Assembly: GCA_900299315.1 (NCBI GenBank)
Contig: OMJI01000097.1
Location: 1-51,621 of the forward strand
DNA from: Verrucomicrobiota bacterium
GTDB lineage: Bacteria; Verrucomicrobiota; Verrucomicrobiia; Palsa-1439
Direction of reading: 5' to 3'
DNA length: 51,621 bases
Part shown: in pieces, positions 1 through 51,621 of the stretch
Layout of the letters: each line of letters starts with the position of its first letter
How positions within the stretch are numbered: the first letter of the stretch is position 1
The notes under the pieces: model-generated
What the model saw: the letters and a program-made list of their open reading frames with translations, nothing else
Database searches by the model: none
What the model was told of the DNA's origin: nothing
Program-made: the position numbers and the translations under genes

Positions 1-15
1 AAACTGCTCCGCCTG

Positions 16-44
16 TTGACACCCTTCTCCGCGCCCGGTACTAT
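16..44 (+). promoter_or_regulatory. sigma-70-type promoter candidate for tRNA-Val
   Basis: TTGACA (16-21), 17-nt spacer, TACTAT (39-44), about 19 nt upstream of the mature tRNA 5' end. Confidence 0.4.
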
Positions 45-62
45 GCGCCGCGGTTGCAACGG

Positions 63-139
63 GGACGATTAGCTCAGTTGGCTAGAGCGCTTCCTTGACA
101 TGGAAGAGGTCACAGGTTCAAGTCCTGTATCGTCCACCA
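63..139 (+). tRNA. tRNA-Val (anticodon GAC)
   Basis: Cloverleaf read by eye: acceptor GGACGAT/ATCGTCC, D arm GCTC-AGTTGGCTA-GAGC, anticodon stem CTTCC/GGAAG with loop TTGACAT, T arm ACAGG-TTCAAGT-CCTGT, discriminator A and encoded CCA; 77 nt. Confidence 0.9.
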
Positions 140-184
140 TCCTTCGCTCGCAGCATGGTTAAGTAATTCAAAGGAGATCTCATC

Positions 185-679
185 ATGGCACTCAAAGTTG
201 GCGACAAGGCACCGGATTTTTCACTCACCGTCAAAGCGGCTGACGGACTCAAAAAACTCAAGCTCAGCGACAATGCCGGGAAGAAGAACACGCTGTTGCT
301 CTTCGTCCCGATGGCGTTTACCGGGGTTTGCACCAAGGAATTTTGCGAGATCAGCGCGGGTCTCGGCCAGTACACCTCCCTCAACGCCGACGTCTGGGGC
401 ATCAGCGGCGACAATCCGTTCGCGCAGGAAGCTTGGGCGACGAAGGAGAAAATCACGCTCCCGTTGCTCTCCGATTACGACCACAAAGTCGCCACGGCCT
501 ACGGCGTCGCCTACACGGCCTTCCTCCCGGCCAAAGGCCTCGACATGGGCGGCGTGCCGAAACGCAGCGCCTTCGTCGTCGACAAAGCCGGTGTGATTCG
601 CTACGCGGAAGTGAACGACGATCCCGGCAAGCTGCCGAATTTCGACGCGATCAAAGCCTGCCTCGCGCAGTTGAAATAG
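185..679 (+). CDS. peroxiredoxin (AhpC/TSA-redoxin family)
   Basis: 164-aa ORF; KVGDKAPDF N-terminus and FTGVCTKEFC peroxidatic-Cys context typical of Prx/redoxin family. Confidence 0.85.
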   Translation: MALKVGDKAPDFSLTVKAADGLKKLKLSDNAGKKNTLLLFVPMAFTGVCTKEFCEISAGLGQYTSLNADVWGISGDNPFAQEAWATKEKITLPLLSDYDHKVATAYGVAYTAFLPAKGLDMGGVPKRSAFVVDKAGVIRYAEVNDDPGKLPNFDAIKACLAQLK

Positions 680-683
680 CGAC

Positions 684-2120
684 TCACTCCCGACCGGGGT
701 GGAGTCCGAACTGGATCAACTTTTCCCGCATCGTCGGCCGCGAGACACCGAGCCACTTCGCGGCTTTCGCTTGGTTTCCTTGCGCGAGTTGGATTGCCTG
801 GGCGTACAGCTCGCGCTCCATGGCGGCGGTCAACTCTGCGTGGACGCTGTCGGATTCCCCACGCGCGGCGCGGCCGAGTAGTTCACTGACGTACGCCGTG
901 AGCGTCTGCGTCGCGCCCGGCAACGGCGCGCGGGCTTGGGAATGGGCTTGCCGGACTTCCTCCAAGCCGAGCGTGTTGGTGCGGGTCAGCAGCAACGCGC
1001 GGCGGACGACATTCTCCAACTCGCGGATGTTACCGGGCCACGGCTGTTGTTGCAGGTAATCCACCGCTTCGGCGGTCGCGGTCGCGTTGGCCACGCCCAA
1101 CTCGCCGCCGTGCCGCTGCAGGAAGTACCGGACCAAGGCGGGGATGTCCTCCCGGCGTCGCCGCAGGGCCGGTAGCTGGACCACGGCGACATTCAGCCGG
1201 TAGTAGAGGTCTTCGCGAAATTGCTTCTCCGCAATCGCCGCCTCCAAGTCCCGATGCGTCGCGGCAATCACGCGCACATCCACCGGCAACGTCTCCCGGC
1301 CGCCGAGCCGCTGGATGGTTTTCTCCTGCAACACGCGCAACAACTTCGCCTGCGTACCGAGCGTCATATCGCCAATCTCATCGAGGAAGATGGTCCCGCT
1401 GTTCGCCTGTTCGAACCGGCCAATCCGCCGCGCGGTCGCGCCAGTGAACGCGCCCTGCTCGTGACCGAAAAGTTCGCTCTCCAGCAGCGTCTCGGGAATC
1501 GCGACGCAGTTGACCACCACAAACGGTCGCCCGACCCGGTCGCTGTGCTGGTACAACGCGCGGGCGACGAGTTCCTTGCCGGTGCCGGTCTCACCCCGGA
1601 TCAGGACGGTGACCGGCTTCGTCGCGAGCCGGCCGATTTCCTTGTACACGTCCTGCATCGCGCGGCTTTCGCCGATGATGGTGTCTTGCCCGGTCGCGCC
1701 GCTGCCGACCGCCACCTCCGCCGAAACCAACCGGCTGCCGACGACGGCCTTGTGGACGAGTTCGAGCAGCTCACCGGGATCGAACGGCTTGAGCAAATAA
1801 TCGTACGCGCCGAGCTTCGTGGCTTCGATGGCCGTCTCGGTGGTGTGATGGGCGGTCATCAAGATGATTGGCAGGTTCGGCTTGGCGATGTGAAGTTGCC
1901 GGATCAAATCGAGCCCGGCTTTTGCGTCGAGCGGACTGGCGCCCGGAAGTTGCAGATCGGTGATCACCACGTCGAACGGCACGCTCGTGGCCCGCGCCAA
2001 CCCGCTGCTGGCCGTGCCGGTGGTCTCGACGAGGTAGCCTTCGAGTTGGAAGACGTTCTGGAGCGACATCGCCAGCGATTCGTCGTCCTCGATGATCAAG
2101 ATGTGCGGGGCTGGTTTCAT
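684..2120 (-). CDS. sigma-54-dependent response regulator (NtrC family)
   Basis: Receiver domain N-terminus, AAA+ core with GETGTGKE Walker A and GAFTGA sigma-54 contact loop (ESELFGHEQGAFTGA), C-terminal HTH; ATGA start/stop overlap with upstream kinase gene. Confidence 0.9.
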   Translation of the reverse strand: MKPAPHILIIEDDESLAMSLQNVFQLEGYLVETTGTASSGLARATSVPFDVVITDLQLPGASPLDAKAGLDLIRQLHIAKPNLPIILMTAHHTTETAIEATKLGAYDYLLKPFDPGELLELVHKAVVGSRLVSAEVAVGSGATGQDTIIGESRAMQDVYKEIGRLATKPVTVLIRGETGTGKELVARALYQHSDRVGRPFVVVNCVAIPETLLESELFGHEQGAFTGATARRIGRFEQANSGTIFLDEIGDMTLGTQAKLLRVLQEKTIQRLGGRETLPVDVRVIAATHRDLEAAIAEKQFREDLYYRLNVAVVQLPALRRRREDIPALVRYFLQRHGGELGVANATATAEAVDYLQQQPWPGNIRELENVVRRALLLTRTNTLGLEEVRQAHSQARAPLPGATQTLTAYVSELLGRAARGESDSVHAELTAAMERELYAQAIQLAQGNQAKAAKWLGVSRPTMREKLIQFGLHPGRE

Positions 2121-3499
2121 GGGTTGTGCACCGGCAGGCTGACGCGGAACGTCGTCCCGCGTCCGGGCTCAGTCTGGAAATCCAATTTGCCGCCGTGCCG
2201 CTCGACGATGCCGGCCGCGATGGACAAGCCGAGGCCGGCACCCCCGGGCTTGGTGCTGAAGAACGGCTCGAACAACCGGCGTTGCACGGCGGGTGGAATA
2301 CCGGGCCCGTTGTCCTCCACTTCCAAAAGGACCCGCTGCCGGTCGAGCCGGCCGCGCAACCGGATCAGACCGCCGGTGCCGCAGCTTTCCGCCGCGTTCT
2401 GCACCAAGTTGATGAGCACTTGCTTGAGCTGATGCGCGTCGCCGAACAACGGCGCGTCCACCACCTCGGCCAGTTCGAGCGTCACGTTCTGGCGCTCGCA
2501 CGCCGGGCGGAGCAGCGAACAGACCTCCTCCAGCAAGGGCCGGCTCGTCATCACGACCCGCGTTGGTTCCGCGGGCCGGGCGGTGGCGAGGAAGTCCCGC
2601 ACGATCCGGTTGAGCCGGTTGATCTCGGCACGGATGACGCCGGCATCCTCCAACTCCGGTGACCCGCGCGGCAACGCGCGTTCGAGCGTGAAAAGCCGGG
2701 CACTGATGGCGGTCAGCGGATTGCGAATCTCGTGGGCGACCCCGGCCGCGAGCTGGCCGAAATGCGCGAGCTTCTGCTGGTTCTCGATGACGACTTCGCT
2801 GGCGCTCAGGCGTTGGCGCAACGGGGCCACGATCCGCCGGTAGCCGATGACCACCAGCCAGATCACCAACCCGCCGAGCGTCAGCACCAGCGCAATCATC
2901 AACTGGCGCAACCAGCCAAACCATTGCCGGGAGCCCGTCAGGAAAAGATCAATCGCCCCGGCTTGCGAGCGCGCTTGGGTGGCCATCTGGCGAAGGACGT
3001 CCGCTTTTCCCTCAGCCGCTTCCTCGATTTCCTCGGTCACGACGAGGCCGGCACCCATCACTCCGCCGAGTCGCTGGCTCTCCCTGAGGTAAGCGTCGGT
3101 CGCCTGCTGCAACTCCGCGAGCGTCGCGACGAAATCCACCGTCATCCCGATGGGGCGGACGAGGATGAGCTTGCCCTTGGTGACGGTGGCTTGCTTGGTT
3201 TCGAGCCATTTGCGGAAGGTCCGGCTGGCGAGTTGAAACCGCTGCCAGGCGGCGGCATCGCGCCGCGTCGCGACGGCGACGAGGTCGGTGTGGGATTGGG
3301 CGAGGAACATTTCCACTTGCTCGGCAATTTCGTTGAACTCGCGCTGCACGGGGGTGAGCGTCAGGGGGATGCGATCCACTTCCTGCACGATGCGGAACGC
3401 ATGCCACGCGGCCCACCCGGTCAGGATGGTTAGCAGAAACAGAACCAGCTCGAGCCAGCGCCCGCGGCCACGGCCATTCGAGTGAACCCGGTCAGTCAT
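2117..3499 (-). CDS. sensor histidine kinase
   Basis: Two TM segments flanking a periplasmic region, H-box HEIRNPL, HATPase motifs DNGPGIP and GGAGLGLSIA; translationally coupled to the response regulator. Confidence 0.85.
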   Translation of the reverse strand: MTDRVHSNGRGRGRWLELVLFLLTILTGWAAWHAFRIVQEVDRIPLTLTPVQREFNEIAEQVEMFLAQSHTDLVAVATRRDAAAWQRFQLASRTFRKWLETKQATVTKGKLILVRPIGMTVDFVATLAELQQATDAYLRESQRLGGVMGAGLVVTEEIEEAAEGKADVLRQMATQARSQAGAIDLFLTGSRQWFGWLRQLMIALVLTLGGLVIWLVVIGYRRIVAPLRQRLSASEVVIENQQKLAHFGQLAAGVAHEIRNPLTAISARLFTLERALPRGSPELEDAGVIRAEINRLNRIVRDFLATARPAEPTRVVMTSRPLLEEVCSLLRPACERQNVTLELAEVVDAPLFGDAHQLKQVLINLVQNAAESCGTGGLIRLRGRLDRQRVLLEVEDNGPGIPPAVQRRLFEPFFSTKPGGAGLGLSIAAGIVERHGGKLDFQTEPGRGTTFRVSLPVHNP

Positions 3500-3514
3500 G
3501 CAGTGGTCACCGGT

Positions 3515-3541
3515 TTGCCAGCGGTGGCAACTCCGTTGCCA
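3515..3541. promoter_or_regulatory. candidate enhancer (UAS) half-sites for the NtrC-type activator
   Basis: TTGCCA-gcgg-TGGCAA-ctccg-TTGCCA: three alternating inverted half-sites about 80-100 nt upstream of the sigma-54 promoter. Confidence 0.35.
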
Positions 3542-3616
3542 CTCGGCGCGTCGCAGAAATCGGAGCAGGTGAAGTTTTTCGAGGGAAACTCGCGATTCTC
3601 ATGTTGCAGATCTGCT

Positions 3617-3632
3617 TGGCACATCCATTGCA
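3617..3632 (+). promoter_or_regulatory. sigma-54 (-24/-12) promoter
   Basis: TGGCAC(3617-3622)-atcca-TTGCA(3628-3632) is an exact match to TGGCAC-N5-TTGCW; 55 nt upstream of the DUF3570 ATG and divergent from a sigma-54 activator gene. Confidence 0.6.
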
Positions 3633-3686
3633 AATGCGGTGCCGCCAGTTAACAAGGAGCTACGCCAAACTGCAATCACGGACTGC

Positions 3687-4838
3687 ATGAAAACCTCCCG
3701 CGCCACGACGCGCGCCTCCCGGCTCACATTCCTCCTCGCCTTCACCGCGCAATTCCTGCCGCTCGGTCGCGCCCGGTCGGAAGACCACGTCGATTACAAG
3801 TTCGAGTACTACATCGAGGACAACAACCGGATCAAAATCCAGACCCACGGCCTGCTCTTCGAGAAGGAACTTTCAGCCAACCTCTCGCTCAAGGGCGAGT
3901 ACGTCTACGACGGGATCTCCGGCGCGACGCCCACCGGCGCGCCGCCGCCCATCGGCTCCTCGCAGGTCGTCACGACGCACATGGAAGATGTCCGCAATGC
4001 CGGCTCCCTCGAACTGGCGGCCAAGCTCGGCAATCACACGCTCACGCCGCAAATCTCCTACAGCACCGAGAGCGATTACGACTCGCTCGGCTTCGCCATC
4101 AACGACGCGATCGATTTCAACCAGAAGAACACCACGCTCCTGCTCGGCATCTCGCAGACGCTCGACAAGATCCAGCCGAAGTTCTGGACCTCCGCCAAAC
4201 ACAAGGACAGCACCGACGCGATGGTCGGCGTCACCCAGTTGCTCGACCCGCGCACGATCCTGCAGGTCAACTTCACGCTCGGCTATTCGAGCGGATATCT
4301 CGCCGACCCCTACAAAGCAGTGCGGTTCGACGGCTACCCGGACCCGAACAGCGTGTTCCCAGAAAAACGCCCCGGCGAGCGCACGAAGGAAATCATCTTC
4401 CTCTCGCTGACGCATTACTTCGACAAACCCAACGCTAGCCTCGAAGCGTCCTACCGGTTCTATCACGACTCGTTCGACATCTTCAGCCACACGGTCGGGC
4501 TGGCGTGGCATCAGAAAATCGGCAAGCACCTGATCATCTCGCCGCTGTTCCGGTACTACGACCAGACCGCGGCGGACTTCTACGGCGTGCGCTTCCCCGG
4601 TGACCCGTCGGACCCCGAATCGACAATCCCGATCCCGAAATACTACTCCGCAGACTACCGGCTCTCGTCGATGCACACCTTCACCTACGGCGTCGAGGCC
4701 GAGGCCATCATCAAGGAATGGCTCCACCTCAACGCCGCCTACAAACGCTACACGATGCACGGCGACGACGGCGAGACGCCCGCCAGCGCTTATCCCCAAG
4801 CCCACATCTTCACTGTCGGAGCGCGGATATGGTTCTGA
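3687..4838 (+). CDS. DUF3570-like outer-membrane beta-barrel protein
   Basis: Signal peptide after Met at 3687 (the 3639 start lies upstream of the predicted sigma-54 TSS near 3643); alternating beta-strand pattern, aromatic C-terminus (ARIWF); family recalled from its known association with ApbE/TlpA/DUF4266. Confidence 0.7.
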   Translation: MKTSRATTRASRLTFLLAFTAQFLPLGRARSEDHVDYKFEYYIEDNNRIKIQTHGLLFEKELSANLSLKGEYVYDGISGATPTGAPPPIGSSQVVTTHMEDVRNAGSLELAAKLGNHTLTPQISYSTESDYDSLGFAINDAIDFNQKNTTLLLGISQTLDKIQPKFWTSAKHKDSTDAMVGVTQLLDPRTILQVNFTLGYSSGYLADPYKAVRFDGYPDPNSVFPEKRPGERTKEIIFLSLTHYFDKPNASLEASYRFYHDSFDIFSHTVGLAWHQKIGKHLIISPLFRYYDQTAADFYGVRFPGDPSDPESTIPIPKYYSADYRLSSMHTFTYGVEAEAIIKEWLHLNAAYKRYTMHGDDGETPASAYPQAHIFTVGARIWF

Positions 4839-5815
4839 GCACCGACCTCGTCCACGAACGCATCCTGCAATCCGTCCGCGAGACGGCGTCCGACGGCTGC
4901 ACCAAGCTCGCGTTTCAGGCGATGGGGACGCAGTGCGAGATCACGTTCGTCCCACCGGCTCCGGCGCAGGCGAAGGAATTCAAACGCGCTGTACTCCGGT
5001 GGGTCGCGGAGTTTGAGGCGAAATACTCCCGGTTCATCACCACGAGCCTGATCGGCCAAATCAACGCCGCCGCCGGTAAAGAGTGGGTGGCCGTCGACGC
5101 CGAGACCGACCGGCTGTTCACACTCTGCGGCGAGTTGTACGCGTTCACCGGCGGTGCCTTCGACCCGACCGCCCTGCCGCTCCTGAAAGTCTGGAATTGG
5201 AAAGCCCAACCGCCCGTCCTCCCTTCCGCCGACGTCATCAACGCCGCGCGGAACCTCACCGGCTGGCACAAAGTCCAACGCCAGCCCGGCGCCATCTTCC
5301 TTCCCGAAGCCGGCATGGGGCTTGACCTCGGCGGCATCGGCAAGGAATACGCCGTCGATTGTGCCGCCGAGCTGGCGCGCAACCACGGCATCAACCACGT
5401 GCTCGTGGATTTCGGTCACGACGTCCTCGCCCGCGGCCAACCGCCGCACAAACCGGCCTGGCACATCGGCCTCGAAGACCCGCGGCACCCGGGCACCTGC
5501 TGGACCGGCATCGCGGCGCGCGACCTTGCCGTCGCCACCTCCGGCAACTATCTCCGGCAATTTGAAATCAACGGCCGCCGGTACGGTCACATTCTCGACC
5601 CGCGCACCGGCTACCCGGTCAGCAACGATTCCGAATCCGTCACGATCCTCGCCCCGAGTTGCACCGTGGCCGGGGCGCTGTCCACCACCGCTTTCATCCT
5701 CGGCGCCGAGGCCGGGCTTCGTCTCATCGAATCCCATCCCCAAGCCGACGGCTGCATCATCACCCGCAGACAACACCACGAAACAAGGAGATTCCATGCG
5801 TATGTCACCCGCTAA
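4829..5815 (+). CDS. apbE: FAD:protein FMN transferase (ApbE family)
   Basis: ApbE-like sequence (FDPTALPLLKVW, LDLGGIGKEYAVD, ATSGNY); start trimmed to ATG 4829, which overlaps the DUF3570 stop. Confidence 0.85.
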   Translation: MVLSTDLVHERILQSVRETASDGCTKLAFQAMGTQCEITFVPPAPAQAKEFKRAVLRWVAEFEAKYSRFITTSLIGQINAAAGKEWVAVDAETDRLFTLCGELYAFTGGAFDPTALPLLKVWNWKAQPPVLPSADVINAARNLTGWHKVQRQPGAIFLPEAGMGLDLGGIGKEYAVDCAAELARNHGINHVLVDFGHDVLARGQPPHKPAWHIGLEDPRHPGTCWTGIAARDLAVATSGNYLRQFEINGRRYGHILDPRTGYPVSNDSESVTILAPSCTVAGALSTTAFILGAEAGLRLIESHPQADGCIITRRQHHETRRFHAYVTR

Positions 5816-6263
5816 ACTGCTCGCGCTCGCCCTCGTCGGCACCGCGCTTCACGTCCACGCCGCCGCGCTCAAAGTCGGCGACCCGTTTCCCAAGCTGCCG
5901 GAGACGCCGGCCGGCAAGGTCGTCATCGTCGATTTCTGGGCGAGCTGGTGTAACCCGTGCAAGTCATCGTTCCCGGTGCTGGAAGAGTTGCACCAGAAAT
6001 ACGCCGACCGGGGCGTGGTGATCATTGGCGTCAACGTCGATGACAAACGCGCCGAGATGGAGCAGTTCCTCAAGGAGCACAAGGCGACTTTCCCCATCGT
6101 CCACGACGCCGACAAACATCTCGTCGCCGCTGCTGACATCGCCACGATGCCGACCTCGTTCATCCTCGACGGCACCGGCCACATCCGCGCGATTCACAAC
6201 GGATTCCACGGCGACAAGACCAAACAACAGTACATCACCGAAATCGAATCGCTCCTCAAATGA
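5796..6263 (+). CDS. TlpA-family periplasmic thiol-disulfide oxidoreductase
   Basis: AAGGAG RBS before ATG 5796, signal peptide, thioredoxin fold with WCNPC active site. Confidence 0.85.
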   Translation: MRMSPAKLLALALVGTALHVHAAALKVGDPFPKLPETPAGKVVIVDFWASWCNPCKSSFPVLEELHQKYADRGVVIIGVNVDDKRAEMEQFLKEHKATFPIVHDADKHLVAAADIATMPTSFILDGTGHIRAIHNGFHGDKTKQQYITEIESLLK

Positions 6264-6571
6264 AATCCAAAGGTCATCACACGCTTGGAGGGCGCGGCTC
6301 CCGCCGCGCCGCCTTCAGCACACCGGCGACACCAACGGCGCGGCAGGAGCCGCGCCCTCCACGGTGGCGGAACGCGCTAGCTCTGCTAGCCATCCTCGTG
6401 ACCGCCGGTTGCACCAACGTCAAACCGTGGGAGCGCAGCGTGCTCGCCGATTACACGATGCGGGCCGACCGCGATCCGCTCGCGATGAAGAACTCCGAGC
6501 ACGTCTGGTTCTCCCGCGAGGCTGCCTCGGGCGGACGCGGGGTCGGCGGGGGCGGTTGCGGCTGCAATTAA
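6260..6571 (+). CDS. DUF4266-like small lipoprotein
   Basis: Lipobox LVTAGC followed by TNVKPWERSVLADYTM and C-terminal GGGGCGCN; ATGA overlap with tlpA stop; true start uncertain (long basic N-terminal extension). Confidence 0.7.
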   Translation: MKSKGHHTLGGRGSRRAAFSTPATPTARQEPRPPRWRNALALLAILVTAGCTNVKPWERSVLADYTMRADRDPLAMKNSEHVWFSREAASGGRGVGGGGCGCN

Positions 6572-6575
6572 ACCC

Positions 6576-8066
6576 ATGAAGACCATCCTCTGCGCACTCT
6601 TGTTGGCGGCGACCGGCTACGCCGAGAATCCATTCCGCGTCACGCCGCACCTCGAAGCCGGTGGCCAAGTGCGGGTCGAGTTCGTCGTCCCGACCGGGCT
6701 GCATCTCTACGCCGACAAGCTCGGGTTTGAAATCGATGACCAGCCGGTCCGTTTCACGTTACCCACGCCGGTAATGAGCGACGGCAAGGCGGTGTACACC
6801 CAGTCATTCACCGCCCGCTACCAAGCCGGCACGCCGCCGGGGAAGCTCATCGTCCGCTACCAAGGCTGCGACGACGCGAATTGCTTCTTCCCGCAGACCG
6901 AGACGTTCACGTTCGGTAAGACCACCGCCCCGGTGATTCCCGTCGCGTCACAGCCCACCGGTGAATGGCGCACGTTGGCCGACAAATTCACCGTCACCGC
7001 CCGGGCCAGCGGTTACCTCAGCGAGAACGATTTCCTCCGGTTCCTATCGCAGCATGAATCCGCCGCGACCGCCGCCGCCAGTTGGGGCCTCTTCGCCACG
7101 CTGGTGTTGACGCTGCTCGGTGGTGCCGGGCTGAACCTCACGCCCTGCATCCTGCCGCTCATCCCGATCAACCTCGCCATCATCGGCGCCGGCACCCGGG
7201 CGGGTTCGCGGCGGCGTGGCTTCGCGCTCGGCGGAATGTACGCGGCCGGCATGGCGTTGGCGTACGGCGGGCTGGGCATCATCGTGGTGCTCACCGGGGC
7301 GAAGTTCGGCACGCTCAACTCGTCGCCGTGGTTCAACCTCGGCATCGCGGTCATCTTCGTCGTGCTCGCGCTGGCGATGTTCGACAAGTTCACAATCGAT
7401 CTCTCCCGGTTCCAAGGCCGGGCAGCCACCGGCGGCGAACCGAAAAGCAGTTTCGTCGTCGCCTACACGATGGGCTCCGTCGCCGCGTTGCTGGCCGGGG
7501 CCTGCGTCGCCCCGGTCGTGATCTCCGTGCTCGTGCAGGCCACCACGCTTTACAACCGCGGGCACACCGTCGCGCTGGCGCTGCCGCTGTTGCTCGGCGT
7601 GGGGATGGGGTTGCCGTGGCCGTTTGCCGGCGCGGGCTTGTCGTTCCTGCCCAAGCCGGGCGTCTGGATGACCCGCGTGAAATACGCGTTCGGCGCAATG
7701 ATCGCGCTGTTCTCGCTCTACTACGCCGGCCTCGCCTACCACGCATTCCGCGCGACAGGCCCGGCCACCGCGGGTGACGCGACGCGTCAACTCGCCGTCG
7801 CGCTCGCCGAGTCGCAACGAACGGGCAAGCCGGTGTTAGTCGATTTCTGGGCGAGCTGGTGCAAGAACTGTTCGGCGATGGAACACACGACGTTCCGCGC
7901 CGCGTCGGTGCAGCAACAGCTCGCGCAATTTGTGCAGGTCAAGCTACCGGCTGAGCGTCCCAACGACCCGGCCATGAAGGAAATTCTCGATTATTTCGGC
8001 GCGCTCGGTTTGCCGACGTATGTCGTGCTGACGCCGCGCCCCACTGAAGTCAGCCAATTAAACTAG
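6576..8066 (+). CDS. dsbD: DsbD-like thiol:disulfide interchange protein (CcdA core + C-terminal thioredoxin)
   Basis: Signal peptide, periplasmic N-domain, multi-TM CcdA-type core (LNLTPCILPLIP), C-terminal thioredoxin domain with WCKNC. Confidence 0.85.
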   Translation: MKTILCALLLAATGYAENPFRVTPHLEAGGQVRVEFVVPTGLHLYADKLGFEIDDQPVRFTLPTPVMSDGKAVYTQSFTARYQAGTPPGKLIVRYQGCDDANCFFPQTETFTFGKTTAPVIPVASQPTGEWRTLADKFTVTARASGYLSENDFLRFLSQHESAATAAASWGLFATLVLTLLGGAGLNLTPCILPLIPINLAIIGAGTRAGSRRRGFALGGMYAAGMALAYGGLGIIVVLTGAKFGTLNSSPWFNLGIAVIFVVLALAMFDKFTIDLSRFQGRAATGGEPKSSFVVAYTMGSVAALLAGACVAPVVISVLVQATTLYNRGHTVALALPLLLGVGMGLPWPFAGAGLSFLPKPGVWMTRVKYAFGAMIALFSLYYAGLAYHAFRATGPATAGDATRQLAVALAESQRTGKPVLVDFWASWCKNCSAMEHTTFRAASVQQQLAQFVQVKLPAERPNDPAMKEILDYFGALGLPTYVVLTPRPTEVSQLN

Positions 8067-8078
8067 CAAAGGAGTCAC

Positions 8079-11000
8079 ATGAAGCACGCACGAGTCACGT
8101 CGCTCGTCCTGGCCGCGTTGTTGCAGATTGTCCCGGTCTGCCGGGACGCCATTCTTTCGCTGATCCCCGATGCGCCTCAACTGGCGATTGTGTTCCGTTG
8201 GATTGTCGGCTTTGGCGTCTACGGCGCGTACAACGCCGTCTCCGGCGCCTCGACCGTCATCACCAGCCCGACCACGGCCACGGCGACCAACGGCGTGCCG
8301 TTCACCTACCGGATCACGTGCGGACCGGAAGTGCCCAACACCTTCAACGCCTACCCGCTCCCGGCGGCGCTCACCGTCAACACCACGACCGGCCGCATCA
8401 CCGGCACGCCCACCACCAACGGCGTCTTCGCCATCACCATCGTCGCGTCCGACAACAACATCCCCAGCCACACCACGTCCGCTACTCTCACGCTGACCGT
8501 CGTGCCCGGTGTTGTCGCCGTGGCGCCCGCCATCACGGCGAACCCAACCAACCTGACCATCACCGCCGGCAACGCCGCAACATTCAACGTCACCGCCACC
8601 GGCACCGCACCGCTGAGCTACCAGTGGAAATTCAACGGTGGCAACATTACCGGCGCAACGAGCGCAAGCTACTCCATCGCCAACGCCCAAGCAGGTAATG
8701 CCGGCAGCTACTCAGTGGTCGTCAGCAACTCTGCCGGCACCGCGACGAGTTCTGCCGCCACGCTCACCGTCAACCCGGCACCCGTCGCGCCCGCCATCAG
8801 TGCCGGCCCAACCAACCTGACCGTCACGGCCGGTAACGCGGCGAGCTTCAGCGTCACCGCCACCGGCACTGCGCCGCTCAGCTACCAATGGAAATTCAAT
8901 GGCGGCAACATCGTCGGCGCCACCGGCGCCAGCTACACCATCGCCAACGCCCAAGCCGGTAACGCCGGTAGCTACTCCGTCCTGGTCAGCAATGTGGCCG
9001 GTAGTGTCACTAGCGCAGCGGCGAATCTGACTGTCAACCCGGCACCGGTTGCACCAACCATCAGCGCTGGGCCAACCAACCTGACCATCACCGCCGGCAA
9101 CCCGGCAACCTTCAGCGTCACCGCTACCGGCACAGCGCCGATGAGCTATCAGTGGAAGTTCAACGGCAGCGACATCACCGGCGCGACAGGCACGAGCTAC
9201 ACGATCGCGAATGCGCAGGCCGGTAACGCCGGTGGCTACTCTGTCCTCGTCAGCAACGTGGCAGGGGCCGTCACCAGCGCGGCGGCGAGTCTCACCGTCA
9301 ACCCGGCCCCGGTCGCACCGAGCATCACAGGCCAACCGGCCAACCAATCGGTCGTTGCGGGCGGTGCCGCCTCGTTCAGCGTCACGGTCACCGGCACCGC
9401 GCCGCTCTCGTACCAGTGGCGCTTCAACGGCGCGAACATCCCCGGGGCCACCAGCGCTTCCTACGGACTGACGAATTGCCAGACGAACCAGGCCGGCACC
9501 TATTCCGTGCTCGTCAGCAACTCCGTCGGCACCGCGACGAGCAACGGTGCGACGCTCACCGTCACCCCGGCCGCCGTCGCCCCGAGCATCACCACGAGCC
9601 CGACAAATCTGACCGTGACCGCCGGCAGCGCCGCCACCTTCAACGTCGGCGCCAGCGGCACGGCGCCGTTGACATACCAGTGGAAGTTCAACGGCGGCGA
9701 TATCACCGGCGCGACGGGCGCGAGTTACACCATCGCCAATGCGCAGGCCGGTAATGCCGGCAGTTACTCGGTCGTCGTCAGCAACTCCGTCGGCACCGCA
9801 ACCAGCGCGGCAGCGAGTTTGACCGTCAACGCCGCGGTCGCGCCCAGCATTACGAGTCAACCGGCCAACCAAACTGTCACGGCAGGCAACCCGGCCACCT
9901 TCAGTGTTGCCGCGAGCGGCACAGCGCCGATGAGTTATCAGTGGAAGTTCAATGGCGGCGACATCACCGGCGCGACGGGGACGAGCTACACCATCGCCAA
10001 TGCGCAGGCCGGTCATGCCGGTAGTTATTCGGTCGTCGTCAGCAATGTGGCCGGTGCGGTCACGAGTGCGGCGGCGAGCTTGACGGTCAACCCGGCACCG
10101 GTTGCGCCCAGCATCACGAGCCAACCGGCTGGCCAAACCGTCACCGTCGGCGGCGACGCGTCGTTCAGCGTCACTGCCAACGGCACCGCGCCGATCTTTT
10201 ATCAATGGCGGCGCAACGGCGTGAACCTTGCCGGGGCGACGTCCGCCTCGCTGGCGTTGAGCAACTGCCAGACAAACCAAGCCGGGACGTACTCGGTGAT
10301 TGTGTCGAACTCCGTCGGCTCGGTGGCCAGCAGCGGCGCGCTGTTGGCGGTCGATGTGCCCACGACGCCGTTCTCGCTGACGATTACCGGCCAAGGGAAC
10401 GTGACGCCGAACCTGAGCGGCCAGAATCTCGTGATTGGCGCGAACTACACGATCACCGCGGTTCCGCATGCCGGGAACGGGTTCGCGGGTTGGAGCGGCT
10501 CGCTGACCGGCACAAACGTGAGCCTGACGTTCACGATGCAACCCGGGCTGGCGTTGACCGCGGCGTTTCAGCCGGTCATCTCGACCAACGTCACCGGCTC
10601 CTACTGCGGCCTCTTCTACGAGGGTGCCGGGGCGCGCTATGAGACCGCCGGCTTGGTGGAAATGACGGCCCGCAATGGGCGCGTGATCGGCGCGCTGAAG
10701 ATCGGCGCGAGCCGGTTCGCCTTCCGGCAGCAACTCGACGCGACCGGCGCCGGCAGCGCCATCGCCCGCGCCGCAGCCCAGGCGCCGTTGACGGTGAATT
10801 TGCAGGCCGACCTGACGAATTCCGCGAGCGTCATCACCGGCATTGTGAGCAATGGTCTCTGGCAATCGAACCTGCTCAGCGATCAGGCGAGCACGAACCG
10901 GCCGTGTGGCTTCGCCGGCACGTATCAGGTTCCGATACCGGACACGTCCGGCACGGCGTCGAACTTCTTCCTGACGGCGCGGGTCACCACCCTCGGTCGG

Positions 11001-11192
11001 GTGATGTTGAATGGCCGGCTGCCGACCGGGGTTCTCGCCCGTCAGACGACGCGAGTGTCACCCGACGGTGTGTGGCCGTTGTACGTGCCGTTCAGGGATG
11101 GTCACGCGTTGATCGGCTGGGTCACGTTGCAGGATCCGGTGACAGGCAGCGTGGACGCCGACATCCACTGGCTGACGCGCGGCGCGCCTTAA
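8079..11192 (+). CDS. large Ig-like repeat surface protein
   Basis: AAAGGAG RBS; N-terminal putative-Ig domain, seven ~88-aa I-set-like repeats (GTAPLSYQWKFNG...AGNAGSYSVVVSN), C-terminal beta-rich domain. Confidence 0.85.
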   Translation: MKHARVTSLVLAALLQIVPVCRDAILSLIPDAPQLAIVFRWIVGFGVYGAYNAVSGASTVITSPTTATATNGVPFTYRITCGPEVPNTFNAYPLPAALTVNTTTGRITGTPTTNGVFAITIVASDNNIPSHTTSATLTLTVVPGVVAVAPAITANPTNLTITAGNAATFNVTATGTAPLSYQWKFNGGNITGATSASYSIANAQAGNAGSYSVVVSNSAGTATSSAATLTVNPAPVAPAISAGPTNLTVTAGNAASFSVTATGTAPLSYQWKFNGGNIVGATGASYTIANAQAGNAGSYSVLVSNVAGSVTSAAANLTVNPAPVAPTISAGPTNLTITAGNPATFSVTATGTAPMSYQWKFNGSDITGATGTSYTIANAQAGNAGGYSVLVSNVAGAVTSAAASLTVNPAPVAPSITGQPANQSVVAGGAASFSVTVTGTAPLSYQWRFNGANIPGATSASYGLTNCQTNQAGTYSVLVSNSVGTATSNGATLTVTPAAVAPSITTSPTNLTVTAGSAATFNVGASGTAPLTYQWKFNGGDITGATGASYTIANAQAGNAGSYSVVVSNSVGTATSAAASLTVNAAVAPSITSQPANQTVTAGNPATFSVAASGTAPMSYQWKFNGGDITGATGTSYTIANAQAGHAGSYSVVVSNVAGAVTSAAASLTVNPAPVAPSITSQPAGQTVTVGGDASFSVTANGTAPIFYQWRRNGVNLAGATSASLALSNCQTNQAGTYSVIVSNSVGSVASSGALLAVDVPTTPFSLTITGQGNVTPNLSGQNLVIGANYTITAVPHAGNGFAGWSGSLTGTNVSLTFTMQPGLALTAAFQPVISTNVTGSYCGLFYEGAGARYETAGLVEMTARNGRVIGALKIGASRFAFRQQLDATGAGSAIARAAAQAPLTVNLQADLTNSASVITGIVSNGLWQSNLLSDQASTNRPCGFAGTYQVPIPDTSGTASNFFLTARVTTLGRVMLNGRLPTGVLARQTTRVSPDGVWPLYVPFRDGHALIGWVTLQDPVTGSVDADIHWLTRGAP
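8520..10355 (+). repeat. seven in-frame tandem coding repeats (~264 bp each) inside the Ig-repeat gene
   Basis: Repeated protein unit AP(A/S)I(T/S)..P.N.T(V/I)TAGN.A.F.V.A.GTAP.SYQWKFNG..I.GAT..SY.IANAQAGNAGSYSV.VSN..G..TS.AA.LTVNPAPV seen 7 times. Confidence 0.85.
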
Positions 11193-11476
11193 TTCGGCCG
11201 GTGGGTGGGCTTGTTCAGGAGGGGCAGGCCGACTTTGTCGGCGAGCTCGTGGAATTCTTCGCGGGAAATCGTGTCGAGCGTCTGGCCCTTTTTCTTGAGG
11301 TGCTCGTTGAGCTTGATCGCCTTTTCCTGCATGACGCCGTGGGTTTCTTCGCTGCCGCCAACGAGGTGGAAGTTTTCGCCCTTGGTGACGCGGAGGTGGC
11401 CGTCCTTGTTGTCGAGGCCGAGGCCGAGGAGTTTGGCCGGTTTCTTCTTCGCCGCGCCCTTGTTTTTCTTCGTCAT
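11189..11476 (-). CDS. small lysine-rich hypothetical protein (95 aa)
   Basis: Only the last 95 codons of track ORF 11189..12934 look coding (MTKKNKGAAKKKPAKLLGLGLDNKDGHLRV...); the rest is antisense to the GH5-like gene. Confidence 0.55.
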   Translation of the reverse strand: MTKKNKGAAKKKPAKLLGLGLDNKDGHLRVTKGENFHLVGGSEETHGVMQEKAIKLNEHLKKKGQTLDTISREEFHELADKVGLPLLNKPTHRPN

Positions 11477-11566
11477 CGCGCGGGACGGTAGCAGAGGGTA
11501 CCGGCAAAGGCAACGGCACCAAGATTTCGTTGCGCCCGCGTCGCGGCTGTGGGATAAGCCGCGACC

Positions 11567-12979
11567 ATGAAACCAGTACGCGTGGCAGCGGATCGTTGGA
11601 ACTTCGAGGTGACGGGGACCGGGCAGTTCATCACCCCGCTCGGTGGCAACATGCTCAACGACGAGCATCCCGGGCAGAGCACGTTGTTCCGGCATTTCGA
11701 CGCGAAGGATTGTGACCACCGGTTCGGCGTGATGGCGGAGCTCGGCTTGAACTGCCTCCGGCAGGCCATCGGCGTGAATGAGGTGTTTGATGCGAAGACC
11801 GGGCTGAAGGCCGCCGGGTTGAAGAATTGGGACACGTTCATCGGCCTCGCCGAGAAGCACGGCATCTACCTGATGCCAGTCGGCGGCTACATCGGCAGCA
11901 ACGACTGGTTCGACGTCGAGTTGCTCGCCGACAACGGCAAAGCGCTCGATGAATCGTGCGCGTTCTGGGAAAAATTCGTCGGCCACTACGCCGGTCATCC
12001 CGCCATCTGGGCGTGGGATTTGCGCAACGAGTTGCTCTACTGGAACCGTCCCCACATGACCACGCCCGGCAGTCCTGACGAGTTGCGCATCGACGCCATG
12101 ATCAAGGACGCGTGGCCACAATGGCTCGAAACCCGGTACGGCACGGTCGCGGCGATGAATCGCGTTTATGGCTCCAACTACGCGAGCTTCCGCGAAGTCC
12201 CGGGCTCCGTCGGTTTCCTCGAAAAGCCCTACGACATCGGCGCCTACGATTTCCGCAATTACCTCAACGACCGGGGCTACGGCTGGTGCAAGCGCCAGTG
12301 CGACGTCATCCGCGCTGCCAGCCCGGACCACATGATCGTGTCCGGCAACAACGGCTGGCTCTCCCCGGACCAGGATCTCTGGCTCGCCAATGGCTTCCAC
12401 AACCGCGCCATCCACGAGCTCTTCGATTTCGTCTCCCACCATCCCTACCCCGCGTGGCAGGCTGTCCCCGGCGGACGGGGCGACCCGCTCGACGGCGGCG
12501 AGCCGTTGCAATATTGGCTCAGCTGCTGCGTTGGCATGTCGCGGCTGGATTACTACGGCAAACCGGTGGTCATCCAGGAATTCGGCTGGTACGGCGGCGG
12601 CACGTCCAAATTCCTCTGCGACCTTCCCTACCGGAGCGAGCAGGAACATGCCGACTACACCCGCGCCCTCACCGACGCGCTCATCCCCCACGTCAACGGC
12701 TTCGTCAACTGGCCGACGATGGACATGCCGGCCTCGGTGGACATCTCCAATCACGGCGGCATTTTCACCCACGACGGCAAACGCAAGGCCCTCGCGAAAG
12801 TCTACGAAGACCTCATCCAGCGCCTCAACGGCCAGCGCCAAGTCCGCGCCCGCGCAACGACGACGCTCACCTATTCGCTCCTCGGCCTCTACACCTGCCG
12901 GAAGTATCAGGACGACATGTGGGACAAAGTCCACGAAGTCATCCGCGACGGCGGCGTACCGGACTTTCGTTTCATCTGA
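11567..12979 (+). CDS. glycoside hydrolase, GH5 (cellulase/mannanase-like) fold
   Basis: 470 aa; candidate acid/base WDLRNE and nucleophile VIQEFGWYG motifs in the (beta/alpha)8 order expected for clan GH-A. Confidence 0.7.
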   Translation: MKPVRVAADRWNFEVTGTGQFITPLGGNMLNDEHPGQSTLFRHFDAKDCDHRFGVMAELGLNCLRQAIGVNEVFDAKTGLKAAGLKNWDTFIGLAEKHGIYLMPVGGYIGSNDWFDVELLADNGKALDESCAFWEKFVGHYAGHPAIWAWDLRNELLYWNRPHMTTPGSPDELRIDAMIKDAWPQWLETRYGTVAAMNRVYGSNYASFREVPGSVGFLEKPYDIGAYDFRNYLNDRGYGWCKRQCDVIRAASPDHMIVSGNNGWLSPDQDLWLANGFHNRAIHELFDFVSHHPYPAWQAVPGGRGDPLDGGEPLQYWLSCCVGMSRLDYYGKPVVIQEFGWYGGGTSKFLCDLPYRSEQEHADYTRALTDALIPHVNGFVNWPTMDMPASVDISNHGGIFTHDGKRKALAKVYEDLIQRLNGQRQVRARATTTLTYSLLGLYTCRKYQDDMWDKVHEVIRDGGVPDFRFI

Positions 12980-12981
12980 AG

Positions 12982-13641
12982 CTACCGGAACAAGATCGTT
13001 CCGAAGTTCTGGTGATCGTGGAAATTACCGGCCGTTGCCGGGCACCACGCCCATTGCGAGGGGACGCCCACGTCGTAATCAATCCGGTAGATATTCGCGC
13101 GCCAATGGTCGCCGCGGCGCGGTCGGGACCGGCCCACTCCGATCAGTAAATCAAATGGGATGAAGAACTCGGCCGTCCAGCCGGTCACGGTCGCCTGCGA
13201 CTGCTTCGGCCCGCCGCGCACCTGTGAGGCGTGACGCGTGCGGCGGCTGCCGGTGTAATGCCACGGACGCCAGCCGCAGAAGCTCCCGGCATCGTTCGGC
13301 ACGAGGATCGGCAACTCGTAATTCAGCGGTGAGATTTCGTACTCGAAGTACAGCGGATGACGCACGTCCGTCCAAAGGAACACCTCGATGACATCTTCCC
13401 GAAATAAATCCGCGAAGTCCTCCATCAACGTGCATGTCAGCTTCTGGTCCTCGGCATCCGTGAGGAAGTAAATCCCGGTCGTGGAATAAAGAATCTTGGC
13501 CCGTGTCGCGTACCGGCTCAGCCCCTGCCCCACGCGGGCCAACGGCTGCCAGACCGCCCGGTCCCAAGCCGGGTTGGTTCCCGCGCCATCCAATTCAAAA
13601 TCTGCGACCTGCCCAATCTCCACTTTCGTCAACGTGCTCAT
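12982..13641 (-). CDS. carbohydrate-binding family 9-like protein
   Basis: 219 aa, pattern resembling CBM9-like/DOMON-type proteins (NPAWDRA..W, IEVFL, WTAEFFIPF, WRANIYRIDYD); functional call is tentative. Confidence 0.5.
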   Translation of the reverse strand: MSTLTKVEIGQVADFELDGAGTNPAWDRAVWQPLARVGQGLSRYATRAKILYSTTGIYFLTDAEDQKLTCTLMEDFADLFREDVIEVFLWTDVRHPLYFEYEISPLNYELPILVPNDAGSFCGWRPWHYTGSRRTRHASQVRGGPKQSQATVTGWTAEFFIPFDLLIGVGRSRPRRGDHWRANIYRIDYDVGVPSQWAWCPATAGNFHDHQNFGTILFR

Positions 13642-13650
13642 CGGGATGAG

Positions 13651-14418
13651 TCACCTGAAGATTTCAGCGAAGAACTGCTGCATGTCGGCCCACGAACGCC
13701 GGTCGGCCTTCTCGTTGTAGGCAACGCCGGGAATGCCGAACTTGCCTGACTGCGGATTGGTGAAGCTGTGCAGGGCGCCGCCGTAATAAATCATCCGCCA
13801 ATCCGCACCGGCCTCGCGCATCTCTTGCTGGAACGCCGCGATCTCGGCCGGCGACTCGAATGCGTCATCGGCGCCGTGGCAGACGAGAACCTTGGCCTTC
13901 ACCTCACCGGCCTTGGCGGGCAGCGGCGTCGCCAGACCGCCGTGGAAACTCACCACCCCGGCCACGTCCGCGCCGCTCCGCGCCAATTCAAGGACCGACG
14001 TGCCGCCAAAGCAATAACCAATCGCGGCAATCCGGTGGGCATCCACCAGCTTCTGCTGTTGCAACACAGCCAATCCCGCCCGGATGCGACGCCGTCCCGC
14101 AACCCGGTCTTCCTTGAACTGGCCGGCGTGCTTGCCGGCTTCCTCGGCGGAGGTGGTGACAAACCCATCGCCGTACATATCCGCGGCGAAAGCGACATAG
14201 CCGAGCTTGGCGAGTTGCTCGGCGCGCGACTTGGCGTATTCGTTCAGGCCCCACCATTCGTGGATCACGAGCACACCGGGGCGCTTACCGGGCTTGGCAT
14301 CGTCGTACGCGAGGTAGCCTTTCAGCGTCACGTCGCCATCTTTATATTCCACCGTCTCCGTCTTGACTGCCGCCTGTGCTACGCCTGCAATCAAGAGTGC
14401 CAAGAAGCACCACTTCAT
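13651..14418 (-). CDS. dienelactone hydrolase family protein (secreted)
   Basis: Signal peptide; DLH-type motifs VLVIHEWWGLN, GYCFGG nucleophile elbow, C-terminal HSF. Confidence 0.85.
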   Translation of the reverse strand: MKWCFLALLIAGVAQAAVKTETVEYKDGDVTLKGYLAYDDAKPGKRPGVLVIHEWWGLNEYAKSRAEQLAKLGYVAFAADMYGDGFVTTSAEEAGKHAGQFKEDRVAGRRRIRAGLAVLQQQKLVDAHRIAAIGYCFGGTSVLELARSGADVAGVVSFHGGLATPLPAKAGEVKAKVLVCHGADDAFESPAEIAAFQQEMREAGADWRMIYYGGALHSFTNPQSGKFGIPGVAYNEKADRRSWADMQQFFAEIFR

Positions 14419-14432
14419 CGTCGTTCCTCCGT

Positions 14433-15887
14433 TTAGGTTTTGGGCCGTGAATCTAGCACGCGGACTTCTTTGAGCGAAGTCTCCAGTTTGATGCGCTGGA
14501 GCATCTCCGCCATGCTGTGGACCTCGAACCGGTTGGGCGAGATCTCCGTCTCGTCCTGGAACCGCGACCGGATCTGGTCCTCCAACTCCTCCCGGCGCGC
14601 GCCGTTGACCGGCGCAAAATGCAAAATCAACTCATCCACATCGAGCGGGTCGTCGTGGCGCTTGCGCAACTCGATCTGCCACTCGCCGACATCCGGCAGG
14701 TCATCGAGAATGTGCTGGAGCGTGTCGAAATTGACGAGCGTGCCCTTGATCTTGTCGAACTGCAGTTCCTTGCTGCTCGACGACCGGCCGATGTTGCCGA
14801 CGATCCGCGGCACAGTCCGCCGGCAATACGGGCACGGCTCCCACGTGATGCCGCCTTCGACATAATCACCGGTCCGGTAGCGGATCACCACGCTGCCGCG
14901 GGCGTCGAGCGGCGTGTACACGAGCTCACCTGGTTGACCGTCGCCCTGCACCTCACCGGTGTCAGGGTCGATCACCTCAAACACGCCCATGTCCGGGAAC
15001 AGATGATACCCGCTGCGTTCGCCGGGCGGCATCGGGCATTCGCCCCAGGCCATGCGCGCTTCCGTGAAACCATACGTCGTGCAAATCCGGACATCTTCCG
15101 CGCCCATCTCGCCCAGCAGGCTAACCATCTTCCGGCGCATGCCGGTCGGGCATTTCTCGCCGCCCAACACGATGCGCGTGACTTGTGGCCACCGCTTGCC
15201 GGCTTCGTGGGCCTGCCGGATGACGTGATAGACAAACGTCGGCATCCCGATGATGGCTTCCGGCTTCACTTGTTCGATGACCGTGATGTTGCCTTCCGTC
15301 CCCAGCACCTTGCCGCCGCCGGTGCCGACGAGGAACATGCCGAACTCGAATCCCGCAAACACCACCTGCCAAAACCCGAGATGCGGCGCGTAGGGAAACA
15401 TGTTCACGCCGCGCATCTTGGGCGTCGCACCGAATGTCTGGATCAGCCGCGTCCCGGCTTCCCGCAGATTGTGCAGATCGTAGTCGGTGTAGACGAACGA
15501 CACGCGCGCGGTGCTCCGCCCAGTCGTGGCCGTCAGGAAGATGGGGCGAAACTCGCGTTCAATCGACCGCTCCGCCGCGCTGCGTCCTTGAAACAACGCC
15601 TCGGCAATGACCCCGGGACGACGTTTGATGGCCGCCAGTTCCGGCGTGATGACAAACTCGCGCACCTTCTCCGGCGCGCCATCGGTCGGCAGCAAATCCA
15701 GCTTCGTGGTGAATGGGATCCGGCGCAAGTCAGCCACGGTCTTGATACGCCGGGGATCAATCCGGTGGTCGGCAAAGAGCTTTTTGTAATGCGGACTGAA
15801 CGGCGCGACGACGTGGTTGATGAAATGATGCAGCCGGTCGTTTTGCTGCGCGCGCTGGACGTCGACCGGTATCTGGTCCCACTTCAC
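14433..15887 (-). CDS. adenylate-forming enzyme, phenylacetate-CoA ligase / coenzyme F390 synthetase-like
   Basis: 484 aa with PaaK-like layout (TTGRST P-loop region, YGFTE, RYRTGD); start overlaps stop of upstream gene. Confidence 0.7.
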   Translation of the reverse strand: MKWDQIPVDVQRAQQNDRLHHFINHVVAPFSPHYKKLFADHRIDPRRIKTVADLRRIPFTTKLDLLPTDGAPEKVREFVITPELAAIKRRPGVIAEALFQGRSAAERSIEREFRPIFLTATTGRSTARVSFVYTDYDLHNLREAGTRLIQTFGATPKMRGVNMFPYAPHLGFWQVVFAGFEFGMFLVGTGGGKVLGTEGNITVIEQVKPEAIIGMPTFVYHVIRQAHEAGKRWPQVTRIVLGGEKCPTGMRRKMVSLLGEMGAEDVRICTTYGFTEARMAWGECPMPPGERSGYHLFPDMGVFEVIDPDTGEVQGDGQPGELVYTPLDARGSVVIRYRTGDYVEGGITWEPCPYCRRTVPRIVGNIGRSSSSKELQFDKIKGTLVNFDTLQHILDDLPDVGEWQIELRKRHDDPLDVDELILHFAPVNGARREELEDQIRSRFQDETEISPNRFEVHSMAEMLQRIKLETSLKEVRVLDSRPKT

Positions 15888-17836
15888 GCGCGCACCAGCT
15901 CTTTCAACTGCGGCAGCACCATCGCCGCCGCGTCTTCCCCGCTGCGGATGTAACGCTCGGGATGATAAAAGTCATACCAGACAGCTTCCCGGGCCCGCGG
16001 GCGGATCACGATGTCCGCGTTGGCGCAGGCTTCCTCGGCCATGTGCGACTGCATCGCGTGCATCGCGCGCATGTAGATGTTGATGATGCTGGTGGGCGTG
16101 TCCACGAGAGTGCCCACCTCGTGGATTTTCTCGGTGCGCCGCTTCCACCAGTGCGACGGTACCGGCTCGGGCTGTTCCTGGGCGCGGCGTTTCATGTCTT
16201 CCACGTTGGGGATGGTGTTGACGGCGATGATCCGCGAGACCCCGGACCGTGTCAGCGTCGCGACCGGGACGGGATTCACGATGCCGCCGTCGATCAAGGT
16301 GTAACCATTGTTCTGCACGGGACGGAACACGCCGGGAATCGAGATGCTCGCGCGAATGGCGTCGATCAGTTTGCCCTGCTCGAACACGATTTCTTCCAGC
16401 GTGTTCAACTCGCTCGCCACGATCCGAACCGGGATCACCGTGTCTTCAAATGTCAGCTCGCCGACAATCTGCCGGAGAAAATCATACACCTTCATCCCTC
16501 GGATCATCCCCGAACCCGGGAACATCGGGTCAAGCAACCGGAGAAACGCCCGCTTCCCGCGCACCTGCGCCGCGATCTCCTCCATTTCATCGGCGGACTT
16601 GCCGCAGGCCCACGCCGCGGCAATCAACGCGCCCATGGAACTGCCGGCCACGACGTCCACCGCAATCCCGGCCTGCTCCAACACGCGGATCACGCCGATG
16701 TGCGCCAAGCCGCGCGCCGCGCCGCAACCGAGCGCCAGTCCCACCAGCACGTTGCCCAGTTCCCGCGCCAGCCGCCGCACCACGAAACTGTACGGCTCCA
16801 TCGGCCGCCGCAAGACGTAAGGCTCCTCGGTCAACTCGCCGTTCGGAATCCACCGCAGCACGGCGGAGACCCGGCGCTCCAACACCTCCTCCGCTGCTGA
16901 CACACAAGGCTGACCGGGCTCGCAGCCGGTGAGGATCACCTTCACCTTCGGCGGCATCGTCGGCGAACGCTCGCCGAGGTACCGGATCAGCGACCGGGTG
17001 CGTTTCCAGTGCTCCACCTCGTTGCGCGTGACGAGATAGATTTGATCGCATTGCAGCAAACACGCGTACACGGCCGGCGTGGTCTCGTTCGGCAACTCCA
17101 CCAACACGTAATCGTATTTCCTCACCAAGCCGCCGAACAACGGCGCGAACAGCTCCGCCTCGCGCGCCTCGCCGGTCAGCGCCACGTCCAGCCGGTCGTA
17201 GCCAAATGCGGTGTGCGCGACCGGCATTTGCGCCGCCTGCGCCATCGACACGCCGCCTTCCCGGCTGCTCAAGTCGAGCAACATCACCGGCTCGCGCGTC
17301 TCCCGGGCGAGGCTCGCCACGAGGTTCACCGCCAAAGTCGTCTTGCCCGCCGCCGGCAATGCGCTGGCCAGCGCGATCACGGTGCTCCACTTCGCCCGGT
17401 CTTTCTCGAGCCGCAGTTCCTTGATCCGGTGCCCCATCCGCTGGAACACGCTCGCCGCCACGCGCGGATCACGGCGCACCACCGCGTCGAAATCGACCCG
17501 GGGGATTTTTAGCAGGACAGAATCGTTCAACGCCCGGACGTTAGACCAGTGCGTCTCGCCGGAGAGCAGCGGCATCTCGCCGAAGTAATCGCCATTGCAG
17601 TATGTCGCGAAGACGCGTTCGCGACCACTCTTCAATCGGGTGTACGCTTGCAGCCGACCGGACACCACCGCGAACAGGGCATCACCGGGGTCGTCCTCCT
17701 TTACGACGAGCTCTCCCTTCTTCACCGCGACGACCTCCGCCGCTTCCGCGAGCGATTTCGTCAACTCCTCCCCGAGCGTCGCGAGGAGCGGCACATTGCG
17801 AAGGACTTGGAGCTTGTCTTCCATCATCGCGGCCAC
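15884..17836 (-). CDS. cyclic-nucleotide-binding domain / degenerate ParA-MinD-like domain / patatin-like phospholipase fusion
   Basis: N-terminal cNMP-binding beta-roll (YFGEMPLL), central P-loop-like segment ALPAAGKTTLAVNLV, C-terminal patatin with GCGAARG oxyanion motif, GSSMG nucleophile and DGG. Confidence 0.85.
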   Translation of the reverse strand: MAAMMEDKLQVLRNVPLLATLGEELTKSLAEAAEVVAVKKGELVVKEDDPGDALFAVVSGRLQAYTRLKSGRERVFATYCNGDYFGEMPLLSGETHWSNVRALNDSVLLKIPRVDFDAVVRRDPRVAASVFQRMGHRIKELRLEKDRAKWSTVIALASALPAAGKTTLAVNLVASLARETREPVMLLDLSSREGGVSMAQAAQMPVAHTAFGYDRLDVALTGEAREAELFAPLFGGLVRKYDYVLVELPNETTPAVYACLLQCDQIYLVTRNEVEHWKRTRSLIRYLGERSPTMPPKVKVILTGCEPGQPCVSAAEEVLERRVSAVLRWIPNGELTEEPYVLRRPMEPYSFVVRRLARELGNVLVGLALGCGAARGLAHIGVIRVLEQAGIAVDVVAGSSMGALIAAAWACGKSADEMEEIAAQVRGKRAFLRLLDPMFPGSGMIRGMKVYDFLRQIVGELTFEDTVIPVRIVASELNTLEEIVFEQGKLIDAIRASISIPGVFRPVQNNGYTLIDGGIVNPVPVATLTRSGVSRIIAVNTIPNVEDMKRRAQEQPEPVPSHWWKRRTEKIHEVGTLVDTPTSIINIYMRAMHAMQSHMAEEACANADIVIRPRAREAVWYDFYHPERYIRSGEDAAAMVLPQLKELVRA

Positions 17837-17869
17837 CGCACTACAGACTAAAGCAACCCGTGAGCCGAT

Positions 17870-18754
17870 TCAATGCGCCCGCAACTGCCGGAGCAACTGC
17901 AACGTCGTCCGCCCCACGATCTCCAAGCTGCGCGGGCTGAGCTTGTCGAGCGTGTCCTGGTCCGTGTGCCAGTAATCGTTCCGCCCGGGAGCGCTGCCGT
18001 ATTCGAAATCAATCAGGTCCACCGCGGGAATGCCGGCTTGGAGGAACGGGACGTGATCATCGAGTATCTCCCCGTAGAAATAGGAAAAATACTGCCGGTA
18101 ACCAAGCGTCTCCGCGGCGCGAAACACTTCGCCCAGCAAGTCACCACTACCGGAACTCGGCAGCGTCACGGTCAGGTTCGCATCACCCACCATATCGAGC
18201 AGGATCATCGCTTGGACCCGGTTCACCTGCCCCGCGGCCTTTAGCGACTCGACGAAATACCGGCTGCCCCACAAACCATCATCAGCCCGGTAATCCTCCA
18301 TCGCTTCCTCGCCATCGAAGAAAACGAACCACAAGTTCGGCTGCCCGGCCAGCACGCGCGCCAACTCCAACAGCGCGCCGCTGCTCGAACCGCCATCGTT
18401 GGCGCCCACAAACCCCGGCAGAATCTTCGTGTCGTAGTGCGAGCCGAGAATGATGACCTGCCCCGCCGCGGATTTCGTCCGACACACCACATTGCGGAAG
18501 AGCACCGGCCCGCGCGGCGTACCGGCCCGAAATTCCTGAACCTCGACTTCCAGTCCCACCGCCTTGAGTTGAGACGCGATGTAGTCCGCCGACTGCCGGG
18601 CTGCGTCGCTGCCGCTGGGCCGGGGACCAAACGCGACGAGTTTGGTGACGTGCTGGAACGCATTCGTGCCGCTGAAACTCTCTGTTGCCGGGAACGGAAC
18701 CGGTCGCGCACAGCCGGCCAGCAACAGCAGCGCGATGATCAGGGATTTGGCCAT
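17870..18754 (-). CDS. M28-family peptidase / glutaminyl-cyclase-like lipoprotein
   Basis: Start trimmed to MAKSLIIALLLLAGC (lipobox); motifs GSHYDT, GANDGGSS, FFDGEE, HTDQD typical of M28 zinc peptidases. Confidence 0.8.
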   Translation of the reverse strand: MAKSLIIALLLLAGCARPVPFPATESFSGTNAFQHVTKLVAFGPRPSGSDAARQSADYIASQLKAVGLEVEVQEFRAGTPRGPVLFRNVVCRTKSAAGQVIILGSHYDTKILPGFVGANDGGSSSGALLELARVLAGQPNLWFVFFDGEEAMEDYRADDGLWGSRYFVESLKAAGQVNRVQAMILLDMVGDANLTVTLPSSGSGDLLGEVFRAAETLGYRQYFSYFYGEILDDHVPFLQAGIPAVDLIDFEYGSAPGRNDYWHTDQDTLDKLSPRSLEIVGRTTLQLLRQLRAH

Positions 18755-19860
18755 CGTTCCGCGAATGCGATGCGCCGCCCCAGCGACGGGTGATCGTGCA
18801 GCAGGTATTCGATGACCGGGTTCGGTTCGACGTCGGCGAGGTTTTGCTCGGCGAGTTTCTTCATGGCGCGGATGAAACCGTCGCGATTGCCGGTCAGCTC
18901 CAGCGCGGCCCGGTCGGCTTTCCATTCGCGCCAGCGGGAAAAGGCGTTGTTGACCGGCATCACGACCAACCCGAACGCGAACAGGCAAAGCGCCAGCAAC
19001 GGGAACGCGCCGATGTCCGCCCGGTCGGCAAAGCCCAGGCGTTCCAGCCCGAGGCGAAGCCCGGCGTTGGCGACCCACAGCCCAGCAAAGGTCGTCAGCG
19101 TGCTCCACGCAATCATCTTGCTGATGTCGCCGTGCTTGTAGTGCGCCATCTCGTGGGCGAGCACGACCTCGATTTCGTCCTCGGCAAAATGGTCGAGCAA
19201 TGTGTCGGCGAGGATGATGCGCTTGGTCTTGCCCAAGCCGGCGAAGGCGGCGTTGGCTTTCTTGGTTTTCTCGCTCATGCCCCACCGGTACACACCCAGC
19301 ACGTTGGCGCCGACGCGTTCGGCGAGCGTGGTGAGCTTCTGTTTGAGCGATTCATTTTCCAGCGGCACGAGCTTGTAGAACAACGGCAAGATGAGCACCG
19401 GGTAAAGCGTCGAGAGCACGACCCCAAACAGCAGGAAGAAGACACCGGCTCCCGCCCACCACCAATCACCGGCTTGCCGCAGAAGAAAATACACCACGTC
19501 CAGCACCACCGCGCCGAGCGCCAAGTTAAGAGCGAGCGATTTCAACTCGTCTTTCGCCCAGCCGCTGAGCTTCTCGTTCGAGAGTCCGAACCGGTGTTCG
19601 AGGTAGAAGTCGCCAAAGAAGTTGAGCGGCAGGAAGAGCAGTTTCACGCCGACCAACGTCACCGCCGCGTAGAGCGGAACGTGCAGCCACGGATTACCGG
19701 CTACGCCGCGCGCCCAGCCGGCCAGTGTTGCCGACCATCCGGACAGGAGAAAGAAGATCAACGCTGCCGCCGAAAGGATGACGTCGACGAGATACAGCCA
19801 GTTGTGGATTGCTTCGTACCGCTTGGCGCGGGCTTGCTGGTCGTCAGAGGTTTTCAACAC
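18739..19860 (-). CDS. M48-family (Ste24/HtpX-like) membrane zinc metalloprotease
   Basis: Multi-TM N-terminal half, HEMAHYKHGD (HExxH) and downstream E...D motifs; start set at GTG 19860 overlapping the parB stop (start uncertain). Confidence 0.8.
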   Translation of the reverse strand: MLKTSDDQQARAKRYEAIHNWLYLVDVILSAAALIFFLLSGWSATLAGWARGVAGNPWLHVPLYAAVTLVGVKLLFLPLNFFGDFYLEHRFGLSNEKLSGWAKDELKSLALNLALGAVVLDVVYFLLRQAGDWWWAGAGVFFLLFGVVLSTLYPVLILPLFYKLVPLENESLKQKLTTLAERVGANVLGVYRWGMSEKTKKANAAFAGLGKTKRIILADTLLDHFAEDEIEVVLAHEMAHYKHGDISKMIAWSTLTTFAGLWVANAGLRLGLERLGFADRADIGAFPLLALCLFAFGLVVMPVNNAFSRWREWKADRAALELTGNRDGFIRAMKKLAEQNLADVEPNPVIEYLLHDHPSLGRRIAFAERWPNP

Positions 19861-20791
19861 CCAACAATCCCAAGACGCGCGCCAGTTCGTCGTTGTTGTA
19901 GTATTCGATGACGATCCGTCCCTTGCCGCCCTTGTTGTGGCGGACGTTGATGCCGGTGCCGAACCGCTGCCGCAATCGTTCCTCGATCGCAATCACGTGC
20001 GGGTCCTTCACCGCCACGCCCAACACGCGCGGCTGGCCTTTCGCCAAGCCTTTGAGTTGCTCGACGAGTTGCTCCGTCTCGCGCACGGTCAGGCCTTGTT
20101 TCATCACTCGCTCGGCCACGAGCCGCTGTTCGTCCGGGATGGTGAGCCCGAGGATGGCTTTGGCGTGGCCGACCGTCAGCCGGTCACTGGCGATCCACGA
20201 CTGCACTTCCTCCGGCAGGTCGAGCAGACGCATCGCGTTTGCGACGGCGGCCCGGCTCCGACCGACCTTCTCGGCGATCTGTTCCTGCGTGAGTTGAAAT
20301 TGGGACGCGAGCTGCCGGTAGGCGCGGGCTTCCTCGATGGGGTTGAGGTCTTCGCGTTGGAGATTTTCGATGAGGGCAAGTTCGAGCACTTCCTGGTCGG
20401 TAGCCTGCCGGAGGATGACCGGCACAGACTGGAGACCGGCCTCGCGCGCGGCCCGCCAGCGCCGTTCGCCAGCAATCAACTCGTACCGGCCAGCGGCACC
20501 GGCCAGATGCCGGACGAGCAGTGGCTGGACGACGCCGCGTTGCTTGATGGACTCGGCCAGCTCGTGCAGTTCCTCCGCGGCAAATTCGGTGCGCGGTTGA
20601 AAGCGGCTGCGTTCGATTTGGTCGAGTGAGACCTGTTGGACCGCTTGCCCGAGGGGCATGATAGGTTGCTGCGGTTGAATGACTGCCGGTGCTGGCGGCA
20701 TGATTGCAATGGCCGCGCCGTCATTGCTTTCCGCGCGCCCCACGCCGCCGTTGATGAATGAATCCAGTCCCCGTCCCAACGCCTTTTTCAT
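19844..20791 (-). CDS. parB: chromosome partitioning protein ParB/Spo0J
   Basis: MKKALGRGLDSF N-terminus, GERRWRAA arginine patch, HTH and C-terminal dimerisation region; start trimmed to ATG 20791. Confidence 0.9.
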   Translation of the reverse strand: MKKALGRGLDSFINGGVGRAESNDGAAIAIMPPAPAVIQPQQPIMPLGQAVQQVSLDQIERSRFQPRTEFAAEELHELAESIKQRGVVQPLLVRHLAGAAGRYELIAGERRWRAAREAGLQSVPVILRQATDQEVLELALIENLQREDLNPIEEARAYRQLASQFQLTQEQIAEKVGRSRAAVANAMRLLDLPEEVQSWIASDRLTVGHAKAILGLTIPDEQRLVAERVMKQGLTVRETEQLVEQLKGLAKGQPRVLGVAVKDPHVIAIEERLRQRFGTGINVRHNKGGKGRIVIEYYNNDELARVLGLLGVENL

Positions 20792-20850
20792 GGGAAATTC
20801 CCTCCTCGTTGATGCGGTTCTTGTAGGGCGAAACCCGCGGTTTGTCGAGG

Positions 20851-21771
20851 CTAAACCCCGATTCCGAGGTCTTCGTAGACGGCTGTGTTCAGGGCGAGGT
20901 TGCGCCGATGATGCCGGGGCTCGCCGCACAAACCATCACAAACCCACGCGACCACGAGTTGCCGGTCGGGGTCGGCAAATCCCATGCATGACTGCGCGCC
21001 GCCGTGCCCGAACGTCCGCTCCGAGGCGTACCTGCCGAAGCCGTAAGGAACGGCTTCGACGCCGTACCGGTTCGAGTTCACAATGAAGCCGAGCCCCCAA
21101 TCGAGCTTGTGACGGAACGTCTCGTCGAAGAGTCCCTCCCGGTGTCGCTGGGTAAACAAGCTGAGCGTTGCCGGCTTCAACAGCGTACCGGCCAGCAATG
21201 CTTCGTAGAACTTGCCCAACTCCCGGACCGGCCCGCACGCACCATTACCGGGCTGGCCGGTGTTTTCCCACGGCAATGGAACCGGCGGTGTCCGGAACGT
21301 GTTCCACAAAGCACCGTCTGGTGGCGGTTCGCCGAAACTGGATTGACGCATACCAACGGGCAGGAAAATCTCCTCGCGAACATACCGGCTGAACTCACGG
21401 CCATCGATTTCTTGAATCACGTCGCCCAGCAACCGCCAGTTTGCGACTCGGTCGTAGGCGGCAACGCCGGTGGCGGTGTGTGTGAGGATTCGGCGCAGCC
21501 GGTCGTCCAACGGAAGCTTGCCGCGTTCGTAAAGCTGAGCGATGGCAACAGCCGCTAGCGGCTTCCCTGCGGATTGCCAAGGATACCGGGCATCAGGCCG
21601 GGCAACGCCGACTGCGAAGTCCCCTACCGGCTGGCCGCGAAGACTGACGTAAACTTGGGCCCCGGTGTGGAGACCTTGCTCGATCCCAGCCTGAAGGACT
21701 TGGCGGACGCGCGTCAGCATGGCGCGGTTTTGGGGGAGCCCGAGGAAAAAAACAAGCCGAACCCACATCAA
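20851..21771 (-). CDS. serine hydrolase (beta-lactamase/transpeptidase-like family)
   Basis: SAGK (SxxK) motif followed by LYERGKLPLDD and THT..G; start could be Met at 21720 instead. Confidence 0.65.
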   Translation of the reverse strand: MMWVRLVFFLGLPQNRAMLTRVRQVLQAGIEQGLHTGAQVYVSLRGQPVGDFAVGVARPDARYPWQSAGKPLAAVAIAQLYERGKLPLDDRLRRILTHTATGVAAYDRVANWRLLGDVIQEIDGREFSRYVREEIFLPVGMRQSSFGEPPPDGALWNTFRTPPVPLPWENTGQPGNGACGPVRELGKFYEALLAGTLLKPATLSLFTQRHREGLFDETFRHKLDWGLGFIVNSNRYGVEAVPYGFGRYASERTFGHGGAQSCMGFADPDRQLVVAWVCDGLCGEPRHHRRNLALNTAVYEDLGIGV

Positions 21772-21807
21772 GGGTGGATTCGGCTGAGAGTCAGATTGGC
21801 GAAAATT

Positions 21808-21990
21808 TTACCCGACCATGACACGACGGCCGTGGAAGGAGCCTTCCAGCCGGATCTGGCGACTGTTGATCAGGTCTGCCACGATAAACGCGCTAAGGCG
21901 TTGATTGTGCGTGATTTCATTCACGGTGTTGACCAAGTCCGCCAACGTTGGGCGGCTTCCGCGGGCTGTTTTTGTCGCGTTGCGTTTCAT
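21808..21990 (-). CDS. small hypothetical protein (60 aa)
   Basis: Intergenic ORF with no competing frame, directly downstream of a sigma-54-like promoter; no clear SD (would be near-leaderless). Confidence 0.35.
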   Translation of the reverse strand: MKRNATKTARGSRPTLADLVNTVNEITHNQRLSAFIVADLINSRQIRLEGSFHGRRVMVG

Positions 21991-22003
21991 GGTTTCTCAA
22001 TTA

Positions 22004-22019
22004 AGCAAACCCGGTGCCA
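22004..22019 (-). promoter_or_regulatory. sigma-54 (-24/-12) promoter candidate
   Basis: Minus strand reads TGGCAC-cgggt-TTGCT (plus strand GCAAacccgGTGCCA at 22005-22019); predicted TSS near 21993, 3 nt before ATG 21990. Confidence 0.4.
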
Positions 22020-22079
22020 GCCCGGCGGCTTGACTTGCCAGGGAGTTTCTGGAAAGGTCTTTGCGGCAACGGAACGGTT

Positions 22080-22155
22080 GGGGATGTAGCTCAGTTGGGA
22101 GAGCGCCTCGTTCGCAACGAGGAGGTCAGGGGTTCAAATCCCCTCATCTCCACCA
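22080..22155 (+). tRNA. tRNA-Ala (anticodon CGC)
   Basis: Acceptor GGGGATG/CATCTCC with G3:U70 alanine identity pair, D arm GCTC-AGTTGGGA-GAGC, anticodon stem CCTCG/CGAGG loop TTCGCAA, T arm AGGGG-TTCAAAT-CCCCT, encoded CCA; 76 nt. Confidence 0.9.
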
Positions 22156-22165
22156 ACCTCTCGGC

Positions 22166-23104
22166 ATGACCCCAGATTCACTCTTACCGGCCGCTGACCC
22201 TGACGCGTTGTTGCGCACCATCGGCAACACGCCGCTGATTCCTTTGCTCCGCATCGGCAAGGTGTTTGGCCCCTCTGTCAAAATCTTTGCCAAGGCCGAA
22301 TGGTTCAATCCCGGTGGTTCCGTCAAAGACCGCGCCGCGTACAGAATGATCCGGGCGGCTGAACTTTCCGGTACACTCACGGCCGAAAAAGTCATTCTCG
22401 ATGCCACCAGTGGCAATACCGGCATCGCTTACGCCCTCATCGCCGCCCGGCGCGGTTACCGGTGCAAGCTCCTCATGCCGGCCAACGCGAGCGTCGAACG
22501 CAAAAAGCTCCTCACCGCCTACGGTGCTGAACTTGTCCTGACCGACCCTGCAGAAGGCAGCGACGGCGCGTACTTCGCGGTGCAGGAATTGATCAAGAAG
22601 GAGCCCGACCGGTATTTCTATCCCGACCAGTACGGCAACTCCCAGAACCCGGAGGCCCACTACCACACCACCGGGCCCGAACTCATCAAACAGACCGACG
22701 GCCAGATCACCCACTTCGTCTCCGCCCTCGGCACGAGTGGCACCATGATGGGCACTTCGCGACGACTCCGGGAGTTCAATCCGAACATCCGCATCGTCGC
22801 GGTTCAGCCTGACGGCCCGTTTCACGGACTCGAAGGACTCAAGCACATGGAGACCGCCGCGCACGTGCCGGAGATTTTCAATCCCCGGCAGCCGGACGAA
22901 ACTATCGGCATCGGCACTGAAGCCGCCCAACAGATGTGCCGGCGCATGACCCGGGAGGAAGGCCTATACATCGGCATCAGCGCCGGTGCCGCCATCTGTG
23001 CCGCGCTGCAACTGGCCAGCACACTTAGCGAAGGCGTCATCTGCGCCATCGCGTGCGACGGCGGTTCCCGGTACCAAAGCGAGAAATTCTGGGAGGCAAA
23101 ATGA
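22166..23104 (+). CDS. cysM: PLP-dependent cysteine synthase (CysM-type by context)
   Basis: Start trimmed past the tRNA to ATG 22166; GNTPLIPL, NPGGSVKDR (PLP lysine), SGNTG, GTSGT motifs; followed by JAMM and sulfur-carrier genes. Confidence 0.85.
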   Translation: MTPDSLLPAADPDALLRTIGNTPLIPLLRIGKVFGPSVKIFAKAEWFNPGGSVKDRAAYRMIRAAELSGTLTAEKVILDATSGNTGIAYALIAARRGYRCKLLMPANASVERKKLLTAYGAELVLTDPAEGSDGAYFAVQELIKKEPDRYFYPDQYGNSQNPEAHYHTTGPELIKQTDGQITHFVSALGTSGTMMGTSRRLREFNPNIRIVAVQPDGPFHGLEGLKHMETAAHVPEIFNPRQPDETIGIGTEAAQQMCRRMTREEGLYIGISAGAAICAALQLASTLSEGVICAIACDGGSRYQSEKFWEAK

Positions 23105-23508
23105 AAATCTCCCCCGCCCTGCTTTCCGAAATCCACCAGCATCTTGAAGCCGGTTACCCGCACGAAGCGTGCGGCATGATGCTCGGCAAGGACGGCGTGG
23201 TCACTGAAATCGCCAAGGCCGACAACCAACGCACGGACAGCGCCCACAACCGGTATCTCATCGACCCGCTGGTCTACATGAAAATCGAGCGCAGTGCCGA
23301 CAAGCGCGGGCTGCATGTGATCGGGATCTATCACAGCCACCCGGACGTCGCCGCGCGACCGTCCCAGTTCGATCTCGACCACGCGTTCCCGTGCTTCTCC
23401 TATCTCATCGTATCAGTCTGCCGTGGCAAAGCCGTCGAGTCCAACTCCTGGCTGTTGCGCGAAGACCGCAGTCGATTTGACCAAGAGCCAGTTGATATTT
23501 CGGGCTGA
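23101..23508 (+). CDS. mec: JAMM/MPN+ metalloprotease (Mec-like)
   Basis: ATGA overlap with cysM stop; EACG and HSHPDVAARPSQFD (HxH...S..D) JAMM motif; 135 aa. Confidence 0.85.
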   Translation: MKISPALLSEIHQHLEAGYPHEACGMMLGKDGVVTEIAKADNQRTDSAHNRYLIDPLVYMKIERSADKRGLHVIGIYHSHPDVAARPSQFDLDHAFPCFSYLIVSVCRGKAVESNSWLLREDRSRFDQEPVDISG

Positions 23509-23532
23509 TTCGCTACACTCCCCACCTCGTTT

Positions 23533-25005
23533 ATGGCGATTACCATCACAGTTCCAACGGCCCTCCGACGCTTTGCCGGCAATCAACCCTCGGTCGAGGT
23601 TGCCGGCCACACGATCCAGGAAATCCTCAAGGACCTGATCCGGCAGCATCCCCAACTTGGCCAACACTTGTACGACAAGGACGGCAAGCTCCGCAATTTT
23701 GTGCGGATCTACGTGAACGACGAGGATATCCGCGCCACCGGCGACCACACTCCGGTGAAGGAAGGCGATGAGATCGCGATTGTGCCCTCGATTGCCGGTG
23801 GGGTTGAGCCGATCATCAAGGATCGCGCCAAACTGACCAACGACGATATCAAGCGCTATTCCCGGCATCTCATCCTCCCGGAAGTCGGCATGGAAGGCCA
23901 AGAACGCATCAAGGCCGCGAAGGTGTTGCTCATCGGCTCCGGTGGGCTTGGCTCACCGCTCGCGCTCTACCTGACTGCGGCCGGTGTGGGCACGATTGGG
24001 ATGGTGGAGTTCGACACCGTCGACTTCAGCAATCTGCAACGCCAGATTCTTCACTTCACACCGGACGTCGGTAAACACAAGCTCCAGAGCGCCGAGGAAA
24101 AGCTCAAGGCAATCAACCCGAACCTGAAGTTCATTCCACACAAGACCAAGATCACCAGCGACAACGCGCTCGACTTGATCAAGGACTACGACCTCGTCAT
24201 CGACGGCACCGACAATTTCCCGACCCGGTACCTCGTCAACGACGCCTGCGTGATGCTGAAGAAGCCAAACGTGTACGGCAGCATTTTCCGTTTCGAAGGC
24301 ATGGCCAGTGTGTTCGCACCGCACCTCGGCGGACCATGCTACCGGTGCTGGTACCCGGAACCGCCGCCGCCCGGCATGGTGCCGAGTTGCGCCGAGGGCG
24401 GAGTGCTGGGCGTCATCTGCGGCATCATTGGCAACATTCAAGCGAATGAGGCGGTGAAGCTCATCATCGGCAAAGGCAAGCCGCTCATGGGCCGGTTGCT
24501 CCGGTTTGATGCGATGGATATGAGCTTCCGGGAATACAAGATCCCGAAGGATCCGAACTGCCCGGTCTGCGGTAAGAATCCGACCATCACAAAGTTGATC
24601 GACTATCTCGAGTTTTGCGGAATTGGTCGCGGCGAAGCCGGCGGCACATCCGGTGACTCGATTGTTGAGGAGGACGAAGGCCTCGGCCCGGACGACATCA
24701 GCGTCGAGACCTTGAAGAAGATGCGCGACGCCAAACAGGATTTCATCCTCGTGGACGTCCGCAATCCCGACGAGTTCCAGATCAGCCAGATCGAAGGCTC
24801 GGTCAAGCTCCCTCTGCCGGACCTTCCGCAACGGTTCCAAGAACTGCCGAAAGACAAACTGCTAGTCGTCCACTGCAAGATGGGCGGCCGGAGCGCCCGG
24901 GCGGTGAACTTCTTGAAGCAGCAAGGCTATTCGCAGGTGAAGAACGTCGCCGGCGGCATCAACGCTTGGGCGGAACGCATCGACCCCGACATCCCACAGT
25001 ACTAA
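23533..25005 (+). CDS. CysO/MoaD/ThiS-like beta-grasp fused to MoeB/ThiF-type E1-like adenylyltransferase and rhodanese domain
   Basis: Residues 1-90 end in ...EIAIVPSIAGG (sulfur-carrier C-terminus, nt 23533-23802) and continue in frame into RYSRHLILPEVG, GSGGLG nucleotide loop, CxxC pairs (CYRC, CPVC) and a rhodanese CKMGGRS active-site loop. Confidence 0.85.
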   Translation: MAITITVPTALRRFAGNQPSVEVAGHTIQEILKDLIRQHPQLGQHLYDKDGKLRNFVRIYVNDEDIRATGDHTPVKEGDEIAIVPSIAGGVEPIIKDRAKLTNDDIKRYSRHLILPEVGMEGQERIKAAKVLLIGSGGLGSPLALYLTAAGVGTIGMVEFDTVDFSNLQRQILHFTPDVGKHKLQSAEEKLKAINPNLKFIPHKTKITSDNALDLIKDYDLVIDGTDNFPTRYLVNDACVMLKKPNVYGSIFRFEGMASVFAPHLGGPCYRCWYPEPPPPGMVPSCAEGGVLGVICGIIGNIQANEAVKLIIGKGKPLMGRLLRFDAMDMSFREYKIPKDPNCPVCGKNPTITKLIDYLEFCGIGRGEAGGTSGDSIVEEDEGLGPDDISVETLKKMRDAKQDFILVDVRNPDEFQISQIEGSVKLPLPDLPQRFQELPKDKLLVVHCKMGGRSARAVNFLKQQGYSQVKNVAGGINAWAERIDPDIPQY

Positions 25006-25008
25006 GCC

Positions 25009-25785
25009 GTGGCCATTCATCCCACAGCGATTATCAGTCCCCAAGCCGAACTCGACCCTTCGGTCGAAGTCGGGCCTAACGTGGTGATCGAGACGGGCGT
25101 GAAGATCGGGGCGAGGACACGGATTTGGGCCAACGCCTACATCGCCACCGGCACGGAGTTAGGGTGCGACAATGAAGTGCATATGGGCGCGGTGTTGGGC
25201 CATGAACCGCAAGACTTGGGCTTCAAGCGCGAGACGCGGAGTTTCCTGAAGGTGGGCGACCGGAATGTATTCCGGGAGTATTGCAACGTGCATCGCGGGA
25301 CGCAGCCCGAGAGCGCGACCATTATCGGCCACGATAACTACCTGATGGCCACGAGCCACGTCGGCCACAACAGCGTCATCGGCAACAACGTCATCCTCTG
25401 CAACTGCGCACTGGTGGCCGGTCACGTCCACGTGGGCGACCGGGCGTTCATCTCGGGCGGGGTAGTAATCCACCAATTCATGCAAGTCGGTCGGCTGGCG
25501 ATGCTATCCGGTAACTCCCGCGTCTCGATGGATGTGCCGCCCTTCCTGCTAGCCGCCGAACGAAACGAGATCCACGCCATCAATATCGTCGGGCTGAAAC
25601 GCGCGGATTTTTCCGCGAGCGCGATTGCCGAGATCAAGAAGCTCTTCAAACTCTTCTACCGGTCTTCCCAGAATTTCTCTGAAGCACTGGCCCAAGCAGA
25701 TCAATTCACCACGCCAGAGGCCAAAGAGTTCTTGGATTTCGTCCGCGGTTCCCCAAACGGCATCTGCCCACCGGCTCGCAACTAG
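25009..25785 (+). CDS. lpxA: acyl-ACP--UDP-N-acetylglucosamine O-acyltransferase
   Basis: GTG start; left-handed beta-helix hexapeptide repeats and LpxA-type C-terminal helical domain (IHPTAIISP..., GHDNYLMATSHVGHN). Confidence 0.9.
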   Translation: MAIHPTAIISPQAELDPSVEVGPNVVIETGVKIGARTRIWANAYIATGTELGCDNEVHMGAVLGHEPQDLGFKRETRSFLKVGDRNVFREYCNVHRGTQPESATIIGHDNYLMATSHVGHNSVIGNNVILCNCALVAGHVHVGDRAFISGGVVIHQFMQVGRLAMLSGNSRVSMDVPPFLLAAERNEIHAINIVGLKRADFSASAIAEIKKLFKLFYRSSQNFSEALAQADQFTTPEAKEFLDFVRGSPNGICPPARN

Positions 25786-26801
25786 TAAATCTCCGTGTGT
25801 TCGGGGCTGTGGATCGGGTAGGTAAACATCTCCACCGCGCGGAATCCTTCCGGTGGTTTTACACTTTGGTCGCCCAACCGGTTGAGTGACTCTGCCGCTA
25901 CCGCTCGGACAAAACCGCTCTCGTCGCCGGCAACCTTCCGCAAGTCCGGCACAGCCGCTTTGTCACCGATCAACCCGAGCGCGTACGCTGCCGCGCCCCG
26001 CACATGGTCGTCAGAATCCTGCAGCGCGGCCACAAGCTTGTCGCGGGCTGAGTAGGCCTTGATCTTGCCCAGCGAGAGGGCGGCTTCCCCGCGGACGATG
26101 GGATCTGTATCCGCCAGCGCATTTTGGAGCACCGGGATGTTTTCCCGAGCCGGGTACTTTGCCAGCAGATACATCACGATCCGGCGGGTGTCTGCGTAAG
26201 GATGCTGGGCTAATGCACGAACACGTTCCGGCACAGTCTGGTCACGCAATGCCTCGATGGCCAACAACGCAGAGCGTTCACGCACGGAGTTGTTGAGGTC
26301 GGTCAGCGCATTGATCGCGACCGGCAATGCCGATCGGTCGCCAAGAAATGCCAACCCCCAAAGCGCACGAAAGCGGGCTACCGGCGCAGTGTCTTCCTGC
26401 ACGACCTTGATGATGTCCGGGAGAATAATCCTATCGCCAATCGTGCAAAGTCCCCAAGCCGCAGCAGCTCGAACCCGGTCGTTCTCGTCGCGCAGTACCG
26501 GGCGGAGTGATTCGATTACCGGACGCTCTTTGTATGCCCCGAGATTCCAAGCAGCCAAAGCGCGGACCTCAGGACTGGGATCACGAATCGCCTTCAGAAG
26601 AAGGTCCCGGGCGGCTGGCAGGTTGAGTGATTTTAGCTCACGTACAGCTTGGACGCGCTGGGATTCATCCTTCGACGCCAACCATCGTTCCAAGCGCTGC
26701 AGTCGCCGGTCGCTGGTCGTGGCCGGGGATTGCTGACCGAATGCCAGAGTCGCTGTGGAGAGGACAAACGCGGCCAGCAGTCCTGTGTGCATGAAGTTCA
26801 T
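25782..26801 (-). CDS. secreted HEAT-repeat protein (339 aa)
   Basis: Signal peptide then repeated D...VR..AA.ALG.....A.P.L motifs (PBS-lyase-type HEAT repeats). Confidence 0.8.
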   Translation of the reverse strand: MNFMHTGLLAAFVLSTATLAFGQQSPATTSDRRLQRLERWLASKDESQRVQAVRELKSLNLPAARDLLLKAIRDPSPEVRALAAWNLGAYKERPVIESLRPVLRDENDRVRAAAAWGLCTIGDRIILPDIIKVVQEDTAPVARFRALWGLAFLGDRSALPVAINALTDLNNSVRERSALLAIEALRDQTVPERVRALAQHPYADTRRIVMYLLAKYPARENIPVLQNALADTDPIVRGEAALSLGKIKAYSARDKLVAALQDSDDHVRGAAAYALGLIGDKAAVPDLRKVAGDESGFVRAVAAESLNRLGDQSVKPPEGFRAVEMFTYPIHSPEHTEIY

Positions 26802-26833
26802 GCGAGCAGCGCGTCAACCCTGCCCCGACCGAA

Positions 26834-27937
26834 CTACTTCTTCTTGTTACCGGGGTTGCCGGGCCCTGTGCCGGTACCATCGTTCACTGGCGGATTGCCG
26901 GGAGGCTGCGGGTCTTGGCCATTGCCCAAACCGTTATTCCCTTTTCCACCACCGCCGCCGGTGGAACATGCGCCGAGTGTGTCGCCGTGGGCGAGATGCG
27001 ATTGGACGGCTGATTCAGCGACGTCGATGGTCTTGCCGTTGTGGCAAATGGTCACTTTGCGTTGGGCGCCGTGACCGGTAATTTCCTTCGTGGCCCGAAC
27101 CACGGTGGCTGCCGGCACGGCGGCCGCCGTGATTACTTGGTTGTTTTCCACGCGAACAGAGCTGCTCTCGAGGGCGTCGCGGAGTGGTTTACCGGATGAA
27201 TGCGACGCAAAGGTGTCGGCCATTGACTTCGCCATATCGCGCCATGCGGCCACGACCATACCGACCTGTTCGGCCGTATCGTTGTCTTCCGTGAAGAAGC
27301 TAATCTCGTTCTTCCACTCGCCAAAGTTCAACTCACCTTTCGCCACGACGCTCTTCACCCGCGTTCGCAGGCTGCCGGGAAGGTATTTACCGGCGTTGGG
27401 CATGACGGCCACCACATACAACGGATCCACCGTCATCTCGCGTAGGAACGTCAAATCTCCGCCCAAACCCGCCTCGATCGCGCGTTTCGAAGCGGCCACC
27501 ATCTTGGGATCACCCAAATAGCTGACCCGGTCATAAACCAGACCAAGGATGTTCTCGGCAGAATGGTAGATGTCATCACCAACGCGGGCGTGAATGGTTC
27601 CGTCAGGGTTCAAAACCCCGGCGGCCTGCAATTGGGAATCCCGGAAAAGTTGAACCACCAAGTCTGTCACCTTGCCGGCTTTTTGGCGGTACATGACAAC
27701 CATCACCGAGGGAGTGTCGGGTTCCTTGGAAGCATCCGGTGATTCCAGCAATGCCGCTACCGCGGGAGCCAGCGCGGAATTCTCCGGTAGAGATTGCCGC
27801 AAGAGCGCCACGAAATTGGCCTGCTGACCGGGAACCTCTTGGATCTTGGTGTTAGCTGTCCCCGCTTGGACGATTCCAACCGTAGCCAAGACGCCAGAAG
27901 CCAAGACTGCCAACCCCATCAAAATCTTCTTTTTCAT
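26834..27937 (-). CDS. secreted hypothetical protein with Gly/Asn/Pro-rich C-terminal tail
   Basis: Start trimmed to MKKKILMGLAVLASG signal peptide; distant paralog of the 30021..31055 product; tail GGGGGKGNNGLGNGQDPQPPGNPPVNDGTGTGPGNPGNKKK. Confidence 0.7.
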   Translation of the reverse strand: MKKKILMGLAVLASGVLATVGIVQAGTANTKIQEVPGQQANFVALLRQSLPENSALAPAVAALLESPDASKEPDTPSVMVVMYRQKAGKVTDLVVQLFRDSQLQAAGVLNPDGTIHARVGDDIYHSAENILGLVYDRVSYLGDPKMVAASKRAIEAGLGGDLTFLREMTVDPLYVVAVMPNAGKYLPGSLRTRVKSVVAKGELNFGEWKNEISFFTEDNDTAEQVGMVVAAWRDMAKSMADTFASHSSGKPLRDALESSSVRVENNQVITAAAVPAATVVRATKEITGHGAQRKVTICHNGKTIDVAESAVQSHLAHGDTLGACSTGGGGGKGNNGLGNGQDPQPPGNPPVNDGTGTGPGNPGNKKK

Positions 27938-28051
27938 AGTCACCCCCAGATGCAAATCCGGTGCCATCAACTGAAGTACTTTCACCGATGAGAAAGGGCC
28001 TGTCAAATGGCAAAGGCTTCTGCCGGTGGGCCAAAAAAGTACCTGAAAAGG

Positions 28052-30058
28052 CTAGGGAGTACCGGCAGGGGATTTCCGATTGCGAGCGGCCACGCGCTCT
28101 TTTCGTTCGCTGATCTTTGCCAACGCCTCGACAGCTGCATCGCGAACCAAGCTGTTTTCGTCATTGACGGCTTTGTTGAGCGTATCGACGGTCGACGGGT
28201 CAGCCAACTCGCCGAGCGCCCAAGCGACTGACGCGCGGACTCGCGCTTCGTTTTCTTTCATCAAACGCACATTTTCAGGGACAGAGCCCGCAATTACGCC
28301 CTCTTCAAGGTCACGGGTGGGCACGGCGGCGGTGTAGTAGGGACGAACCGCTTGTTCAAGTGGATCAACTGCGCTGGGATCACGAATTCTTCCAAGAGCA
28401 ACGGCCGATTCCGCACGCAGCCCAGGGTCTTCGGACTTTAGCCCCTTTTGCACGATTGTGCCGACTGCGTCCGGTGACCGCAATGCACCCAAGGCCTGCA
28501 CGACCTGAATCTTCTCCTCAATCTGTTTCTGCCGCACAACCTCCGGGAGGAGTTTCGTATCCGTACCGATTACCAGTCCCTGCTCATCCGATGCGTCTCC
28601 GAGCCGACGTTCGCCGGTAAGAACGGTCAGCAAGGGAGCCACCGCCGTACGATCACCCAACTTGCCAAGGGCTTCAGCGGCCGCACCGCGAACATAACCG
28701 TTCGAATCACGAAGCATAGCAATCAGCTTGGGTACAGCATCATGATCCCCGAGATCGCCAAGTGCTCGCGCCGATGCCGCACGTACATGAGGGTTGGCAT
28801 CGGCGATTTTCTCTTGCAGAGCTTTCGTGCCGCTGCGCTGCTGCAGACCGCGCAATGCTGACACGGCAGTCAAACGAACGTTGGGGTCCGAGTCTTCCAC
28901 GGCCTCCACGATCGCCGGTACCTGTGCGTCGCCGCCAATCGCCCCGAACACCTCCACGATTTTCTGTCGTACTTCTGGATTTTCACTATGCCGATACTCC
29001 GCGAGTTGCGGCAATGCGCTGACAGCCTTGGCTGTCACAATGGCGCGGGCTGCGTGGAACCTGACATCCCGGCTTTCGGCCACAACCGCCTTCACCAGCG
29101 CCGCAACGGCGGCTTCATCGGCGGATGTCGCCAGCGCATCTGCCGCCCGGTCGCGTACAAGGGCATACTCATCATCCTGCAACTTGCTGATAAATGCCTG
29201 GGTGACTTGCGGCCGCTTCTCGGGGTCCTGTCTCACCACTCCCGAAAGCGACATAATAGCCATCGCCCGGACGTGCCAGTCGGAGTCCTTCATGGCATCG
29301 AGCAAAGCGGGTATCGAAGCAGGATCCTTGAGATCACCCATCGTCATGGCCGCAGCGCTTCGCACCAACACACTCGGGTCATGGAGCATCGGGATGATTG
29401 ACGGGACAGCGGCTGGAGTTCCACAGGTTCCGAGCGCCCGGGCAACTTCCATTCGAACGTGCTCGTCGTCATCCCCCAACGCATCGACGAGTTGGGACTC
29501 GACGCTCTTATCTCCCACCCGACAAAGTGTGCCCGCGACGAGGGCGCGAATCTTCGCGTCCGAATTCTTCAGCCCAGTAGCATTGGCGGAAATGGGAGTA
29601 AGACTTTTCAACCGGACCAAAGCCCCGGCGGCAGTCAGACGGACGGTTTCGGTTTTGTCTTCTAGCATCTTCCAGAGAGCAACTGCACCGTCGGATTCAC
29701 CCAAGTCGCCCAGGACCATCGCTACCAATGTCCGGACTTCCACCCGCTCGTCTTCGGCAAGCGCCGAGACTTTCACAACTGACCGCTCCTCATTCTGGAG
29801 GGACGATTGAATAAACTGAACTGCCTCGACTGGATAAAGCCGATCAAAACGCAATCTCTCGTAGGCGCCTGCCAGCTTCGGGTCGCGAGGTGCCGGGGAG
29901 TCAATGCCCCAAGCAGGGGCCAAGAATGCCGAGGTCAGCCCCAGAAGTGTACCGGCCAATAGACTTTTCTTAGACGACAAATGCTTCCTCCCGGACACAA
30001 ATCCAGTCACAGCACCATTTTCAACTCGGATAGCCCGGGCCACGATGGATTCGACCAA
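28052..30058 (-). CDS. secreted HEAT-repeat protein (about 650 aa)
   Basis: About 15 HEAT-like repeats (D.D..VR..AA.ALG.LGD..AVP.L); start uncertain (track start overlaps upstream gene by 38 nt; GTG at 29998 is possible). Confidence 0.8.
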   Translation of the reverse strand: MVESIVARAIRVENGAVTGFVSGRKHLSSKKSLLAGTLLGLTSAFLAPAWGIDSPAPRDPKLAGAYERLRFDRLYPVEAVQFIQSSLQNEERSVVKVSALAEDERVEVRTLVAMVLGDLGESDGAVALWKMLEDKTETVRLTAAGALVRLKSLTPISANATGLKNSDAKIRALVAGTLCRVGDKSVESQLVDALGDDDEHVRMEVARALGTCGTPAAVPSIIPMLHDPSVLVRSAAAMTMGDLKDPASIPALLDAMKDSDWHVRAMAIMSLSGVVRQDPEKRPQVTQAFISKLQDDEYALVRDRAADALATSADEAAVAALVKAVVAESRDVRFHAARAIVTAKAVSALPQLAEYRHSENPEVRQKIVEVFGAIGGDAQVPAIVEAVEDSDPNVRLTAVSALRGLQQRSGTKALQEKIADANPHVRAASARALGDLGDHDAVPKLIAMLRDSNGYVRGAAAEALGKLGDRTAVAPLLTVLTGERRLGDASDEQGLVIGTDTKLLPEVVRQKQIEEKIQVVQALGALRSPDAVGTIVQKGLKSEDPGLRAESAVALGRIRDPSAVDPLEQAVRPYYTAAVPTRDLEEGVIAGSVPENVRLMKENEARVRASVAWALGELADPSTVDTLNKAVNDENSLVRDAAVEALAKISERKERVAARNRKSPAGTP

Positions 30059-31055
30059 TCCCCTTGGAAAGTGCCTGCACGAACTTCGGCAAGGCGCGCT
30101 CGATTACATCGCCAGGCATCATCATCCGACTAATCACAGTTGGCCCTTCCGCGCGAATCTGCGCCCGCGCTAATTGTTGGAGAGCAACCTCCGACTGCTC
30201 GGCGCCAGCGTACCGGACACGACCCACCCCGACCGCCATCATCCGCATGTCAGAAAACAACTGTGCGAGCTCCTCGGCGCGTTTCTGGTCATAGCTCAAT
30301 GCAACAACTTCAGCCCGGGCCTCATCCATCGAAATCTTGCCCTTAATCAGCATGGCTGCGAGATATGGCCGAAACTGGTCCGTCAGCAACAGCCCCGGTT
30401 CGGGTACAACGGCGATGAACGACACCGGGTCGTGGAGGTAGTCTTGAATGACCGGGTATCGGTTATTGAGAACAGCCTCGATGATTTCGCGCTGCTTCTT
30501 CTCTGTCTCGCGGTTGGCGAGAACCAGAATCTCACGACCGGCAAGAGAAAGTGTGGACTGGCCGATAGCGAAGAATCGATCTGGTAACTGCGATTTCCAA
30601 TAGCCCTCCGAACTGAACGCCGGTAGCTTCTCAGGCATCAGGTTCCCGAACACATGAATGGCCACATCACGCAACTCGCCTTCTGCCCGGTAGGTCACCA
30701 ACATCATGGCCACGTCGCCTTGCGCGAGTTTCGGGTCAACGCCAAGCGCTTGCGTCAGTGCTTCCTTGATCTGCTCGAGCAAGGGTGGATTGTCGCCAAA
30801 AGCCATCTGGAGGAACGCCGGGGAGAACTCCTTGCGGGCCGGTGCCTTGACGATCATCTCCTGCCGGCGGACAGCTTCCTGAACGACTTTGCGAACTTGG
30901 TTCGTTTCCAGCACGAGCCTTTTCGCTCGTTCGGTTACATTGAGCGCCAAGACGCCCGCCGCGAGAACGAGCACCACCAGCAGACTCCAAACCACGACAT
31001 TTGCTTTGGTGCCCTTCTTCTTAACGATTGTGGTCGTTTTTCCGCTATTTGCCAT
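30021..31055 (-). CDS. membrane-anchored hypothetical protein (344 aa)
   Basis: Basic N-terminus, one TM helix (VVVWSLLVVLVLAAGVLAL), large extracytoplasmic domain; shares segments with 26834..27937 product (e.g. AMMLVTYRAEGELRDVAIHVF vs VMVVMYRQKAGKVTDLVVQLF). Confidence 0.7.
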   Translation of the reverse strand: MANSGKTTTIVKKKGTKANVVVWSLLVVLVLAAGVLALNVTERAKRLVLETNQVRKVVQEAVRRQEMIVKAPARKEFSPAFLQMAFGDNPPLLEQIKEALTQALGVDPKLAQGDVAMMLVTYRAEGELRDVAIHVFGNLMPEKLPAFSSEGYWKSQLPDRFFAIGQSTLSLAGREILVLANRETEKKQREIIEAVLNNRYPVIQDYLHDPVSFIAVVPEPGLLLTDQFRPYLAAMLIKGKISMDEARAEVVALSYDQKRAEELAQLFSDMRMMAVGVGRVRYAGAEQSEVALQQLARAQIRAEGPTVISRMMMPGDVIERALPKFVQALSKGIGRIHRGPGYPS

Positions 31056-31073
31056 GTTCGTGCTCCCTCATGC

Positions 31074-31712
31074 CTACTGCGGGGCGATCGAGGCGCCGCC
31101 TTGTCCAAACTTGATCGGCTCATCTTCCCCTAACAACTCCCAACCGGTGTCATAGCCAATCTTATCGGCCACCGATCGCGCAGTCCGGAACGCATCAAAA
31201 CTATCATCTCTAACGAGAAAAGCAATATATTGACTTTGCTTGTCAAGCTGCGCTAGCGCACTCTGGAATAGACCGCTAGGGGCCTGAAGTTGCGTAACCG
31301 CTTCCCCCTTGGAACCCGGTTTAGGCTGCAAGGCCATCACACCCACTAGGAGATACTTGGGGTCAACCGAGTAATCCTGATTTCCAATCTCTTCCCCTTG
31401 AATCGCTTTCAAGAATTGCGAAAGGTCGCCACTACGCACACCGGGATTCATCTGTGACAACTTCTTGGCTACTTGTGAATCGAGCGCATCCTTGTTCACG
31501 TAAAAGACCTCGTGATTCCGGCACTCAAAAAACACAGGGGTCTTGTTCGTTGGCACCGCCCGGGGCGTCGGTTTGAAAACGGGGATCTTCAAAGCCTCTT
31601 GAATGGTGATCAACAACGCAAAGAACAACGCGGCCGTCACCACAGTCACGATGTCGCAGAACGAGACGATCAACATCTCCGGCTCGCCCTTCTTGATTCG
31701 TCGGCGGGGCAT
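31074..31712 (-). CDS. ExbD/TolR-like membrane protein (divergent, 212 aa)
   Basis: Short basic N-terminus, single TM (LIVSFCDIVTVVTAALFFALLIT) then periplasmic domain; assignment rests on architecture and position after a MotA/ExbB gene. Confidence 0.55.
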   Translation of the reverse strand: MPRRRIKKGEPEMLIVSFCDIVTVVTAALFFALLITIQEALKIPVFKPTPRAVPTNKTPVFFECRNHEVFYVNKDALDSQVAKKLSQMNPGVRSGDLSQFLKAIQGEEIGNQDYSVDPKYLLVGVMALQPKPGSKGEAVTQLQAPSGLFQSALAQLDKQSQYIAFLVRDDSFDAFRTARSVADKIGYDTGWELLGEDEPIKFGQGGASIAPQ

Positions 31713-31717
31713 AGTCC

Positions 31718-32215
31718 TTAATCCTCCGATACCTGAAGCGCCTTCGTGGCCTCATCCCAATTGACGCGGAAATCCGCATCAACCGCATCGTAGCCGACGT
31801 CGACAGTTCGCTTTGCGATGCGATTCCGAATGGCCCGGTAGTACTTCAACGACTTGGGACGCACCATCACGACTACGTATTCTTCCGCGCTATGCGCCTC
31901 GACCTTATCGAGCAACTGGTCCACCGGATTGCCAGGGCGCTGTAACTCCTCCCACGAGACATGCTTCGCACCGGGGTAGATGGTAACGTTATTCTCACCG
32001 CAATCAATGTACGAGGGAATCTTGGCATTCTCGACGTTGCCTTTGCCTTCGTACAACCCGGCAAACGCCACGACACGCTTAGCCTTCGGGTTGACCGCGA
32101 TGCGCATGACGATGACGACCATGATCAGGGAGATCAACTTCATCACGATCGCCATGATCGAGAGAAACGGTTCGACGTTGATGTCGATTTTCTCGTATGC
32201 CTTGCGACGCGCCAT
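31718..32215 (-). CDS. ExbD/TolR-like membrane protein (165 aa)
   Basis: IDINVEPFLSIMAIVMKLISLIMVVIV resembles the ExbD INVTPLIDV...TM signature; periplasmic C-domain. Confidence 0.65.
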   Translation of the reverse strand: MARRKAYEKIDINVEPFLSIMAIVMKLISLIMVVIVMRIAVNPKAKRVVAFAGLYEGKGNVENAKIPSYIDCGENNVTIYPGAKHVSWEELQRPGNPVDQLLDKVEAHSAEEYVVVMVRPKSLKYYRAIRNRIAKRTVDVGYDAVDADFRVNWDEATKALQVSED

Positions 32216-32230
32216 GGTTCCTCCGCGGCG

Positions 32231-33961
32231 TTACAGGCTCTCGTCGGCGCGGGCTTCCTGGAACACCACCTTGCGCGGCTTGGACAACTGCTTGAGCAAC
32301 TCGTCGCTCGTGTTGAGGTGACTCCGGATGTTCGCCAGCGTCTGCCGGAACTCCTCGGAACTACCCACCTGACGGAGCGTGCTTTCCATGGATTGCGTGG
32401 TGCGCAACACCTTGTCGATTTCGTTGCCGAGTTTCGTGACCGCCTCCAACTGATCCACCAACGCCTGCGCCGAGTTCCTAATCTGCTCGGAGTAACGCTG
32501 GCTGGCGGAGTCGAGTGCCTGCACGGACTTCGTGAAGTTTTCGGACAGACGGACCGACAACTGGTTGAAGTCGGAAACCATCTTCTCCCAGCGTTGGATT
32601 TCCTTGCGATCGAGTTCCTGAACTGCCTCGACGTACTTGTCGTGAGCGTCGCTCATGGCCTCGTTCTGTTCCTTGCCCAGCGTGGCAATCTGCTCCGTCA
32701 ACTCCTCAAACTTCTCCGCCAGTTTCTGCTCGTTGCGGGCAAACACTTCGAGGTTCTTCTCCTGCGTCTTGCGGAACTCATCCATCATCTTCGCGGCACC
32801 GGAATTAAAATTACCGGCCACGCCTTCGAGCTTGCCGCCAAGCTGTGAGCCCAACTCGCTCACCCGTCGTTCGTAATTGGTCTGGAACTCCTCGTACTTC
32901 TGATTGATCGCATCTGCAGCCTTCGTAACGGCGCGCGTGAAAACTTCCTCATACCGGTCGGGATTGGGTAACCGCCGGAATCCAGCATCGATTGCTTGGG
33001 CCAACTCTTCCACCGGGAATTTCGTCTGTGCCTCCAAGCCGGACAAACCCTCACGGATAGCATTGGTCAACTCCTCAACAGGGAACTTGCCCACCGGACC
33101 ACCACCACCACCGCCGCCGCCACCACCGGAAGGCATGCGCGACAAGAGCCGGTCTTCCACCAGCTCATCGATCTCGGCGAGCACCTCTTCCTCTTTTCGT
33201 TCCGCACCCAAGCTGGGGAACGCAGCCATACCAGCGGTCAACAGACCCAGCAGCGTGCAGTAAAACGCCACCGCCAAGCCTTCGGTGATGTGACCGACTT
33301 GGACTTTGATGCCTTCCGCCGTGACGCCGGCACCCGCCAAGAATTCAGCGAAGCCACCGATACCAGCCGCGACACCGAACACCGTACCAACGAACCCGAG
33401 CAGCGGCATCGCCCAGATGAACAACCGGTTCTTCCGGTAGGACGAATCGGACGCCACCGCGTCCAAGCCGGCCTGTTCGCGGGCGTACTCAGCCGTCCGC
33501 TCAAAATCCCGCGTGTTGATCCACATCGCCAATACGCGCGCGACGCGCGTCAGACCGAGACTGTTCGTGAGATTGGGGTTGGACTTGATTCGCTCGTAGA
33601 CCGAGATCAACTCATCCTCATTGGTGAAGTCGAGATTGTCCGGCAACTGAATCTCCCCAATCATCTGCTTCTCCTTCTTGATGCGCGATATCTTGAGGAT
33701 GATGTTCAGGGTCGACAGCGCCCACACAAACAACGTCGTGCCTTGGAAGATCAGACGTTCGATATTAAATGTGTGCTCGCCTTTCCGATTGCCCAAGATC
33801 AAGTCGCGGACAAACCAGTTTGGACCCACATACAAGATCGCGCAGAAGATCGCCACGAACGCAAGCGCCCCGCCGATCATGACCATTGTCGGGACTTCCG
33901 TGTGGGGACGCTCGTGGGTTGGAAACTCAACTTTCTTGAAATCAGAGACTTCAGTAGCCAT
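32231..33961 (-). CDS. MotA/TolQ/ExbB-family proton channel protein with poly-Gly linker and long coiled-coil C-terminal extension
   Basis: TM helices plus MotA_ExbB core (WAMPLLGFVGTVFGV...ITEGLAVAFYCTLLGLL), then GGGGGGGGGG (nt 33098-33127), duplicated KFPVEEL motif and about 270 aa of heptad-like helical sequence. Confidence 0.85.
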   Translation of the reverse strand: MATEVSDFKKVEFPTHERPHTEVPTMVMIGGALAFVAIFCAILYVGPNWFVRDLILGNRKGEHTFNIERLIFQGTTLFVWALSTLNIILKISRIKKEKQMIGEIQLPDNLDFTNEDELISVYERIKSNPNLTNSLGLTRVARVLAMWINTRDFERTAEYAREQAGLDAVASDSSYRKNRLFIWAMPLLGFVGTVFGVAAGIGGFAEFLAGAGVTAEGIKVQVGHITEGLAVAFYCTLLGLLTAGMAAFPSLGAERKEEEVLAEIDELVEDRLLSRMPSGGGGGGGGGGPVGKFPVEELTNAIREGLSGLEAQTKFPVEELAQAIDAGFRRLPNPDRYEEVFTRAVTKAADAINQKYEEFQTNYERRVSELGSQLGGKLEGVAGNFNSGAAKMMDEFRKTQEKNLEVFARNEQKLAEKFEELTEQIATLGKEQNEAMSDAHDKYVEAVQELDRKEIQRWEKMVSDFNQLSVRLSENFTKSVQALDSASQRYSEQIRNSAQALVDQLEAVTKLGNEIDKVLRTTQSMESTLRQVGSSEEFRQTLANIRSHLNTSDELLKQLSKPRKVVFQEARADESL

Positions 33962-34068
33962 GGCGAGAATACTCCTCTCCTAAGGATTGCGGTGGTTGCT
34001 TATTGTTCGGTTGCGCCTGCATCATGACAAACGCCAGCTGCACGTGACTACCCTCACAGTGCGCGCCG

Positions 34069-34096
34069 ATAATATCGTCCGAGTTGTGCTTGTCAA
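34069..34096 (-). promoter_or_regulatory. sigma-70-type promoter candidate for the MotA-like cluster
   Basis: Minus strand TTGACA (34096-34091), 16-nt spacer, TATTAT (34074-34069), about 100 nt upstream of ATG 33961. Confidence 0.35.
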
Positions 34097-34104
34097 CGCC
34101 CTAA

Positions 34105-34749
34105 TCACAAAAATGCGACTTGCTCCAAGGCCAAGCGCGACTTAGGCGTCCGCCCCACCTCGCCATCCCAAAATCGCCACACCAATTCCCGCGCCTCCCG
34201 GACCTGCGCCGCGTTTAATTTCACCCGTTGCGCCGCAGCTAGCGTCGACCCGGTGAGTGATTTCAACATCCGGTCAACTCCCGCCCGTGTCTCCCAACGC
34301 GGCTCCCAACCGGCTAGCGCCAGCAACCGGAGCTCAAACCAGATCAGCAATGCCGGCCGCTTGTCCTCCCGGCCCAGCGCTTCCAAGACACCAGCCAGCG
34401 CTTCAAAAATCCCCGGCTGCGCATCCTCCAATTCCGTGATCGACTCAACCAACTCGCACGCGTACGCCGCCGCCGTCAGCGCGGCCACCGAGCCGCGCAA
34501 TCGCCGGTAGGGATTCACGAGAAAACAATCTGTGAGCAAATGCAGTTCACCCCGCCGGCTGGGCAAATAGAGAATCTCGTCCTGATAAAAGAGGTCAATC
34601 TTGCCGACCAACGGCCCCTTCACCCGCCGCGCCCCCTTCGCCATCGTCTTCAGCTTGCCGGCCTCGCGCGTGAACCACGTCACCACCAAGCTCGACTCCG
34701 TCACCGGCTGCTTGCGCAACACGATCCCCTCCGCGCGCGCCGCCTCCAT
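34105..34749 (-). CDS. recO: DNA repair protein RecO
   Basis: Start trimmed to MEAARAEGIVLRKQP; OB-fold N-domain (VVTWFTREAGKL..AKGARR) and helical C-domain typical of RecO. Confidence 0.85.
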   Translation of the reverse strand: MEAARAEGIVLRKQPVTESSLVVTWFTREAGKLKTMAKGARRVKGPLVGKIDLFYQDEILYLPSRRGELHLLTDCFLVNPYRRLRGSVAALTAAAYACELVESITELEDAQPGIFEALAGVLEALGREDKRPALLIWFELRLLALAGWEPRWETRAGVDRMLKSLTGSTLAAAQRVKLNAAQVREARELVWRFWDGEVGRTPKSRLALEQVAFL

Positions 34750-34753
34750 GGCG

Positions 34754-35455
34754 CTACGTAGTTCCTTCTGGCTTCTGACTCCTGACTTCTGACTTCTCCC
34801 GATACGTCGGCACCACCGCGCCACCCGAGATGATCAACTTCATCCCCTCGCCCACCGTCATGTCGAGGTCGATCACCTGCTCCTTCGGGACCAACGCCAG
34901 CCACCCACTCGTCGGGTTCGGCGTCGTCGGGAAGAACACATTGATCATGTGCTGTTTTGTCTTCGCCTGCGCTTCTCCTTGCGCCTCATTCGTCACGAAC
35001 CCGATCGTGTACACCCCCGGCCGCGGATACTCCACCATCACCACCCGGTCGAACACCGTCTTCTTCCCGCCGAGCATCGTGTCGCTGACTTCCTTCGCGA
35101 ACCCGTAAATCTTGTTCAATACCGGAATCCGCAAGATCAGCGACTCGGTGAACCGCACCATCTGCTTGCCTACCACCAACCGCGTCACCCACCCCAACAC
35201 AATCGTCAGCACGACGAACAACAGCAAGGCAATCACCCGGTACTGAAACGGCACCGACCCGTCCGGCTCCCGCAACACCCGCGGAATCAGCCAGCCGGTA
35301 AACGTGTTGAACAACCACAACAACGTCCCCACCGACGCCGCCACCGGCACGATCACCAGCAACCCCGCGAAAAACGAATTTCGCAGGTCCCGGACCCAGT
35401 GCTTCTCGCCGACCTCCGGGGGAGCGGTTTTCGACCGCGACTCCGCCTCACTCAT
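34754..35455 (-). CDS. DUF502-family membrane protein
   Basis: Start MSEAESR overlaps CDGSH gene stop (ATGA); TM hairpin FFAGLLVIVPVAASVGTLLWLF and conserved IPVLNKIY, GFVT, FFPTTPNPTSG segments. Confidence 0.8.
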   Translation of the reverse strand: MSEAESRSKTAPPEVGEKHWVRDLRNSFFAGLLVIVPVAASVGTLLWLFNTFTGWLIPRVLREPDGSVPFQYRVIALLLFVVLTIVLGWVTRLVVGKQMVRFTESLILRIPVLNKIYGFAKEVSDTMLGGKKTVFDRVVMVEYPRPGVYTIGFVTNEAQGEAQAKTKQHMINVFFPTTPNPTSGWLALVPKEQVIDLDMTVGEGMKLIISGGAVVPTYREKSEVRSQKPEGTT

Positions 35456-35694
35456 AACTTCTTGTGCGCCCCGTCGCAGAACGGCTCCTTGCCGGTCTGC
35501 TTGCACTGGCACAACCACACCTTCTTCTTCGCCTCGATCTTCAACTCCATCGGCTCCAACCCGGTGCCCTTGTGCGAGCCATCACAAAACGGCTGATTCT
35601 TCGACCGCCCACACCGGCACCACCAGTAAGTCCCCGCCTCCAACTCCAACGCCGCCGGCGCCTTCGCCGCAATCACACGCTCCGCCATGATCAT
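35452..35694 (-). CDS. CDGSH iron-sulfur domain protein (two CDGSH motifs)
   Basis: CRCGRSKNQPFCDGSHKG and CQCKQTGKEPFCDGAHKK. Confidence 0.85.
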   Translation of the reverse strand: MIMAERVIAAKAPAALELEAGTYWWCRCGRSKNQPFCDGSHKGTGLEPMELKIEAKKKVWLCQCKQTGKEPFCDGAHKKL

Positions 35695-35788
35695 CTCCTC
35701 CTGTTGTTGCCGCGCATCCTAGTCGCCACCCCCGGCACTGTCAACGCAACCACCGGCAACGGGTGTGATTCAAAGTCTTGGACAGACC

Positions 35789-35836
35789 CTGTAGCCGAGG
35801 CGTAAGCCTCGGCTGAAGCTTACGCTTCAGCTACAG
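35789..35836. repeat. REPIN-like doublet of GTAG-headed hairpins (copy A)
   Basis: CTGTAGC-CGAGGC-GTAA-GCCTCG-GCTGAAGC-TTAC-GCTTCAGC-TACAG: two inverted GTAGC+hairpin units closed by CTGTAGC/GCTACAG. Confidence 0.6.
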
Positions 35837-35929
35837 CTTCCAGCGGTGCCAAAACTCGGAACCCTACCCACCGGGAACATTTTCCTTCCCGGTGTGTCTC
35901 ATCGGGCGTATGACAACCCTCAACCGGAG

Positions 35930-35943
35930 GTTTCACATGAAAC
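35930..35943. promoter_or_regulatory. parS-like site (13/14 match to GTTTCACGTGAAAC)
   Basis: GTTTCACATGAAAC overlapping the start codon of the DUF4139 gene; single central mismatch to the canonical ParB-binding palindrome. Confidence 0.4.
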
Positions 35944-37541
35944 GCATCACCGCCCTCGCCGCTTGCCTCTTCCCATTCGCCGCACTCGCCGGCACCTCGA
36001 CCATCACCGACGTCACCGTCTATCCCGACCGGGCCCAAATCACCCGCACCGCCGAGTTCGATCTCCAGCCCGGCGAGAACCGGGTCGAAATCGGCCCGCT
36101 GCCGGTCATTCTCGACGACAACTCCGTCCGCGCCGCCGGCAAGGCCGCCGCGCCGGTCGCCATCCAGGACGTCGCCGTCCGCCGCAGCGTCCGCGAACAA
36201 CTCCGCAACGAGGAAATCGCCAAGCTCGAACAACAACTCACCGACCTGCGCGACCAGCGCACCGGTCTCGATGCCCGGCAACGCGTCTTGAACGAACAGC
36301 GCGACCTGCTCAACCAGATCCAAGTCAAAGCTGCCGGCGATGCCAATCGTGACATCCAGATCAACAAGTTCGACATCGCCCAACTCAAAGACCTCCCGGC
36401 GTTCATCGCCGCCGAACTCACCAAGTACGAAGACGCCACCGCCAAGATTAATGCCGACCGGCGCGAGCTCGACCGGAAAATCCAGGCTGCCGAGGCCGAG
36501 TTCAACAAACGCCGCGCCAACGCCAGCCGCGCCGAGAAAACCGCCATCGTCACCGTCAACGCCAGCTCCGCTACCAAGCTCAAGCTCCAACTCAACTACG
36601 TCCTCGGCAACGCCAGTTGGGCCCCACTCTATGATGCCCGGTCGCTCGCCGACGCCACCGGCGTGGACTTCACCTACAACGCCAGCGTCCGCCAGCAAAC
36701 CGGCGAAGACTGGCGCGGCGTCAACCTCACTCTCTCCACGGCCCGCCCCGCCATCGGCGCCCGGATGCCGGAACTGACCAAGTGGACCCTGGATTTCCTA
36801 CAAATGCTTCCCATGGCGGCAGCGGCACCGGCCCCCGCCATGCGCGCCATGAAAGCCGCCCGGGATGAAGAAGTCGCATTCGGAGGAGCACCCGCCGAGG
36901 CCAAGCTGCAAGAGATGGAAATCCAACAAGGCGTCACCGCCGTCACCTTCCGCGTCCCGCGCGTGGCCGAGGTGCCGAGCGATGGCGAACCCCACCGACA
37001 AACCGTCGCCACCCAAACCATCCCGGCCAGCTTCGTGTACGAAACCACACCGAAGCTCTCCCAATTCGCCTACCTCAAGGCGGCCGCGACGAACAACACC
37101 GCCGCCCCGTTCCTCGCCGGGCAGGTGAACATCTTCGTCGGCCCCGATTTCGTCGGCACCGGCAGCATCGCCACCGTCGCGCCGACTGAGCCGTTCGACC
37201 TGTTCCTCGGCGTGGACGAAGGCATTCGCGTGAAGCGCGAGGAAGTGAAGGACAAGACCGGCAAAGCCGGCCTGTTCCGCAACCGGCAGAAGAAAGTCTT
37301 CGCCTACAAGATCACCATCGAGAACTACAAAGACAAACCCGCGCGGGTCATCGTCTACGACCAACTCCCCATCTCCGCCAACGACGACATCAAAGTCGCC
37401 GCCGGCGAAACCCTCCCGGCCCTCGACAAAGACACCGGCAAACTCACCTGGACCCTCGACCTCAAACCCCGCGAGAAACGCGACCTCACCTTCGACTTCA
37501 CTGTCGACTGGCCCGAAGGTAAACCCGTCCAAGGCCTATAG
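35937..37541 (+). CDS. DUF4139/DUF4140 (mucoidy-inhibitor MuiA-like) secreted protein
   Basis: GGAGG RBS, signal peptide MKRITALAACLFPFAALAG, VTVYPDRAQITR...GENRVEI N-domain, coiled-coil middle, DUF4139-like C-terminal half. Confidence 0.8.
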   Translation: MKRITALAACLFPFAALAGTSTITDVTVYPDRAQITRTAEFDLQPGENRVEIGPLPVILDDNSVRAAGKAAAPVAIQDVAVRRSVREQLRNEEIAKLEQQLTDLRDQRTGLDARQRVLNEQRDLLNQIQVKAAGDANRDIQINKFDIAQLKDLPAFIAAELTKYEDATAKINADRRELDRKIQAAEAEFNKRRANASRAEKTAIVTVNASSATKLKLQLNYVLGNASWAPLYDARSLADATGVDFTYNASVRQQTGEDWRGVNLTLSTARPAIGARMPELTKWTLDFLQMLPMAAAAPAPAMRAMKAARDEEVAFGGAPAEAKLQEMEIQQGVTAVTFRVPRVAEVPSDGEPHRQTVATQTIPASFVYETTPKLSQFAYLKAAATNNTAAPFLAGQVNIFVGPDFVGTGSIATVAPTEPFDLFLGVDEGIRVKREEVKDKTGKAGLFRNRQKKVFAYKITIENYKDKPARVIVYDQLPISANDDIKVAAGETLPALDKDTGKLTWTLDLKPREKRDLTFDFTVDWPEGKPVQGL

Positions 37542-37544
37542 CCG

Positions 37545-37715
37545 GTAGGGCGCGACCGACGGGCGCGCCGCATCCTCGTTGGATTCAGCCGCCGCGACAG
37601 CGGCCACTACACCCCTGTAGCCGCGCACGCTGAGCGCGGAGTCTTGCCGTTAAACTCGTAGCACAACCGTCCCGGTTGTGCAGTAGATGAGCTTGAACAA
37701 GCGAGACGCTTGTTC
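37545..37715. repeat. cluster of four to five GTAG-headed GC-rich hairpins (REP-like) in a convergent intergenic region
   Basis: GTAG+GGCGCG..CGCGCC (37545-37569), GTAG+CCGCGC..GCGCGG (37617-37639), GTAG+CACAACCG-TCC-CGGTTGTGC (37658-37681), GTAG...GAACAAGCG-AGA-CGCTTGTTC (37683-37715); may also act as bidirectional terminators. Confidence 0.55.
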
Positions 37716-37750
37716 CACTGACTTTGACGGCGACTACAGTGAGAGGGCGG

Positions 37751-38875
37751 TCACGGGGTGACTTGGACGTGGAGGCGGTAGAAGCGTTGGGGGGCGGCGG
37801 TGGGGTCGATGTAATCGAGCAGGGTGCCGGTGCCGGGGATGAGTAGGAAATCCGGGAGGGGTTGCCAACTGGTGTTGGTGGTCAGGACGCCGGTGGTCTC
37901 GAGGGTGTAGAGCCGGTTGCTGAGGGAGGCGAAGCTGAGGTCCACGCTGCCGTTGGCCAACCCGGTAATGAGCAGGAGCGGCGGCGGGAAGTCGTAGTTC
38001 ACGAAGACCGGGCAGTGGTCGGAGGCGAGGACGGTGTCGTTGGTGAGGTGTTGGGGGCTGACGTTGGTGTAGAGGCCGGCTTGGGCCCAGACGCGGGAGT
38101 TGAAGACGAGACCGCTGACGGCGGCGAGCCGGTTGGAGGCGGCGAGGCAGTAGTAATACCGGTAGGTCGGCGCGACGCTGGGCTGGGTTTTGGCTTTGCC
38201 GTTGAGGTCGGTCGGGACGAAGTCGATGAGCTGCGCGCCTTGGATGATGGTGGTGACCGGATGATAGGTCGCCGTGACGCCGCAGAAGGAGTTGCTCTGG
38301 TCCTCATTCCAATCGCCGGCCATGATGTAAGGCAGTGAATTGGTCGCCGCCCACGCGCTGATGGTGGCGGCGTCGAACTCGGCTTCGGTCTGCCGGCGTT
38401 CGCAATCGGTCGGGGAATTGGTGAGGGAATGGCAGCACTTCAGGTGGGTGTGGAAGATCTGGAGGTTCGTGCTGGGGAGCACGACTTGAAAGGAATGCAA
38501 TCCGCGCAGGCCGTCGTCGTAGGTGGTCTCATTCACGATGGGATACGGGCTGATGGCGCCGTTGCGCTCGAATCCGTCGGTGATCGTGGAGATGGCCACG
38601 TAGAAATTGGTACCGAGGTACGGGACGTTGTTCGTCACCCAATCCGTTAGCGCGGCCGCGTTGGTGACGATGTTGCGGCTTTGGATTTCGTTGAAGAGCA
38701 GAATGTCCGGCTGGTGATAATTGACGATGCGGGCGATGGCCTCTGCGTTGGAGGTGGTGTTTTCGGCCAAGGTGCCGAGGTGACCTTGGATGTTCCACTG
38801 CATGACGCGCACTTGCTGCGCGTTGGCGGACAAGGCCAACCACACCGTCATCAAAAGGATCCCGATCCGTCGCAT
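37751..38875 (-). CDS. endonuclease/exonuclease/phosphatase (EEP) family protein, secreted
   Basis: Start trimmed to MRRIGILLMTVWLALSANA; VMQWNIQG, LLFNEI, SDHCPV motifs of the EEP fold; extra beta-rich C-terminal domain. Confidence 0.8.
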   Translation of the reverse strand: MRRIGILLMTVWLALSANAQQVRVMQWNIQGHLGTLAENTTSNAEAIARIVNYHQPDILLFNEIQSRNIVTNAAALTDWVTNNVPYLGTNFYVAISTITDGFERNGAISPYPIVNETTYDDGLRGLHSFQVVLPSTNLQIFHTHLKCCHSLTNSPTDCERRQTEAEFDAATISAWAATNSLPYIMAGDWNEDQSNSFCGVTATYHPVTTIIQGAQLIDFVPTDLNGKAKTQPSVAPTYRYYYCLAASNRLAAVSGLVFNSRVWAQAGLYTNVSPQHLTNDTVLASDHCPVFVNYDFPPPLLLITGLANGSVDLSFASLSNRLYTLETTGVLTTNTSWQPLPDFLLIPGTGTLLDYIDPTAAPQRFYRLHVQVTP

Positions 38876-39025
38876 AACCCTCACGAATGAGCGCAGTATG
38901 TCGTGCCGGCTCGACGAAATCAAGCTGGTGCAGGCACGCGTTCGTAGTGGCGCAATTCATTGCGCCACCGGCACCCAACGCGGCGATGAATCGAGTCGGC
39001 GAGAAGCGGGCACGCAATCGCCGCA

Positions 39026-39481
39026 CTACAAACGTGTCGTCAAAACTCGCCGTTCAGCCGCACGCATCTTGCGGCGCTGGGCCGCGGTCCGGTCGTCATA
39101 CCCGGCGAGATGGAGCAGTCCGTGGACAACGTAGAGCGCGAGTTCCCGGCTTGGCTTGGTCCGGTAGCGCCGGGCTTGGGAGTGGGCGTGGTCCACGGAG
39201 ATGATCAACTCGCCGGTGGTGCCGTAGTCGAACGTCAGGATGTCCGTCGGGCCGGTGACGTGGTGGAACTGTTCGTTGTGCCGGGCCATCTCCGCGTCGC
39301 TGACGAAGACGATGCTGAGGTCTTGTGGCACACGCGTCTCGCGTGTGCGCTTCTGGGTTGTCTGCACAACCGGGACGGTTGTGCCACTGCCGATGACTTC
39401 CGCCGCTTGCCGGGCGAGGCGGGAGATGGCGCGGCGATCGAGTTTGTGACGGCGCTGGCGGTTGGTGATGGTCACAACCAC
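39026..39481 (-). CDS. ybeY: rRNA maturation endoribonuclease YbeY
   Basis: HGLLHLAGYDD zinc-binding motif (H..LH.....D), 151 aa. Confidence 0.9.
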   Translation of the reverse strand: MVVTITNRQRRHKLDRRAISRLARQAAEVIGSGTTVPVVQTTQKRTRETRVPQDLSIVFVSDAEMARHNEQFHHVTGPTDILTFDYGTTGELIISVDHAHSQARRYRTKPSRELALYVVHGLLHLAGYDDRTAAQRRKMRAAERRVLTTRL

Positions 39482-39491
39482 GGCGGACTAG

Positions 39492-39563
39492 ACCCACCCC
39501 CGACCCCTCCGCTGGAGGGGAGACGGAAGTGATTTCCCCTCTGGGGAGGGGTTAGGGGTGGGT
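39492..39563. repeat. long G/C-tract palindrome between phoH-like gene and ybeY
   Basis: ACCCACCCCCGACCCCTCC (39492-39510) pairs with GGAGGGGTTAGGGGTGGGT (39545-39563); inner GAGGGGA...TCCCCTC hairpin. Confidence 0.5.
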
Positions 39564-39583
39564 TGGATGTGCGGCTTCAAATG

Positions 39584-40582
39584 CTAGGCCGACTTCATCT
39601 TGGCGCTGCCGTTTTGGCGCTGACGCTCGCGCTGCTCCTTGAACTTGGAGTAGGCCGAGATGATTTTCTGCACGAGCTCGTGGCGGACGACATCGGTCTC
39701 GGTGAAGTAGGCAATCGCGAGGCCGGGGATGTCCTTGAGGACAGACTGCACCTCGACCAAGCCGGAGATCTTGTTCCCCGGCAAGTCCACCTGCGTGATG
39801 TCGCCGGTGATGACGACCTTGGAGTCAAAGCCCATTCGCGTCAGGAACATCAACATCTGCTCGCTCGTGGCGTTCTGCGCCTCGTCGAGGATGACGAACG
39901 CGTTGTTGAGCGTGCGGCCGCGCATGTAGGCGAGCGGGGCGATCTCGATGGTGCCGCGTTCCATGTGACGCTGAATTTCGTCGGGCTCCATCATGTCGTA
40001 GAGCGCGTCGTAGAGCGGCCGGAGATACGGCGAAATTTTTTCCTCCAGGGTACCGGGCAGGAAGCCGAGCGCTTCCCCGGCTTCCACGGCCGGTCGGCAA
40101 AGGATGATGCGCGCGACGCGTTCGGTGCGCAACGCGTGGACGGCAGTGGCCATCGCGAGGTAGGTCTTGCCGGTGCCTGCCGGGCCGATGCCAATCACGA
40201 TGTCGTGCGTGCGAATGGCTTCGAGGTAGCGCTTCTGCCCCATCGTCTTCGGGACAATGGCGCGCTTGCGGGCGGAGACATCGACGCGTTCCTCGGCGAG
40301 CTCCTGGAACCGCAACGGATCACCGCGCGCGGCGGCGGCGACGGCCTGCGAGAATTCCTGCCGGCGGATGTGCGCGCCCCGGGTGGTGGCGATCTGGAGT
40401 TGCTCGAAGAGCGTCTTGGCCTTGTCGATGTTGGCCGGCTCGCCTTCGAGGCTGATCCAACCATCGCGGGCGGTGACCTTCAGCGTGAGCAGATCTTCGA
40501 CGAGCCGGAGGTTCTTCGGCTCGTTCGCGTAGAGCGCCTGGGCTTGGCGGGCGTTGTCGAAATGCAGCGTTTCGCTGGGCAT
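39584..40582 (-). CDS. ybeZ: PhoH-like ATPase
   Basis: GPAGTGKTYLA Walker A, PhoH family core, located immediately upstream of ybeY as in many bacteria. Confidence 0.88.
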   Translation of the reverse strand: MPSETLHFDNARQAQALYANEPKNLRLVEDLLTLKVTARDGWISLEGEPANIDKAKTLFEQLQIATTRGAHIRRQEFSQAVAAAARGDPLRFQELAEERVDVSARKRAIVPKTMGQKRYLEAIRTHDIVIGIGPAGTGKTYLAMATAVHALRTERVARIILCRPAVEAGEALGFLPGTLEEKISPYLRPLYDALYDMMEPDEIQRHMERGTIEIAPLAYMRGRTLNNAFVILDEAQNATSEQMLMFLTRMGFDSKVVITGDITQVDLPGNKISGLVEVQSVLKDIPGLAIAYFTETDVVRHELVQKIISAYSKFKEQRERQRQNGSAKMKSA

Positions 40583-40630
40583 GATTACCGGAGTTTCACC
40601 ACCCGAACGTACCCCAACAACAGTTCCGGC

Positions 40631-41179
40631 TCAATCCCACGGGATCGTCAGCACCTGCCCGGGATAGATCCGGTGCGGGTTCTTGATCTTTTCCTTGTTC
40701 GCCCGGTAAATGCGCGGCCACTTGAGCGGGTTGTGATAGACGCGGCCGGCAATGCGCCAGAGCGAGTCGCCCTTCTTCACCGTGTAGCTGGTCGGCCGGT
40801 CGGGTTTCTCGACAGCAGGCGCTGGAGTCTCGACAATCGTCGGAGCCGGTAGTTCAGTGGTCGGCGGCAGCGGCGTGATCGCCGTCGCGACTGGCGCGGT
40901 TTCTGTGCTGGGCGCCTTGCCGACGATGTAACCGCGATTGCCCCACTGGCCGCGGTCCACCCAGTAATGTTTGCGCCAGTTCGGGTAATACTGCTTCACC
41001 CAACCGGCCCAGTCGGGCTCGAGCTCGGGCTGCTCGACGACGTCCATCTCCTTCAGAAATTTGCCTGCCGGCGCCGCGGCAGTTTCACCGGCTGCGGCCG
41101 GCTTGGATTTGGTAGTCGCACAGCCACTGCCCACCGCGAGCGCGGCCGCCAACGTGATTGCCACTAAAGAAATCTTCAT
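40631..41179 (-). CDS. LysM-domain lipoprotein
   Basis: Lipobox AVGSGC; C-terminal LysM YTVKKGDSLWRIAGRVY...IYPGQVLTIP. Confidence 0.8.
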   Translation of the reverse strand: MKISLVAITLAAALAVGSGCATTKSKPAAAGETAAAPAGKFLKEMDVVEQPELEPDWAGWVKQYYPNWRKHYWVDRGQWGNRGYIVGKAPSTETAPVATAITPLPPTTELPAPTIVETPAPAVEKPDRPTSYTVKKGDSLWRIAGRVYHNPLKWPRIYRANKEKIKNPHRIYPGQVLTIPWD

Positions 41180-41257
41180 AACGAATTAAATCCTCCTTGA
41201 AACTTTGCGCGGGTGATAGCACGCGCGCCGGGTGCCGTCAACGCCATTTTCCGCCGC

Positions 41258-42670
41258 CTACGAAGCCGGTGGCGCGTCGGCGAGCAACTGCCGGATCTCG
41301 GCGCCGTACGGATGGAACGGGTTGCCCATGATGAGCGGGTCCTTGTCGCCGATGCGGATGGAATCCCAGTTGATGACGTAGTTGGTGTTGAGACTTTGCA
41401 AATGCTGCACGGCGAGACCGCGGGCTTGGGCGCGGGTGTTGGCGGGCGGCGTGGTGGTGCAAAACTCGATGCGCTGATCGCTGATGAGCCGTTCCGCCCG
41501 GCCTTCGCCGACGAGCGCGTGGTAGAGACCTTGGGCCGGGTTGAGGTTGTGATACTCCAAGTCGAGTGACTGCAGCCACGGATCGTCCCAACCGATCTTC
41601 TCCTCGTCGACGAACGTCTGCAGCAGCCACTTCTTTGCGATCCAATCCACCTTGTTCGCCTGCGACATCACATCCCGCTCCAAGCCGTCGAGCACCGCCG
41701 CCCACTCGCGCAAGACCCAGTCGTATTCCGCGTCCATGCCGGCAAGGTAGTTCTGCGCGAGGGCGAGGAACGAGCGCTGGATTTCAAAAGCCGACCGGGT
41801 CTGGCCGTTTTCGAGCCGGGCGATCCACCGGTAGCTCTGGTCGCGCGAGATGTCGCGGGTCGACTGCACCGGGTCGAGCAAGCCCACGCGTTTCGGGATG
41901 ATCCCCTCCTCCAACAAATCGAGCACCATCGCCGTCGTGCCGACCTTCAACGCGGTGGTGAATTCGTTCATGTTCGAGTCGCCGATGAGCAGATGGAGCC
42001 GGCGATACTTCCGGTAATCCGCCAGCGGTTCGTCGCGGGCGTTGATGATCGCGCGGTTGAACTGGACCCACTGGTAGATGTCGTTGACGATGTGATCGGC
42101 GCGCTGAGAAATCTGGAAGAGCACGCGCTGCTCGTGCCGGTGCGGCTCGAATTCGAACGCCAGCGGGTTCGCCTGCCCCACCCGGCCCGCGCCGGTGAAA
42201 ATCTGCCGGGTCGCCAAGAACGACAGCAACGCCGCCAAGACTTGCGGCGTGAATTGCGCGCCGCGTTTCATCAGGTAATTCTCGTGGCAGCCGAACGTGG
42301 CCCCGGTATGGTGGTCGATGTTGTTCTTCACGAAAGACACCTTGCCGGCCAACTCCATCTCCGCCAACGCGCGCTGCAGCAGAAAGTCACCGGCCCGGTC
42401 GTACGCCACCACGTCGCGGAGCGTCAGGCATTCCGGCGTGGAAACTTCCAAGTGCCCCATGTCGAGGTAGAGCCGGCCGCCGTTGAGGAGAAACCCGCCG
42501 TTGCCCGGCGGTTCCTCGTAATCCCGGTAATGCAGATCGATCGCGCCCATGCGCGCGACGCGGAAGAGATGATTTTTGACGCGGATCGGATGCGCATCGG
42601 GCCCGCCCTGCCGGTCGTCGGAATGGACCAGGCAGCCGTACTCGGTCTCCAGACCGACGATGCGGTTCAT
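41258..42670 (-). CDS. Pup/UBact ligase-deamidase family protein (PafA/Dop homolog, 470 aa, PafA-like position)
   Basis: N-terminal IVGLETEYG glutamine-synthetase-like carboxylate-amine ligase signature; start overlaps prcA stop. Confidence 0.85.
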   Translation of the reverse strand: MNRIVGLETEYGCLVHSDDRQGGPDAHPIRVKNHLFRVARMGAIDLHYRDYEEPPGNGGFLLNGGRLYLDMGHLEVSTPECLTLRDVVAYDRAGDFLLQRALAEMELAGKVSFVKNNIDHHTGATFGCHENYLMKRGAQFTPQVLAALLSFLATRQIFTGAGRVGQANPLAFEFEPHRHEQRVLFQISQRADHIVNDIYQWVQFNRAIINARDEPLADYRKYRRLHLLIGDSNMNEFTTALKVGTTAMVLDLLEEGIIPKRVGLLDPVQSTRDISRDQSYRWIARLENGQTRSAFEIQRSFLALAQNYLAGMDAEYDWVLREWAAVLDGLERDVMSQANKVDWIAKKWLLQTFVDEEKIGWDDPWLQSLDLEYHNLNPAQGLYHALVGEGRAERLISDQRIEFCTTTPPANTRAQARGLAVQHLQSLNTNYVINWDSIRIGDKDPLIMGNPFHPYGAEIRQLLADAPPAS

Positions 42671-43458
42671 AAATCTTTGAGCGCTGCCCGGATTTCCTTT
42701 TCGTCGAGCAACCGGAACTTCGCCGACGCCGTCTGCGTCCGGTCGAGCACGGCCGCCTCAACGTGCCGGGTTTTCAGATGATCCCGGAGATGCCGTACAG
42801 GATCGAAATCTTCCGGCAACTTGGCCTCGCGCTCGTCCTCCTGTTTACCGCGCTCGGCAATCTGCATCCCCACCGCCCACGTCCGCGCCGCCAACCGCAA
42901 CGCGTCGTCGAGCGACCGCTTCGAGTTCCCGTTGTGCTCAATGAGATACTGCAGCATCGCCTTTTCCGCGGGACGAGTCCCGGCCACCACGTCGAACGGT
43001 TCGCGCATCTCGATCTCGCTGCGGCCATACGAGCCGTCGTAGTCGAGTTTCACAATCACGTCCCGGTCCGCGTCGTCCCCGAGCTCGGCGAGCACCATCT
43101 TCACGATGAACGGCGCGTTGAACACCTGCTCGAACGCCGTCTTCAGGGCCGGGCTCAACCCGAAATTTACCAAGCGCCGCAACGCGACATCCGCCACGGC
43201 CCGGTTGAACCCCTCGATGTGCGCCAAGTCAATTGCCGCCAGCCGCATCCGCTCGATGTCGGCCGGGTGGCCGAGCGCCGCGAACGCGATCCGGTCGTAG
43301 ATCTCAAAAATCTTCCGCGTCTCCCGGCTCACGGTCAGCAACAGCAAGCCGTCGGCGTAATTCAACAACACAATCGGACTGCCGCGCGCAAGCTGGTCCT
43401 CGATGTACTCGCGCCGGTTGGCAATCGCCTCGACCCAACGATAGGGTTCCTCGGTCAT
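42667..43458 (-). CDS. prcA: 20S proteasome alpha subunit (bacterial type)
   Basis: 263 aa with PrcA-like sequence (IFEIYDRIAFAALG, DYDGSY); start overlaps prcB stop. Confidence 0.85.
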   Translation of the reverse strand: MTEEPYRWVEAIANRREYIEDQLARGSPIVLLNYADGLLLLTVSRETRKIFEIYDRIAFAALGHPADIERMRLAAIDLAHIEGFNRAVADVALRRLVNFGLSPALKTAFEQVFNAPFIVKMVLAELGDDADRDVIVKLDYDGSYGRSEIEMREPFDVVAGTRPAEKAMLQYLIEHNGNSKRSLDDALRLAARTWAVGMQIAERGKQEDEREAKLPEDFDPVRHLRDHLKTRHVEAAVLDRTQTASAKFRLLDEKEIRAALKDL

Positions 43459-44222
43459 ACCTCACTCCGGTAGAGTTTCGCCAAGTCGGCTTCGGCGATT
43501 TCGTGGATGCCGTCTTTCGTGATGGCGCGGACGTTGGGGAAGACGTTGGTTTTCGCGTTGTAACCGCTCGTCGCCGTGTCGCTGCTCGCTGCCGTGTCGA
43601 GCGCGCGCAACGCGATCACGGTCACTTCCTCCTCGCTGAGTTTGGCGAGCGGCTTGGGGCCCCACGAATTCAGGTAATGCAACACGCTCCGCACCGCGAG
43701 CGAACCCGACCCGCTCGCCGCGAAGTCCGCGCTCTCGAACTGCGCGCCGAGGGCGTCGTAAAAGAAGACCTTCCCGGCCTCGTCATACGTGGAGAAGATG
43801 GGCACCACGGTGCCGACGCCTTGCAGGGTGAGCGGCAGGTTCTCCTTGAGCAGCTTGGACAGCGACCGCACCTTGCCGGCCGTGCTCATCTCCTGGAGTT
43901 GGCTGCGCTGGTAATACTTGAAGCTGTGTTCGAGCACGCGCGCCATCTCGAACGCCACTGCCGGCACGCCGGCAATCGCAAGGATCGACCGGGAATCGAT
44001 GTTCAGCAGCTTTTCCGCGCGTTCATACATGACGAAGTTACCGGCCGTCGCGCGCCGGTCGCCCGCCACGAGGACGCCGTCCTTGTATTTGATGGCGAGG
44101 ACGGTGGTGGCGTGGGTCGGCTGGACGCTACCGGCCACGGCGGCGAGGCGCGGGGCCAATTCGTAGCCGTGCGCCTTGAGGACGGTGAGGAAATCGCCGC
44201 CGGCAGGGATCGGATCCATCAT
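43455..44222 (-). CDS. prcB: 20S proteasome beta subunit with propeptide
   Basis: Propeptide then THA/TTVLAIKYKDGVLVAGDRRAT (catalytic Thr context as in PrcB), GSGS motif. Confidence 0.85.
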   Translation of the reverse strand: MMDPIPAGGDFLTVLKAHGYELAPRLAAVAGSVQPTHATTVLAIKYKDGVLVAGDRRATAGNFVMYERAEKLLNIDSRSILAIAGVPAVAFEMARVLEHSFKYYQRSQLQEMSTAGKVRSLSKLLKENLPLTLQGVGTVVPIFSTYDEAGKVFFYDALGAQFESADFAASGSGSLAVRSVLHYLNSWGPKPLAKLSEEEVTVIALRALDTAASSDTATSGYNAKTNVFPNVRAITKDGIHEIAEADLAKLYRSEV

Positions 44223-44395
44223 TCACCCGTGCGCTGGCGGTAACGGCGGGCTTGGTTGGGATCGACCCGCCGCATCTTCTTGAGCAACTCCTTCGTGTCG
44301 GGGGTCGTCGCATCGGGCCGGCGCGGGCCGCCCTCGTCCACTTCCTTCTTTTCCCACGGCGCGGGGCCGGTGGGGCGCTGAATCCGGTCAGGCAT
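44219..44395 (-). CDS. UBact-type prokaryotic ubiquitin-like modifier (58 aa)
   Basis: Hand translation ATG 44395 to TGA 44219: MPDRIQRPTGPAPWEKKEVDEGGPRRPDATTPDTKELLKKMRRVDPNQARRYRQRTGE; pup-equivalent position between dop-like gene and prcB; C-terminal RTGE; stop overlaps prcB start. Confidence 0.8.
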   Translation of the reverse strand: MPDRIQRPTGPAPWEKKEVDEGGPRRPDATTPDTKELLKKMRRVDPNQARRYRQRTGE

Positions 44396-44400
44396 GGCGA

Positions 44401-45951
44401 CTACCTCCGTTCATGTTTCACACTCCGCAGCAATGTCGCAACGTCCGGGGCGTTGTCAACGGCCGCATTGTAAATCTGCACCGTGGCATCGTCAAAAACA
44501 TTCAAGAGTTGCACCACCGCTTCCCCGGGTTCGACGCCGAACGCCAGTTCGTCCCACTGCACGCTCGTCATCTGCTTGGCGAATTTCTCGACGCACCGGC
44601 CGCGGAAGTAAGCGCGCGTGTCGGGCGGCGGCTGCCGGATGGCTTGCCGGATTTGCTCGTCGGTCACGAACCGCTGCACCGTGCCTTCCCGGACCAGCTC
44701 GGCGAACAGCCCCTCGTCGCGGCGAACGTTGTGGTATTCCAAATCGAGGGACTGGAGCCACGGGTCATCCCACTTCACGCCTTCCGCCTCGACGAAGGTC
44801 GTGAGCAACCACCATTTCGCCACCCAGTCGAGCCGGTCGCGGCAGGACCACACGTCGCGTTCCAAGTCGTCCAGCACTTGCCGCCACGTCGCGAGCACCC
44901 AATCCACATCAGCGCCGTGGCCGCGCAACCGTTTTTCGGCGGCGGCGAGGTATTCGCGTTGCAGGTCGATGGGCGAAATCGTCCGCCCACCCGTCAAGAC
45001 GACCGGCGTGCGCAATGTCGGGTCGCGCGAGAGCGACTTCAACGCGGCAATCGGGTCGGCCAGTTCGATGTTCATCGGGCACGCGTCTTCTTCGAGCAGG
45101 TCGAGCACGAGCGACGTGGTGCCGAGTTTCAGCGCCCCGGCGACCTCGCTCATGTTGGCGTCGCCGATGATCACGTGCATGCGCCGGTATTTCTCGCTGT
45201 TGGCGTGCGGCTCGTCGCGGGTGTTGATGATGGGCCGGCGGTTCATCGTGTCGATGGAGACGAGGACGCTGAAGAAATCCGACCGCTGCGAAATCTGGAA
45301 CTTACCGGGGTTCGCGTCCTCCTCCGTTTCGATCCCCACCTTGCCGGCGCCCGCGATGAGTTGCCGGGTCACGAGGAATGGCGTGAGCCCCCGGATCACG
45401 GTCTCGAAGGGCACGCGGCGGTCCATCAGGTAGTTGTCATGTGTGCCGTAGCTGTGGCCGATGAAATCGGTATTGTTCTTGAACACCTTCACCACGCCGC
45501 GACCGGCCAGTTGCAGGTTCCGGCGGCGCACGCATTCCTCGATGATGCGCTCCCCGGCTTTGTCCTGCGCGATGATGTCGCGGAGGCTCTTGCATTCCGG
45601 GGTGGAATACTCGGGGTGCGCGTGGTCGTTGTAAAACCGCGCGCCGTTGGAGAGCACGAGGTCGCTCTTGATTTCCTGAAAGCTCAGCCTCCGGTTGAGG
45701 TCCTGAACGAAATACTTCGCCTCGTCGAAGTCCTGCATCAACTCCTCGACGCGAAACCCCCGGGCATCGAGATGCGGGTCTTCGAGCGAGTAATCCCACT
45801 TCATTTCCGTGTCGCGGGCCGGCGGGACCACTTCCGTATACGCCCGCACCAACGCGATGGACTCGGCCACCACGTCCACGGAGTCCACCCCGTCCACCGT
45901 GATGCCGTACTCCGTCTCAATGCCAAGCGTGCGCCGCATGATGCGATGCAA
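44401..45951 (-). CDS. Pup/UBact ligase-deamidase family protein (PafA/Dop homolog, 516 aa, Dop-like position)
   Basis: N-terminal LGIETEYG signature; paralog of 41258..42670; immediately upstream of the modifier gene as dop is in actinobacteria. Confidence 0.85.
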   Translation of the reverse strand: MHRIMRRTLGIETEYGITVDGVDSVDVVAESIALVRAYTEVVPPARDTEMKWDYSLEDPHLDARGFRVEELMQDFDEAKYFVQDLNRRLSFQEIKSDLVLSNGARFYNDHAHPEYSTPECKSLRDIIAQDKAGERIIEECVRRRNLQLAGRGVVKVFKNNTDFIGHSYGTHDNYLMDRRVPFETVIRGLTPFLVTRQLIAGAGKVGIETEEDANPGKFQISQRSDFFSVLVSIDTMNRRPIINTRDEPHANSEKYRRMHVIIGDANMSEVAGALKLGTTSLVLDLLEEDACPMNIELADPIAALKSLSRDPTLRTPVVLTGGRTISPIDLQREYLAAAEKRLRGHGADVDWVLATWRQVLDDLERDVWSCRDRLDWVAKWWLLTTFVEAEGVKWDDPWLQSLDLEYHNVRRDEGLFAELVREGTVQRFVTDEQIRQAIRQPPPDTRAYFRGRCVEKFAKQMTSVQWDELAFGVEPGEAVVQLLNVFDDATVQIYNAAVDNAPDVATLLRSVKHERR

Positions 45952-46004
45952 TCATAGCGCATCTTACCGGGTTGTCACATCAACTGAATCAACAAGAGCG
46001 CGGC

Positions 46005-46220
46005 TCAGAGATTGGCGACGAACTCTTCGGGAGAAACACCCGCTTGCTTCAACACCCCACGCAAGGTACCGGGATCAATCTCGCGGTGCATCGGCACCAC
46101 ACATCCACGCTCCCCTCGGCGCAGAATGGCGTGGCTTCCTTTTTGTCGCAGGAAAACAAAGCCGAGCCGTTCGAGTGATTTCACCGCCTCAGAGCCTGAA
46201 ACGAGCGGCAGCTTAGCCAC
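46005..46220 (-). CDS. hicA: HicA-family mRNA interferase toxin
   Basis: 71 aa, SGSEAVKSLERLGF...QKGSHAIL signature of HicA/YcfA family. Confidence 0.85.
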   Translation of the reverse strand: MAKLPLVSGSEAVKSLERLGFVFLRQKGSHAILRRGERGCVVPMHREIDPGTLRGVLKQAGVSPEEFVANL

Positions 46221-46425
46221 GCGCTGGCTCCACCTCGAACGTCGTCAACAGCGGCTTGGCACGCGGTTCCAGAGGAAACTCGCTCAAGTACAACTCGACC
46301 GCCTCCCGCAGATTCGCCAAAGCCTCCTCAACGGACTTACCCTGCGTCGTCGTTCCCGTTTCAGGGTTCTGGGCGATAAGGACGCCGCTTTCTTCGCCAG
46401 GGTAAATAATCGCTGTGAGTGTCAT
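46213..46425 (-). CDS. hicB: HicB-family antitoxin (UPF0150 fold)
   Basis: 70 aa, ...GVLIAQNPETGTTTQGKSVEEALANLREAVELYL; 8-nt overlap with hicA. Confidence 0.8.
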   Translation of the reverse strand: MTLTAIIYPGEESGVLIAQNPETGTTTQGKSVEEALANLREAVELYLSEFPLEPRAKPLLTTFEVEPARG

Positions 46426-46472
46426 GTCACTTGCAGCATACCAGCCTAATCAACCGCCCGCAATGGCCTGAC

Positions 46473-48152
46473 TCACACCACCGGGCTGATTCCCTTGGTG
46501 CGTGCGGGGGCGCGCGTGTGGATGGGGGCGACCTTGACGACGTTCTCGGGGTCGTAATCGAGGAGCTTGAGCCAGTCTTCCGTGATGTCGGTCGGCGGGA
46601 AGATGTCGTTCTCGTGGTATTCGAGCTCGATGGACTGGAGCAGGTCGGCCTCGCTGATGCCCTCGTCCTTTTTCGACTCGATGCTGCGCTTGATGGCGAG
46701 TTCCTTGGCGCGCTCGACGATGCTGGCGATGATCGCGCCGCTGATCAGGTCACCCCGGTAGAGGATGTGGCTGCGGCCGCTGCGGAGCTGAACTTCAAGG
46801 AACCGGTTCTCGTCGCGGTGCGTGAAGAGATTCCCGATGATGCTATCGAGCAACGCCTCGAGCTTACCGGCCAGCGGCAAATCCTGGCTCAGGTAGATGC
46901 CGAAGATTTCCCGGGAGCCTTCCTTGTCCGGTCGGTTCACCTTGATCTTCCGGTCGATCCGACCGGGCCGCAGGATGGCCGGGTCAATCAAGTCCGCTCG
47001 GTTCGACGCGAGGATGATCACCACGTCGTGCAGCGACTCGATACCGTCCATCTCCGAGCAGAACATCGGCACGAGCGTCGAGAGGATATTGGAATACCGG
47101 CCCGCGCGGCGCGTCCCGAGGATACTCTCCGCCTCGTCGATGAACACAAACGGCATGTAGCCCTGTTTCCGTTTCTCGCGCGCCATCGTGAAAATCTCGC
47201 GCACCATCCGCTCCGATTCGCCGACCCACATGTTGAGGATCTCCGGGCCCTTGATGTGCATGAAACACTCCTTCATGTCGTGCCCGGCCTGCTCGCTCAG
47301 CTTGCGCGTGAGATTGTACGCCGTCGCCTTGCCGATGAGCGTCTTGCCGCAACCCGGTGGGCCGTGCAGGAGAAATCCTTTCGGCTGCGCGTAGTGGAAC
47401 CGGCTGAACAGTTCCGGATGCAACATCGGCAGCTCGATCGCGTCCTTGATACCCTGAATCGCTGCGTGCTGGCCACCGACCCGGTTCCACGGCAACTCCG
47501 GCACGTCTTCGAGGTAGTATTCTTTCTGCCCGGGCGTGGCGAGCAACTCGACCGCGACGCGAAACGCCGGGTCGATCCGCACTTCGTCCCCGTTCTTGAT
47601 CGCCGCCGGCAACAAATCGCTGCTGCGCTGCAAAATGATCGACTGCAACCCGTGTTCCTGCCCGATTCGCAGCCGGCCGTCCTTGAGCACATCCACCACC
47701 TTGCCGACCGGGCCCGAATTGTCGTAGCCGAGATCGCCGACGACCACGTACGCCTCGTTCACCAGCACGCGCGTCCCGATCTTCAAGGAGGGCAAATCGA
47801 GCCGGGGGTCCACGTTGGAGTAATAATCATGGCCGCCGACCGCGATGTGCGCGATTTCCTTCTTCGGCAACCCAAGGAACGTCCCGATCCGGTTGGCCGG
47901 GGCGGTGACCTTCTTGATGACCTCGTCCATCTTCTCGATGGCCGCCCGCGCCTCGCTCAGCGTGATGTCGTGTTCCTGAATCTGCTGGCGCAGCCGGTAC
48001 AAGTCCACCCGGGCCGGGTCTCCTTCCCCGGTAGCGGCGATGAGTTTATCGACAAGCGAGATGGGCGACTCCTCGGCAGGGCCACCCCAGTTGTCCGTCG
48101 TCTCGAACGGCTCTCGACCGGCGCGCGGTCTTTTAAAAGGTTGGTCACTCAT
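46473..48152 (-). CDS. proteasome-associated AAA+ ATPase (ARC/Mpa-like)
   Basis: N-terminal coiled coil, tandem OB-like region, AAA+ module GPPGCGKT Walker A, FIDEAES Walker B; C-terminus ...TKGISPVV. Confidence 0.9.
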   Translation of the reverse strand: MSDQPFKRPRAGREPFETTDNWGGPAEESPISLVDKLIAATGEGDPARVDLYRLRQQIQEHDITLSEARAAIEKMDEVIKKVTAPANRIGTFLGLPKKEIAHIAVGGHDYYSNVDPRLDLPSLKIGTRVLVNEAYVVVGDLGYDNSGPVGKVVDVLKDGRLRIGQEHGLQSIILQRSSDLLPAAIKNGDEVRIDPAFRVAVELLATPGQKEYYLEDVPELPWNRVGGQHAAIQGIKDAIELPMLHPELFSRFHYAQPKGFLLHGPPGCGKTLIGKATAYNLTRKLSEQAGHDMKECFMHIKGPEILNMWVGESERMVREIFTMAREKRKQGYMPFVFIDEAESILGTRRAGRYSNILSTLVPMFCSEMDGIESLHDVVIILASNRADLIDPAILRPGRIDRKIKVNRPDKEGSREIFGIYLSQDLPLAGKLEALLDSIIGNLFTHRDENRFLEVQLRSGRSHILYRGDLISGAIIASIVERAKELAIKRSIESKKDEGISEADLLQSIELEYHENDIFPPTDITEDWLKLLDYDPENVVKVAPIHTRAPARTKGISPVV

Positions 48153-48224
48153 GTTGGCGACTGCGTCCCTTTCGTTGCCGGATTATAGCGCGGCAATTTT
48201 CCGACTGCAAACTCCGGCTGGTGA

Positions 48225-48272
48225 CTGTAGCCGAAGCGTAAGCTTCGGCCGAGGCTCACGCCTCGGCTACAG
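48225..48272. repeat. REPIN-like doublet (copy B)
   Basis: CTGTAGC-CGAAGC-GTAA-GCTTCG-GCCGAGGC-TCAC-GCCTCGGC-TACAG; bracketed by 12-bp direct repeats CGACTGCAAACT (48202-48213, 48281-48292). Confidence 0.6.
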
Positions 48273-48338
48273 GGGTTCCGCGACTGCAAACTGCACCCTT
48301 GATTGGCCACTTGGTTTCGCCTATAAACGCCCCGCTTT

Positions 48339-48812
48339 ATGCGACACACGATATCCGTTTTGGTGGAAAACAAATTCGGGGTGCTCACCCGCATCTCCGG
48401 CCTCTTCAGCGGCCGCGGCTTCAACATCGACACCCTCAACGTCGCCCCCACGCAGGACCCGACCCAGTCCCGCATGACCATCGTCGTCAAGGGCGACGAC
48501 GCGACCCTCGAACAAATCATCAAGCAACTCAACAAACTCGTCGATGTCGTGAAGATCCAAGACTTCCGCGACGACGAGTACGTCGACCGGGAGCTGGTGC
48601 TCGTGAAGATCAACTGCGACGCCAAGAACCGCTCCGAGGTCATGCAGATCTGCGACATCTTCCGCGCGAAGATCGTCGACGTTGCCCACAAGAGCCTCGC
48701 CATCGAGATCACCGGCAACGAGTCCAAGATCACCAAGTTCCTCGAACTGATGGAACCCTTCGGAATCCGCGACCTCACCCGCACCGGTAAAGTCGCCATG
48801 CCGCGCAAATAA
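48339..48812 (+). CDS. ilvN: acetolactate synthase small (regulatory) subunit
   Basis: MRHTISVLVENKFGVLTRISGLFSGRGFNIDTLNV ACT-domain signature; 157 aa. Confidence 0.9.
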   Translation: MRHTISVLVENKFGVLTRISGLFSGRGFNIDTLNVAPTQDPTQSRMTIVVKGDDATLEQIIKQLNKLVDVVKIQDFRDDEYVDRELVLVKINCDAKNRSEVMQICDIFRAKIVDVAHKSLAIEITGNESKITKFLELMEPFGIRDLTRTGKVAMPRK

Positions 48813-48873
48813 CGACGTTCCATCCGCATTCATCGGCAGCTAAGCAACGAACCTCTGCCCTTCTGCTGTCACA

Positions 48874-48940
48874 TGTAGGCGCGCTTCTGTGAAGCGCGCG
48901 TCGTTCATCGTAATCGGGCGCTTCACAGAAGCGCCCCCAC
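48874..48940. repeat. inverted pair of GT(A/G)G-headed hairpins downstream of ilvN (possible terminator)
   Basis: GTAG+GCGCGCTTC-TGT-GAAGCGCGC (48874-48898) and, on the opposite strand, GTGG+GGGCGCTTC-TGT-GAAGCGCCC (48915-48940). Confidence 0.5.
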
Positions 48941-49041
48941 AAGGACAAGGCCTGCGCCGAGCCGACCGGGTAAAACCATCCCCACAGTTTGGCGAGGCTA
49001 CCGGCAAAAAAGCTTCCCCGGCGCGATGAAAATCAGTCATT

Positions 49042-49305
49042 TGCTGACTGCATTGACCGTCCGCCGGCGGGCGGAACCTTCCGGCGGCCTGCAAATTGCC
49101 ACTGCCGGCGGAAAATGGCTTTCTGCAGCCTGCAATTGACCGCCGCCGGCCGGAAGTCGGCGTTTGCAGCCTGCCATTCGCCAGATCCGGCCGGCGGAAC
49201 CTTTCTGCAGGCGGCAGAAGAGCGCCAACGGCCGGCGGTGAGGAAATGCAGCCTGCAAAAGACCATTTCCCACCGGCGGAGGGTAATTGCAGCCTGCAGA
49301 AGAGC
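49042..49305. repeat. tandem array with exact 41-bp period (6-7 units)
   Basis: Core TGCAGCCTGCA (or 1-3 mismatch variants) at 49042, 49083, 49124, 49165, 49206, 49247, 49288, each exactly 41 bp apart; second conserved block CCGGCGG/CCGGCCG about 22 nt after each core. Confidence 0.8.
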
Positions 49306-49588
49306 ATAAATTATAGGCATTCAGCTGCCGCGCAATGAGATACGAGAAATAGCCCCAAATCGGCACTTCAGGTGTCGACTGGCCATCGCTGAGTTGTAGC
49401 GGCCGCCGTCCCGGCGGCAAATGAGCTTGGCTTCCGAACCCGTGAGCGTAGAATTTCCACCGTGACGCCAAACCACCGGCCCATATCTGTCCGACAAAAG
49501 ACAACGGGCTTTGTCTTTTGCCCCTGACTTTGTCCCGTTACCAATGTTAGGTGTATCTGATATTGGAACTCCAAGGAAGGTATCGCAC

Positions 49589-49969
49589 ATGAATCAACAA
49601 GAATCGTGTCCGTGCTGCGGAAGCTCCCCAATCAAACGCGTTAAGAGCAACAAGAACGCACTCTCCTTGAACGGCGATCGCCGGTGTGAGGTCTGTCAGG
49701 CGCTTTGGTCTCCACCACTTCCGAAATGGGCAGCCTTGGTCTTCATCTTCGGGATGCCCGTTTTCGTTTTGTTGGCGTGGACCATGTTTCATTTCTCCTT
49801 TCCAGAGATGCCAGTGCTGAGGGGACAAAACCCAGTTCCGCTTGTTTTGGGATGTCTGGTTTATGTTTGGTTTGTGGTTTATCCAAGTATCCGCGTTCTA
49901 TGCGGGAAAGCAGGACAACTCAAGATCCTGGAGAAACCCTCAACAACAAATCCAGTGTCTACTAAGTAG
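49589..49969 (+). CDS. small zinc-ribbon membrane protein (hypothetical)
   Basis: GGAAGG RBS before ATG 49589; CPCC...CEVC four-Cys ribbon followed by two hydrophobic helices; lower GC than surroundings. Confidence 0.55.
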   Translation: MNQQESCPCCGSSPIKRVKSNKNALSLNGDRRCEVCQALWSPPLPKWAALVFIFGMPVFVLLAWTMFHFSFPEMPVLRGQNPVPLVLGCLVYVWFVVYPSIRVLCGKAGQLKILEKPSTTNPVSTK

Positions 49970-50243
49970 CATTATCGATACGGTGGAGCTTACCGTGTCC
50001 GCTTTGCGGCCACGGTAGCTCACCTCAGACGGAAGGCGGAAGAGTGACCGGCATGGGCGGAGTGAGTTCGGCTATAGCTGCCGGTCTGGTAACCACACTC
50101 CTGATTGTACGCCCTGATTAGGCCACTTCGAGCACGTCATGCAATCCATCACCCAAGATGCCCAGCGAGTGAGCCTGCTTTTCCAGTATGGCGTGCTGGA
50201 TGCCGCCGCTGTCATTGCGTGGTCTGATGAGGTGATTGTTTAG

Positions 50244-50609
50244 ATGGGGTCGCCACCGGATGCGCTACTTGAGCTCTCCACCACTGCCCCTGACCGGACT
50301 GCCGATGTTCTGTCGTGTCTACATCGGTTGAGTTCTGGAGCGGACTTTTGGCCAGCGTTGAGGAACGCGATCCCTCAGCTTCGGGATTTTGTCGCCTCCC
50401 ATCCAGACCGTGCGGAGAGCATCGCCAATAATTTGTTTCTCACTGTCGCTCATTTCCCTGTTGCCGAGTTGCCAGATGATTTGCATTTCATCTACCGCTT
50501 CGATGAAGCATTCTCATTGGCGCGCGAGGGAACATACGGAGACACTGAGACAGTTTACCGAGAGTTCATTCATGAGATGGAGAGATTCAAACCATCCGTC
50601 CCGAGGTAG
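50244..50609 (+). CDS. hypothetical protein (121 aa), possibly the distal part of an amber-interrupted gene starting at 50139
   Basis: ORF in lower-GC islet; an in-frame 34-codon ORF (50139-50240) ends in TAG immediately before this ATG. Confidence 0.5.
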   Translation: MGSPPDALLELSTTAPDRTADVLSCLHRLSSGADFWPALRNAIPQLRDFVASHPDRAESIANNLFLTVAHFPVAELPDDLHFIYRFDEAFSLAREGTYGDTETVYREFIHEMERFKPSVPR

Positions 50610-50649
50610 ACCGCCAGTTGTTTCTTTTTGAGTTCAGCTTTGCCATTCA
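50603..50649 (+). repeat. 47-bp direct repeat, copy 1
   Basis: GAGGTAGACCGCCAGTTGTTTCTTTTTGAGTTCAGCTTTGCCATTCA; 45/47 identical to 50904-50950. Confidence 0.8.
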
Positions 50650-50903
50650 AGCCCGTTGCTGCGCAGGTCTCGCGGACCGGGCTTTCTCAATCCTCACGAG
50701 AACAAGACACCCTGTTGTTGTGGGAGCGGTTTGCAACCGCGACCGGTCGGGGTTGAAGCCGAGTCTGACGAGACGCGGGCCGCCGCAAACCCCTCCCACG
50801 AGAAGCTGTGAAATCCCCGACCTGACTGCCGGACCCTTCACGGCGGGCTGAGGGCAGCCCGCCCTACCGGAACTTTACCCGCCTCAACTGGATCGTTCCG
50901 GCT

Positions 50904-50950
50904 GAGGTAGACCGCCAGTCGTTTCTTTTTGAGTTCAGCTTCGCCATTCA
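50904..50950 (+). repeat. 47-bp direct repeat, copy 2
   Basis: GAGGTAGACCGCCAGTCGTTTCTTTTTGAGTTCAGCTTCGCCATTCA; 301 bp downstream of copy 1. Confidence 0.8.
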
Positions 50951-51087
50951 CTCCATTTCTGCCCGCCACCCTCAACGTCGCTTCCACCCCCAAGTCGTGG
51001 GGCGCCTTTGCAGCATCCTCTGGTGGTGAGCAGCAACTCAACGCTTGGTGGCTTGCGGGGTGCAGTTGGAAGTTTTGGCCAACCTCA

Positions 51088-51135
51088 CTGTAGCCGAGGC
51101 GTGAGCCTCGGCCGAAGCTCACGCTTCGGCTACAA
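51088..51135. repeat. REPIN-like doublet (copy C)
   Basis: CTGTAGC-CGAGGC-GTGA-GCCTCG-GCCGAAGC-TCAC-GCTTCGGC-TACAA; bracketed by TGGCTTGCGGGG direct repeats (51049-51060, 51161-51172). Confidence 0.6.
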
Positions 51136-51213
51136 CCGCCCAAAGATTCGAACGGCACCCTGGCTTGCGGGGCTGCGTTGACTTGGTTGTGGGTCGGGGC
51201 GTAAGGTTTCGGC

Positions 51214-51621
51214 ATGGCGCAAACGCGAGAGGGTGGGCTGTGGCAGAAGGCGCAGCAGTTTTTGTTGGAGATACCGGTGGAGGTGTTGACCGGCCGTTCG
51301 GGGGCGCACCGGATCCGCAAGGCGTGCGCGTTCGTGTGGATGGTGGTGCGCGGGTTTGCGGCCAACCGGGGGCCGATGCGGGCGGCGGCGCTGGCGTATA
51401 CGACGTTGCTGGCGCTGGTGCCGTTGCTGGTGGTGGCGTTGAGCGTGTCGAAGAACCTGCTCAAGGAGACCACCGGGCAGGTGGTGCCGCGGTTGATCGA
51501 CCAGGCGGTCGCGACGGTGATCCCGCAACTGGAACATCTGCCGTTGCCGGACGACGCGTACGGCCCACCGGCGCCGGGGCAGGCGGTGATGTCGTCGCAG
51601 GCCCGGCAGGAGGTGGTGGCG
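51214..51621 (+). CDS. YihY/BrkB-family membrane protein (5' part, runs off window)
   Basis: ATG 51214, open to the window end; RGFAANRGPMRAAALAYTTLLALVPLLVV is the YihY/virulence factor BrkB N-terminal signature. Confidence 0.75.
   Translation, partial: MAQTREGGLWQKAQQFLLEIPVEVLTGRSGAHRIRKACAFVWMVVRGFAANRGPMRAAALAYTTLLALVPLLVVALSVSKNLLKETTGQVVPRLIDQAVATVIPQLEHLPLPDDAYGPPAPGQAVMSSQARQEVVA

Follow-up and report, generated by a model that had tools for sequence, protein, structure and literature searches.

We propose, at about an even chance of being right, that seven genes of the window (the whole 51,621-nucleotide stretch of DNA analysed here) encode a machine that spans the cell envelope, draws on the proton-motive force and serves a housekeeping role there; its core would be a very divergent representative of the 5:2 MotA/ExbB/TolQ-type motor family. 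The cluster most likely functions as a trans-envelope force or signal transducer, and nutrient uptake, motility and mobile phage defence all seem to us less likely than mechanical maintenance or sensing of the envelope state. The encoded proteins are predicted to assemble into a complex and to conduct protons. The original prediction of an undescribed proton-driven envelope system is partly supported.

An open reading frame check of the window confirmed seven tightly packed genes, all on the minus strand, as are the features located below. They encode A (32231-33961, 576 aa), a divergent MotA/ExbB/TolQ-type channel with a long cytoplasmic tail; B1 (31718-32215, 165 aa), an ExbD-like protein with a single membrane helix; B2 (31074-31712, 212 aa), its ExbD-like paralogue; C (30021-31055, 344 aa), anchored in the inner membrane; D (28052-29980, 642 aa), a periplasmic HEAT-repeat solenoid; E (26834-27937, 367 aa), a secreted paralogue of the C periplasmic domain; and F (25782-26801, 339 aa), a secreted HEAT-repeat protein. 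Hydropathy supports the predicted membrane anchoring and secretion, with one N-terminal membrane helix each in B1, B2 and C, and signal-peptide-like N-termini on D, E and F. The longest open reading frames of D (28052-30058) and E (26834-28006) probably overstate the genes: the true start of D is likely the TTG at 29980, preceded by GGGAGGAAG, which gives 642 aa, and that of E the ATG at 27937, which gives 367 aa, a length that, like those of the other genes, agrees with the gene calls in a public collection. The gaps from A to F measure, in order, 15, 5, 18, 40, 114 and 32 nt; of the range first reported, the upper value of 114 nt stands, whereas the lower value of -38 nt arises only with the longest frame of D, whose likely start leaves 40 nt. 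Between the stop of recO and the start of A, 143 nt apart, lies a promoter-like site (TTGACA-16-TATTAT, 34069-34096, 11 of 12 matches). It is no more than a consensus match; the region has 4 sites of this kind where chance alone would give 2.9. At the other end, the stops of F and the convergent lpxA overlap by 4 nt.

The gene arrangement recurs far beyond chance. In a synteny check over non-redundant related loci with A at least 50% identical, A was accompanied by B1 in 49 of 49, by B2 in 45 of 45, by C in 37 of 37 and by D in 33 of 33, the last counted in loci whose downstream DNA was long enough. Within one clade of uncultured Verrucomicrobia, A-B1-B2-C-D forms an invariant set of genes, and independent contigs from metagenomes and MAGs show the arrangement dozens of times. 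Co-conservation of all seven genes, as first envisaged, holds in full for these five and in part for E and F (16/29 and 11/27 loci, respectively); E-F is an optional, lineage-specific duplicate of the C-D module. The chromosomal position is fixed: in every Verrucomicrobial locus with flanks, across which A is 50 to 74% identical, the operon lies between recO and lpxA, and the DUF502-recO and lpxA-thiF flanks are kept. All seven families are still present in the divergent locus L017, where E-F lies on the opposite strand, and on one contig (L045) C and D are missing downstream of B2. Since an A-B1-B2 core without C or D exists in distant Verrucomicrobia and in cyanobacteria, C-D is an add-on to that core.

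The motor labels given to A, B1 and B2 hold only as divergent membership. Three strong membrane segments are seen in A by hydropathy (residues 27-45, 180-208 and 225-247), the last two forming a channel hairpin (residues 179-252, 33206-33427) whose sole Pfam match is PF01618 (E = 0.0019, 18.4 bits). The window A itself falls below the Pfam threshold, whereas its orthologue P0085 scores 27.5 bits and the cyanobacterial orthologues, tied to A by its family HMM at E = 5e-64, exceed the PF01618 threshold at 29.8 and 25.2 bits; many of the 213 A homologues, almost all from Verrucomicrobia MAGs, carry precomputed PF01618. The best profile match for the hairpin is TolQ: hhalign of A with E. coli TolQ gives a probability of 65% and aligns the invariant pore threonines T193 (33383-33385) and T236 (33254-33256) with T145 and T178, against 0.8% for E. 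coli MotA. No ExbB, TolQ, MotA, ExbD or TolR chain in the PDB was retrieved by sequence with the A, B1 and B2 profiles. Flagellar MotA-MotB shares the channel superfamily by PF01618, but the MotB plug and OmpA-like domain are missing here and the window holds no flagellar genes.

B1 and B2 are paralogous (hhalign probability 97%), divergent ExbD-like proteins. Against E. coli ExbD, B1 reaches a probability of 62% at E = 7e-5 with the DINVxPF motif aligned; no window protein matches the Pfam ExbD model, and the Anabaena orthologue of B1 has PF02472 as its sole Pfam match (E = 0.0036). ExbD Asp25 aligns with both the invariant Ser19 of B1 (32159-32161) and the invariant Asp20 in the membrane helix of B2 (31653-31655), such that the essential membrane aspartate is kept in B2 only, a rule that also holds in distant relatives. 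The periplasmic domain of B2 contains an insertion of about 70 residues, and its AlphaFold2 model (pLDDT 82.7) found no significant match in the PDB with Foldseek, TolR ranking 23rd at E = 0.66.

The remaining proteins fall into two paralogous modules, each pairing a protein of unassigned family with a HEAT-repeat protein, as originally suggested. HEAT repeats in D and F are strongly matched by PF13646 (E = 4e-88 and 4e-47), and the C-terminus of F, PPEGFRAVEMFTYPIHSPEH, is conserved, also in L017. C comprises a membrane helix (residues 20-40), a low-confidence linker, an invariant membrane-proximal motif, EFSPAFLQMAFGDNPPLL (30777-30842), an alpha/beta periplasmic domain and an invariant C-terminus, GRIxRGPGYPS (30024-30068), in a model with pLDDT 77.8. 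It is the best-conserved protein of the set, 85-88% identical where A is about 59-68% identical, and belongs to a family with only 71 clusters among 1.84 billion representative proteins; it has no Pfam or NCBIfam match and no PDB fold match at E <= 0.001. C and E are paralogous (BLASTP E = 3e-12; the C-family HMM finds E at 8e-19), and the domain they share, which has no Pfam, NCBIfam or significant PDB match, is a novel periplasmic domain. E also carries a conserved Cys/His motif and ends in a tail rich in Gly, Asn and Pro (26837-27070), which is conserved in L017. One metagenomic protein, P0404, naturally joins the C/E domain to HEAT repeats in a single chain; this fusion and the synteny suggest that the motor is coupled to the HEAT-repeat proteins.

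In the machine that we propose, five A subunits would surround one B1-B2 pair, and proton passage via B2 Asp20 would cause A to turn or change conformation. C would dock on the motor by its membrane helix and invariant membrane-proximal motif, placed as TolA or TonB would be, including in gene order (channel, ExbD-like, anchored protein), while its periplasmic domain and basic C-terminal peptide would hold the HEAT solenoid of D, which may extend towards the cell wall or outer membrane. E and F would provide a soluble second copy of the C-D output or anchor module. On the cytoplasmic side, the five conserved A tails may form a helical bundle coupling the motor to a putative cytoplasmic partner, like the ZorA tail.

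The tail had been described as a coiled coil; a long tail is indeed present, but it is no mere coiled coil, being as conserved as the channel within a ZorA-like architecture. A variable linker (residues 253-292, 33086-33205) with a run of ten glycines, the least conserved part of A (0.54), leads into a 284-residue helical cytoplasmic tail (residues 293-576, 32234-33085) with a column conservation of 0.71-0.82 against 0.82 in the channel. Its motifs include two FPVEEL repeats, AIDAGFRRLPNPDRYEEVF and a C-terminal LSKPRKVVFQE, and its weak PDB matches are to apolipoprotein, chemoreceptor and the tail of a 696-aa protein with a MotA/TolQ/ExbB domain.

This architecture brings into play anti-phage defence of the Zorya kind, which we consider unlikely, where the motor would sense envelope perturbation during infection, C, D, E and F would replace the peptidoglycan-binding domain of ZorB, and the tail would signal to a cytoplasmic effector encoded elsewhere. 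In ZorA, too, the last membrane helix of a MotA/ExbB-type channel runs into a long, mostly helical cytoplasmic tail, within a ZorA5B2 motor (PMC11946911), and in both systems the pore has a polar residue and the partner subunit an essential Asp. Weak matches of the A tail to ZorA tail models (E = 8e-7 to 1e-3) are the only repeated PADLOC matches of A, and true A-B1-B2 homologues lie on two cyanobacterial plasmids. In Anabaena cylindrica PCC 7122, type III-B cmr genes and a CARF-HEPN gene are found immediately upstream of the trio, with a viperin gene nearby; in Microcystis NIES-2481, the gene immediately upstream encodes an HKD+Snf2 helicase that matches ZorD as well, and SLATT, methylase, HNH and GIY-YIG genes lie around the trio. 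In annotated records, relatives occur in defence islands only; the original prediction missed both these homologues and the ZorA-like architecture. The membrane part of A and B1 are moreover mosaic or fast-evolving relative to flanking genes, a pattern more typical of conflict systems.

However, the Verrucomicrobial locus occupies one chromosomal site between housekeeping genes wherever flanks are available, and C is very strongly conserved. The operon encodes no nuclease, helicase or other effector and lacks ZorC, ZorD, ZorE, ZorF and ZorG as well as MotB; PADLOC finds nothing in B1, B2, C or E, and the NCBIfam ZorA model scores A at 18 bits against a cut-off of 190. Where Zorya has one MotB-like ZorB, two distinct small ExbD-like partners are found here, only one of them with the Asp and neither with a peptidoglycan-binding domain, which is absent from the whole cluster. 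The A tail is also shorter than the roughly 500 residues (223-729) of E. coli ZorA, and the glycine-rich linker argues against rigid torque transmission of the ZorA type. No relatives were found on viral contigs or, besides the two cyanobacterial records, in the plasmid collection, and the variable spacer before lpxA holds no recognisable defence genes.

The housekeeping context also invites comparison with the Tol system, whose operon runs tolQ-tolR-tolA-tolB-pal-cpoB. That the cluster is the Tol-Pal counterpart of this lineage, with the motor energising C as a TolA analogue that organises contacts of the outer membrane or the cell wall in division or lipid homeostasis, and with D as a CpoB-like scaffold, seems to us distinctly unlikely. 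The order of channel, ExbD-like, anchored and periplasmic proteins parallels the tol operon, C is laid out like TolA (membrane helix, linker, conserved motif, globular domain), both systems have a periplasmic alpha-solenoid partner (TPR in CpoB, HEAT here), and the vertically inherited locus adjoins lpxA and, in L003, L005 and L017, has lpxD, fatty-acid or heptosyltransferase genes close by. Nevertheless, as had been claimed, a scan of the seven proteins and of 30 other large open reading frames of the window found no domain of the TonB, TolA/TolB/Pal, OmpA-like or flagellar kind; neither a TolB propeller nor a Pal/OmpA-like lipoprotein is part of the cluster. TolA domain III is absent, and the membrane helix of C lacks the SHLS/His motif by which TonB and TolA dock; A has an invariant Val at the position of TolQ Glu173; the B subunits are heteromeric; and the conserved cytoplasmic tail has no TolQ equivalent. 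A contig whose taxonomy is not established (L016) bears a TolB-like and OmpA-like gene pair together with an E-like gene, and a canonical Tol system may therefore coexist with the cluster.

An ExbB-ExbD1-ExbD2 energiser of outer-membrane uptake with C as an unconventional TonB is very improbable. One ExbB gene followed by two ExbD genes is a common arrangement in Ton systems, and the general layout of one channel gene plus ExbD-like genes is shared here; the B1 N-terminus matches the ExbD motif DINVTPFIDVM, and some homologues bear the JGI label 'biopolymer transport protein ExbB/TolQ' or 'ExbD'. Yet Ser replaces the essential Asp in B1, all seven proteins are without a TonB C-terminal domain, proline-rich spacer or SHLS motif, no TonB-dependent receptor occurs among the scanned window frames or beside the related loci, and neither the long conserved tail nor the HEAT partners have a role in Ton systems. 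Equally improbable is a motor of surface motility or adhesin movement like AglRQS-Glt or GldLM: AglQ/AglS is a heteromeric TolR-like pair and the Glt complex includes TPR proteins, to which B1/B2 and the large periplasmic solenoids may be likened, and upstream in L006 there are SprB-domain proteins, and downstream in L001 a 3777-aa surface-type protein. These neighbours, however, lack conservation across loci, neither Glt, Gld nor type IX secretion genes were detected, and no sequence match to AglR or GldL was found.

[quoted passage not shown] Both are uncharacterised motor clusters of Planctomycetes and Verrucomicrobia with a non-identical TolR-like pair, an alpha-solenoid repeat protein and an anchored protein, other than TonB, proposed as force transducer. 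C, however, has neither a vWA domain nor the SHLS/His motif, the repeat protein here is HEAT rather than TPR and is encoded downstream, and the long conserved A tail is absent from that paper's description. As the original prediction held, the databases and literature that could be searched contain no entry or paper describing the combination of motor, C/E proteins and HEAT proteins. The cluster, in which a very divergent motor would act with two protein families without assigned function and with periplasmic HEAT proteins, matches no described machine.

The seven minus-strand genes at window 25782-33961, ordered A, B1, B2, C, D, E and F, encode a real, conserved and apparently undescribed variant of the 5:2 motor theme. 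Hydropathy gives the 576-aa A strong membrane segments at 27-45, 180-208 and 225-247 and a weaker one at 71-92, with its C-terminal 284 residues cytoplasmic under either topology. It gives one N-terminal helix each to the ExbD-like B1 (165 aa) and B2 (212 aa) and to the membrane-anchored C (344 aa), and signal-peptide-like N-termini to D, E and F, of which D and F are HEAT solenoids and E is secreted and paralogous to the C domain. All seven open reading frames were confirmed where the original prediction had placed them. Its gaps of -38 to 114 nt held at the upper end but not at the negative one: with the likely starts of D (TTG 29980, with GGGAGGAAG just before it, giving 642 aa) and E (ATG 27937, giving 367 aa), the gaps are 15, 5, 18, 40, 114 and 32 nt. 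Gene calls in public collections agree with the 367-aa E and with the lengths of A, B1, B2, C and F. A promoter-like site, TTGACA-16-TATTAT (34069-34096), lies in the 143-nt gap that precedes A; on this side the cluster is flanked by recO and a DUF502 gene, and at the other end the convergent lpxA is overlapped by the stop of F.

The contig carries other gene sets around this cluster. Pup-proteasome systems are best known in Actinobacteria, and their occurrence on a Verrucomicrobial contig is notable: in a minus-strand cluster at window 41258-48152, two genes each for Pup-ligase-family proteins (470 and 516 aa) and proteasome subunits (263 and 255 aa) accompany one for a 559-aa AAA ATPase of the Mpa/ARC type that has OB domains. 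On the plus strand, at window 21574-25005, the gene for a 347-aa PLP-dependent enzyme precedes that for a 490-aa ThiS-ThiF-rhodanese fusion, with a JAB-domain gene between the two in the related locus L006; together they resemble a pathway in which a sulfur-carrier protein serves the synthesis of cysteine or a thiocarboxylate. Further genes at window 684-3499, 6576-8066, 8079-11192 and 15884-17836 encode a sigma-54 response regulator alongside a histidine kinase, a thiol-disulfide transporter of the DsbD type, a 1037-aa protein built from immunoglobulin-like repeats and a patatin-like phospholipase of the cyclic-nucleotide-binding kind.

To follow the gene set across genomes, 76 loci were gathered through exact-protein look-ups and through scans of genomes and metagenomes, scored by tblastn and cleared of duplicates; the genome-collection scan with A alone gave at least nine close loci, and the metagenome scan with an alignment gave 59. 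Where A is at least 50% identical to that of the window, B1 was found in 49/49 loci, B2 in 45/45, C in 37/37, D in 33/33, E in 16/29 and F in 11/27, the denominator for each gene being the loci with enough downstream DNA to hold it. Where A is 42-46% identical, B1 and B2 are each present in 4/4 loci, and the counts for C, D, E and F are 0/4, 0/3, 0/2 and 0/2. In L017, C is just 33% identical, yet all seven families are kept, with E-F on the opposite strand. These synteny counts rule out chance adjacency and, together with L017, define A-B1-B2-C-D as the conserved unit; the seven-gene cluster of the original prediction therefore stands for its first five genes, and E-F is an optional second module. 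The DUF502-recO and lpxA-thiF flanks recur in the same loci, so that the locus is vertically inherited at a fixed position. By source name, the loci are Verrucomicrobia MAGs in almost all cases, with peat, soil and lake among the environments sampled, and two short contigs labelled Schlesneria and Anaerolinea are probably mis-binned. One redundant contig, L045, is an exception, with A, B1 and B2 followed by unrelated ORFs in place of C and D (L045 2900-6711); its A gene has an identical stretch in common with one other contig, and the lack of C and D could be strain variation or a chimeric assembly.

The stretch from D to E or lpxA differs in length among genomes (L069 16376-17308; L033 15784-20000; downstream of D in L024 and L032). 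Among the ORFs of this variable D-lpxA spacer no defence genes were recognised, and the one Pfam match was an IS1595-family transposase, carried by L069. The G+C content is 0.555-0.59 over window 26001-34000, against mostly 0.60-0.66 elsewhere on the contig (0.57 at 48001-50000), and given the age and synteny of the locus, amino-acid composition may be the cause, and not a transfer in recent times. Similarity within the operon is mosaic when window A (32231-33961) and B1 (31718-32215) are compared with L011, L015 and L049 and with L007 and L012. In the genomes that C (85-88%), D, lpxA and thiF place nearest, B1 (about 50%) and the A channel diverge most, and the segments encoding the A membrane part and B1 are discordant with the flanking genes. 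P0085, an orthologue of A, is 63% identical to it in the channel versus 83% in tail residues 401-500, and two allelic types of A channel and B1 co-vary in 20/20 distinct motif combinations. The mosaic similarity and the co-travelling allelic types suggest recombination within the operon.

Full-length A has no Pfam MotA_ExbB match. Its last two helices alone have PF01618 as their sole match, at 18.4 bits (E = 0.0019) against a threshold of 22.9 bits; P0085 scores 27.5 bits, and orthologues from two cyanobacterial plasmids pass the threshold at 29.8 and 25.2 bits, with the family HMM linking them to A at E = 5e-64. By sequence, A falls within the MotA/ExbB/TolQ channel superfamily as a divergent member, an assignment that rests on the orthologues because the window hairpin itself scores below the PF01618 threshold. 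T193 and T236 of A are invariant among 32 sequences and, in a profile-profile comparison (hhalign) with E. coli TolQ (probability 65%), align with the TolQ pore threonines T145 and T178; an invariant Val stands at the position of TolQ Glu173. The same comparison with E. coli MotA stayed at noise level (probability 0.8%). The tail, separated from the channel by a glycine-rich, poorly conserved linker, is not the generic coiled coil that the original prediction had implied, since its column conservation is 0.71-0.82 versus 0.82 in the channel; it carries the motifs FPVEEL (twice), AIDAGFRRLPNPDRYEEVF and LSKPRKVVFQE.

B1 and B2 have no match in Pfam, NCBIfam or PADLOC, and the periplasmic domains of the two are paralogous (BLASTP E = 3e-8; hhalign probability 97%). 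Against E. coli ExbD, hhalign gave B1 a probability of 62% (E = 7e-5), through a DINVxPF motif, and B2 one of 1% (E = 0.045); the B1 orthologue from Anabaena has PF02472 as its sole Pfam match, at 17.8 bits versus a threshold of 25.4 bits. The B2 model (pLDDT 82.7) has the ExbD/TolR order of strand-strand-helix-strand-helix-strand around an insertion of ~70 residues, and a Foldseek search of this model against the PDB placed TolR (5by4) at rank 23 (E = 0.66), with no match at E <= 0.001. Profile searches of PDB sequences with A (including a broadened alignment), B1 and B2 returned only helical-bundle and coiled-coil proteins, with no motor subunit for A and no ExbD or TolR chain for B1 or B2. 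In tblastn searches with E. coli ExbB, ExbD, TolQ and TolR there was no match among L001-L076, and matches in the window were at chance level only, including B1 (E = 0.085) and the A channel (E = 0.57).

Asp25 of ExbD is an essential residue. Its counterpart in B2, Asp20 (31653-31655), is invariant in 42 sequences, and B1 has an invariant serine, Ser19 (32159-32161), at this position and is thus without a membrane Asp. The same rule, Ser in B1 and Asp in B2, holds throughout the family, in L001, L059, L062 and L068 and in the cyanobacterial L077 and L078. Some loci carry a second motor set, in which L062 has Pro instead of Ser and the tail-less set of L001 has Asp in neither subunit. A conserved disulfide between B1 Cys72 and B2 Cys64 was considered and rejected, the B2 cysteine being missing in the cyanobacterial orthologues.

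No protein of the set is as conserved as C. A membrane-proximal motif and a basic C-terminus, GRIxRGPGYPS, are invariant, as is a Trp in the membrane helix, which has no His; the protein carries a EFSPAFLQMAFGDNPPLL motif. In its model (pLDDT 77.8) a linker of low confidence joins the membrane helix to an alpha/beta domain. A Foldseek search of the 344-aa protein against the PDB gave no match at E <= 0.001, the best being TP0453 (E = 6e-3, TM about 0.2) and then ARPC2, and no function was read for C or B2 from such non-significant matches. Pfam at lenient thresholds found no recurring family among 40 C homologues, with one stray TonB_2 match (E = 0.2), and a C profile run against 1.84 billion representative proteins gave 71 clusters only. 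One metagenomic protein, P0404, fuses the C/E domain to HEAT repeats, offering independent evidence that the two halves of each unknown-plus-HEAT module work together. The C-terminus of E (window 26837-27070) has a conserved ICHxGKTIxV...HLAHGDxLGxC segment and then a Gly/Asn/Pro-rich tail, NGLGNGxDPQPPGNPPVNDG, which is kept even in the distant L017 copy (L017 9702-11087) and matches nothing in Pfam or NCBIfam.

Domain scans bore out the absence of TonB, TolA/TolB/Pal and MotB from the cluster, and the Zorya effector and vWA transducer were likewise not found. The statement that the cluster fits none of the known Ton, Tol or Mot systems also holds, as the defining partners of Ton, Tol-Pal and MotAB were looked for and not found. 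A TonB domain is missing from all seven proteins, as are a proline-rich spacer and an SHLS membrane helix, and no TonB-dependent receptor occurs among the large window ORFs scanned or in the gene tables of the related loci. For Tol-Pal, the cluster lacks WD40/PD40 and OmpA domains, and a TolB-like and OmpA-like pair occurs on an unrelated contig, L016. For MotAB, no MotB plug, OmpA-like domain or flagellar gene was found in the cluster or the scanned window ORFs. With its channel and long cytoplasmic helical tail, A has a ZorA-like architecture. PADLOC ZorA models match the tail only (E = 8e-7 to 1e-3), a kind of match that helical-repeat composition can give, and the NCBIfam ZorA score of A is 18.4 bits versus a cut-off of 190. 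The cyanobacterial A orthologues match PADLOC ZorA1 in the channel region (E = 1.7e-8), from which no specific ZorA kinship is drawn: PADLOC offers no rival MotA-type models, so that the match does not separate ZorA from other MotA-type channels. As candidates for ZorB, B1 and B2 lack an OmpA-like domain and a PADLOC match, and the Anabaena B1 orthologue matches ZorB1 weakly, in its N-terminus only (E = 0.0046). No match to ZorC/ZorD, ZorE or ZorF/ZorG was found in the window cluster. The patchy, mobile, defence-island context of Zorya is seen only in the two cyanobacterial plasmid homologues, whereas the window clade has its cluster fixed between recO and lpxA.

ZorA-ZorB (PMC11946911) is nearest in architecture, TolQ in channel sequence, and in gene-cluster logic the nearest described case is the PVC cluster of TPR, tolQ-like, two tolR-like and vWA genes (PMC12204202). 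As in the latter, two non-identical tolR-like genes come after a single tolQ-like gene in our cluster; unlike there, C has no VWA Pfam match, no vWA fold in Foldseek and no His in its helix. Full-text literature searches found no paper joining such a motor with HEAT proteins.

Homologues of A were found by tblastn on two annotated plasmids, pANACY.03 of Anabaena cylindrica PCC 7122 (L077; trio at NC_019773.1 11586-14165) and p1 of Microcystis aeruginosa NIES-2481 (L078; trio at 41267-43867). The two genes downstream of each are homologues of B1 and B2 (HMM E = 5e-64 for A, 2e-32 for B1 and 1e-40 for B2), and the family assignments are anchored by the cyanobacterial A passing PF01618 and by ExbD being the sole Pfam match of the Anabaena B1. 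Immediately upstream of the Anabaena trio are cmr2-cmr3-cmr4-cmr6 (type III-B) and a CARF-HEPN gene, with a viperin gene downstream; the Microcystis trio has an HKD+Snf2 helicase, a partial ZorD match, immediately upstream, and SLATT, nucleotidyltransferase, methylase, HNH and GIY-YIG genes in its surroundings. Judged by gene content, both contexts are defence islands, a link that was not visible when the cluster was first read. The trios may serve as a membrane-motor accessory of CRISPR or helicase immunity, of which we found no description. Second motor sets also occur next to the main one in distant Verrucomicrobia: a tail-less A' (277 aa) with B1' and B2' at L001 7875-9887, a divergently oriented set with a shorter A tail at L062 1209-3812, and a lone tail-less A' paralogue at L017 1605-2465. 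These sets, and the absence of C, D, E and F from both cyanobacterial loci, argue that A-B1-B2 is an old module and C-D a Verrucomicrobial addition.

An A5:(B1B2) complex would conduct protons through Asp20 of B2, and C would dock on it in a TolA/TonB-like position; alternatively, B2 could form a homodimeric axle with B1 as an accessory. C would also hold D, E-F would be a soluble duplicate of the C-D module, and the five A tails would bundle together and communicate with a partner in the cytoplasm. For the window cluster, a core envelope role is more likely than defence, because it occupies a fixed housekeeping position, C is very strongly conserved, the cluster holds no effectors, and relatives were absent from viral contigs and, among plasmids, were limited to the two cyanobacterial records. 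That the cluster is itself a defence system stays a serious rival because the cyanobacterial trios sit in defence islands and the A membrane part has evolved in mosaic fashion together with B1. A further reading, which we consider improbable, is that A-B1-B2 forms an unrecognised 'two-faced' class of 5:2 motor, marked by a conserved ZorA-like cytoplasmic tail and a heterodimeric ExbD-like axle with the proton-binding Asp in one subunit, and recruited twice. In cyanobacteria it would have come to assist immunity based on type III CRISPR and on helicases; in Verrucomicrobia it would be a chromosomally fixed device, in which the C/E domain and HEAT solenoids replace the peptidoglycan-binding domain as anchor or antenna, and the window cluster, as part of the core genome, would sense envelope breach and signal inward through the tail.

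Flagella, Ton uptake, Tol-Pal, gliding and type IX secretion, and Zorya immunity all run on proton-driven 5:2 motors. According to recent surveys, further output modules of such motors await discovery (PMC12204202). The cluster adds two partner families that lack known relatives, namely the C/E domain and the ExbD variant represented by B1/B2. It also brings in periplasmic HEAT solenoids, which may act as output or anchor proteins, and a ZorA-like tail outside any defence island. Its carriers are mostly uncultured, which limits immediate experiments. An axle with an apparently single proton-binding Asp bears on current alternating-aspartate models of rotation and, if the 'two-faced' reading is true, would naturally test whether one Asp is enough for a 5:2 motor to run. 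The cyanobacterial trios adjoining type III-B CRISPR/CARF-HEPN genes or an HKD-Snf2 helicase offer a concrete, testable link between envelope motors and immunity.

Follow-up and report, generated by a model that had tools for sequence, protein, structure and literature searches.

To our knowledge, Zorya is the one exception among the characterised 5:2 ion motors; all others direct their work to the periplasm or the flagellar rotor. The window studied here, the whole stretch of 51,621 nt that was analysed from a Verrucomicrobiota bacterium (contig OMJI01000097.1), contains a gene that joins a motor channel domain to a long cytoplasmic tail. The question raised by this locus is what such a tail does on a motor subunit. 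Our answer, which we hold to be probable, is that the gene, here called gene A, encodes a channel subunit that assembles as a pentamer in an ion-driven, hitherto uncharacterised motor of the 5:2 class, with a modular cytoplasmic stalk. If this is true, a second and unrelated motor lineage with a conserved cytoplasmic stalk would suggest that cytoplasmic output or input evolved more than once.

Gene A has the fold of a motor channel subunit

Gene A is located on the minus strand at 32231..33961 and encodes a protein of 576 aa. It was assigned as a channel subunit with a cytoplasmic tail from its open reading frame, its full-length homologues and an AF2 model searched with Foldseek. The channel domain (aa 1-275; 33137..33961, minus strand) was modelled with a pLDDT of approx. 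90 and reached Foldseek TM-scores of 0.54-0.62 to ExbB, TolQ and ZorA. The first-pass annotation, made from the DNA letters, had called the protein a MotA/ExbB homologue. The MotA/ExbB/TolQ fold of the N-terminal domain was borne out with a Foldseek probability of 1.0 to ExbB (9ddo, 5sv0), TolQ (8vlw), ZorA (8vvn) and MotA (6ysl). The individual TM-scores were 0.61 for TolQ 8vlw, 0.62 for ZorA 8vvn and 0.44 for MotA. The model showed the A-subunit arrangement, in which long TM helices run into a cytoplasmic helical domain. Four TM helices were predicted, a VEFPTHxRP motif was conserved at the N-terminus and TM4 was prolonged as an acidic helix up to aa 275.

In the alignment of 54 family members the residues W183, P186, G189, T193, T226 and T236 were invariant, and the last two TM helices hold conserved Thr and Pro. 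From their position inside the PF01618 match we infer that the channel threonines are equivalent to T148 and T181 of ExbB. This match was weak in gene A itself (aa 184-249, with 17.3 bits where the cut-off is 22.9); PF01618 is on record for many close homologues, and the distant relative P0136 matched it with 34.7 bits. The best 120 homologues listed were 46-69% identical to gene A and most of them covered 94-100% of the query, tail included. The literature searched for this family gave no description of it, and no cultured or studied representative was found.

Two probable partner subunits and periplasmic proteins are encoded in the same operon

Next to gene A two single-pass proteins are encoded on the minus strand, B1 (165 aa; 31718..32215) and B2 (212 aa; 31074..31712). 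The two are paralogues (hhalign 97%). B2 carries Asp20 in its TM helix (SFCD) and this residue was invariant in 25 of 25 sequences; B1 lacks the Asp, and its TM helix is free of acidic residues. In every one of the 46 loci with sufficient flank, A was accompanied by B1 and B2, which followed it. B1 was encoded directly after A in most loci with room, with an extra gene between them in L062 and L064. Position, topology and the one Asp make B2 a candidate proton-binding axle subunit, and the axle would probably be a B1-B2 heterodimer in which the protonatable TM Asp is retained by B2 alone.

Searches against known partner subunits gave little. Pfam ExbD matched B2 only, and weakly (E = 0.11), and in hhalign comparisons with the canonical ExbDs of the same genome B1 and B2 gave probabilities of 0.2% and 1.1%, which is not significant. 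A Foldseek search with the B2 model (AF2 pLDDT 82) had a best E of 0.07 and returned no ExbD, TolR or MotB, and neither B1 nor B2 had an OmpA-family or MotB match in Pfam at E up to 10. PDB sequence searches with A, B1, B2 and C, the protein encoded after B2, returned only apolipoprotein-type or chance matches.

C is a TM-anchored periplasmic protein of 344 aa (30021..31055, minus strand); its family is not known and it was syntenic in all Verrucomicrobiia loci. No Pfam match and no His/SHLS motif in the TM helix were found for C, and a PDB profile search with it was empty. It is followed on the same strand by a secreted protein of HEAT repeats (668-aa ORF; 28052..30058; Pfam HEAT_2 E = 4e-88), which was also syntenic, and by the secreted C paralogue C2 (26834..28006; BLASTP E = 3e-12), which was present in many, not all, loci. 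A second secreted HEAT-repeat protein (ORF of 339 aa; 25782..26801, minus strand) forms the end of the cluster, convergent with lpxA. In the Verrucomicrobiia the TM-anchored protein and the secreted HEAT-repeat proteins are additions to the operon. Neither Pfam nor NCBIfam has a model for the gene A tail, B1, B2 or protein C. The motor would thus be encoded among housekeeping genes, together with partners in the periplasm.

Upstream of gene A are recO and a DUF502 gene, separated from it by a gap of 143 nt. This gap contains a sigma-70-like promoter candidate, TTGACA-16-TATTAT (34069..34096, minus strand; 11/12), which is a consensus match only. The number of such matches over the region as a whole was not above the shuffled expectation. 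Judged by its neighbours, which include recO, DUF502 and lpxA, and by its single copy, this is a syntenic housekeeping operon passed on by vertical descent.

The Gly10 run is an expansion of a variable linker

The channel domain is followed by a variable linker (aa 276-291; 33089..33136, minus strand) with an AF2 pLDDT below 50. Ten consecutive glycines had been reported at nt 33098-33127 and were present exactly there (aa 279-288), encoded as (GGT)2(GGC)3(GGT)5. The accompanying suggestion that they form a hinge did not hold, as the run occurred in none of the 53 aligned homologues and was not seen in genomes of the same genus either. In the 53 homologues a conserved MPS/LPT was followed by a linker of variable sequence, 5-14 residues long, and two same-genus genomes had LPTPAEQAKEEFPL where gene A has Gly10. 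By these alignments Gly10 is a species-specific expansion of the linker and of little consequence; a short flexible linker may have been lengthened in this species via triplet slippage.

A GGT/GGC run is slippage-prone and the source genome is a fragmented MAG of 320 contigs, both of which would suit an artefactual fusion of two genes at the Gly codons, a possibility the first reading had itself raised. The repeat is in frame, however, and relatives show the same fusion without the Gly run. The check for a frameshift fusion was negative, with most of the best homologues listed aligned over nearly the whole query as given above. The domain order is shared by homologues of independent assemblies, which excludes a frameshift or assembly error as its origin, and we regard the chance of such an artefact as negligible.

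The tail consists of short modules, a base, a rod and a tip

After the linker the first short-helix module with the pattern FPxEEL was found at aa 292-313 (33023..33088, minus strand), moderately conserved in alignments A1 and A2. The number of copies of this module varied between 1 and 5 among relatives. In gene A the duplication of KFPVEEL that had been read from the translation was confirmed as KFPVEELTNAI (aa 292-302) and KFPVEELAQAI (aa 314-324). The second copy belongs to the base motif (aa 314-343; 32933..33022, minus strand), which comprises the second FPVEEL module and AIDAGFRRLPNPDRYEEVF and is the most conserved part of the gene A protein. Across the family the base follows the pattern FPxEEL...RLPxPxRY, and it was kept in distant relatives without a channel.

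The base is followed by a helical rod (aa 344-505; 32447..32932, minus strand) and by the tip module (aa 506-576; 32234..32446, minus strand), whose sequence includes LGNEIDKVLRTTQSMEStLRQVGSSEEFRQTLANiRSHLxxSDELLKQLSKPRKVVFQE up to the C-terminus. A word-indexed search with the tip alone returned just the gene A family. With an exhaustive tail-only search distant carriers were reached, and 136 proteins, 47-601 aa in length, were found to end in the tip module.

The mean majority-residue frequency was 0.93 in the base, 0.88 in the tip and 0.72-0.77 in the rod, compared to 0.68 in the channel domain. On this measure the tail is conserved more strongly than the channel domain. AF2 predicted helices at 334-409, 414-532 and 536-559, and the long charged helical tail described at first sight does extend up to the stop codon, on the cytoplasmic side by topology. 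A disordered or non-conserved tail, which had been named as the outcome that would speak against it, was not what we found. The tail contains 50 Asp+Glu and 40 Lys+Arg and is thus net acidic, with 27% large hydrophobics.

A single hydrophobic seam runs along the rod, and base-to-tip lengths are quantised

The tail had been described as heptad-like. We found a single continuous hydrophobic seam with a period of 3.64 residues along the rod. The peak of the hydrophobic periodicity was at 3.63-3.64 residues in all 54 family members, a value reached by 0 of 500 shuffles, and the power at 3.5 residues was essentially nil in the tail. The heptad description was therefore rejected for all 54 members, and a heptad coiled coil was ruled out by the periodicity. 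The seam starts inside the base motif at approx. aa 330 and is about 175 residues long. Its phase was 89-139 degrees from aa 330 to approx. aa 505, a departure of at most about 25 degrees from its mean, and this includes the stretch across the break between predicted helices at 410-413. Repeat units of 11 and 29 residues were found in the tail.

The distance from base to tip was also periodic. In the superfamily 35 distinct lengths between 105 and 342 aa were found, periodic at 3.642 residues with R = 0.75; none of 1000 random sets came up to this value. The close family had lengths of 229, 269, 291, 302, 313, 207 and 225, and the insertions and deletions in the rod corresponded to whole helical turns (+40, +62, +73, +84, -22 and -4). 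This whole-turn quantisation at 3.64 residues leads to a concrete hypothesis, namely that the function of the tail depends on register.

A continuous seam and the split of the AF2 model bear differently on the way the tail folds. Each tail might fold alone as an antiparallel hairpin or bundle, of the kind known from apolipoproteins and the cytoplasmic part of chemoreceptors. It would then lie below or next to the motor with a role in regulation or scaffolding, and would take no part in a five-chain stalk. The division of the model into 334-409, 414-532 and 536-559 would fit this, as would the flexible linker that decouples the tail from TM4 and the matches below threshold to apolipoprotein A-I and ApoLp-III in Pfam and PDB. 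Some carriers of the tail modules have only 1-2 TM helices, and these need not assemble in fives. Against a hairpin speaks that the seam keeps one phase over approx. 175 residues, the break at 410-413 included, and that the indels are single-site changes in whole turns and not paired across two arms; the apolipoprotein matches were far under the cut-off (17.9 against 90 bits). We consider a self-folded tail doubtful.

Alternatively, the tail could lie on the inner leaflet as amphipathic 11-mer helices, similar to apolipoproteins, perilipins or synucleins, where it would sense or shape the membrane at the motor. Units of 11 and 29 residues and a period of 3.64 are typical of such helices, and the sub-threshold matches were of the apolipoprotein type. 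But the tail is net acidic, and its 27% of large hydrophobics suggests a narrow seam; both properties suit a soluble bundle better than an anionic membrane. Nor is it evident what a helix lying on a surface would gain from a strict angular register of base and tip, and we judge this reading to be improbable.

Gene A resembles ZorA in architecture and differs from it in kind

The tail had been compared to that of ZorA, the A subunit of a 5:2 motor with a long cytoplasmic stalk (PMC11946911). What stood of this comparison was the long cytoplasmic helical stalk on the A subunit of a 5:2 motor; specific homology to ZorA and the presence of ZorB, ZorC or ZorD did not stand. The two proteins share the 5:2-motor fold (Foldseek TM-score 0.62) and a long helical tail of variable length among relatives with a seam that is not a pure heptad. 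The ZorA coiled coil is right-handed (PMC11946911), and genuine ZorA tails were found to have a 3.64-period component as well. The ZorA tail runs straight on from the last TM helix, whereas gene A has a flexible linker and FPxEEL modules in between. AF2 gave no beta-hairpin in the cytoplasmic loop of gene A, in difference to ZorA. The partners of gene A are two proteins of ExbD-like topology without a peptidoglycan-binding domain, no ZorC/D effectors accompany them, and the locus is a vertically inherited housekeeping operon with periplasmic HEAT-repeat partners.

It could be argued that gene A belongs to a divergent anti-phage sensor of the Zorya type with its effectors encoded elsewhere. Channel and long helical tail are common to both, the ZorA models were the best PADLOC and NCBIfam matches of gene A (PADLOC E 8e-7 to 1e-3, in the tail only), and one distant relative matched ZorA_2 over channel and tail (E = 7e-5). 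These matches of gene A nevertheless had 18-26 bits against cut-offs of 100-250, were confined to the tail and stood among matches to LmuB, PDC-S06 and other families of coiled coils. The NCBIfam model of ZorA (NF033914) gave 18.4 bits against a cut-off of 190, again in the tail only, and a genuine ZorA from the same class was matched by hhalign with 6.7% probability. Membership in ZorA was rejected on these grounds. Pfam revealed no ZorB-type peptidoglycan-binding (OmpA-like) partner among the operon genes, B1 and B2 included, and PADLOC no ZorC, ZorD or ZorE among the five downstream genes, with recO and DUF502 upstream. Together with the strict synteny with housekeeping genes, the single copy within one bacterial family and the predicted loop without a beta-hairpin, this makes a Zorya-type sensor very improbable.

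Parallels with other ion motors

The best structural matches of aa 1-275 were ExbB-ExbD and TolQ-TolR (9ddo, 5sv0, 8vlw). [quoted passage not shown] It differs from them in that no TonB or TolA was found by Pfam among the operon proteins and that TolB/Pal or a TonB-dependent receptor were not adjacent. In contrast to ExbB and TolQ, gene A has four predicted TM helices and a tail of 290 residues, and no ExbD fold is recognisable in the periplasmic part of B1 and B2. Compared to flagellar MotAB, the operon has no OmpA-like domain, and MotA structures (TM-score 0.44) matched more weakly than ExbB, TolQ and ZorA.

Operons of PVC bacteria have been described that contain a TPR gene together with a tolQ-like gene, two heterologous tolR-like genes and vWA transducers (PMC12204202). 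They resemble the gene A operon in the bacterial group, in a tolQ-like gene followed by an unlike tolR-like pair and in a periplasmic protein of helical repeats (PMC12204202). In contrast to them the gene A operon is without vWA and has HEAT in place of TPR repeats, and the long tail is absent from theirs (PMC12204202). Non-flagellar MotA/ExbB relatives often carry N- or C-terminal extensions of unknown function, according to a survey of such proteins (PMC12505986). For the A subunits of its 'generic ion transporters' the passages found name DUF3450 and DUF2341, and do not describe the gene A tail or the order of base, rod and tip.

A cytoplasmic stalk with a fixed register is proposed

On the reading that we prefer, a 5:2 motor with a cytoplasmic stalk, the C-terminal 290 residues would form the stalk in the order TM4 extension, linker, 1-5 FPxEEL helices, base (AIDAGFRRLPNPDRY), rod with the 3.64 seam, and tip (SKPRxVxFQE). 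The rod would most likely join the tails of four other A subunits in a near-straight or slightly right-handed bundle. At 0.15 nm per residue, the standard estimate for an alpha-helix, this bundle would be approx. 25 nm long. The AF2 model of the tail is that of a monomer, with a pLDDT of 50-73.

Such a stalk could hold base and tip in a constant angular relation and couple the motor to a cytoplasmic partner or anchor. It might either transmit rotation or state, as has been proposed for the ZorA tail, or hold back the A ring and let the axle turn. The operon encodes no cytoplasmic partner. The analysis showed the fold, the conserved channel residues, the Asp of B2, the synteny, the modular conservation of the tail, its seam and the quantised lengths; the stoichiometry, the oligomeric state of the tail, rotation and the existence of a partner are inferred. 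The case for rigid torque transmission is weaker than in ZorA, since in gene A a flexible linker and proline-bounded modules lie between the rod and TM4.

A stronger version of this proposal is possible, which we put forward tentatively. The tail could be a rigid, register-preserving shaft that places the tip whole turns from the motor, where rotation or state would be read in the cytoplasm, and the module of base, rod and tip could have been reused on motor-less anchors. A ZorA-style motor with a cytoplasmic shaft would then be a general PVC design and not a speciality of phage defence. Tail modules were found on membrane proteins without channel motifs and without B subunits, some of them with 1-2 TM helices, and the function of the tail is thus not strictly motor-dependent. 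The neighbours of the distant tail-only proteins included an FGE-sulfatase-family gene; otherwise these proteins stood alone, no B subunits were found beside them and the neighbours gave no functional clue.

Distribution

So far the motor family is known only from Verrucomicrobiota. Of 44 genomes from the source's own family, 31 carried the operon; some genera of the family lack it, and it is therefore dispensable. Besides gene A, the source genome contains five canonical PF01618 genes.

The channel domain and homologues of gene A

Gene A (32231-33961, minus strand) encodes a product of 576 residues. The Pfam model PF01618 scored 17.3 bits on this protein against a cut-off of 22.9, and a PF01618 match is on record for many of its homologues. 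In an AlphaFold2 model based on a 54-sequence alignment, residues 1-275 had a pLDDT of ~90. Foldseek matched the fold with a probability of 1.0 to ExbB (9ddo, 5sv0), TolQ (8vlw, TM-score 0.61) and ZorA (8vvn, 0.62), and more weakly to MotA (6ysl). The last two TM helices contain the invariant residues P186, T193, T226 and T236. Since the genome contains five canonical PF01618 genes besides A, we regard A as a sixth, divergent paralogue. One of these five canonical MotA/ExbB genes (locus L009, contig C223) lies in a 668-aa open frame (ORF of 632 aa). Its product has a large N-terminal extension that is secreted, and an ExbD gene and a proline-rich TonB-like gene come after it.

A search of 5.8 billion proteins with A returned 213 relatives. 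The best 120 of these were 46-69% identical, and most of them covered 94-100% of the query, tail included. We therefore rejected the idea that the gene is an artefact in which a sequencing error or frameshift has fused two genes. Among the matches listed, all sources were Verrucomicrobia-type metagenomes. Scanning one genome per species gave 36 loci, which came from MAGs of Verrucomicrobiia and also of Lentisphaerota, the latter at ~42% identity. In the family to which the window belongs, A with its tail was single-copy, present in 31 of 44 genomes and absent from five genera. Non-flagellar MotA/ExbB relatives are described as carrying diverse extensions of unknown function (PMC12505986). Literature searches, and term searches within PMC11946911, PMC12505986 and PMC12204202, found no description of this tail or operon.

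The linker and the tail

Ten consecutive glycines (residues 279-288) lie exactly at nt 33098-33127, where the first-pass annotation had placed them, encoded by (GGT)2(GGC)3(GGT)5. Both copies of the duplicated motif follow, KFPVEELTNAI (aa 292-302) and KFPVEELAQAI (aa 314-324), and the remainder is charged and predicted to be helical up to the stop codon, also as annotated. The proposal of a Gly10 hinge did not extend to the family: none of the 53 other aligned homologues has a glycine run of this length, and in these the conserved MPS/LPT is followed by a linker of 5-14 variable residues. In two genomes of the same genus the position reads LPTPAEQAKEEFPL. A recent triplet-repeat expansion within a tolerant linker is the best reading of the run.

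Conservation, expressed as mean majority-residue frequency, was higher in the tail than in the channel domain (residues 25-275, 0.68). It was 0.56 in the linker (276-291), 0.62 in the first FPVEEL module (292-313), 0.93 in the second module plus AIDAGFRRLPNPDRYEEVF (314-343, the base), 0.72-0.77 in the rod (344-511) and 0.88 in the tip (512-570). The number of FPxEEL modules varied: most members had two and distant relatives one, whereas a Lentisphaerota copy had four and the relative P0119 approximately five. The cytoplasmic N-terminus of A (aa 1-24, 33890-33961) carries a conserved VEFPTHxRPxT motif, the 'FP' core of which resembles these modules; judged from this sequence, the N-terminus might conceivably contact the tail base.

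The tail had been called heptad-like, a description that we rejected. We found its hydrophobic periodicity to peak at 3.63-3.64 residues (reached by 0 of 500 shuffles) with almost no power at 3.5, and the same was observed in all 54 aligned family members. The resulting hydrophobic stripe, the seam, kept its phase at a period of 3.642 residues within 89-139 degrees from aa 330 to ~aa 505, corresponding to ~48 turns, also across a helix break predicted by AlphaFold2 at 410-413. Beyond aa 505 the seam drifted in phase and its amplitude dropped, which indicates a differently organised tip. Length variants of the tail within the close family (+40, +62, +73, +84, -22 and -4 residues) were all near-integer numbers of turns, and rod insertions were visibly built from 11-residue units.

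An exhaustive search of 1.8 billion representatives with the tail only gave 136 matches. Across all carriers the distance between PxP of the base motif and KPR of the tip took 35 distinct values between 105 and 342 residues, and these recurred with a period of 3.642 residues (resultant 0.75, equalled by 0 of 1000 random sets of lengths). The tip is thus always whole helical turns from the base. This speaks for a stiff, uninterrupted helix whose angular register is important, and against a spacer that is disordered or has loose joints. The first-pass annotation had allowed that the tail might be disordered or non-conserved; the lengths and the conservation above that of the channel speak against both.

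Modelling covered A as a monomer. In the main rival arrangement, each A subunit would fold its own tail into a separate hairpin or bundle. The continuity of the seam and the fact that indels at single sites are whole turns count against it, and we consider it less likely than a bundle formed jointly by five tails.

Partners, operon context and proposed mechanism

Homologues of B1 (165 aa, 31718-32215, minus strand) and B2 (212 aa, 31074-31712, minus strand) followed A in 46 of 46 loci with enough flank, including seven genomes from other classes of the phylum in which A is 26-42% identical. The two are paralogous (BLASTP E = 3e-8; hhalign 97%) and each has one N-terminal TM helix. In B2 the helix contains Asp20 within an SFCD motif, invariant in 25 of 25 sequences; the TM helix of B1 has no counterpart of it. 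The periplasmic domains were not recognisably ExbD-like by Pfam (ExbD E = 0.11), hhalign against the ExbDs of the genome was insignificant, and Foldseek with the AlphaFold2 model of B2 (pLDDT 82) found no ExbD, TolR or MotB. In PVC bacteria, tolQ-like genes paired with two unlike tolR-like genes have been described (PMC12204202).

In Verrucomicrobiia loci the A-B1-B2 trio was always followed by C (344 aa, 30021-31055, minus strand), which has a TM anchor and belongs to no known family, and by a secreted HEAT-repeat protein. In the window two such pairs of periplasmic and HEAT-repeat protein follow each other (25782-31055, minus strand), C and the 390-aa periplasmic protein of the second pair (26834-28006) being paralogues (BLASTP E = 3e-12). 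Many related loci, but not all, also had the second pair. The cluster is flanked by the housekeeping genes recO and DUF502 upstream and lpxA downstream. Its only sizeable intergenic gap, upstream of A, holds a candidate sigma-70-type promoter with near-consensus TTGACA-16-TATTAT (34069-34096, minus strand), suggesting transcription independent of recO. In two distant genomes (L062, L064) an extra gene for a ~700-aa secreted protein lies between A and B1, so an additional periplasmic component can be accommodated within the trio. A D-2-hydroxyacid dehydrogenase gene repeatedly adjoined the trio in loci of Lentisphaerota type and others outside Verrucomicrobiia (L041, L061, L064, L001), and at L061 secretin, GspE-like and GspF-like genes were also found 3' of it.

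Taking these analyses together, we consider it most likely that a pentamer of A would surround a B1-B2 heterodimer acting as axle. As in other 5:2 motors, relative rotation would be driven by protons, which would pass via B2 Asp20 and the Thr/Pro ring. On its periplasmic side the machine would consist of C, the HEAT-repeat proteins and the periplasmic domains of B1 and B2. All five tails may combine into one near-straight bundle of ~25 nm (170 residues x 0.15 nm), which would present the conserved tip to a putative cytoplasmic partner or anchor the A ring.

Comparison with Zorya

The 500-residue tail of the A subunit ZorA is described as a pentameric right-handed coiled coil of ~70 nm, required for signalling to ZorC and ZorD, its effectors in the cytoplasm (PMC11946911). 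The first-pass annotation had likened the tail of A to it. The architecture is the same, and since a genuine ZorA tail showed mixed 3.54 and 3.64 periodicity, the two tails are physically similar objects. Homology was not supported (genuine ZorA against the gene A family profile, hhalign probability 6.7%), PADLOC found no ZorC or ZorD at the locus, and neither B1 nor B2 has a peptidoglycan-binding domain. Furthermore, the last TM helix of ZorA runs straight on into the tail, whereas in A a flexible linker and proline-bounded modules lie between TM4 and the tail. The likeness is architectural only. Assignments to ZorA by PADLOC/NCBIfam were rejected, as they were tail-only matches of 18-26 bits against cut-offs of 100-250, beside matches to other coiled-coil families. 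Of 301 genomes drawn from the phylum, one contained a genuine ZorA. The locus of A behaves as a vertically inherited operon.

The tail on other proteins

Other MotA-family carriers of the tail had been proposed as a search target; the search was run, MotA-like carriers were found and their neighbours were listed. Some matches of the search with the tail only were MotA-like proteins of shorter length that carry this tail. Others, membrane proteins of 250-520 aa, had degenerate channel helices or only 1-2 TM helices and kept the base motif and the tip. Two of the degenerate-channel carriers (L050, 3544-4959; L051, 2285-3454) were stand-alone genes without B subunits. Judged by sequence, the tail is a module reused on proteins without a motor. 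At both loci examined, L050 and L051, the tail carrier was divergent to an adjoining gene of the FGE-sulfatase family.
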